NCBI RefSeq assembly: GCF_902158555.1
Contig: NZ_CABGGS010000006.1
Coordinates: forward strand, 75,068-99,067
Reading direction: 5' to 3'
Source of the DNA: Klebsiella spallanzanii
GTDB lineage: Bacteria > Pseudomonadota > Gammaproteobacteria > Enterobacterales > Enterobacteriaceae
Length of the DNA stretch: 24,000 nt
Part shown: in pieces, positions 1 through 24,000 of the stretch
How the letters are laid out: each line of letters begins with the position of its first letter
Position numbering within the stretch: the first letter of the stretch is position 1
Position numbers and translations under genes: made by a program
Notes under the pieces: generated by a model
Seen by the model: only the letters and a program-made list of their open reading frames with translations
Databases searched by the model: none
What the model was told of the DNA's origin: nothing

Positions 1-240
1 CGCGACAGGGGTCTGGCTTTTTACCGGTACCGTATTTTGTGCGACCTGCATAGAGGCATTCTGTTTATCCTGTAATTCTCGCACCTGACTTTCCGCGATG
101 TTCGCCCGACTTTCGGCGGCGGCAAGCCGCGCTTCAAGCTGTTCCATTCGTTGTTCCAGCGTCAGTGAATTATTTTTCGCCACCGCTGAACCTGCTATCA
201 GACATAAACCAATCGCTATCGATAATACTTTTTTATTCAT
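1..240 (-). CDS. Carbohydrate porin, ScrY/RafY-like; N-terminal 80 codons only, gene continues past the left edge
   Basis: Hand translation of the reverse strand from ATG at 240-238 gives MNKKVLSIAIGLCLIAGSAVAKNNSLTLEQRMEQLEARLAAAESRANIAESQVRELQDKQNASMQ... This is a signal peptide ending AVA, followed by a heptad/coiled-coil stretch like the N-terminal extension of sucrose porin ScrY. It lies downstream of a raf-type operon. It is absent from the ORF track because it is open-ended. Confidence 0.5.
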   Translation of the reverse strand, partial: MNKKVLSIAIGLCLIAGSAVAKNNSLTLEQRMEQLEARLAAAESRANIAESQVRELQDKQNASMQVAQNTVPVKSQTPVA

Positions 241-267
241 TTTTATATTCCGGAGGTAAAAGAAGGT

Positions 268-290
268 CAGGTGAGCAGAAAACTCACCTG
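268..290 (-). terminator. Stem-loop between the acetyltransferase and the porin start; possible intrinsic terminator or attenuator
   Basis: Perfect 8-bp stem caggtgag (268-275) / ctcacctg (283-290) with a 7-nt loop. On the minus-strand transcript the stem is followed by ACCUUCUUUUACC, which is only moderately U-rich. It sits about 28 nt upstream of the porin ATG. Confidence 0.4.
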
Positions 291-348
291 TGTTTATTTC
301 TAATTATTTATATGATACGGAAAGTTTAAATTTTTATTTTATATATTA

Positions 349-939
349 TCACTCCACAAATAGCTGATATTTATTTTTATCCTCATCGGTAATGTTTCTT
401 AATACCCGGCAAGGTATCCCGGCGGCGACCACGTTTGCCGGTATTGAGCGATTAACCACGCTGCCGGCGCCAATCACCGAGTTTTTGCCGATGGTGACGC
501 CCGGGTTGATAATCACCCCCGTGCCCAACCAGACGCCATCCTCAATAACCACTGGCTGCGAGAAGAACTGTTGCGTGTGGCGCAGCGTCGGATGGACCGG
601 GTGTCCGGCGGTGGAAATCGTCACGTTTGGCGCAAACATCACGTCATTGCCAATAGTAATATCAGCGTCATCGACCAGCGTCATATTGAAATTAGCGTAG
701 AAGTTATCGCCAATAGTCGTGTGAATACCGTAGGCAATATAAACCGGCGGTTCGATCCAGCATTTTTTACCCACGCTGGCAAACATCCGTTGGATAATAT
801 CGTTTCTTAATTCCTGGTTAAAAGGGTGCGAATGATTATATTCATAGGCTCGTGCTTTTCCCATTAACCGCTGTTCGGGTAATCCATGACCCGCATCAGA
901 ATAGAGTTCTCCGCTATTCATGATTTTTCTCATATCCAT
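349..939 (-). CDS. Maltose/galactoside O-acetyltransferase family protein (left-handed beta-helix, Maa/LacA-like)
   Basis: 196-aa ORF. It aligns by eye along its full length with E. coli Maa (GELY..., YNHS, IEPP, IGDNFFANF-like IGDNFYANF, TAGHPVHP versus TATHPIDP, INPGVTIG hexapeptide repeats, NVVAAGIPCRV). It is probably co-transcribed with rafB, since no hairpin occurs in 940-999. Confidence 0.85.
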   Translation of the reverse strand: MDMRKIMNSGELYSDAGHGLPEQRLMGKARAYEYNHSHPFNQELRNDIIQRMFASVGKKCWIEPPVYIAYGIHTTIGDNFYANFNMTLVDDADITIGNDVMFAPNVTISTAGHPVHPTLRHTQQFFSQPVVIEDGVWLGTGVIINPGVTIGKNSVIGAGSVVNRSIPANVVAAGIPCRVLRNITDEDKNKYQLFVE

Positions 940-999
940 CGTTTAACTATTCCTAATTTATTTAACACATCCCTGTGAAGTCATTAATTCATCTTTTTA

Positions 1000-2265
1000 T
1001 CAAACCGTCATGGCATTATCGCTAATATTTTCCGATTTTCTCTTCCCCGACAAGGTAAAGGCGGAGATTAACGTGACGGCCAGGGCGATTCCGCCAAGGA
1101 TCATATAGGTATCCTGAAAACCGATCCGGTCATACATATTGCCAGCGAAAGCAGAGAGGAAAATCGCCGCCACCTGTTTGGAAAACTGGAAGCCGACCAG
1201 ATAAATCGTCGCCGACAGGCGGACATCAAATACGCCGGTAATATATTTAAACGCACCCACCAGCAGGAACGGCACTTCCAGCGCATGGAGCATTTTCAGG
1301 GCCACTACTTCCGCAGCGGTCGTGGCGAACGAGGAACCAATCATCCTTGCCGCCATCACCATCCCAGCAATCAGCAGCGTGTTCTTCGCCCCGATGCGGT
1401 TAATAATCCACGGCGAGCTGAACATAATTATCGCGTTACAAATTTCCCCGGCGGTGGTCGCAAAACCAAAGGCGCGGGTGCCTGATTCCGGAGTGGCAAA
1501 GAAGGATTTAAAGAAGGTGGCAAACTGCTGATCGAAGACGTCATACACACAGGCTACGCCAATCACGTAGAGGATAAACATCCACATTTTACGCTGGCGG
1601 AACATGCTCACGGCGGTTTTTAAATCCACCGCCGGGCGATTCGCGCCCAAAGAATCCATCACCTGGGCGCTCTGGCTGGCCTGCGGTTTAGCGATAGCCA
1701 CCAGCACAACCAGCACCAGCGCGGCGGCCGATCCCATCCAGAACACCCACTCCGGGTTTACGCTAAACAGCATCCCGGCCGTGGTCGCGCACAGCGCCCA
1801 GCCGAGGCAGCCAAAAGTACGCGCCTTGCCGTACTCGAACCCGCTATTGCGGCTCACGCGTTCGATATAGGCTTCCATCGCCCCGGCACCGGCGGAGAAA
1901 ACAAAGCCAATATAAGCACCGCCGCTTAGCGCGCCGAGCCAGATATTGGTTTTCAACAGCGGCGCAAAAACGTAGAGGAAAAAGGGAGCAATCAGCACCA
2001 GCAGCACGGTCACTATCCACATCAGGTGCTTTTTCAGCCCGAGCTTGTCGGAAATCACGCCCAGGATGGGCTGAAAGCAGATAGCGAACAGCGACAGGCT
2101 GGAGAAAACGATACCGGTCTCGGTTTTATTCAGGCCGATGACATCCGATAGCCAGATCGGCAAAAACGGAAAGCAGGTGGCCATAATGAAAAAGTAGAGA
2201 AAGAAGAACAGCCCGAAAATCCAGAAATTGGGGTTGTTTTTATGGGTACAGACGGTCGGGTTCAT
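1000..2265 (-). CDS. rafB: LacY-family oligosaccharide:H+ symporter (raffinose permease type)
   Basis: Near-colinear with LacY (NPNFWIFGLFFFLYFFIMATCFPFLPIWL, LGVISDKLGLKKHL, FGCLGWALCA, YDVFDQQFATFF, KYITGVFDVRLSATIYLV). Start trimmed to ATG at 2265 (MNPTVCTHKNNPNFW), which has a GAGGA Shine-Dalgarno. The track's 15-aa N-terminal extension has none. Confidence 0.85.
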   Translation of the reverse strand: MNPTVCTHKNNPNFWIFGLFFFLYFFIMATCFPFLPIWLSDVIGLNKTETGIVFSSLSLFAICFQPILGVISDKLGLKKHLMWIVTVLLVLIAPFFLYVFAPLLKTNIWLGALSGGAYIGFVFSAGAGAMEAYIERVSRNSGFEYGKARTFGCLGWALCATTAGMLFSVNPEWVFWMGSAAALVLVVLVAIAKPQASQSAQVMDSLGANRPAVDLKTAVSMFRQRKMWMFILYVIGVACVYDVFDQQFATFFKSFFATPESGTRAFGFATTAGEICNAIIMFSSPWIINRIGAKNTLLIAGMVMAARMIGSSFATTAAEVVALKMLHALEVPFLLVGAFKYITGVFDVRLSATIYLVGFQFSKQVAAIFLSAFAGNMYDRIGFQDTYMILGGIALAVTLISAFTLSGKRKSENISDNAMTV

Positions 2266-2306
2266 TGTGTTTTCCTCAAAAAGGGCCGACGCGCGGCCCG
2301 TCGCCA

Positions 2307-4430
2307 TCACACGCGTTGCAGGCCAATCAAAATGGCGCTTTCCGGGTCAAGGATTGGCAGCGCCAGTCCCGCCTGTTGTAACCACTCGCCGCTTACGGTC
2401 TGCGGCGTCGTCATCCATTCCGGCAGCTTACGCATCGTATGGCCACCCTCTCCTGTAATTTGAATATTCGGATGATCGAGCAGCGTCACCTGATAGCGCG
2501 CGCCCGCGTCCAGGCCCGCCACGCGCAGCGGCGCCATCAGGGTGTAGTCCGGCATCGCCAGCTGGCTGACGAGGAAAATAGCCTGGCTCTTATCTTCACT
2601 GACCACGCCGTGCGCGAGCGTCGTGGAGTCCGGCATATCTGCCCGCCACTGCACGCCGTGATGGATTAAGTCGCGCCACTGCTTATGCAACGCCGCATAT
2701 TTGCGATAACCCGCGCGCTCTTGTTCGTCAGCGTTCACCGGGTCCAGCTCAAGGCCCATATGGCCGAACAGCGCCGTCAGGCCGCGAAAAGCAATACTGT
2801 GCTGGCGGAAGGTGGCGTGGCAGTGGTGGTTGCCGATGTGCGCGCCCATCACTTCCGGTGGGAAGAAGTAGCTCATGCCGCGCTGAATGGTATTGCGCTC
2901 CAGGGCATCGTTATTGTCGGAAGCCCAGAAGCGGTGGCTGCGCTTCAGCACTTCATAGTCGATACGCCCGCCGCCGGAGGAGCAGGATTCAAACTCGATA
3001 TGCGGGAAACGAGCCACCAGCGTATCCAGCAGGCGGTAGAACTGACGGGTCTGCGCGTCGGCGGCGGCTTTGCCGTTATGCCCTGGCTGCACCAGCTCGC
3101 GGTTCATATCCCACTTCACATAGTCCACGGCGTGCTCGCCCAGCAGCCAGCTCATCCGCTCCAGCAGATAGTCAAAGGCTTCGGGGATATTCAGGTTCAG
3201 CACAAACTGATGACGCCCAGGGATCAGCGTATAGCCCGGCAGCGCCAGCACCCAATCCGGATGTGCGCGATACAAATCCGAATTCGGGTTAATCATTTCC
3301 GGCTCAACCCAGATACCAAACTCCATTCCCAGCGACTTCACGTGGTCGATAACCGGGGCCAGGCCGTTAGGGTATTTTTTCTCGTCGAGATACCAGTCGC
3401 CGAGCGCCGCCCAGTCGTCATTGCGCCCTTTAAACCAGCCGTCATCGATGATAAAGCGCTCAACCCCCAGCTCCGCCGCCTCATCCGCCATGCGCATGAT
3501 GTACTGCGGGTCGTGGTCGAAATAGATCCCTTCCCATGTATTGAGGTGCACCGGGCGCGGTTTGTTGCCGGGGAAACGAATAATCTGCTCGCGCAGGTAG
3601 CGGTGGAACTGCTGGCTCATGCCGTTCAGCCCTTGCGCGGAGTAGCTGGCGTAGAGATTCGGGGTCCACAGCGTTTCGCCTTCCGCCAGCGCCATTTCGC
3701 CCGGCAGGTAGAGGGCTTCCGCCTGCAGATAGCGGCGACCATCGGTTTTGGCCTCCGCCCGCAGACGGTGGTTGCCGCTCCAGCCCAGATGCACGCCCCA
3801 CACTTCTCCCTGCATCTCGCTAAAGGCTTTGCTACCGGTAATCAGCGCCGGAAAATGTTCATGAGAGGTGCGTCCGCGGCGGTTTTCCAGCACGAAGCTG
3901 TCATGCTCCAGAATCAGACGATGGGGCTGGAATTCACGGATCCAGCGGCCATGAAAGGCCATCACTTCGCGGGCGCGCTCGGCGACCGGCAGCGTAATCG
4001 CCAGACGGTCCACCTGCCAGGGCTGCGCGCGCAGGTTGGTTAAACCATGACGAACGCTCAGTACGCCGCTGCTGTCGAGCTGGATTTCACTGCATAACCG
4101 CAGGCCTGCCTGCGAGTCTTCGCTGGTAATCGTTAAATTTTGCCCATCCTGCACCACATCGGTGGTGGTAAAAATCGGCGAGGCGTCCAGACCCTGGCGA
4201 TGACCTTCAATACCCGGCGCGCCGAACAGACCGTGGCCCAGCTCGGCCATTAACGTTACCGGTGAATCAACGTCCACGCGGCTATTGGCGACCGGACGAG
4301 CCAGACTGACCGCATCCTGCGGCGAAAAGTGGCTTAAATGCGGCCCCCAGTAGATAATTTCGGCGAACGGATGGGTTTTTATCACCACATCAGCTACAGC
4401 GCTTTGCAGGCGTAAAATCGAATCAGACAT
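2307..4430 (-). CDS. rafA: Alpha-galactosidase, GH36 (raffinose/melibiose hydrolase)
   Basis: 707 aa from ATG at 4430 (MSDSILRLQSA), preceded by GGAG. GH36 hallmarks are present: YVKWDMNRE and FESCSSGGGRIDYE. Its size matches RafA-type enzymes, and it sits between a LacI-family regulator and a LacY-family permease. Confidence 0.9.
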   Translation of the reverse strand: MSDSILRLQSAVADVVIKTHPFAEIIYWGPHLSHFSPQDAVSLARPVANSRVDVDSPVTLMAELGHGLFGAPGIEGHRQGLDASPIFTTTDVVQDGQNLTITSEDSQAGLRLCSEIQLDSSGVLSVRHGLTNLRAQPWQVDRLAITLPVAERAREVMAFHGRWIREFQPHRLILEHDSFVLENRRGRTSHEHFPALITGSKAFSEMQGEVWGVHLGWSGNHRLRAEAKTDGRRYLQAEALYLPGEMALAEGETLWTPNLYASYSAQGLNGMSQQFHRYLREQIIRFPGNKPRPVHLNTWEGIYFDHDPQYIMRMADEAAELGVERFIIDDGWFKGRNDDWAALGDWYLDEKKYPNGLAPVIDHVKSLGMEFGIWVEPEMINPNSDLYRAHPDWVLALPGYTLIPGRHQFVLNLNIPEAFDYLLERMSWLLGEHAVDYVKWDMNRELVQPGHNGKAAADAQTRQFYRLLDTLVARFPHIEFESCSSGGGRIDYEVLKRSHRFWASDNNDALERNTIQRGMSYFFPPEVMGAHIGNHHCHATFRQHSIAFRGLTALFGHMGLELDPVNADEQERAGYRKYAALHKQWRDLIHHGVQWRADMPDSTTLAHGVVSEDKSQAIFLVSQLAMPDYTLMAPLRVAGLDAGARYQVTLLDHPNIQITGEGGHTMRKLPEWMTTPQTVSGEWLQQAGLALPILDPESAILIGLQRV

Positions 4431-4466
4431 CAGACATCTCCACAACAAGGAATGCCTTACTGTTGA

Positions 4467-4482
4467 TCCGAAACGTTTCGGA
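4467..4482. promoter_or_regulatory. LacI-family operator, perfect 16-bp palindrome TCCGAAACGTTTCGGA (raf O-site type)
   Basis: Perfect dyad with central CG in the rafR-rafA intergenic region. It is paired with a second near-identical copy 22 bp away. Confidence 0.75.
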
Positions 4483-4488
4483 CGCCAA

Positions 4489-4502
4489 CCAAAACGTTTC
4501 GG
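4489..4502. promoter_or_regulatory. Second LacI-family operator, CCAAAACGTTTCGG (one mismatch from a perfect dyad)
   Basis: Same core AAACGTTT as 4467-4482. On the minus strand the two sites flank TTGGCG, a candidate -35, matching the twin-operator layout described for the plasmid raf operon. Confidence 0.65.
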
Positions 4503-4505
4503 ATC

Positions 4506-4521
4506 CGTGATCGAGTTCAGG
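4506..4521. promoter_or_regulatory. Candidate CRP site (cGTGA-N6-TCAgg) upstream of the raf operators
   Basis: Seven of 10 core positions match TGTGA-N6-TCACA with correct spacing, and the site lies upstream of the rafA promoter region. This is a weak match. Confidence 0.3.
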
Positions 4522-4544
4522 AAATTAATCTGATGGCAAGGGAA

Positions 4545-5540
4545 TCAGGCGGTTTCGCCGGGGATAAATTCAGGCTGCCAGAGCACCTGGAGAGAGGCGA
4601 GATCGTCACCGGCAATCAAGCGACGAACCATGCTGGCTATCTGGCGCCCAACGCCCTGCCGGGTAGATTGAATCACCGCGCCAACCGGGGTTTCAATGAT
4701 GCTGTCCTGCGGCAAGCCGTCGTAAACCACCAGCGAAACGCGATTTTCGCCGGTAAGACGTCCCTGCTGGGCAAGAGCCATCGCCGCGCCGTCACCGTGG
4801 CTGTTGCAATCGGTGACAATCGCCGTGGGCGGTTCAGGCAAACGCAGCAGCTCCATCGTTGCCTGAAACCCACTGCGGCGGGTTGGCGACACGCTGCGCA
4901 GCCAGTCCTCGGCTAATCCGGCTTCGCGTAGCGCTTGCAGATAACCGTTGCGGCGTTGAGTAATAAACGCCTGATTATTATTTTCGCTCAATAACGCGAT
5001 GCGCTGATGCCCCTGGCTAATCAGGTGGCGGGTAGCGCGATAGGTTCCGGCCTGGTTGTCGAAATCAAACCAGGCGTAGGGTTGCGGCAGGCGGCTGCGG
5101 CCCAGGGCCAGAAACGGAAAACCCGATGAGAGCAGCTGCGCCAGACGCGGATCGTCATCGAGGGTATGCGCGACAATCAACGCATCAACGCGACGACTCT
5201 GCACCATACGCATATACCCGTGCTTGTCGGCTTGTTCATCATCGGCAATCAGCAGTAAATCAATCTCATAGCGCGCCAGCTCGTGGCTGATTTCACCGAC
5301 CATATCGAGAAAAACGTTGTTATTCAGCGGCGCAGGACGCACGGGGAAAACGAGGCCAACGGCGTCAATTTTGCCCATCTTCAGACGACGGGCGAAGGTA
5401 TTCGGGCGATATCCGCGACGCTGCGCTTCGGCTTCCACGCGGGCGCGCGTCTCCTGCGACACGTCGTCGTAGCCGTTTAACGCACGGCTGACGGTCGTGA
5501 CCGAGATCCCAAGTTCTTTAGCAATGGCTTTCAACGACAT
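4545..5540 (-). CDS. rafR: LacI-family transcriptional repressor (raffinose operon repressor type)
   Basis: 331 aa. N-terminal LacI HTH (MSLKAIAKELGISVTTVSRALNGYDDVSQETRARVEAEAQRRGYRPN) plus a periplasmic-binding-protein-like core. It lies directly upstream of rafA, with palindromic operators between them. Confidence 0.8.
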   Translation of the reverse strand: MSLKAIAKELGISVTTVSRALNGYDDVSQETRARVEAEAQRRGYRPNTFARRLKMGKIDAVGLVFPVRPAPLNNNVFLDMVGEISHELARYEIDLLLIADDEQADKHGYMRMVQSRRVDALIVAHTLDDDPRLAQLLSSGFPFLALGRSRLPQPYAWFDFDNQAGTYRATRHLISQGHQRIALLSENNNQAFITQRRNGYLQALREAGLAEDWLRSVSPTRRSGFQATMELLRLPEPPTAIVTDCNSHGDGAAMALAQQGRLTGENRVSLVVYDGLPQDSIIETPVGAVIQSTRQGVGRQIASMVRRLIAGDDLASLQVLWQPEFIPGETA

Positions 5541-5615
5541 AAGTATCCCTGTCTTCGCGGGAGAATGCGGCTAGTGTCCCGCAATACGGCCATGGCGTCC
5601 AGCATGCCGCCGTGA

Positions 5616-6164
5616 CTAGTTTTGCTCGGCCACCAGCAGCGCCTGAGTATCCGGCTCCAGCGCCTGGAAAACGTGCTCCCGGTCTGCGGGATAGCAAATG
5701 TAATCCCCTTCGCCCAGTTCTTCCGGCGCTTCCGTCAGGCCAACCCGCGCTCGCCCCTGGGTGACAATAATATGCTCCACTGAACCCGGCGGATGCGGCT
5801 GCGAAATACGGTCCGCTCCCGGCTGGGTCAATAAGAGATAAATATCGCGCCGTGCGCCCGGCGGGCAGGCAGCCAGGAGGATCGCCTGATAGTTTGCCTG
5901 CTCGGCGATAACTTTCGTCCCCTCGCCACGACGGATCACCTGGGTCGTATTGACCTGCGGCTCCAGCAGACGAGCGAAGGGAATATCGAGAGCCACGCAC
6001 AGCGCCCACAGGGTTTCCAGGCTCGGGTTGCCGTTGCCGGACTCCAGCTGCGATAACGTCGATTTGGCAATCCCCGCCCGCCGCGCAACTTCGGCGAGGG
6101 AAATCCCGGTACGCGCACGTTCACGTACCAGACTTTTGGCTATCAGACTAATTGGCTGAGTCAT
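5616..6164 (-). CDS. XRE-family HTH plus C-terminal cupin transcriptional regulator (PuuR/SutR-like architecture)
   Basis: 182 aa from ATG at 6164, preceded by GGAG. The HTH is GISLAEVARRAGIAKSTLSQLESGNGNPSLETLWALCVAL, followed by a cupin-like C-terminal half (GSVEHIIVTQG...GDYICYPADREH). The track's 61-aa N-terminal extension runs through the divergent promoter and was discarded. Confidence 0.8.
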   Translation of the reverse strand: MTQPISLIAKSLVRERARTGISLAEVARRAGIAKSTLSQLESGNGNPSLETLWALCVALDIPFARLLEPQVNTTQVIRRGEGTKVIAEQANYQAILLAACPPGARRDIYLLLTQPGADRISQPHPPGSVEHIIVTQGRARVGLTEAPEELGEGDYICYPADREHVFQALEPDTQALLVAEQN

Positions 6165-6186
6165 ACACTGCTCCGTGTTTTTTATA

Positions 6187-6203
6187 ACGAACGATTCGTT
6201 CGT
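6187..6203. promoter_or_regulatory. Perfect 17-bp palindrome ACGAACGA-T-TCGTTCGT; candidate operator of the XRE-cupin regulator
   Basis: 8-bp arms around a central T, located in the 100-bp divergent region between the regulator (start 6164) and azlC (start 6265). An extra half-site, ATTCGTTCG, occurs at 6241-6249 just before the azlC Shine-Dalgarno. Confidence 0.6.
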
Positions 6204-6264
6204 CTTGAAATGCGATTCTGTTGCGTTCATTATAATGGAAATTCGTTCGATATGGCTAAAGAGT

Positions 6265-6924
6265 ATGAAGCAGCACTTCGCCAGCCTCAAAGGCGACACC
6301 ATCAAAGCAATTGTATTAGTCTGCCTGGCGGTCGGCATCGTCGGCATGTCCTACGGCTCGCTGGCTATCGCCTATGGCTTTCCCATTTGGGTGCCTTTTG
6401 TCCTCTCAGTTTGCGTGCTGGCGGGTGCTTCTGAGTTTATGTTTATTGGGATTGTCGCCAGCGGCGGCAACCCGTTGGCAGCGGCAGCGGCCGGTTTACT
6501 GGTTAACGCCCGCCATATTCCTTTCGGCGTCACGGTACGCGATCTGGTCGGCCAGCGCGCCGCCAGCTTCCTCGGTTGCCACATCATGAACGACGAAAGC
6601 GTGGTGTTTGGTCTGTCGCAGAAAACACCCGAACAGCGCCGGGCTGCCTACTGGCTATGCGGTCTGGGCGTGGCGCTGATTTGGCCGCTGGGGGCGTTAT
6701 TGGGCGCGGGGGTCGGCAAGCTGCTCCCGGCACCGGAGACCATCGGCCTCGATGCGGTATTCCCGGCGATTCTGTTGGCGCTGGTGGTTCCGGCATTTAA
6801 AAACCGCACGACGCTTATTCGCGCCTGTAGCGGAGCAGCGCTATCGCTGGCCGCGGTACCCTTTTCGCCGGTTGGCCTGCCGGTCCTGCTGTCGCTGTTT
6901 GGCCTGCTGACGAGGAAAAAATAA
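6265..6924 (+). CDS. azlC: AzlC-family branched-chain amino acid exporter subunit (YgaZ-like)
   Basis: 219 aa from ATG at 6265. It is a polytopic membrane protein with AzlC-like features (GASEFMFIG, LVNARHIPFG) and is translationally coupled to an AzlD-like ORF through a TAATG overlap at 6922-6926. Confidence 0.75.
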   Translation: MKQHFASLKGDTIKAIVLVCLAVGIVGMSYGSLAIAYGFPIWVPFVLSVCVLAGASEFMFIGIVASGGNPLAAAAAGLLVNARHIPFGVTVRDLVGQRAASFLGCHIMNDESVVFGLSQKTPEQRRAAYWLCGLGVALIWPLGALLGAGVGKLLPAPETIGLDAVFPAILLALVVPAFKNRTTLIRACSGAALSLAAVPFSPVGLPVLLSLFGLLTRKK

Positions 6925-7247
6925 TGGGCAATATGACGCTATTTATTGCCGGTATTGCCGTGCTATCTCTGGGAACCTATTTAATGCGTTTAGGTGGGGC
7001 AAAGCTCGGCAACCGTTTAGCCTTTTCCGAACGCTCCCAGGCGCTGCTTTCCGATGCGGCGACGGTGCTGCTCTTTTCCGTGGCGCTGGCGACCACTTTT
7101 TATGAAGGGGAGCATTTTGCCGGGATGGCGCGGGTGTTGGGCGTGGGCTTTGCGGTGTTCCTCGCCTGGCGCAAGATGCCGTTGATCGTGGTGATTATTG
7201 CCGCGGCCGTGGTGACGGCACTGTTACGAATGGCGGGGATACATTAA
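6924..7247 (+). CDS. azlD: AzlD-family small membrane subunit (YgaH-like)
   Basis: 107-aa hydrophobic protein immediately following and overlapping azlC. Its size and position are typical of AzlD/YgaH. Confidence 0.7.
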   Translation: MGNMTLFIAGIAVLSLGTYLMRLGGAKLGNRLAFSERSQALLSDAATVLLFSVALATTFYEGEHFAGMARVLGVGFAVFLAWRKMPLIVVIIAAAVVTALLRMAGIH

Positions 7248-7284
7248 AAAACGATTTTGCATTTAGACGATGTGCGTGCATTTC

Positions 7285-7318
7285 TGCCGGGTGGCGGCTA
7301 ACGCCTGACCCGGCCTAC
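7285..7318. repeat. REP (repetitive extragenic palindrome) element between convergent operons
   Basis: tGCCGGGTGGCGGCTAACGCCTGACCCGGCctac contains stem GCCGGGT (7286-7292) / ACCCGGC (7308-7314), with an inner GGCG/CGCC pairing and the typical trailing CTAC. It closely resembles the enterobacterial REP consensus. Confidence 0.7.
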
Positions 7319-7348
7319 AAAACCCGATATATCAAAAAATTATACGTC

Positions 7349-7903
7349 TTACTGTATTTGTGCTTCGATCCAACGGGTAACGGATGCAATCTCCAGCGGC
7401 TGCTGCTGATCAACCGTAAACACCGGCCCCAGGCGCATCGGTTCCACCCGTTGCGCCAGTAGCGCCAGCTCCGGGAGATACTCTTCACCCGGATGTCCCG
7501 GTTTGCGATCCTGCAACCGCGCGGCGTAGCGCGATACCGCAAGTTCTGGCGAGATGTGATTCCAGACCTCAAGGACCTTTTCAACGCCAGCCTGCTGAAG
7601 CAATTGCTGCAATGTTTCACGCGGCTGAAAACCAAACCAGGCGTCGACCAGCCAGACGCAGCCCGCCGGAGACTGACCGACAATCGACCAAATAACCTCA
7701 TAGGCGGCGCAGCCCAGCTGCCGATTGAAGGGTCGATCAATGTCAGTAAAGCGCGCCATAAAGGGCTCTTTAATACCGTCAATGGTCAGCAGCGGCAGAT
7801 TAAATGTTGCCGAGAGCTGCCGGGTGACGGTGCTTTTACCCGATGCGGGAATGCCGTTAATTAAAATCACCGTTTTGCAGCCGGGAGTGAGATGTCTGTT
7901 CAT
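7349..7903 (-). CDS. Small P-loop kinase/ATPase (AAA_33 / gluconokinase / chloramphenicol-phosphotransferase-like fold); substrate unknown
   Basis: 184 aa with Walker A ILINGIPASGKST near the N-terminus. The C-terminal VFTVDQQQPLEIASVTRWIE resembles the GntK tail VLVVDIDQPLEGVV by eye. Its ATG overlaps the stop of the upstream EIIA gene (ATGA at 7903-7900). Confidence 0.6.
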   Translation of the reverse strand: MNRHLTPGCKTVILINGIPASGKSTVTRQLSATFNLPLLTIDGIKEPFMARFTDIDRPFNRQLGCAAYEVIWSIVGQSPAGCVWLVDAWFGFQPRETLQQLLQQAGVEKVLEVWNHISPELAVSRYAARLQDRKPGHPGEEYLPELALLAQRVEPMRLGPVFTVDQQQPLEIASVTRWIEAQIQ

Positions 7904-8337
7904 AACAGCGCGACGACCTCCTCCCGGCTGCTGGCGGCCCGCAGCTTAGTCATCGTTTCGTTATTATCGAGCAACGCGATAATCGCGCGGATCCCCTCCT
8001 CAATATGGGCATTGCTGTCCTGCGCGCCGAACATAATGACAATATCCGCCTTCTCGCTATCGGCAAACTGAATCGGTTTGTTCAGCACCACCAGGCTAAA
8101 ACAGTTACGCCTTACGCCGCATTCGGGCCTGGCGTGGGGGATCGCCACCCCTTCATCAAAAACGTAATACGCACCATGGTGCAGGGTATTATCAATCACC
8201 GCCCGGCCGTATTCTGCCGAGATATACCCTTTTGCGACCAGCGGACTGGCCGCCAGGTGAATCACCTTCTGCCAGTCGGACTCCGTGACGCCGACCTGAA
8301 TGGCATCGGCCTCAATAAGTAATTCTTTTATCGTCAT
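7900..8337 (-). CDS. PTS EIIA component, fructose/mannitol/ascorbate type (PTS_EIIA_2)
   Basis: 145 aa. The active-site region GVAIPHARPE and the overall length and pattern are typical of UlaC/SgcA/PtsN-type EIIA. A GGGAG Shine-Dalgarno lies 5 nt before the ATG. Confidence 0.8.
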   Translation of the reverse strand: MTIKELLIEADAIQVGVTESDWQKVIHLAASPLVAKGYISAEYGRAVIDNTLHHGAYYVFDEGVAIPHARPECGVRRNCFSLVVLNKPIQFADSEKADIVIMFGAQDSNAHIEEGIRAIIALLDNNETMTKLRAASSREEVVALL

Positions 8338-8360
8338 GATGACTCCCTAAGAATCTAATC

Positions 8361-8630
8361 CTAAATATTGCGGCGAATAACATTGCGCAACTCATCAATA
8401 CGAATAAAAAGCGCATCTATTTCTTGCCGATGTGTTTTGCTTTTGGCATACACCGACAGCGCCCGGTTATACATCAGCATTAACGCTTTCTGTACTTCGC
8501 CATTACCTGGGTTGCCCTGTAATTCGCCTTCCAGCCGGACTATTTCCTCCGCCAGCTGGCGGGACTGTTGGTCATAATCCTGCGGCGGATTATTTTCTTT
8601 TTTCCACAGCGTTTTCAAAGATTCAAACAT
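8361..8630 (-). CDS. Hypothetical 89-aa cytoplasmic protein, predicted helical hairpin; no family recognised
   Basis: Its ATG at 8630 is preceded by a strong GGAGGAG Shine-Dalgarno. It fits exactly into the gap between the aldolase and EIIA genes on the same strand. The sequence has two amphipathic segments separated by GNPGNG and a basic tail RNVIRRNI. Confidence 0.6.
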   Translation of the reverse strand: MFESLKTLWKKENNPPQDYDQQSRQLAEEIVRLEGELQGNPGNGEVQKALMLMYNRALSVYAKSKTHRQEIDALFIRIDELRNVIRRNI

Positions 8631-8687
8631 AGCGAGCTCCTCCCTGGCGAACTACAGGGCAACGGAATACCATTAAATAACGAAGGT

Positions 8688-9530
8688 TTATTTAAACAGA
8701 GCGATTTTTTCCATTAATACATGAGTGACCGCGTTATTCGCCGGAATTAAAAACTTGCGCACGCTGTCATTCACTTTGCCTTTTTCAAAGGTAGTTTTGC
8801 ATTGATCGACCCACTGGACGTTCATTTCCGTGCCGACATTCACTTTATTGATGCCCTCGGTAACGGCCAGGCGCATGTCCTCATCGCTGACGCCGGTACC
8901 GCCATGGAGCACTAACGGCACGCCGGTGGCGGCGCTAATTTCTTTCAGCCGCTGGTGCTGGATCTGCGCCTTGCCGGTATACAGGCCGTGTACCGTCCCC
9001 ACGGAGACCGCCAGCATATCGACCTGTGTCTCATCAACAAAGCGTTTGGCATCTTCCACCGTGGTAAAGCAGATATCTTCCGCAGCCACCGCTTTACCAT
9101 CTTCCGAGCCGCCGATAGCGCCAAGTTCGCCTTCTACCGTGATATTTCGCGGGCGCGCCATCTCTACCACTATCCGCGTATTGCCAATATTTTCCTCCAG
9201 CCCTAAATGGGAACCGTCGTACATTACGGAAGAAAACCCGGCATCCATTGCTGTTTCAATAGCGCTAATATCGGAGCAGTGATCCAGATGCAGGCAGGTC
9301 GGCACATTTTCACTTTCCGCTAATGAACAAACGGCATCCACCAGTAAACGATAACCAAGATATTCCGCCGTCCCGGTCGAGATTTGAATCATTAATGGGC
9401 TATTGCTTTTTTGCGCCGCTTTAAAAAAAGCGGGCAGCATTTCAATACAGTGCAAATTAAACGATCCAATGGCTTTAAATTTTCTTTCCTGCGCAATTTT
9501 CAGAATATCGTTGAAGTTATACAGACTCAT
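8688..9530 (-). CDS. Class II (metal-dependent) ketose-1,6-bisphosphate aldolase, GatY/KbaY/FbaA family
   Basis: CLHLDHCSD (Zn-binding HxDH motif), EGELGAIGG, AVSVGTVHG and PLVLHGGTG motifs are present. Start placed at ATG 9530 (MSLYNF), about 9 nt after GGGG. The alternative ATG at 9536 has only a 3-4 nt spacer. The 5' end overlaps the end of the EIIC gene. Confidence 0.85.
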   Translation of the reverse strand: MSLYNFNDILKIAQERKFKAIGSFNLHCIEMLPAFFKAAQKSNSPLMIQISTGTAEYLGYRLLVDAVCSLAESENVPTCLHLDHCSDISAIETAMDAGFSSVMYDGSHLGLEENIGNTRIVVEMARPRNITVEGELGAIGGSEDGKAVAAEDICFTTVEDAKRFVDETQVDMLAVSVGTVHGLYTGKAQIQHQRLKEISAATGVPLVLHGGTGVSDEDMRLAVTEGINKVNVGTEMNVQWVDQCKTTFEKGKVNDSVRKFLIPANNAVTHVLMEKIALFK

Positions 9531-10884
9531 GAACATTTTCCCCTTTTGGCTTCGCTGATTTACCGTTTACGAACCATGCCAGTGCGGCAACAAAAACAAT
9601 GAATAAGGCGACAAACAACCAGTTATTCTGGAAAGCGTGGCCTAATACCAGACCGGAACTGATCACGTCCGAATCGCTAAAGGTGACGCCGGTAAAGCCG
9701 TAGCTTTCCAGCATCGGCACCAGAATCGCAGGCAGGAAGGTGATAAACAGGCCATGAACCACGCCGCCAATCATCGCCCCGCGGCGGCCTCCCAGCGCGT
9801 TACCAAATACGCCCGCCGTACCGCCAGCAAAGAAGTTGGTTAACAGACCGGGCAGAATCATCGCCAGGCCGAACATCGGGAACACCAGCATGCCGATGAT
9901 GGAGCCGACGGTGGTCGCCAGGAAACCGACAATCACCGCATTGGGCGCATAGGGGAACAGAACCGGGCAATCCAGCGCGGGCTTGGCGTCCGGGACAATG
10001 CGCATTGCGATACCGCGAAATGCCGGAACCAGTTCATTAAGCAGTAAGCGAACGCCGCTGTAGAGCACGAAGACGCCCGCCACAAACTGAATGGACTGCA
10101 TAAAGGCGTACATCAGGTAATTAATACCGTTGGAGAACTGACCAATATATTCCGGGCCCGCCGCGACCGCCGGGATGAGGTACATCGGCACCATCACCAC
10201 CGCCATCGCGAGGTAGGTATCCTGGAGGAACTTAAAGTTATCCGGCAGTTCAAGGTCTTCCGTTGAGCGGGAACCTTTACCCACCACTTTCGCCACCGCC
10301 GCCTGAACAAGATAACCAATGGTACAGAAGTGCCCCAGCGCCACGTCATCAGAGTCGGTAATCCGCCTGACCACCGGCTGTGCCAGCGCGGGCATCAGCA
10401 CCGCCATTACGCCGCCGAAAATCCCGCCAGTTAAAATTAACGGCAGCCCGGTCAGTCCGGCTTTATAGCCAATCACCGCGCCAATAGTCGCCATCCATAG
10501 CAGCGCTTGCCCGGTCAGGAAGATATATTTCAGCGGCGTGAGGCGGGCGATAATAATATTGACGGCAAAGATCACCAGCAGCGTCAGCGCCACTTCAGAA
10601 CCTAATTCCCGATTGGCTAATCCGGCAATAGCGGCAACATCGGTAATGTAGCCTTTCATGCCAAATCCCTGGGTAAAGATATCGTTGAGGAACGTTAGCG
10701 TGGCGACAATAATGTTGATTCCGGCCATCATGATTAAGAAGCCGAGCAGCGTTTTAAACGTTCCTTCTGCCGTTTTGCCCGGTGATTTTTTTTGCAAAAT
10801 CAGGCCCAGCATCGCAATAAAGGCGATTAATATCGAAGCCTGACCGAGCAAGTCTTTGACGATAAACTCTACAAAGCTATTCAT
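9517..10884 (-). CDS. PTS EIIC permease, L-ascorbate (UlaA/SgaT) family
   Basis: 455-aa polytopic membrane protein with the size and N-terminal pattern of UlaA/SgaT-type EIIC. It is flanked by cognate UlaB-like EIIB. Its start overlaps the EIIB stop by 8 nt. Confidence 0.8.
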   Translation of the reverse strand: MNSFVEFIVKDLLGQASILIAFIAMLGLILQKKSPGKTAEGTFKTLLGFLIMMAGINIIVATLTFLNDIFTQGFGMKGYITDVAAIAGLANRELGSEVALTLLVIFAVNIIIARLTPLKYIFLTGQALLWMATIGAVIGYKAGLTGLPLILTGGIFGGVMAVLMPALAQPVVRRITDSDDVALGHFCTIGYLVQAAVAKVVGKGSRSTEDLELPDNFKFLQDTYLAMAVVMVPMYLIPAVAAGPEYIGQFSNGINYLMYAFMQSIQFVAGVFVLYSGVRLLLNELVPAFRGIAMRIVPDAKPALDCPVLFPYAPNAVIVGFLATTVGSIIGMLVFPMFGLAMILPGLLTNFFAGGTAGVFGNALGGRRGAMIGGVVHGLFITFLPAILVPMLESYGFTGVTFSDSDVISSGLVLGHAFQNNWLFVALFIVFVAALAWFVNGKSAKPKGENVHESV

Positions 10885-11191
10885 AGTCCGCTACCTTCAG
10901 GTTATGCTCTTTTAAGAATGCAACGATCTTAGTTTCAATCTCATCTTTATCCGTGAGCTTATTCAGTACGACGACGCGCTTAATTTCCTCCTCGCTGGCA
11001 TCGGCCGTTAATATATCGGCAAAGGTTTTTTGCGTCAGGATCATATCGGATTTAAATGCCCCAGCTTCAGAAACGGTGGTGTGTTCAATATGCGCCGGAA
11101 TTTCCAGTTTCTTTAAAACAGCTTTTGCCGTCATTTCAATGGCAAAGCTTGAACCGAGGCCGCAGCCACATACGCAAAGAATTTTTAGCAT
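10877..11191 (-). CDS. PTS EIIB component, UlaB/lactose-type (PTS_IIB) with N-terminal active-site Cys
   Basis: 104 aa from ATG at 11191, preceded by GAGGAG with a 7-nt spacer. MLKILCVCGCGLGSSFAIEM matches the UlaB signature (ILAVCGNGQGSS). Confidence 0.8.
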   Translation of the reverse strand: MLKILCVCGCGLGSSFAIEMTAKAVLKKLEIPAHIEHTTVSEAGAFKSDMILTQKTFADILTADASEEEIKRVVVLNKLTDKDEIETKIVAFLKEHNLKVADYE

Positions 11192-11202
11192 GTAGGGTCT
11201 CC

Positions 11203-12183
11203 TCAAATAATATTGAGTTGTTTGGCAAGTTTATAATGGTGTCCTTCGGTATCAACCAGACGTTTTTTCATACTAACTAAATCAATCGGAATCGGTTTGT
11301 TACTTGAATTAATTATAATGGCTTTATTTTTCATCCCGGACTGGATACAACGAACCACTTCGCTGGCCATAATCGTGCCCTGATAAATTTCTTCGCAGGT
11401 TGGGTCACCACTGCGTAAACCGTAGCCCACGATGGTTTTACGAATCCGTACGCCAATTCTCGGTTCAAGCTGCTTTATCATGGTATCAATGGCCCCCTGG
11501 AATCCGGGGGAGTACTCCCTGGTGTAGCCTTCGGAGCAGAGAATCACAACGCTGTTCTGCCTGGCCAGTTTCTGCTTTACGCGCTCGGCCAACGTTTCCA
11601 GCGGCATCTGTGATTCCGGGATAAGGGCAATATCAGCATTACATTTTATCGCCGACTGCAACGTTAGCTCTCCACAATAACCTCCTAATATTTCAACCAT
11701 AAATACGCGGCCCGGCAATGCTCTTCCGGTATTTCTTAAACGGGAGACTTCTTTAATAATCTGCTCACAAGCGGTAGAGAAACCAATGGTATAATCGCTA
11801 CCGTACACATCGTTATCAATCGTCATCCCAACGCCAAAACAGTTAATATCAAATTCGCTGAGGGTATTAAGAAACTGGAGGCTACCGTCACCGCCGGCCA
11901 TAATCAGCACATCAACACGCAGTGATTTAATTTTTTTGGCAATAACTTCATATTCACTACGCTGTAGTTTTCGGCTAGTACGTCCGGAGGTAATAATCGG
12001 AATAGCGGCAATCGAGAAATCGACCAGATCGCGCCAGGCGACCACTTGATGTTTTTTATCCAACAGTCCAGGTATTCCACCATTAAAAATGGTGATCTCA
12101 GCATTCGCCATTTTGGCAATCTGGAATATAAAATTATTAATTCCAGAGACATCTCCACCACTAATAACAATGCCAATTTTCAT
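11203..12183 (-). CDS. ATP-dependent phosphofructokinase-family (PfkA-type) sugar-phosphate kinase; divergent, substrate uncertain
   Basis: 326 aa from ATG at 12183, preceded by GGAGG. PfkA motifs are present: KIGIVISGGDVSGINN, LIMAGGDGSLQ, GVGMTIDNDV and TIGFSTA. However, VEILGGYCGELTL replaces the canonical VEVMGRYCGDLTL. The gene is very AT-rich. Confidence 0.8.
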   Translation of the reverse strand: MKIGIVISGGDVSGINNFIFQIAKMANAEITIFNGGIPGLLDKKHQVVAWRDLVDFSIAAIPIITSGRTSRKLQRSEYEVIAKKIKSLRVDVLIMAGGDGSLQFLNTLSEFDINCFGVGMTIDNDVYGSDYTIGFSTACEQIIKEVSRLRNTGRALPGRVFMVEILGGYCGELTLQSAIKCNADIALIPESQMPLETLAERVKQKLARQNSVVILCSEGYTREYSPGFQGAIDTMIKQLEPRIGVRIRKTIVGYGLRSGDPTCEEIYQGTIMASEVVRCIQSGMKNKAIIINSSNKPIPIDLVSMKKRLVDTEGHHYKLAKQLNII

Positions 12184-12522
12184 TGCCCGCCTCCGTTGTT
12201 TTCTCTGCCAACATTTTTCCTCGACTTCAAGCCTGTTATTTGCAATAGAGATCACAATATGCCGATAATTTCGCTCCAGCCTAATATTGACAACCGATTT
12301 ATTACGCTATTTTTTGTGATCAATATCTCTTTTATAAAGTGAGATCGGCTTAACAGTTAATTTTTTATTCTGTTTAAGATCATTAAGTTACTTAATTCGA
12401 TAATTCCCTGTGCTGGCTGCGTGTTTCTGCCAATAAATCCTTTTTTGCGGAAAGAAAGAAATGTGATAAACCGCGCATTTTTTTACGGCAGGAAGGTTTT
12501 CCTCTAACCTGCCCGCTCTGAA

Positions 12523-12542
12523 TTTGTGTGCCTGCGCACAAA
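12523..12542. promoter_or_regulatory. Near-perfect 20-bp palindrome TTTGTGTGCCTGCGCACAAA in the divergent control region
   Basis: Eight of 10 symmetric positions pair. It lies 113 bp upstream of the frvA ATG. Function unknown. Confidence 0.3.
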
Positions 12543-12560
12543 GTACGCTTGAGCTTACCG

Positions 12561-12592
12561 GGCAAAATGTCACCGAGCGCTGACATATTGCC
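12561..12592. promoter_or_regulatory. Large inverted repeat GGCAAAATGTCA-N8-TGACATATTGCC upstream of frvA; operator or 5'-UTR hairpin candidate
   Basis: 12-bp arms with 11 of 12 positions complementary and an 8-nt spacer. It ends 63 bp upstream of the frvA ATG. Confidence 0.35.
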
Positions 12593-12654
12593 GCTCATCT
12601 CTTCATCGTCTCACCGTTAAAATCGTATGAAACAGGTTTTAACGGAGTCTCACC

Positions 12655-13101
12655 ATGGCAGCCCTTACAGCGAACTGTATTGACCTGAATATTCAGGGCA
12701 ATAGCGTTTATTCCATCCTCAAGCAGTTGGCGGACATAGCCTTTCATAATGGTTACGTCAGCGACCGTAATCAGTTTTTGCAAACGCTGTTGCTGCGCGA
12801 AAAGCTGCACTCTACCGGATTTGGTTCAGGCATCGCCGTTCCTCACGGCAAAAGCGCCTGCGTGAAGCAGCCCTTCGTGCTGTTTGCGCGTAAATCAGCA
12901 GATGTTGACTGGAAGGCCAGCGACGGCGAAGACGTCAACTGCTGGATCTGCCTCGGCGTGCCGCAAACCGGCGAGGACGATCAGGTCAAAATCATCGGCA
13001 CCTTGTGCCGCAAAATTATCCATCAGGATTTTATCAACCAGTTGAAACAGGGCGACGCCAACCAGGTACTTGCCCTGCTCAATCAGACCTTAACCTCATA
13101 A
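12655..13101 (+). CDS. frvA: PTS fructose-like EIIA component FrvA
   Basis: 148 aa, the same length as E. coli FrvA. It has the EIIA-2 active site GSGIAVPHGKS and a GGAG Shine-Dalgarno, and is first in a four-gene set with frvABXR order and sizes. Confidence 0.85.
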   Translation: MAALTANCIDLNIQGNSVYSILKQLADIAFHNGYVSDRNQFLQTLLLREKLHSTGFGSGIAVPHGKSACVKQPFVLFARKSADVDWKASDGEDVNCWICLGVPQTGEDDQVKIIGTLCRKIIHQDFINQLKQGDANQVLALLNQTLTS

Positions 13102-13111
13102 GGAAGCGGCT

Positions 13112-14557
13112 ATGGAGTCATCCTTACGTTTAGTGGCGATCACCAACTGTCCTGCGGGAATCGCCCACACCTATATGGTGGCGGAAGCGCTGGAGCAAAA
13201 AGCGCGTTCGCTCGGCCATACCATTAAAGTCGAAACCCAGGGTTCAAGCGGCGTGGAAAACCGGCTGACCAGTGAGGAAATTGCCGCCGCGGATTACGTG
13301 ATTCTGGCAACAGGCCGCGGCTTAAGCGGTGAAGACCGCGCGCGCTTCGCCGGGAAAAAGGTCTACGAGATCGCCATTTCTCAGGCGCTGAAAAATATTG
13401 ACCAGATTTTTATGCAGTTGCCTTCACATTCACAGCTGTTTGCCGCCGATAGTGGCGTCAAGCTGGGTAAACAGGATGTACAGCAGGGAAGCGTGATGAG
13501 CCACCTGATGGCGGGCGTTTCCGCCGCGCTGCCGTTTGTTATCGGCGGCGGTATTCTGGTCGCCATCGCCAATATGCTGGTGCAGTTCGGTTTACCCTAT
13601 ACGGATATGTCGAAAGGCGCGCCGTCTTTTACCTGGGTCGTCGAATCCATCGGCTATCTCGGTTTCACCTTTATGATCCCGATTATGGGCGCATACATCG
13701 CGTGGTCGATTGCCGATAAACCGGCGTTCGCCCCGGCGTTTCTGGTGTGCTATCTGGCGAACGATAAAGGATTGTTAGGTACCCAATCCGGTGCGGGATT
13801 TCTCGGCGCGGTCGTGCTGGGGCTGGCAATCGGCTACTTCGTGTTATGGTTTCGCAAGGTACGTCTCGGCAAGGCGCTTCAGCCGCTGCTCGGCTCGATG
13901 CTGATCCCGTTCGTCACTCTGCTGGTGTTTGGCGTGCTGACGTACTACGTCGTCGGACCAGTGATGTCCGACATCATGGGTGGTCTGCTGCACTTCCTGA
14001 ACACTATTCCGCCATCAATGAAAATGGGCGCAGCTTTCCTTGTTGGCGCAATGCTGGCGTTCGACATGGGCGGACCGATCAACAAAACCGCGTGGTTCTT
14101 CTGCTTCTCGCTGCTGGAAAAACATATCTATGACTGGTACGCCATCGTCGGCGTGGTGGCGCTGATGCCGCCCGTCGCCGCAGGCATCGCTACCTATTTA
14201 GCGCCAAAACTGTTTACCCAGCAGGAGAAGGCCGCCGCCAGCAGCGCGATTGTGGTCGGTGCAACCGTCGCCACCGAACCGGCGATCCCTTACGCGCTGG
14301 CCGCGCCGCTGCCGATGATTACCGCCAATACACTCTCCGGAGGCATTACCGGCATGCTGGTGATCGCCTTCGGAATCAAACGTCTTGCGCCGGGTTTAGG
14401 TATCTTTGACCCGCTGATCGGCCTGATGTCGCCTGTAGGTTCATTTTATCTGGTGCTGGCAATAGGCCTGGCGCTAAACATTTCGCTAATCATCATTCTG
14501 AAAGGATTGTGGCTCAAACGTAAAGCCGCGCAGCAGGAGCTTGCCCATGAACATTGA
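13112..14557 (+). CDS. frvB: PTS fructose-like EIIBC component FrvB
   Basis: 481 aa. The N-terminal EIIB(Fru) domain has the active-site motif ITNCPAGIAHTYM, followed by a polytopic EIIC(Fru) domain. Confidence 0.85.
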   Translation: MESSLRLVAITNCPAGIAHTYMVAEALEQKARSLGHTIKVETQGSSGVENRLTSEEIAAADYVILATGRGLSGEDRARFAGKKVYEIAISQALKNIDQIFMQLPSHSQLFAADSGVKLGKQDVQQGSVMSHLMAGVSAALPFVIGGGILVAIANMLVQFGLPYTDMSKGAPSFTWVVESIGYLGFTFMIPIMGAYIAWSIADKPAFAPAFLVCYLANDKGLLGTQSGAGFLGAVVLGLAIGYFVLWFRKVRLGKALQPLLGSMLIPFVTLLVFGVLTYYVVGPVMSDIMGGLLHFLNTIPPSMKMGAAFLVGAMLAFDMGGPINKTAWFFCFSLLEKHIYDWYAIVGVVALMPPVAAGIATYLAPKLFTQQEKAAASSAIVVGATVATEPAIPYALAAPLPMITANTLSGGITGMLVIAFGIKRLAPGLGIFDPLIGLMSPVGSFYLVLAIGLALNISLIIILKGLWLKRKAAQQELAHEH

Positions 14558-15617
14558 GTTACTACAGCAGTTATGCGAAGCCAGCGCCGTCAGCGGTGAT
14601 GAACAGGAAGTCCGCTCGATTTTGATCAATACGCTGGAACCGTGCGTGGATGAAATCACCTTTGACGGCCTCGGCAGCTTTGTCGCCCGCAAAGGGACGC
14701 GCGGGCCGAAAGTCGCCATCGTCGGGCATATGGATGAAGTGGGCTTTATGGTGACGCATATCGACGAGAGCGGTTTTATCCGTTTCACCACCATTGGCGG
14801 GTGGTGGAACCAGTCGATGCTTAATCATCGGGTCACCGTTCGCACTCGCACGGGGGCTAAAATACCCGGCGTGATCGGCTCCGTGGCACCACATGCCCTG
14901 ACGGAAAAGCAGAAACAGCAGCCGCTGTCGTTTGACGAGATGTTTATTGATATTGGCGCAAGCTGCCGCGCAGAGGTGGAAAAACGCGGCATTGCGATCG
15001 GCGATTTCATCAGCCCGGAAGCAAACTTTGCCCGCTGGGGCGAAGATAAGATCGTTGGCAAAGCGCTGGATAACCGCATCGGCTGTGCCCTGATGGCGGA
15101 GCTTTTACAGGCAGTGGATAACCCGGAGATCACCCTGTACGGCGTTGGCAGCGTGGAAGAAGAGGTCGGGCTGCGCGGGGCGCAAACCTCGGCGGAGCAT
15201 ATCAAGCCCGACGTGGTTATCGTGCTGGATACCGCCGTTGCGGGCGACGTGCCCGGCATCGACAGCATCAAATATCCGCTGAAACTCGGCGATGGTCCGG
15301 GGCTGATGCTGTTTGATAAACGCTATTTCCCCAACCAGCAGCTGGTCGCCGCGTTAAAACAGAGCGCCGGAGACAGCGGTGCTCCATTGCAGTTCTGCAC
15401 CATGAAAACCGGGGCAACGGACGGCGGACGTTACAATGTGATGGGCGGTGGTCGTCCGGTGGCTGCGCTGTGCCTGCCGACCCGCTATCTGCACGCCAAC
15501 AGCGGTATGATTTCAGCGACGGACTATAAGGCGTTGTTCACCCTGGTGCGCGAACTGCTGACCTCGCTGACAGCGGATAAAGTGAAAGCCTTCACCGACT
15601 TTCGCCAGGTGAGATAA
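14547..15617 (+). CDS. frvX: M42-family metallo-aminopeptidase/endoglucanase-like protein FrvX
   Basis: 356 aa from ATG at 14547, with AGGAG 8 nt upstream. The track start at 14541 is a TTG. M42 features are present: VGHMDEVGFMV, GKALDNRIG, GSVEEEVGLRGA. It overlaps the frvB end by 11 nt. Confidence 0.85.
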   Translation: MNIELLQQLCEASAVSGDEQEVRSILINTLEPCVDEITFDGLGSFVARKGTRGPKVAIVGHMDEVGFMVTHIDESGFIRFTTIGGWWNQSMLNHRVTVRTRTGAKIPGVIGSVAPHALTEKQKQQPLSFDEMFIDIGASCRAEVEKRGIAIGDFISPEANFARWGEDKIVGKALDNRIGCALMAELLQAVDNPEITLYGVGSVEEEVGLRGAQTSAEHIKPDVVIVLDTAVAGDVPGIDSIKYPLKLGDGPGLMLFDKRYFPNQQLVAALKQSAGDSGAPLQFCTMKTGATDGGRYNVMGGGRPVAALCLPTRYLHANSGMISATDYKALFTLVRELLTSLTADKVKAFTDFRQVR

Positions 15618-17362
15618 TGCTATCGGAACGCCAGTTAAAGGTCGCGGAGATTCTCGAACAGCAGCCCTGCCTGCTGGGCGAACTGGCGCGACAAACTGGC
15701 GTATCGAGCCGCACTATCCTGCGCGATATTGATTACCTCAACTTTACCTTCAGCGGTAAGGCCCGCATTCACCCCGGCGGCGGAGCGGGCTATCAGCTGG
15801 ATATTGTCGACCGGCGCGGCTATTTCCAGCTTTTACAACGTCATGATAATGATGACCGGTTGCTGGCGATATTACTGCTTAACCCATTTACTACCCGCGT
15901 GCAGCTCGCCGCGACGCTGAATTTACCGGAGACCTGGGTCGCCGACAGGTTGCCGCGCCTGAAGCAGCGCTACGCACGCGCCTTCTGCATCCAGAGCCGT
16001 CCCGGCGTCGGGTACTTTATTGATGAGCCTGAAGATAAGCGCATTATCCTGCTGGCGAATCTGCTGAAAAAAGATCCACTGTTGATTCCGCTGCCGGGCA
16101 TGACGCGCGAGAACATCGATCGGCTTCAGCAGGCCTGTGAAAATCTGCATGCTTTTGCGCTGGTTTCCGGGGAGTATCTCGCAAGCGTGGTGCTTGCCGT
16201 TTATGCCCTGCGCAACCAGCTCGTCGCCGCCTGGCCTGAGTATCAGCATAGTGCGCTTAACAATGCGGTGGAGCAGGCGGGAATTTATCTCGGTGGCGAG
16301 GCGTTCAGCACGCTGGTTGGTTTGTTAGAAATGCAGCAACAGCATACCGCTACGATTTCCGAAGAGGGCGTCGTGTCGCTGCTGAAATCCCTGCCCGGCG
16401 TTGCCCCGCTGAATATTATCGACGAACAGCTAGTCGAAAATATTACCGGTCACCTCCTGCGCTGCGTCGCCGCCCCGGTGTGGATCCCGGAGCATCGTCA
16501 GGGCAGCATGAATAACCTGAAGGCCGCCTGGCCCGCCGCCTTCGACATGAGCCTGCGTTTTATCGCCCGGCTTCGCGAACAGTTGGATATTCCTCTGTTC
16601 GACAGCGACCTGATTGGGCTCTATTTTGCCTGCGCTCTGGAGCGGCATCAGAACGAGCGCCAGCCGATTATTTTGCTCTCCGATCAGAACGCCATCGCCA
16701 CCATTAACCAGCAGGCGATTGAGCGAGACGTGTTGAACTGTCGAGTGATCATTGCACGTAGCGCAGGTGAAGTGAGCGCTATCAGCGAAGAAATCACCCC
16801 GCTGTTAATCATCAATAATAGCCACTATCTGCTTGATGACGCTTTAAAAAATGTTCTTACTATCAAAAACATTATCACCGCAGCCGGTACCGAGCAGATT
16901 AAAAACTTCCTCGCCACGGCCTTTATCCGCCAGCAGCCTGAGCGTTTCTTTTCACAGCAGGGCAGCTTCCATTACACTAATGTGTTGGGCGAAAGCTGGC
17001 AGGAGATTATCGGCCGGATCTGCGGACAGCTTGTGGCGCAGAACCATATCACCGAAGACGAGGCGCTGCGCATCTGCGCCAGGGAACATGAGGGTGAAAA
17101 CCTGATTGTGAATCATCTGGCGATCCCCCACTGCTGGAGCGAGCAGGAGCGCCGCTTTCGCGGATTCTTTATCACCCTCGCGTGCCCCGTGCAGGTCAAT
17201 AACGAGCCGGTCAGCCATGTGCTCATCGCCTGCGCCGCCGCCGATGCGCGGCATGAGTTAAAAATCTTCAGCTATTTATCCAGCGTGCTGTGCCGTCACC
17301 CGGCAGAGACCATTGCGGGGCTGGCCGGGTATGAAGCGTTTATTACGCTGCTCCGCCAGTAA
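15617..17362 (+). CDS. frvR: FrvR-type regulator: N-terminal HTH plus C-terminal PTS EIIA-2-like domain
   Basis: 581 aa. HTH LGELARQTGVSSRTILRDIDYLN is at the N-terminus, and the C-terminal region NHLAIPHCWSE resembles an EIIA-2 phosphorylation site. It has a TAATG overlap with frvX. Confidence 0.8.
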   Translation: MLSERQLKVAEILEQQPCLLGELARQTGVSSRTILRDIDYLNFTFSGKARIHPGGGAGYQLDIVDRRGYFQLLQRHDNDDRLLAILLLNPFTTRVQLAATLNLPETWVADRLPRLKQRYARAFCIQSRPGVGYFIDEPEDKRIILLANLLKKDPLLIPLPGMTRENIDRLQQACENLHAFALVSGEYLASVVLAVYALRNQLVAAWPEYQHSALNNAVEQAGIYLGGEAFSTLVGLLEMQQQHTATISEEGVVSLLKSLPGVAPLNIIDEQLVENITGHLLRCVAAPVWIPEHRQGSMNNLKAAWPAAFDMSLRFIARLREQLDIPLFDSDLIGLYFACALERHQNERQPIILLSDQNAIATINQQAIERDVLNCRVIIARSAGEVSAISEEITPLLIINNSHYLLDDALKNVLTIKNIITAAGTEQIKNFLATAFIRQQPERFFSQQGSFHYTNVLGESWQEIIGRICGQLVAQNHITEDEALRICAREHEGENLIVNHLAIPHCWSEQERRFRGFFITLACPVQVNNEPVSHVLIACAAADARHELKIFSYLSSVLCRHPAETIAGLAGYEAFITLLRQ

Positions 17363-17465
17363 ATCTCTGTAGATCTGTTTTCTCCCATAAAAAATGTGTG
17401 GCGATCTTCATCACATTCCAATCAAAACATAGTTTCATTTTTAATTCATGGCGTGGAAAGTACTC

Positions 17466-17499
17466 AGTGTCTAATAAAAACAGTAGTGTCTAGTGTCTA
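17466..17499. repeat. Three copies of AGTGTCTA (one isolated, two tandem) upstream of the EBP gene
   Basis: AGTGTCTA occurs at 17466-17473, 17485-17492 and 17492-17499, the last two overlapping by one base. They lie 45-78 bp upstream of the ATG at 17544. Confidence 0.5.
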
Positions 17500-17543
17500 A
17501 ATTAAATCGACGCTATTTTCTACTCTATGCGGAACACTGAAAA

Positions 17544-20147
17544 ATGGCGCTGTCGGCGAAAGAAAAGTTATTTCACAAAATACTCACCCATTATGCGCAG
17601 AAACCCGCGGGCTTCACGGCTCAGGACTGCGCGGACTTTATGCAGGTTAACCGCAGCGTCATCAGTCATTACCTCAACAGACTGTGCGACGATGGCCATC
17701 TCAGTAAAGAAAATACCCGCCCGGTCCGCTTCTTTGTGCAGCAAAATGGCGTAAAAAACGCGCAGGCGTCTCGCATAGTGTCGAAAAAGCACGATGCCTT
17801 TCAGCAGTTGATCGGCGCACAGGGCAGCCTGGCTGAAGCTATCGCGCTTTGTCGCTCGGCGGTGGATTATCCCGGCGACGGTCTGCCTGTCCTGCTCTCC
17901 GGAGAAAGCGGTGTCGGGAAAAGCCATCTGGCGGCGCTGATTTATCAATATGCCGTCGAGCGCAGCGTGATCGCGGCAGATAAACCCTTTGTGGAGCTTA
18001 ACTGTGCCGATTACGCCAACAACCCGGAGCTGCTTTCGGCGACGCTTTTCGGCTATACGCGCGGTGCGTTCACCGGGGCCGACCGCGAAAAGCGTGGGGC
18101 CTTTGATGATGCGGATGGCGGATTTCTGTTCCTCGATGAGGTCCATCGGCTATCAGCTGAGAACCAGGAAAAATTATTCCTGTTTATGGACAAAGGCTAT
18201 TTCTATCGTCTTGGCGATAACCGCACGCGCCATCCGGCGTCGCTGCGCTTTATCTTCGCCACCACGGAGAATATCGACACCGTCCTGCTCAACACCTTCC
18301 GCCGACGCATCCCGGTTCGCGTAACGCTGCCCAACTATATTTCGCGCCCGCTTACCGAGCGCGTCGCTCAGGTTAGCCATTTTTTGCATCAGGAAGCGCT
18401 CAGCCTGCGCCGAAATATCCATCTCGATAATCAGCTGATGCATCAGTGGGTCACCTCGCCGGTGCGCGGCAATATCGGTGAGTTAAAAAATCAGATCAAA
18501 GTGATGTGCGCCAGCGCCTGGAGCGATAATCGCGATGCCGACGTCATTACGCTACAAGACCACTCATCCGGCGGCGAAATAATTAGCATTACCGCCAACC
18601 CTCATGATGAAGTACTGAATGCCAGCCAACTGCTGCCAAAAGCGATGCGCGATGAGGTTATTTTTCGCGACTTTTGCCACAGCGGTAACGTGCTGTTACT
18701 GAATCGCAAAATGGAGCAATTGCTAACCACGGTTAGCGGCACGGTTGCCGCCGAGTCGCTGTACAGCGGTTATATCTGGCAGAACACCGTTCATGCCCTG
18801 GAGGAGCTGGAGAGTTTGACCGGCATCTCCTGTAGCCTGGAGATCCGCAAAGCCGTCTGGCTCTGCGTCAGCTATGCGCTGCATGCTCCTCAGGAGGCGG
18901 TTAAAGCTGGCGAACTGCAGGCGATTGCCGACTATGTTTCCGCAAAGGCGCGGCTGCTCGCCGAGGAGTGCCTCGCTTTGCTGAGCAAACATGTCACCCG
19001 CCAGCCGCTGCCCCTGCTGCTTCCGCTATTAAGCTGCGCTTTTCATACCCTGGCCGGTGAAGACGACCCCATTCAGGGCATTATCGTTTCCCACGGTCGC
19101 GCCACCGCATCGAGCATTGCCGGTATCGCCAATCAGTTGACCGGCGGCTACTACTTTAAAGCCTTCGATATGGCCAACGCGACCTCCACCAGAGAAATCA
19201 TCGACCTGCTGATCGCCCACGTTTCCCGCCTTAAGCAAGGAGCCGGGCTGATTATCCTGGTGGATATGGGATCGCTGAAAGAGATCTACGAAGAGATTAA
19301 GCTCCACCTGCATGGTGAACTGTTGGTTATCAACAACGTCAGCACCGCTATGGCGCTGGATATTGCCGCCAAAATTCAGGACAAGCTGTCGATGGAAGCG
19401 ATTATTGAGAGCGCCAAAGGGGCCTATGAGGTTGAAACTCGCTACTACGCCGGGATTTTACCGGGGAATAAAATCATTATCTCCTGCATCTCCGGCGAAG
19501 GGATCTCCCGCAAGCTGAAAGATATCGTCCAGCGATTTCTGGCGCAGGAAGAGATCGACATCATTACGATGGAGTATGACGATCTGAAATGGAAAATCGC
19601 CCACGCTGACCCGGCGCTGAACGGTACCAGGCTTATCATCACCACGACCGATCTGGAAGCGGGCTATATTCCACTGCTAAGCGTAGAGCAGTTGATTAAA
19701 GAAAAGTCGCTGGTGTTAAAACGCGATTACTTCAACGGGCTGCTGATGGAAGGTGGTCTGGAGCCGATGATTGACGAGGTAGTGAAGCTGTTTACCGTCG
19801 AAGGCGTCGCCAGCCGTCTCAACTTCCTCAATCCGGTGGTGATTATTGATGAAGTCGAAGCGGTGATTAAACAGTATGAATCCTTCTACAAAATCCATTT
19901 TGAAAGCTACCTGCGCATCAATCTGTTTATGCATATCGCGCTGATGATCGAGCGAGTGATGGTGAATAACGGCGTGCGCCATCGCGAAGAAGCGGGGCTG
20001 ACGCTGGAACAGCAGGCTTTCGTCGCCGTCCATGACACCTTTTTCCTGGCGCTGAACCGCAAATACAACATTACCCTGCCGCTCACCGAAGTGCTGATGA
20101 TTTATGAAATCATGGAGCCGTGGATCGCTTTTGACCCAAGCAATTAA
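17544..20147 (+). CDS. LevR-type sigma-54-dependent enhancer-binding protein (HTH, AAA+, PRD, EIIA-Man-like, EIIB-Gat-like, PRD)
   Basis: 867 aa. Walker A is LLSGESGVGKSHLA (nt 17901-17924). The sigma-54 contact loop GAFTGA is intact (nt 18063-18080). Walker B is FLFLDEVHRL. These are followed by GIIVSHGRATASS (EIIA-Man-type His, about residue 517), KIIISCISGEG (EIIB-like Cys, about residue 648) and a C-terminal PRD-like LFMHIALMIERV (His about residue 798). Confidence 0.85.
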   Translation: MALSAKEKLFHKILTHYAQKPAGFTAQDCADFMQVNRSVISHYLNRLCDDGHLSKENTRPVRFFVQQNGVKNAQASRIVSKKHDAFQQLIGAQGSLAEAIALCRSAVDYPGDGLPVLLSGESGVGKSHLAALIYQYAVERSVIAADKPFVELNCADYANNPELLSATLFGYTRGAFTGADREKRGAFDDADGGFLFLDEVHRLSAENQEKLFLFMDKGYFYRLGDNRTRHPASLRFIFATTENIDTVLLNTFRRRIPVRVTLPNYISRPLTERVAQVSHFLHQEALSLRRNIHLDNQLMHQWVTSPVRGNIGELKNQIKVMCASAWSDNRDADVITLQDHSSGGEIISITANPHDEVLNASQLLPKAMRDEVIFRDFCHSGNVLLLNRKMEQLLTTVSGTVAAESLYSGYIWQNTVHALEELESLTGISCSLEIRKAVWLCVSYALHAPQEAVKAGELQAIADYVSAKARLLAEECLALLSKHVTRQPLPLLLPLLSCAFHTLAGEDDPIQGIIVSHGRATASSIAGIANQLTGGYYFKAFDMANATSTREIIDLLIAHVSRLKQGAGLIILVDMGSLKEIYEEIKLHLHGELLVINNVSTAMALDIAAKIQDKLSMEAIIESAKGAYEVETRYYAGILPGNKIIISCISGEGISRKLKDIVQRFLAQEEIDIITMEYDDLKWKIAHADPALNGTRLIITTTDLEAGYIPLLSVEQLIKEKSLVLKRDYFNGLLMEGGLEPMIDEVVKLFTVEGVASRLNFLNPVVIIDEVEAVIKQYESFYKIHFESYLRINLFMHIALMIERVMVNNGVRHREEAGLTLEQQAFVAVHDTFFLALNRKYNITLPLTEVLMIYEIMEPWIAFDPSN

Positions 20148-20264
20148 CCCTTCGCGGCCAGCGTCGACTGGCCGCTCTCGACACTGCATAAGCGGGCAAT
20201 TCCAACACTGAAAACAGCGTCCAAAAAACAAATTTTATTCTTTAAAAACATACAAATAAAAACA

Positions 20265-20280
20265 TGGCACGCTGATTGCA
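20265..20280 (+). promoter_or_regulatory. Sigma-54 (RpoN) -24/-12 promoter TGGCAC-GCTGA-TTGCA
   Basis: Exact match to the TGGCAC-N5-TTGCW consensus. It lies 41 bp upstream of the EIIA-Man ATG and directly downstream of a sigma-54 EBP gene. It is preceded by a long A/T tract (20221-20262). Confidence 0.9.
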
Positions 20281-20320
20281 AAATCCCTGGCAGATACCTG
20301 AAAAGATTAAGGAACGCGAA

Positions 20321-20803
20321 ATGCGAGAGATGTACATCGCAACTCATGGCCGCTATGCCGAAGGGATTGTCTCAGCATTGAATTTGCTGATTGGTGACGA
20401 TCATGGCGTCACGCCTGTCTGCGCCTATTGCGGCGAAATTGGTTCGACAGCTGAACTGGCTACGCGCTTTGACGCTTTCGCCCGCCAGGCTGCCGGTCGC
20501 GGCAACGAACTGGTGCTGTTTACCGATATGCCCGGCGGCAGCGTCAACAATACCGCCGTGCAGATGATGGTCAAATATCCCCACGCTCACGTTATCAGCG
20601 GCGCCAACCTGATTATGTTGATGGAGTTTTGCATGTCGGAACATGCCGATACCGCGCAGCGGCTTCAGGATGCGGTTGCCGCCGCCAGTGGGGCGATGCA
20701 GTACATGAATCTGTTGCCAGAAATCATCTCGGCGCGCCAGGCAACGCAGCAGCAGACCCAGGACGATATTGACGATTTTTTTGCCGGGGAGGAAAACCTG
20801 TGA
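20321..20803 (+). CDS. PTS mannose-family EIIA component
   Basis: 160 aa from ATG at 20321, with TAAGGAA 6 nt upstream. MREMYIATHGRYAEG carries the EIIA-Man active-site His motif, and the tail is acidic and Q-rich. The track start at 20276 is a TTG inside the sigma-54 promoter and was rejected. Confidence 0.85.
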   Translation: MREMYIATHGRYAEGIVSALNLLIGDDHGVTPVCAYCGEIGSTAELATRFDAFARQAAGRGNELVLFTDMPGGSVNNTAVQMMVKYPHAHVISGANLIMLMEFCMSEHADTAQRLQDAVAAASGAMQYMNLLPEIISARQATQQQTQDDIDDFFAGEENL

Positions 20804-21978
20804 CTATCGCACTCGAAGTGCTTGATGCCCGTTACCTCACCTCTCAGCCGGGGTTAGATAATGTCTGGCTTAATGAGGCCATCAGTGAAGTTCTGATCCA
20901 ACTCGATGCCATGCTGCCGCGCTTTACGGCAACTTTTCCCGCCGCCAGCGCCACCGATGGGCGCTACGAAGACGTGGAAAAAGTCGACTGGACCGAGGGA
21001 TTCTGGACCGGGATGCTGTGGCTCGCCTGGGAAGTGACCGGCGATGAAAAATACCGCGCGGTGGCGGAAAGCCTGCTCGACAGCTTTGAAGAGCGGCTCG
21101 ATAAGCAGATCAAAGTGGATACCCACGACCTCGGCTTTCTCTATCTGCTCTCCTGCGTTAATGCCTGGAAGCTCACCGGCAACCTGCGCGCGCGCGAACT
21201 CGCCCTGCGCGCCGCCGAGCAGCTGTATCGCCGCTTTAACGCCACGGCGGGCGTGATTCAGGCATGGGGAGATTTAAACGACCCGGCGCGTCAGGGGCGG
21301 ATGATCATCGACTGCAACCTCAATGTCCCCCTGCTGTTTTGGGCTGCCAGTGAAACCGGAAATCAGCAGTGGCGCGAAGCCGCCAGCCGTCATCTGGCGC
21401 AGGCCGCACGCTACCTGGTGCGTGAAGACGCGTCGACCTTTCATACATTTTATCTGGATATAAACAGCGGCCAGCCGCTGCGCGGCGATACGCATCAGGG
21501 GTTCAGCGACAGCTCCTGCTGGTCGCGCGGTCAGGCGTGGGGAATTTACGGTTTCGCGCTGGGATATGCCCATACCGGCGATGCCTGGCAACCCGAGCTC
21601 TCTCGCCGCCTGGCACACTATTTTCTTAACCGCCTACCGGACGATTTTGTCTGCTACTGGGATCTGATCTTTACCGCTGAAGATAACCAGTATCGGGACA
21701 CATCTGCGGCGGCGATCGCCGCCTGCGGTCTGGCGGAATTGCTGAAGCTGCTGCCGCTAACCGACCCGCTGCGTCATGCCTACGCCAACGCTGTCGACTT
21801 GATGATGCGCAATTTACGCGAGCGCTACTTTGCCCACGCTCAGGACGGCCTGCTGCGCGAAGGCGTTTACAACTTTGGCCGCAATATGGGTATTAACGAA
21901 CCAAACCTCTGGGGCGATTATTTTTATTTCGAAGCCCTGGTTCGCCTTTCCCGCGTCTGGGCCCCCTACTTTTGCTAA
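20800..21978 (+). CDS. Glycoside hydrolase family 88 (unsaturated glucuronyl / unsaturated chondroitin disaccharide hydrolase); cytoplasmic
   Basis: 392 aa. GTG start with a GGGGAGGA Shine-Dalgarno and a GTGA overlap with the EIIA stop. GH88-like segments are present: DWTEGFWTGMLWLAW, DTHDLGFLYL, IIDCNLNVPLL, CWSRGQAWGIYGF and LWGDYFYFEAL. No signal peptide. Confidence 0.75.
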   Translation: MTIALEVLDARYLTSQPGLDNVWLNEAISEVLIQLDAMLPRFTATFPAASATDGRYEDVEKVDWTEGFWTGMLWLAWEVTGDEKYRAVAESLLDSFEERLDKQIKVDTHDLGFLYLLSCVNAWKLTGNLRARELALRAAEQLYRRFNATAGVIQAWGDLNDPARQGRMIIDCNLNVPLLFWAASETGNQQWREAASRHLAQAARYLVREDASTFHTFYLDINSGQPLRGDTHQGFSDSSCWSRGQAWGIYGFALGYAHTGDAWQPELSRRLAHYFLNRLPDDFVCYWDLIFTAEDNQYRDTSAAAIAACGLAELLKLLPLTDPLRHAYANAVDLMMRNLRERYFAHAQDGLLREGVYNFGRNMGINEPNLWGDYFYFEALVRLSRVWAPYFC

Positions 21979-21990
21979 CTGGAGCTACAC

Positions 21991-22488
21991 ATGATTTCTT
22001 TAGTACGTATTGACGATCGTTTGATCCACGGACAGGTTGCCGTGGTCTGGACCAAGCATCTGGGCGTGAACCGCATTCTGGTCGCCAATGACCAGATCGT
22101 GAATAACGAAGTGCAAAAAATGTCACTGCGCATGGCGGCTCCCGATACCGCCAAGTGCGCCATTATGGCGGTGAAAGATGCGGGCGATGTGCTTAACGAC
22201 CCGCGTTCAGAAGCCATGAAAATTATGGTGATCGTAAACAATTCTGCCGATGCCCGCCGTCTGGTCGAGCAGGTGTCGGGGATAAAAACCCTGAACGTCG
22301 CCAATTTTGGACGCATTACCGACAATTTGGCGGCGAAAAAGCGCATAAGTGACACCGTCTACGTGACGCCGGAAGATGTGGCGGATTTCCACGCCATCGC
22401 CGACCGCGGCGTGGCCGTTGAATATCAGGTCCTGCCTTCTCACCCGGTGAAAAACCTGATTGAGATGCTGGATAACGCCGCCAGCTAA
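21991..22488 (+). CDS. PTS mannose/sorbose-family EIIB component
   Basis: 165 aa. The N-terminal MISLVRIDDRLIHGQV is the canonical EIIB-Man phospho-His motif. GGAG Shine-Dalgarno. Confidence 0.9.
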   Translation: MISLVRIDDRLIHGQVAVVWTKHLGVNRILVANDQIVNNEVQKMSLRMAAPDTAKCAIMAVKDAGDVLNDPRSEAMKIMVIVNNSADARRLVEQVSGIKTLNVANFGRITDNLAAKKRISDTVYVTPEDVADFHAIADRGVAVEYQVLPSHPVKNLIEMLDNAAS

Positions 22489-22499
22489 GCGAGGTTGCT

Positions 22500-23300
22500 A
22501 TGTTAACGTCTGCATTACTTGTTGCGCTGGTGATGTATATCGCCAAATTCGCCGACCACACTCTAGGGCAACCGTTAATCGAACGACCGCTAATCTGCGG
22601 TGCGATGGTCGGCTTTGTGCTGGGTGATTTCGAACAGGGGATTATTATCGGCGCCACGCTGGAGCTCATTTTTCTTGGCACGATTACCATCGGCGGTTCC
22701 GTCCCGGCCGATCTGGCAGTAGGTTCGGTACTGGCGACCGCCTTCACTATCCTGACAAAAGCAGAACCTGCCGTCGCAGTGGCGCTGGCACTTCCCATCA
22801 GCCTGCTGGCGGTGTTCGTCTATCAGGTATTAAAACTGGTCTATACCGCGCTGGTCGAGAAATACGATGCATTGCTTGAAGAGGGGCGCGACCGCGCCGC
22901 GCTTGGCATCACGCTAGGTATGACGATGTTTTACGGCGTGCCGTTCGCGGTGCTGGCGTTCTTCGGCATTCTGTTCGGTACTGATGTGATCCGCAGTTTA
23001 GTGGAAAGCATTCCGGGTACGGTGATGCGTGGAATGACCGCCGTTGGGGGCATTTTACCTGCGCTGGGCTTCGCTATTCTTTTAAAAGCACTATGGAACC
23101 GCAATATTGCCGCCTTTTTCTTTATCGGCTTTGCGATGGCGGCCTATCTGCAACTGCCAATTATGGGCATCGCGATTATCGCTGCTTCCGTTGCCGTCTA
23201 TCTCTGTTTCAACGAATTCAACCAGTTGAAAGTGAACAAACAATCAGTAACCGCCGCCCCGGCATCGGTTGACGATAAGGATGGGTTCTTCAATGACTGA
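22500..23300 (+). CDS. PTS mannose-family EIIC component
   Basis: 266-aa polytopic membrane protein with the size and pattern of ManY/AgaC-type EIIC. Its stop overlaps the EIID start (ATGACTGA at 23293-23300). Confidence 0.85.
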   Translation: MLTSALLVALVMYIAKFADHTLGQPLIERPLICGAMVGFVLGDFEQGIIIGATLELIFLGTITIGGSVPADLAVGSVLATAFTILTKAEPAVAVALALPISLLAVFVYQVLKLVYTALVEKYDALLEEGRDRAALGITLGMTMFYGVPFAVLAFFGILFGTDVIRSLVESIPGTVMRGMTAVGGILPALGFAILLKALWNRNIAAFFFIGFAMAAYLQLPIMGIAIIAASVAVYLCFNEFNQLKVNKQSVTAAPASVDDKDGFFND

Positions 23301-24000
23301 TATCCAACACAGCGCGTCTGGCGCGAATGATGATAGCAAAAGCGAAAAAAAGATGTTCCGTCAGCTTTTTTTTCGCCAGTTCCAGTTACTGGGCTCCATG
23401 AACTTCACCCGCATGGAAGGGTTGAGCTACGGCTGGATCCTTGCGCCGCTGCTAAAAAAAATCTATACCGGCAATCCGCACGGCTATATTGAGTCGCTAA
23501 AACGCAATAGCCAGTTCTTTAATACCAACCAGCATCTGGCTCCGTTTATTATGGGCCTGACGCTATCGATGGAGAAAGAGAACGCCACGAACCCGAACTT
23601 TGATACTTCCAGTATTAACGGCATCAAAGTGGCCTTAATGGGACCGTTCGCTGGCGTGGGTGATTCATTCTTTTATGGCGTACTGCGTATTATCGCAACG
23701 GGGATTGCTATCGGCCTGGCGTCACAAGGAAATCCGCTGGGGCCACTGCTGTTCCTGCTCATTTATAATATTCCCAGCTACCTGCTGCGCTATTACGGCG
23801 GGGTAATGGGCTATCGGCTGGGCTCGAAATATATTGCAGAGGCAACGCAGTCGGGACTGCTCTCCTGCATCACCAAAGCCTCAGCGATGATGGGTTTGAT
23901 GATGGTGGGGGCGATGAGCGCCAGCATGGTGAAGTTTACCACCACCTTTAAAACGACGATTGCCGGGCAGCCCTTTGTGCTACAGGAGATCCTCGACAAA
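23293..24000 (+). CDS. PTS mannose-family EIID component (partial; continues past the right edge)
   Basis: Hand translation from ATG at 23293 gives MTDIQHSASGANDDSKSEKKMFRQLFFRQFQLLGSMNFTRMEGLSYGWILAPLLKKIY...NTNQHLAPFIMGLTLSMEKE...MGPFAGVGDSFFYG, typical of ManZ/AgaD EIID. The frame is open for 236 codons to the window end. It is not in the ORF track because no stop is reached. Confidence 0.85.
   Translation, partial: MTDIQHSASGANDDSKSEKKMFRQLFFRQFQLLGSMNFTRMEGLSYGWILAPLLKKIYTGNPHGYIESLKRNSQFFNTNQHLAPFIMGLTLSMEKENATNPNFDTSSINGIKVALMGPFAGVGDSFFYGVLRIIATGIAIGLASQGNPLGPLLFLLIYNIPSYLLRYYGGVMGYRLGSKYIAEATQSGLLSCITKASAMMGLMMVGAMSASMVKFTTTFKTTIAGQPFVLQEILDK

Follow-up and report, generated by a model that had tools for sequence, protein, structure and literature searches.

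A conserved seven-gene operon in Klebsiella spallanzanii and other Enterobacterales joins an ascorbate-family PTS permease to a divergent PfkA-family kinase and a class II aldolase: a candidate route for ketose catabolism

Results

The window, by which we mean the whole 24,000-nt stretch of Klebsiella spallanzanii DNA that was analysed, carries seven intact minus-strand open reading frames between positions 7349 and 12183. They encode, in order, a PfkA-family kinase, a PTS EIIB, an Asc-family EIIC, a class II ketose-bisphosphate aldolase, an 89-aa protein, a PTS EIIA and a P-loop kinase (Table 1). The genes are closely packed: 11 nt separate the kinase and EIIB genes, EIIB overlaps EIIC by 8 nt, EIIC overlaps the aldolase gene by 14 nt, gaps of 57 and 23 nt precede and follow the gene of the 89-aa protein, and EIIA and the P-loop kinase share a 4-nt ATGA overlap. 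An alternative start for the aldolase lies at 9536. The first-pass annotation had described this packing, and all of its junctions match, as do its hand counts of GC (40/120 at 11221–11340 and 39/60 at 13501–13560) and its statement that the operon holds no regulator, isomerase or dehydrogenase gene. The gene identities it had proposed were recovered by profile-HMM searches, with matches to PFK, PTS_IIB, EIIC-GAT, F_bP_aldolase and PTS_EIIA_2, while AAA_33 (1.6e-5) fell just under the Pfam cut-off. The neighbouring frvABXR genes were confirmed by NCBIfam equivalogs.

Table 1 Features of the operon and its control region, with window coordinates
Feature	Position	Strand	Evidence
CRP-like box 1 (TGCGCGGTTTATCACA)	12463-12478	minus	at least 7/10 to TGTGA-N6-TCACA at -279 to -291, 54/54 loci
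CRP-like box 2b (TGTTAAGCCGATCTCA)	12340-12355	minus	at -162 to -166, subset of genera only
CRP-like box 2 (AGAGATATTGATCACA)	12315-12330	minus	at -138 to -143 in 54/54 loci
Sigma-70-like promoter candidate TTGTCA-17-AATTAT	12265-12293	minus	promoter scan, 9/12 matches
CRP-like box 3 (TGTGATCTCTATTGCA), right arm TTGCAAAT nearly invariant	12241-12256	minus	at -64 to -69, 54/54 loci
GAAAAAT, candidate -10 of class II CRP-dependent promoter	12213-12219	minus	motif GGAAAAATG conserved in upstream alignment
PfkA-family kinase, 326 aa; candidate ketose-phosphate 1-kinase	11203-12183	minus	Pfam PFK 1e-61
PTS EIIB, 104 aa, ATG start	10877-11191	minus	Pfam PTS_IIB 7.6e-9
PTS EIIC, 455 aa, Asc (UlaA/SgaT) family	9517-10884	minus	EIIC-GAT 4.2e-122
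Class II (IIb-type) ketose-bisphosphate aldolase, 280 aa	8688-9530	minus	F_bP_aldolase 3.9e-89
Small helical TPR-like protein, 89 aa	8361-8630	minus	no Pfam/NCBIfam match
PTS EIIA, 145 aa, mannitol/fructose/ascorbate type	7900-8337	minus	PTS_EIIA_2 1.4e-27
P-loop kinase, NMP-kinase fold, 184 aa	7349-7903	minus	AAA_33 25.6 bits vs cut-off 27
REP-like GC-rich hairpin, 3' of last gene	7286-7314	minus	GCCGGGT...ACCCGGC read directly

We surveyed gene neighbourhoods across Enterobacterales and found the full set, in identical order, in 52 of the 55 loci/species sampled, representing at least 16 genera. Of the other three, two run off the end of their contig and the third has no aldolase gene. The flanking chromosomal contexts differ between loci, and Serratia and Pantoea annotations show the same gene overlaps as the window. 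About 65 more metagenome loci are of the same cassette type, along with a 33%-GC variant (L115); none of 5,426 complete E. coli genomes carries the cassette. Such an arrangement is far beyond chance, and the operon is not a peculiarity of this genome: Enterobacterales share it widely, and Firmicutes have homologous operons. Packing and its conservation suggest a single transcript, whose 3' end may be marked or stabilised by the REP-like hairpin; a terminator scan found no canonical terminator 3' of the operon. All six genes for which selection was computed (all but the aldolase) were under purifying selection, with dN/dS of 0.01–0.26 at dS near or past saturation. The literature searched assigned this exact gene set to no characterised pathway, and the PGAP names are generic.

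The three PTS proteins are predicted to form a complete sugar-specific Enzyme II of the Asc family, with IIA, IIB and IIC as separate polypeptides. EIIB has its cysteine in the motif CVCGCGLGSS, matches ascorbate-type IIB models in NCBIfam and is 74–98% conserved over the 55 loci. His68 of EIIA lies in the motif IPHA, and the ascorbate and mannitol IIA equivalogs come nearest to this protein, each scoring below cut-off. EIIC passes NF009551 (830.6 bits vs a cut-off of 657), and its best match among solved structures is UlaA (4RP8, E 1.7e-43). We rejected EIIC as a UlaA orthologue, given 400.9 bits against the 890 required by the equivalog NF009549. Four of the 13 vitamin-C contacts of UlaA are kept (H194, D314, F362, R288) and the other nine are replaced, and no ula decarboxylase or epimerase genes occur in the annotated loci or in the window, so ascorbate is an unlikely substrate. 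The permease family does, however, speak for an improbable alternative, in which the substrate is not a ketohexose but a sugar acid, lactone, heptulose or pentulose, and the P-loop kinase carries out an essential step, for instance by phosphorylating a cleavage product or, in the manner of gluconate kinase, the sugar acid. The founding member of the Asc family transports an anion, and among the retained residues H194, D314 and R288, the last contacts the charged O3 of ascorbate.

The kinase is 27% identical to E. coli PfkA and scores under every NCBIfam PFK cut-off. In alignments it keeps G11, R72, GDGS, T125, D127, D129, R162, E222, R243 and R252, while R171G, H249Y/F and G124M are subfamily-wide changes, joined by M169L/F at substrate-contact positions. 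Of the allosteric residues, R21, R54, K213 and K214 have all been replaced, while R25 differs from one alignment to another. These residues point to a divergent, non-allosteric PfkA subfamily that has retained its catalytic and 6-phosphate-binding sites, and G104 is, by an established PFK rule, consistent with ATP dependence. The subfamily is isolated: 1.84 billion cluster representatives included a single full-length cluster at more than 50% identity, and the next relatives (46%, 38%, 34% and 32% identical) are all in PTS operons. A PfkA-family kinase had been thought foreign to tagatose-type logic. This view does not hold, as in E. coli it is housekeeping PfkA that phosphorylates tagatose-6-phosphate for the gat and aga routes; the unusual aspect is instead a dedicated, divergent PfkA paralogue.

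The aldolase passes only the general subfamily model TIGR00167 (260.1 bits vs 215.6) and none of the cut-offs of the FBA, GatY and KbaY models in NCBIfam. Its zinc-ligand and catalytic motifs (HLDH, TVHG and LHGG) are invariant in all versions of the module, which marks it as a class II ketose-bisphosphate aldolase with an intact active site. Since models for fructose-bisphosphate (FBP) and tagatose-bisphosphate aldolases score about equally, its stereospecificity is not readable from the sequence.

Since only R171 and H249 are missing among the residues needed to phosphorylate fructose-6-phosphate, the kinase could be a conventional, non-allosteric fructose-6-phosphate kinase. The PTS would then yield fructose-6-phosphate, or a sugar trivially reaching it, and plain copies of the kinase and aldolase would provide an unregulated entry to glycolysis whenever the operon is on. 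We regard this as rather unlikely, although several observations fit it: the conserved PfkA catalytic and phosphate-binding residues, the PGAP name 6-phosphofructokinase, the FBP aldolase models as the best NCBIfam matches of the aldolase, and Bacillus-type FBP aldolases as its nearest solved structures. In addition, the variant operon L069 pairs the kinase with a SIS isomerase and has no aldolase, which suggests that the kinase product there can be handled by housekeeping FBP aldolase. However, both enzymes fall under every curated FBP-specific cut-off, and the kinase, at its low identity to PfkA, differs from it at substrate contacts (R171G, H249Y, G124M, M169L/F). In these bacteria pfkA, fbaA and several PTS systems for fructose, among them the adjacent frv, already exist, so the retention of a redundant pair across phyla, at dN/dS of ~0.03–0.05 (dS again near or past saturation), would be hard to explain.

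The 89-aa protein, which had been listed as unrelated orphan cargo, turned out to have partners and relatives. It has an amphipathic basic N-terminus, an AlphaFold model of three helices (pLDDT 80), dN/dS of 0.07–0.19 with the same saturation of dS, and 134 homologues, every one named 'hypothetical'. Homology to the 98–132-aa TPR proteins of Firmicutes operons (30% identity, E 1e-5) suggests that it is a shortened TPR-like protein accompanying the module enzymes across phyla, and every relative that has the aldolase also encodes such a protein alongside kinase and permease.

The P-loop kinase matches PDB 2RHM, a 'putative kinase' (E 1.9e-10). Foldseek with its AlphaFold model (pLDDT 93.4) returned 2RHM (TM 0.78), then PSTK, adenylate kinases, the PFK-2 kinase domain and gluconate kinase. 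Its structural kinship to the PFK-2 kinase domain and to gluconate kinase, and purifying selection on a second kinase that would be superfluous in a ketohexose route, speak for an essential role on a non-ketohexose substrate. Yet the protein is limited to the proteobacterial (enterobacterial) form of the cassette, and among the module genes it alone is a lineage-specific addition. The Firmicutes operons keep kinase, TPR protein and aldolase but have no P-loop kinase, so the core pathway does not need it. Further against such a substrate, the three distal-phosphate arginines of PfkA are conserved, in agreement with a phosphorylated ketose roughly as long as a hexose, and the enterobacterial loci with annotated flanks show no linked dehydrogenase, lactonase, decarboxylase or isomerase.

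Homologous operons in Firmicutes run kinase-IIB-IIC-TPR protein-aldolase, each with a PRD-type activator, a 640–705-aa HTH-Mga-PRD-EIIA_2 protein that opens the operon. Relatives with a PRD/EIIA-domain regulator comprised three loci of a 27%-GC bacterium (L062, L065 and L066), those of Marinococcus (L067) and Pelosinus (L068), and L070, to which seven metagenome loci are added. Their proteins are 62–66% (EIIC), 46–55% (aldolase), 34–46% (PFK) and 30% (small protein) identical to those of the window. The earlier claim that the operon has no cognate regulator is true of this locus, though these relatives have one. Horizontal acquisition had also been proposed from a composition gradient. The gradient is real, but it is the same in hosts of 49–62% GC, which contradicts a recent gain by this genome; it marks an origin that is old and probably cross-phylum. 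Regulator type, diversity and GC content suggest that the module probably arose in low-GC Gram-positives and was transferred long ago.

A conserved region of ~300 bp with three phased CRP-like boxes, which lie near -65, -139 and -287 in all 54 loci, travels with the cassette. Box 1 is centred ~286 nt upstream of the kinase ATG, box 2 is a perfect TGTGA-N6-TCACA (10/10) in 15 of the 54 loci, and the spacing from box 2 is 74 bp to box 3 and ~148 bp to box 1, roughly 7 and 14 helical turns. Box 2b was seen in Klebsiella, Raoultella, Citrobacter, Kluyvera, Phytobacter, some Pantoea/Erwinia loci and one Serratia locus (L032), and the variant L115 has a similar three-box layout. Two alternative promoters would fit the conserved motifs upstream of the kinase. 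A TGTCAA motif and an A/T-rich -10-like hexamer are kept at fixed spacing across genera, while box 3 would lie at about -42.5 relative to the predicted start implied by the downstream GAAAAAT; box 3 could also be an operator instead of an activator site. No Rfam element was found in the region, and no conserved regulator gene adjoins the cassette among the loci examined, a DeoR gene standing beside it only in some Serratia and in one Serratia-like assembly labelled Pseudomonas.

GC content is 38–44% in the promoter and the two leading genes, against 55–57% for the genome, as is typical of silenced DNA. With the missing dedicated regulator and an adjacent frv operon likewise lacking a known function, this could indicate a normally silent PTS that acts chiefly by phosphotransfer cross-talk, as has been proposed for overexpressed K. 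pneumoniae EtcABC, an analogous operon with overexpression phenotypes only (PMC6629953, PMC5770620). We consider this very improbable. The kinase and the other genes tested are under strong purifying selection, the aldolase motifs are invariant, the catalytic residues are intact, gene order is kept across genera and phyla, and the elaborate control region is conserved, all of which argue for regular metabolic use.

Discussion

We interpret the cassette as one conserved catabolic operon through which a sugar would be imported, phosphorylated twice and split into glycolytic trioses, and we put the probability of this reading at about 0.6. The idea of a self-contained PTS, kinase and aldolase module was already part of the first-pass annotation and is supported. 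The permease would import a ketose and phosphorylate its terminal hydroxyl, the position (C6) at which UlaABC phosphorylates ascorbate. The PfkA-like enzyme, which retains the arginines holding the distal phosphate of fructose-6-phosphate, would place the second phosphate at C1, and the aldolase would split this 1,6-bisphosphate, releasing dihydroxyacetone phosphate and glyceraldehyde-3-phosphate. As a best guess, the sugar is a non-fructose ketohexose from the class of tagatose, psicose or sorbose. This pathway leaves the P-loop kinase and the TPR-like protein with no necessary role; speculatively, the former may scavenge a side product or sugar that is free inside the cell, and the latter may anchor the soluble enzymes to the permease or help to assemble them there. 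Expression would be driven by cAMP-CRP through the three helically phased boxes.

The logic of PTS phosphorylation, second phosphorylation to a ketose 1,6-bisphosphate and aldol cleavage to two triose phosphates is shared with LacABCD of Gram-positives and with E. coli gat/aga, which likewise use a class II aldolase (GatY/KbaY) and in which a PfkA enzyme supplies the second kinase activity. The kinase here is a dedicated paralogue, whereas tagatose pathways use a PfkB-type LacC or housekeeping PfkA, and the permease is of the Asc rather than the Gat, Lac or Man family. In contrast to gat/aga/lac, there is no GatZ/KbaZ partner, dehydrogenase or DeoR-type repressor, the TPR-like protein and P-loop kinase being present instead, and the aldolase misses both the GatY and KbaY cut-offs. 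With UlaABC (SgaTBA), the operon has the three-protein Enzyme II architecture and EIIC fold family in common, and phosphorylation of a terminal hydroxyl is expected in both. However, UlaABC feeds the lactonase, decarboxylase and epimerases of UlaDEF/UlaG where the present operon has kinase and aldolase, and the regulator UlaR has no counterpart here.

The Marinococcus, Pelosinus and 27%-GC operons, and those on further contigs of Firmicutes type, resemble PRD-regulated Firmicutes PTS operons in beginning with an MtlR/LicR/ManR-type activator. The window and all enterobacterial copies have no PRD regulator and carry the CRP-box region upstream instead; inherited with the cassette, it would substitute for that activator.

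The K. pneumoniae EtcABC operon (KPN00353-KPN00349; EIIA-EIIB-EIIC-PfkB kinase-class II aldolase) is likewise an orphan PTS operon from the same organism group. It was found to be one transcript by RT-PCR (PMC5770620), and phosphotransfer cross-talk upon overexpression has been proposed. It differs from the present cassette in locus and gene order, in its PfkB-type rather than PfkA-family kinase, and in having neither the TPR-like protein nor the P-loop kinase. EtcABC is also reportedly missing from K. oxytoca, which does carry the present cassette (L051).

Conservation of the cassette across Enterobacterales

The seven cassette ORFs are all intact, and their junction spacings, which range from a 57-nt gap to a 14-nt overlap, agree with the tight minus-strand packing described in the first-pass annotation. 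Profile search returned strong Pfam scores for PFK, PTS_IIB, EIIC-GAT, F_bP_aldolase, and PTS_EIIA_2, with AAA_33 near threshold, so the gene identities originally read from the sequence hold. Features with coordinates are collected in the first table, and gene-level statistics in the second.

Positions of features in the window and in three compared loci
Sequence	Position	Strand	Feature
Window	349-5540	-	Raffinose/melibiose-like unit: LacI-family regulator, GH36 alpha-galactosidase, LacY-family permease, Mac-type acetyltransferase
Window	7286-7314		REP-like GC-rich hairpin GCCGGGT...ACCCGGC, between the convergent 3' ends of the P-loop gene and azlD
Window	7349-12183	-	Seven cassette ORFs (ORF table; conserved start codons chosen)
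Window	8631-8687	-	57-nt spacer with short hairpin CCCTG...CAGGG, immediately 5' of a GGAGG ribosome-binding site
Window	12213-12219		Conserved GAAAAAT
Window	12241-12256		CRP-like box
Window	12265-12293		Conserved TTGTCA-17-AATTAT
Window	12315-12330		CRP-like box
Window	12463-12478		CRP-like box
Window	17544-23300	+	867-aa sigma-54 activator with EIIA-man and PRD domains (LevR/DagR-like), then EIIA-man, GH88 unsaturated glucuronyl hydrolase, sorbose/mannose-type IIB and IIC
L060 (E. coli LH50-c, NZ_CP100500.1)	872811-887138		Other Asc-type PTS (IIA, IIB, IIC), then split transketolase genes; divergent LacI-family regulator
L069 (54%-GC metagenome contig)	8001-8999 and neighbours		GntR, IIA, IIB, IIC, SIS isomerase, kinase; no aldolase
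L115 (33%-GC metagenome contig)	7998-12963		All seven genes in the proteobacterial order, P-loop kinase included

A distribution scan using one genome per species identified 55 loci that encode a close relative of the kinase, the nearest being in Klebsiella sp. MISC125 (97%). They represent Klebsiella, Raoultella, Citrobacter, Kluyvera, Phytobacter, Pluralibacter, Superficieibacter, Mangrovibacter, Buttiauxella, Cedecea, Dryocola, Scandinavium, Serratia, Pantoea, Erwinia, and Chimaeribacter. When all seven window proteins were used as tblastn queries, the identical gene set and order was recovered in 52 of the 55; two of the others are truncated by contig ends and one is without the aldolase. 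The flanks vary. The frv genes adjoin the cassette in just six loci, azlCD and an XRE gene do so only in the Klebsiella-Kluyvera-Phytobacter group, and the Serratia and Pantoea cassettes have unrelated neighbours. By this survey of neighbourhoods across Enterobacterales, the cassette is conserved and no local curiosity. The dN/dS analysis covered six cassette genes; for the aldolase, conservation was judged from tblastn identities and invariant motifs.

Cassette genes in order, with identity to the window protein and dN/dS (dS near or past saturation)
Gene	Junction with next gene	Amino-acid identity	dN/dS
PFK-like kinase	11-nt gap	77-97%	0.01-0.07
EIIB	8-nt overlap	74-98%	0.01-0.12
EIIC	14-nt overlap	86-99%	0.01-0.07
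Aldolase	57-nt gap	77-99%	
89-aa protein	23-nt gap	43-94%	0.07-0.19
EIIA	ATGA overlap	67-98%	0.05-0.17
P-loop protein		55-95%	0.06-0.26

One 90%-identity cluster of the kinase holds 1,637 member sequences. Searches of 5,426 complete E. coli genomes (megablast, blastn) returned no match to the cassette. The sole weak match considered as an E. coli counterpart proved to be another Asc-type PTS, which lies with transketolase genes and a LacI regulator; the system of this kind in LH50-c is unrelated to the cassette and is present in some E. coli. Plasmid or phage carriage was also rejected, the single "plasmid" match being in fact a K. pneumoniae chromosome.

Several database records deserve comment. 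On an annotated K. pneumoniae chromosome the cassette carries generic names ("AAA family ATPase", "hypothetical protein", "PTS sugar transporter subunit"), and several records misname the kinase "permease" or "diphosphate--fructose-6-phosphate 1-phosphotransferase", which are propagated annotation errors. An assembly labelled Pseudomonas lundensis I31 (JAWQUI010000002.1) carries a Serratia-type cassette with Serratia flanks (DeoR, NudK, adenosine deaminase; 92-96% identical) and is probably contaminated or mislabelled. In Enterobacter sp. R1 the match to the kinase is broken, and Dryocola sp. BD586 has no aldolase and a kinase match of only 66%; in some strains the cassette appears to be decaying.

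Transporter, kinase, and aldolase

By sequence, the cassette encodes a complete Asc-type Enzyme II with separate soluble EIIA and EIIB. EIIC matched EIIC-GAT (4.2e-122), NF009551 (830.6 vs 657), and NF006919, "PTS ascorbate transporter subunit IIC" (479.8 vs 380), and its best solved relative was UlaA (4RP8, E 1.7e-43). EIIA matched PTS_EIIA_2 (1.4e-27) and EIIB matched PTS_IIB (7.6e-9); His68 in IPHA and the Cys in CVCGCGLGSS, respectively, were read from the sequence. EIIC misses the UlaA equivalog NF009549, at 400.9 bits against a cut-off of 890. We aligned it to UlaA and scored it on the 13 residues listed as vitamin-C contacts in the UlaA structures (PMC6048161). H194, D314, F362, and R288 are kept, while the other nine are changed (T86V, Y87A, H135Q, I136A, Q139W, Q195F, M410F, S59I, I358L). 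With only 4 of 13 contacts conserved, L-ascorbate is an unlikely substrate. Neither the window nor the loci annotated in Serratia, Pantoea, and K. pneumoniae showed any ulaG, ulaDEF (lactonase, decarboxylase, epimerases), or UlaR gene.

The kinase has a PFK fold (Pfam PFK, 1e-61) and is 27% identical to E. coli PfkA, onto which its residues were mapped after the reference sequence was checked against 1PFK. It scores below every NCBIfam PFK cut-off (NF002872, 209.2 vs 253; TIGR02482, 166.8 vs 371). The catalytic residues G11, R72, GDGS, T125, D127, and D129 are kept, as are E222 and the arginines that hold the substrate 6-phosphate (R162, R243, R252), and G104, as in ATP-dependent enzymes, fits ATP dependence. 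The window kinase and all five relatives aligned share R171G, H249Y/F, M169L/F, and G124M (V in one). The allosteric site (R21, R25, R54, R154, E187, K213) is not conserved: R21F and R54W are found, other residues stand in place of K213 and K214, and R25 is either variable or aligned to a gap. A search of 1.84 billion cluster representatives placed the enterobacterial proteins in one full-length cluster, followed by single clusters at 46%, 38%, and 34% identity and then generic PFKs near 30%. The subfamily is isolated. The catalytic apparatus of the kinase is intact, and the enzyme looks active.

The aldolase matched Pfam F_bP_aldolase (3.9e-89), and the general ketose-bisphosphate aldolase model TIGR00167 was the only one passed (260.1 vs 215.6). 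It fell below all specific models (FBP aldolase, GatY, KbaY, YdjI), with scores of 285 vs 343 for TIGR01859, 254 vs 383 for GatY, and 182 vs 542 for KbaY. No GatZ/KbaZ-like gene is linked to it. The class II motifs HLDH, TVHG, and LHGG are invariant, and across six versions of the enzyme so are D83-H84, H181, and H209 (280-aa numbering), which correspond to AgaY D82/H83/H180/H208. Among solved structures, Bacillus-type FBP aldolases and KbaY are the closest. By these motifs it is an active-looking class II aldolase.

In the pathway we propose, a ketose would be imported with phosphorylation of its terminal hydroxyl, the kinase would add a phosphate at C1, and the aldolase would split the product into DHAP and glyceraldehyde-3-P. 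Since the arginines for the distal phosphate are conserved and the sugar pocket is remodelled, we favour as kinase substrate a phosphorylated ketose of hexose length other than fructose-6-P. The retained 6-phosphate arginines and the FBP aldolases among the nearest structures could also belong to a plain F6P/FBP module, in which the kinase makes fructose bisphosphate for an ordinary FBP aldolase; given the altered pocket and the scores below the FBP aldolase and PFK models, we consider this improbable.

The tagatose-6-P and galactitol pathways follow the same logic. In K. pneumoniae, EtcABC likewise combines a PTS (EIIABC) with a kinase, here of PfkB type, and a class II aldolase, and its substrate is likewise unassigned (PMC5770620). 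It was set aside as a characterised version of the cassette, being a different operon with a PfkB kinase. Against this background the cassette stands out by its Asc-type permease, its dedicated PfkA-subfamily kinase, its conserved TPR-like partner, its added P-loop kinase, and its lack of a local regulator. Full-text literature searches yielded no publication on this gene set or its substrate; a characterised pathway for it, which the first-pass annotation named as a ground for refutation, did not turn up. Overall, the finding is real and the first-pass reading largely right, if incomplete.

Klebsiella pneumoniae and its relatives commonly carry the cassette, which many plant- or gut-associated Enterobacterales also have, and it is annotated in generic terms only. 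Once its substrate is identified, the metabolic maps of important pathogens and plant associates would gain a carbon source, the specificity of a distinct PfkA subfamily now labelled "6-phosphofructokinase" and in some records "permease" would be set, and a conserved TPR-like PTS partner would receive a function. The cassette is widespread among bacteria of clinical and agricultural importance, and the question is directly testable. A gain-of-function test would be straightforward, as E. coli K-12 is without the cassette.

The small protein and the P-loop protein

The 89-aa protein had no Pfam match. Three helices are predicted, preceded by an N-terminus that is short, amphipathic, and basic. 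For assignment of the fold, a Foldseek search of the PDB found nothing better than E 0.8, and the only sequence hits were to designed helical repeats. Its dN/dS range marks the ORF as a real gene. Small proteins of 98-132 aa encoded in the non-proteobacterial operons align with it over the full length (30% identity, E 1e-5) and share the N-terminal MF..(L/F)K..K and C-terminal ..ID.L....IR motifs, the enterobacterial form being short by roughly one TPR unit. The protein thus belongs to the core of the module and is not the orphan it had been called. As a guess, it could act as a tether or assembly factor at the permease. The hairpin in the spacer before its gene might modulate its translation.

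For the P-loop protein we detected 446 homologues, all named ones being "AAA family ATPase" from Enterobacterales. The Walker A sequence GIPASGKST and several further polar motifs are invariant, and AAA_33, at 25.6, falls narrowly short of the Pfam cut-off of 27. The AlphaFold model (pLDDT 93.4) is closest to 2RHM, an uncharacterised "putative kinase"; Foldseek also matched PSTK, adenylate kinases, gluconate kinase, and the PFK-2 kinase domain, all with probability 1.00. By its modelled fold it is an adenylate-kinase-like small-molecule kinase. It is restricted to the proteobacterial form of the cassette, including L115, and may, as a guess, serve to capture either free sugar or a side product.

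Regulation

No HTH-PRD-EIIA/EIIB regulator gene was found beside the cassette in the window, for which the first-pass annotation had noted the lack of a cognate regulator, or in the 55 enterobacterial loci, and no regulator gene is conserved next to it in this set. Three candidates were rejected. Only some Serratia carry the upstream DeoR gene, which otherwise occurs just in the Serratia-like assembly labelled Pseudomonas, the XRE-cupin gene goes with azlCD in one clade only, and frvR travels with frvABX, which confines it to the same six loci.

About 300 bp 5' of the kinase gene are conserved despite saturated synonymous sites. Within this region, 54 of 54 loci have three TGTGA-N6-TCACA-like boxes, whose positions relative to the ATG are about -65, -139, and -287. 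Their spacings of 74 and about 148 bp correspond to 7 and 14 helical turns, and a subset of genera has a fourth box at about -164. In L115, at 66% kinase identity, three boxes lie at -73, -146, and -281. We infer CRP binding at these boxes, as well as the transcription start, for which two arrangements fit the conserved sequence. The GAAAAAT element would give a class II CRP promoter with box 3 (12241-12256) at about -42.5, whereas TTGTCA-17-AATTAT would put box 3 just downstream of the start. A sigma-54 promoter at a conserved TTGCA was discarded, the -24 GG being missing in all species on reading the sequence. The leader gave no Rfam match to a riboswitch or known RNA at E <= 1.

Relatives outside Proteobacteria and origin

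The three nearest kinase clusters all lie within homologous operons, in which EIIC is 62-66%, the aldolase 46-55%, and the kinase 34-46% identical to the window proteins.

Gene order in related operons
Source	Order
27%-GC uncultured bacterium	PRD regulator, kinase, IIB, IIC, 98-aa protein, aldolase, IIA
Marinococcus	PRD regulator, kinase, IIB, IIC, 128-aa protein, aldolase
Pelosinus	PRD regulator, kinase, IIB, IIC, 132-aa TPR protein, aldolase
L070 and seven metagenome contigs	Regulator, IIA, kinase, IIB, IIC, TPR protein, aldolase

A PRD-type regulator is adjacent in every Firmicutes-type relative. The regulator swap, with a Firmicutes PRD activator on one side and three phased CRP-like boxes and no local regulator in Enterobacterales on the other, offers a clean natural example of the rewiring of a transferred operon. 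L069 is another wiring of the same kinase and permease pair. L115 is a divergent cassette lineage in a low-GC host, with a kinase 66% and an EIIC 84% identical to those of the window and a resolvase gene about 1.5 kb upstream.

In the window, GC content falls to 38-47% in the 5' part of the cassette and the upstream spacer, compared with about 55-60% around; the hand counts behind the original composition claim (40/120 and 39/60) were exact. The gradient is thus real; a recent horizontal acquisition by this genome is rejected as its explanation. The kinase, EIIB, and small-protein genes have a GC of 0.34-0.51, and this per-gene pattern is alike where the flanking DNA is 49-62% GC, so low GC is an old property of the cassette and not a sign of recent arrival. 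The direction of transfer is inferred: the Firmicutes versions have PRD-type regulators, are low in GC, and diverge more from one another, which speaks for an ancient source among low-GC Gram-positive bacteria. Shared synteny on the azlCD side suggests mostly vertical later descent in the Klebsiella-Kluyvera-Phytobacter group.

The most far-reaching reading would make this a cross-phylum, uncharacterised PTS pathway for a sugar new to the PTS. The PfkA subfamily would be a dedicated ketose-phosphate 1-kinase (G171, Y249, M124; no allosteric site) working with an obligatory small TPR adaptor tethered to the membrane, and in Proteobacteria the PRD activator would have given way to a three-site phased CRP nucleoprotein promoter, with the addition of a P-loop kinase of new specificity. 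Taken as a whole, we hold this only tentatively (probability roughly 0.3).

Surroundings in the window

The window is a run of carbohydrate modules that includes the raffinose/melibiose-like unit, frv, and the cassette. The frvA, frvB, frvX, and frvR genes were matched by NCBIfam equivalogs. No canonical terminator was detected at the REP-like hairpin in a scan of the window. The genes from the sigma-54 activator onward look like a mannose-family PTS for disaccharides containing unsaturated uronate.

Follow-up and report, generated by a model that had tools for sequence, protein, structure and literature searches.

The predicted operon described here is a Gram-negative, σ54-regulated version of a system characterized in streptococci, and it most likely imports and splits unsaturated uronic acid disaccharides released by polysaccharide lyases. 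It lies in a window of 24 kb (the whole stretch of DNA analyzed) from Klebsiella spallanzanii. All features that a preliminary description had placed between positions 17544 and 24000 were recovered there, and sequence analysis confirmed that the locus is a real operon, with a predicted role in sugar uptake. On the + strand, to which all coordinates below refer, the gene for a LevR-type σ54 activator is followed by a −24/−12 promoter and then by the tightly coupled genes for EIIA, a GH88 hydrolase, EIIB, EIIC, and EIID. We regard it as very probable that this PTS and hydrolase serve an unsaturated glucuronide, and as reasonably probable that they form an RpoN-dependent catabolic operon for lyase-made disaccharides carrying a 4,5-unsaturated glucuronyl residue at the nonreducing end; our confidence that the glycan is of the glycosaminoglycan (GAG) type is slightly above even.

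A mannose-family PTS with an embedded hydrolase

The mannose-family EIIA (160 aa; 20321..20803; Pfam EIIA-man, 2.2e-13) carries the phosphorylatable H9, and EIIB, of the sorbose/mannose family (165 aa; 21991..22488; PTSIIB_sorb, 8.3e-45), the phosphorylatable H13. They are joined by mannose-family EIIC (266 aa; 22500..23300; EII-Sor, 4.9e-66) and EIID (23293..24000; EIID-AGA, 3.6e-78), the latter cut by the window end; its full length is 280 aa, and the whole gene is present in loci L001 and L083. Judged by its sequence, the Man-family EII is complete (A, B, C, and D) and has phosphorylatable histidines. The longest EIIA open reading frame begins at TTG 20276 and overlaps the promoter; the true start is read as ATG 20321, which follows an AAGGAA and is shared by all orthologues. 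Both overlaps noted previously were found, the GTG start of the GH88 gene overlapping the EIIA stop codon (GTGA) and the EIID ATG overlapping that of EIIC (ATGACTGA).

The parallel that had been drawn with the streptococcal GAG-PTS/UGL (unsaturated glucuronyl hydrolase) cluster is real and extends to gene order. In S. agalactiae, gbs1890 encodes EIIA, gbs1889 the UGL, and gbs1888-1886 EIIB/C/D, and the PTS of the streptococcal cluster has been shown to import the unsaturated hyaluronan disaccharide (PMC6837340). The identical order EIIA-UGL-EIIB-EIIC-EIID is found in S. pneumoniae (spr0291-0295) and also in Erwinia, Vibrio, and Enterocloster, so that placing the hydrolase between EIIA and EIIB is not the unusual arrangement it had been taken for. 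Nor does the gene order imply a phosphorylated substrate, as had been claimed; that inference rests instead on PTS import combined with a cytoplasmic hydrolase. The predicted logic is nevertheless the same in both systems, with import and phosphorylation followed by hydrolysis to DHU and an amino sugar phosphate. In contrast, the streptococcal regulator is a LacI/GalR-type repressor, whereas the Klebsiella genes would be driven by a LevR-type enhancer-binding protein (EBP) from a −24/−12 promoter in a Gram-negative host, and they lack a linked hyaluronate lyase, DhuI/DhuD, and KdgK/KdgA. The Klebsiella EIIA is also only distantly similar to its S. agalactiae GAG-PTS counterpart (4tkz, 6e-7), its top PDB match being 3mtq (1.6e-15).

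The hydrolase itself (392 aa; 20800..21978; the exact protein is WP_142981459.1 of K. spallanzanii) is a predicted cytoplasmic GH88 UGL. Its assignment to GH88 held in a profile search (Pfam Glyco_hydro_88, 73 bits; cutoff, 26.6), and it matches over its full length both S. agalactiae UGL (SagUGL; 2zzr/3anj, 5.6e-105) and the founding GH88 enzyme, the UGL of Bacillus sp. GL1 (1vd5, 4.8e-101). The catalytic Asp pair of these structures is present as D110 and D171, which align with SagUGL D115 and D175, the second position being marked by the D175N mutant entry 3ani; both residues are kept in every homologue examined. The N-terminus, MTIALEVLDARYLTSQPG, shows no signal-peptide features, in agreement with the cytoplasmic location proposed earlier. 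The positions of SagUGL R236, S365, S368, and K370, residues reported to recognize sulfate (Nakamichi et al. 2011), are occupied by H232, N358, R361, and M363, suggesting that specificity differs from that of the streptococcal enzyme. Bacillus GL1 UGL likewise carries His, not Arg, where SagUGL has R236. The Bacillus-type GH88 genes in our set (L010-L018), however, have no PTS within 10 kb and fall outside the PTS-linked clade.

A LevR-type activator and an invariant promoter

The activator is a σ54 EBP of 867 aa (17544..20147) with Pfam matches to Sigma54_activat (1.8e-40), EIIA-man (5.9e-08), and PRD (1.6e-06). Direct reading located a Walker A motif at residue 120, GAFTGA at 174, H517 (in VSHG) in the EIIA-Man-like domain, C648 in the EIIB-Gat-like motif ISCISGEG, and H797 in the C-terminal PRD, and the regulatory His/Cys and motif residues are kept in orthologues. 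The intact modules of the preliminary description were thus all present, and domain matches and motif reading agree with its picture of a LevR-type activator beside a Man-family PTS. The same set of AAA+/GAFTGA, EIIA-Man-like His, EIIB-Gat-like Cys, and PRD His is found in Bacillus subtilis LevR and Salmonella DgaR and GfrR, which likewise lie beside Man-family PTS operons (lev, dga, and gfr) with GG-N10-GC promoters. Their cargo differs, being here a predicted hydrolase for an unsaturated uronide and not a levanase or the dga/gfr enzymes.

Enteric LevR-type operons are known for amino sugar derivatives, and the activator's best curated (NCBIfam) match is DagR, which would fit a PTS that imports an unrelated amino sugar conjugate or other substrate, as in Salmonella dga/gfr, with a GH88 homologue that is not a UGL. 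The PTS subunits, too, give subthreshold Aga-type matches (EIIC scores 178 bits against NCBIfam AgaW, under the cutoff of 300). However, the DagR score of 435 bits is far under the cutoff of 1400, so that the activator is not a DagR equivalog, and the operon has no dga/gfr-like deaminase, dehydratase, or deglycase genes. Together with the full-length similarity of the hydrolase to proven UGLs (~1e-105), its intact catalytic pair, and the coevolution of hydrolase and PTS as one module in different phyla, this makes an amino sugar system very improbable and favors an unsaturated glucuronide as the substrate.

The σ54 promoter TGGCACgctgaTTGCA (20265..20280) precedes the EIIA ATG by 41 nt. Its sequence, TGGCACGCTGATTGCA, fits TGGCAC-N5-TTGCW exactly, as no other site in the 24-kb window does. 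The motif alone is weak evidence, since 1.29 matches are expected in the window by chance when one mismatch is allowed; the case for it rests on its position and on its invariance across five diverged orthologous intergenic regions, where mean column identity is only 67% and the flanks diverge. The promoter that had been described as perfect is therefore exact, unique in the window, and invariant. GG-N10-GC elements also stand 5′ of the PTS genes in the EBP-linked loci of Erwinia, Phytobacter, Vibrio, and C. puniceum and are absent from loci under two-component system control; a scan of the intergenic region gave no σ70-like site. An inverted repeat search (I3) additionally located a perfect 8-bp hairpin, GCGGCCAG-N6-CTGGCCGC (20154..20175), directly after the activator stop codon. 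It has no T-run and was not called by the terminator scan; Klebsiella sp. MISC125 and Kluyvera have a stem of different sequence at the equivalent site. The hairpin probably acts as a terminator or insulator separating the regulator from the operon.

Genomic neighborhoods and the nature of the substrate

The five genes stay together as one block in Klebsiella, Kluyvera, Phytobacter, “Martelella alba,” Leclercia, Erwinia, Vibrio, and Enterocloster, with EIIC homologues in the same module matching at 78% (Vibrio) and 59 to 60% (Enterocloster). PTS-linked GH88s are monophyletic in 100/100 neighbor-joining bootstraps against 75 stand-alone GH88s. What lies around the block varies. All available K. 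spallanzanii contigs end 96 bp past EIID, and the position of the next gene lies beyond the window end. In relatives, namely, in each of the five complete Enterobacterales loci, EIID is followed by a 232-aa KdgM/OmpL-type porin with a signal peptide; it belongs to the KdgM/KdgN/NanC/OmpL group, whose members pass acidic (oligo)saccharides, and scores 282 bits with the NCBIfam OmpL model (cutoff 288). The preliminary description had suggested a look for kdu/dhu/kdg genes downstream; the closest complete genome has instead the OmpL-like porin, then fdhD/fdo, and neither those genes nor a lyase were found in the window or near the operon in that genome. The C. puniceum PTS relative, also under σ54 EBP control, has DhuD-, DhuI-, KdgK-, and KdgA-like genes and GH88 alongside.

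The lack of nearby lyase and kdu/dhu genes could indicate a cryptic or decaying operon in K. spallanzanii, an inherited island without a usable substrate supply, the more so as the 2-hydroxyacid dehydrogenase, HAD phosphatase, and PL35 accessory genes of relatives are missing from the Klebsiella version. Against this, all six open reading frames are intact and there is translational coupling, conservation extends to the promoter and to catalytic and regulatory residues, GC content is in line with that of the surrounding DNA, and the proteins are identical or near identical over hundreds of K. oxytoca complex contigs. We therefore hold decay to be highly unlikely and retain a functional operon, whose substrate would come from other organisms or from an unlinked lyase.

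The orthologous locus in Kluyvera adds a PL35 GAG-lyase homologue with a signal peptide (PDB matches 8khv, 2.3e-64, and 9o3q, “PL35 chondroitinase”). This homologue and the porin of the complete Enterobacterales loci favor an acidic, lyase-generated oligosaccharide. The partner sugar of the uronate is less certain, because orthologous Firmicute modules (GH88 57 to 60% identical) adjoin not GAG genes but GH43, DUF2264/BcGHD, PMI, a HAD sugar phosphatase, and a protein with “Ulvan_lyase_N/C” Pfam domains, neighbors that suggest non-GAG glucuronides in those hosts. The same machinery might thus serve what lyases release from the side chains (Rha-GlcA-Gal) of plant arabinogalactan-protein or gum arabic, from polymers of the xanthan, gellan, or ulvan type, or, through phage or bacterial lyases, from bacterial capsules and exopolysaccharides that contain GlcA. 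In line with this, an MFS-GH127-GH43 set borders the Leclercia locus and GH43 and HAD genes stand beside the porin in Erwinia, the two GH43s being 67% identical; the module is carried mostly by Enterobacterales that live with plants or in soil; and the sulfate-binding residues of the streptococcal enzyme are not kept. The UGL of Bacillus GL1, whose structure is matched equally well, acts on gellan and xanthan fragments besides GAG fragments. However, the Enterocloster GH43 shares only 25 to 27% identity with the enterobacterial GH43s, so that chance may account for the GH43 adjacency, and in a 1,6-linked GlcA-Gal the linkage would block C-6, where phosphorylation usually takes place. Moreover, the sole lyase linked in an enterobacterial locus is the PL35 homologue, and characterized PL35 enzymes are GAG lyases, degrading hyaluronan, chondroitin sulfate, and heparan sulfate (PMC12088678, PMC11262172); every experimentally studied Man-PTS/UGL cluster is likewise a GAG cluster (PMC6837340, PMC9067506). 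A non-GAG glucuronide is, on balance, a possible but lesser candidate. The GAG disaccharide originally proposed stands as the leading hypothesis, favored by the Kluyvera lyase and the porins and weakened by the Firmicute neighbors; the substrates would most likely be nonsulfated or low-sulfated units, that is, unsaturated hyaluronan, chondroitin, or heparosan disaccharides.

Proposed mechanism

An acidic disaccharide would cross the outer membrane through the KdgM/OmpL-type porin that relatives encode just downstream. EIICD would then take it up while EIIA~P/EIIB~P phosphorylates its reducing-end sugar, and GH88 would hydrate the C4=C5 vinyl ether, giving an unsaturated uronate, which opens to DHU, and a sugar 6-phosphate; DHU could pass to unlinked KduI/KduD/KdgK/Eda-type enzymes. 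When substrate is lacking, phosphoryl groups may back up from EIIB onto the activator PRD and keep the activator off, and HPr-dependent phosphorylation of the EIIA-like domain might make its activity depend on carbon status, as is the case for LevR of B. subtilis. Our literature search found no experimental paper on the operon; the only use of one of its genes there is as a species marker for K. oxytoca.

The operon core is orthologous to a streptococcal transporter-hydrolase module

The feature comprises six co-directional genes on the + strand (window 17544-24000), a LevR-type sigma-54 enhancer-binding protein (EBP) followed by EIIA-GH88-EIIB-EIIC-EIID, with the window end falling inside EIID. 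The five operon genes give clean Pfam matches, all above cutoffs (EIIA-man, Glyco_hydro_88, PTSIIB_sorb, EII-Sor and EIID-AGA), and encode, besides the hydrolase, separate EIIA, EIIB, EIIC and EIID subunits of the mannose family, in which H9 of EIIA and H13 of EIIB are the phosphorylatable histidines. The GTGA and ATGACTGA gene overlaps recorded in the preliminary description were both found by reading. An assignment to the Aga (GalNAc/GalN) PTS equivalogs was rejected, as all scores lie under the NCBIfam cutoffs (AgaF 64.6 versus 130, AgaW 178 versus 300, AgaE 106 versus 500). While the Pfam score of the hydrolase is modest (73.2 bits versus a cutoff of 26.6), the matches to solved structures are, as far as sequence comparison goes, decisive for its identity as an unsaturated glucuronyl hydrolase (UGL): the Streptococcus agalactiae enzyme (SagUGL, 2zzr/3anj) is matched at full length with 5.6e-105 (query residues 11-390) and the Bacillus sp. 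GL1 UGL (1vd5) with 4.8e-101, and the Pedobacter GH88 3wiw reaches only 3.5e-53. The catalytic Asp pair corresponds to D110 in HDLGF and D171 in IIDCN, the counterparts of D115/D175 in SagUGL and D88/D149 in Bacillus; in the alignment, the second position is identified by 3ani, the entry for the D175N mutant, and both residues are invariant in 86/86 aligned homologues. The GH88 assignment of the preliminary description thus holds both in the profile search and in the comparison of the two catalytic residues with the Bacillus GL1 and streptococcal structures, and the protein indeed has no signal peptide at its N-terminus.

The closest characterised counterpart is found in streptococci. In S. 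agalactiae, the glycosaminoglycan (GAG)-PTS is encoded by gbs1886-1887-1888 (EIID, EIIC, EIIB) and gbs1890 (EIIA) with the UGL gene gbs1889, and in S. pneumoniae by spr0291, 0293, 0294 and 0295 with the UGL gene spr0292 (PMC6837340). The core order EIIA-UGL-EIIB-EIIC-EIID is shared with the K. spallanzanii operon. The placement of the hydrolase between EIIA and EIIB, which had been called unusual, is therefore identical in the two streptococci, and the argument that this placement implies a phosphorylated substrate fails with it. The idea of a phosphorylated substrate follows instead from import by a PTS and subsequent action of a cytoplasmic hydrolase, and is likewise assumed in the streptococcal papers (PMC6837340). 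None of the components falls outside known families, and the core module has its characterised orthologue in the streptococcal one. The Klebsiella operon differs from the latter in its regulatory class, in the outer-membrane porin and in having lost the linkage to lyase and uronate-pathway genes: unlike in the streptococcal GAG cluster, no lyase or DhuI/DhuD/KdgK/KdgA gene is linked to it, be it within the window or downstream in the closest complete genome, Klebsiella sp. MISC125, where the kdu/dhu/kdg genes looked for past the operon were not found. We consider it very likely that the operon encodes a PTS and a hydrolase for an unsaturated glucuronide.

Distribution and evolution of the module

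The GH88, EBP and EIIB proteins are identical to entries of Klebsiella spallanzanii, and clustering at 90% identity groups them with hundreds of sequences from K. michiganensis, K. grimontii, K. oxytoca and K. huaxiensis, together with some from K. quasipneumoniae, Citrobacter, Leclercia and Kluyvera. Megablast found no match to the locus among 5,426 complete E. coli genomes, so that the operon is not an E. coli feature. In a scan of 185,579 species genomes, an EBP and a PTS lie beside GH88 in only 5 of the best 80 GH88 loci (Klebsiella sp. MISC125, Kluyvera, Phytobacter, 'Martelella alba' and a Leclercia MAG). Searching with EIIC adds Erwinia, Pantoea, a Vibrio MAG (78%) and Enterocloster bolteae/lavalensis (59-60%); of these, Erwinia, Vibrio and Enterocloster have the same EIIA-GH88-EIIB-EIIC-EIID block. 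A single clade unites the ten PTS-linked GH88s in 100/100 neighbor-joining bootstraps and sets them apart from the 75 stand-alone GH88s, among which are the common enterobacterial ones; this argues that hydrolase and transporter travelled together as a module. Base composition gave no signal of a recent horizontal transfer into Klebsiella, the GC content of 0.53-0.56 being like that of the flanks, and this candidate explanation was discarded.

A LevR-type activator and a conserved -24/-12 element

The activator (867 aa, 17544-20147, + strand) matches Pfam Sigma54_activat (1.8e-40), EIIA-man and a C-terminal PRD above cutoffs. The GAFTGA loop and the EIIA-Man-like His, EIIB-like Cys and PRD His previously ascribed to it are all present by direct reading: Walker A GESGVGKS lies at 120, GAFTGA at 174 and DEVH at 198, and the phosphorylatable residues are H517 (VSHG), C648 (ISCISGEG) and H797 of the PRD. 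Walker A, GAFTGA and these three residues are kept in the orthologues from Kluyvera, 'Martelella alba', Leclercia, Erwinia and Vibrio. The EIIB-Gat-like part is recognised by its motif only, without a profile match, and residues 1-90 have no HTH match in Pfam. DagR is the top curated match in NCBIfam, with a score so far under its cutoff (435.7 bits versus 1400) that a DgaR/DagR equivalog is ruled out and the activator is best described as a LevR/DgaR-type paralogue, not DgaR itself.

A 173-nt gap separates the EBP gene from EIIA and contains, 41 nt 5' of the EIIA ATG, the element TGGCACGCTGATTGCA (20265-20280, + strand), which is the single exact match to TGGCAC-N5-TTGCW in the window. With one mismatch allowed, 1.3 matches per window are expected by chance, so that the -24/-12 motif by itself proves little and the evidence lies in its position and conservation. 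The element is unchanged across five orthologous intergenic regions, even though identity averaged over the columns of these regions is only 67%, in agreement with the promoter proposed earlier, and GG-N10-GC elements also precede the first PTS gene in the EBP-bearing Erwinia, Phytobacter, Vibrio and Clostridium puniceum loci; they are absent from two Firmicute loci under two-component control. No sigma-70-like site was found in the EBP-EIIA gap. Taken together, the element, its placement and its conservation in orthologues point to a promoter of the sigma-54 type.

Three further elements were observed in this part of the feature. A one-mismatch -24/-12 match, TGGCACACTATTTTCT (21611-21626), lies inside the GH88 gene, has lost the GC of the -12 element and most likely reflects chance. 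A conserved TCGACACTG block (20180-20220) with an imperfect inverted partner, CAGCGTCCA, is located about 60-100 nt upstream of the -24 element and is followed by an A/T-rich tract; the region is a candidate for activator binding and bending. Just past the EBP stop codon, there is a perfect 8-bp stem (20154-20175), which has no T-run and hence is not a canonical intrinsic terminator; MISC125 and Kluyvera have a stem of other sequence at the matching position.

Neighbouring genes and the nature of the substrate

All available K. spallanzanii contigs with an exact GH88 or EBP (Logan, independent samples) end at one base, 96 bp past EIID. The end lies inside a GC-rich palindromic REP-like element (…GGAGGCGGCGCGTTGCGCCTGT) that goes on in MISC125, and it looks like an assembly break at a repeat, hiding the downstream gene; the stretch concerned is 16593-16688 in the K. 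spallanzanii contig L083 and 13337-13440 in the MISC125 locus L003. Downstream genes were therefore deduced from MISC125 and other relatives. In MISC125, whose GH88 is 93% identical, the next gene encodes a 232-aa KdgM-family porin with a signal peptide (282 bits versus the NCBIfam OmpL cutoff of 288), after which come fdhD and fdoGH, both core genes. In 5/5 complete Enterobacterales loci, whatever genes intervene, the module is followed by a KdgM/OmpL-family porin that has a signal peptide (13605-14303 in L003, 16560-17393 in the Kluyvera locus L004, 15539-16237 in L006, 14548-15243 in L007 and 12677-13375 in L089). A D-2-hydroxyacid dehydrogenase homologue is inserted in three loci, and a Cof-type sugar phosphatase is added in 'M. 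alba' and Erwinia. The additions after EIID in Kluyvera (L004 13385-19558) are the dehydrogenase homologue, a PL35 homologue, a longer KdgM-family porin and an autotransporter. The PL35 homologue, found in this locus only, is a 620-aa signal-peptide protein that matches GAG lyases (8khv, 2.3e-64; 9o3q, 'PL35 chondroitinase', 1.5e-59) of a family that cleaves hyaluronan, chondroitin sulfate and heparan sulfate (PMC12088678, PMC11262172). The Clostridium puniceum locus (L091 1607-20798) has a more distantly related EIIABCD (EIIC 48% identical) driven by a sigma-54 LevR-type EBP, next to SDR, RpiB/DUF3666, PfkB and aldolase genes that make up a DhuD, DhuI, KdgK, KdgA-like set; also encoded there are a heparinase II/III-like protein, a GH88 and a large secreted choline-binding protein of 1438 aa that contains an alginate-lyase domain. 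In both the Enterobacterales and C. puniceum, the neighbouring genes are all consistent with an acidic oligosaccharide generated by a lyase, and several of them with GAGs in particular. We lean towards a GAG-type disaccharide as the substrate.

The main rival, that the operon serves plant or microbial glucuronides, is in our view possible but not probable. GH88 recognises the unsaturated uronate itself, and the Bacillus UGL accepts several aglycones. Many hosts of the module are plant- or soil-associated, and GH43 or GH127 genes adjoin the Leclercia and Erwinia loci. The Firmicute modules closest to that of Klebsiella, in Enterocloster bolteae (L087 1-15221) and on a metagenomic contig (L090 4965-17493), are both flanked by GH43, DUF2264/BcGHD and HAD phosphatase genes; the former locus additionally has a type I phosphomannose isomerase and a protein matching 'Ulvan_lyase' Pfam models only, and the latter a DhuI-like RpiB/DUF3666 gene. 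However, the Enterocloster GH43 and those of the enterobacteria are not orthologues (25-27% identity, versus 67% between Leclercia and Erwinia), and GH43 adjacency would be a weak indication of a conserved functional link. The 'ulvan lyase-like' protein has no PDB match and no homology to the Kluyvera PL35 protein. In both Firmicute modules the regulator is a histidine kinase with an AraC-type response regulator, which together with the flanking genes suggests that these modules have a different, possibly plant- or algal-type, glucuronide substrate.

The fine specificity of the Klebsiella hydrolase is not streptococcal, since the SagUGL residues R236, S365, S368 and K370, which we take to be those recognising sulfate, are replaced by H232, N358, R361 and M363. 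A streptococcal-type sulfate-recognising UGL was rejected, given that the R236 + S365/S368/K370 motif is absent from the K. spallanzanii protein. The loop matching the 6-sulfate site of SagUGL (window 21871-21888, residues 358-363) reads GVYN[FY]GR[NGD]MGI or a near variant in 10/10 PTS-linked GH88s of the clade, with Arg361 invariant among them. As a clean signature of PTS linkage Arg361 was dismissed, because eight stand-alone Paenibacillus-type GH88s have Arg there too. A more speculative reading, to which we give little credence, is that the clade constitutes a dedicated phospho-disaccharide hydrolase, in which Arg361 of the conserved loop, at the SagUGL 6-sulfate position, would bind the 6-phosphate that the PTS introduces. 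In that case, the sigma-54 operon would allow the K. oxytoca complex to cross-feed on unsaturated GAG disaccharides from gut lyase producers, which, if true, would make it a lineage-specific colonisation trait.

Proposed pathway

Building on the parts list, the catalytic and phosphorylation residues, the promoter with its conservation and the conservation of the module, all of them read from sequence, we propose that the oligosaccharide enters via the porin and is taken up by EIICD, becoming phosphorylated in the process. Hydration by GH88 would yield DHU, the product opened from the unsaturated uronate, and a sugar phosphate, and DHU would be catabolised by putative unlinked Kdu/Kdg enzymes. 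Control is predicted to be LevR-style, such that without substrate EIIB~P would phosphorylate the PRD and silence the activator. As no lyase is linked to the operon, K. spallanzanii probably relies on external lyases.

Our search of the literature on Enterobacteriaceae found no functional study of the locus; the gene figures there only as a LAMP marker for K. oxytoca, and a 2022 review considers the GAG machinery of gut Proteobacteria poorly known. If confirmed, the operon would give the streptococcal GAG-PTS/UGL pathway its first described counterpart in a Gram-negative bacterium, and the LevR-type sigma-54 regulon of enterics a new cargo class. The K. oxytoca complex, which attracts study as an opportunist as well as for the gut colonisation resistance it provides, would gain a defined route to host- or diet-derived acidic glycan fragments. 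Confirmation would likewise decide the question of whether a UGL that sits behind a PTS acts on 6-phosphorylated disaccharides, which to our knowledge has been assumed and not demonstrated, even in streptococci. Since the components are all of known types, the gain would be in physiology and ecology, not in mechanism.

Other clusters in the window

An frvABXR-like block (12655-17362) lies between a PFK gene and the sigma-54 activator and encodes EIIA, EIIBC, an M42 peptidase-like FrvX and an FrvR-like regulator (HTH + EIIA-2). Kluyvera sp. lacks the frv block and has the activator immediately after the PFK gene, indicating an insertion or deletion between close relatives. On the minus strand, genes for a galactitol-type PTS (EIIA-2, EIIB, EIIC-GAT), a class II aldolase and a PfkA-type kinase (7900-12183) resemble an operon for a ketose-phosphate pathway; the EIIC-GAT gene is broken into two ORFs in one sample (L086). 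A raffinose-type cluster, also on the minus strand (349-5540), contains a LacI-family regulator, a GH36 alpha-galactosidase, a LacY-type permease and a hexapeptide acetyltransferase.
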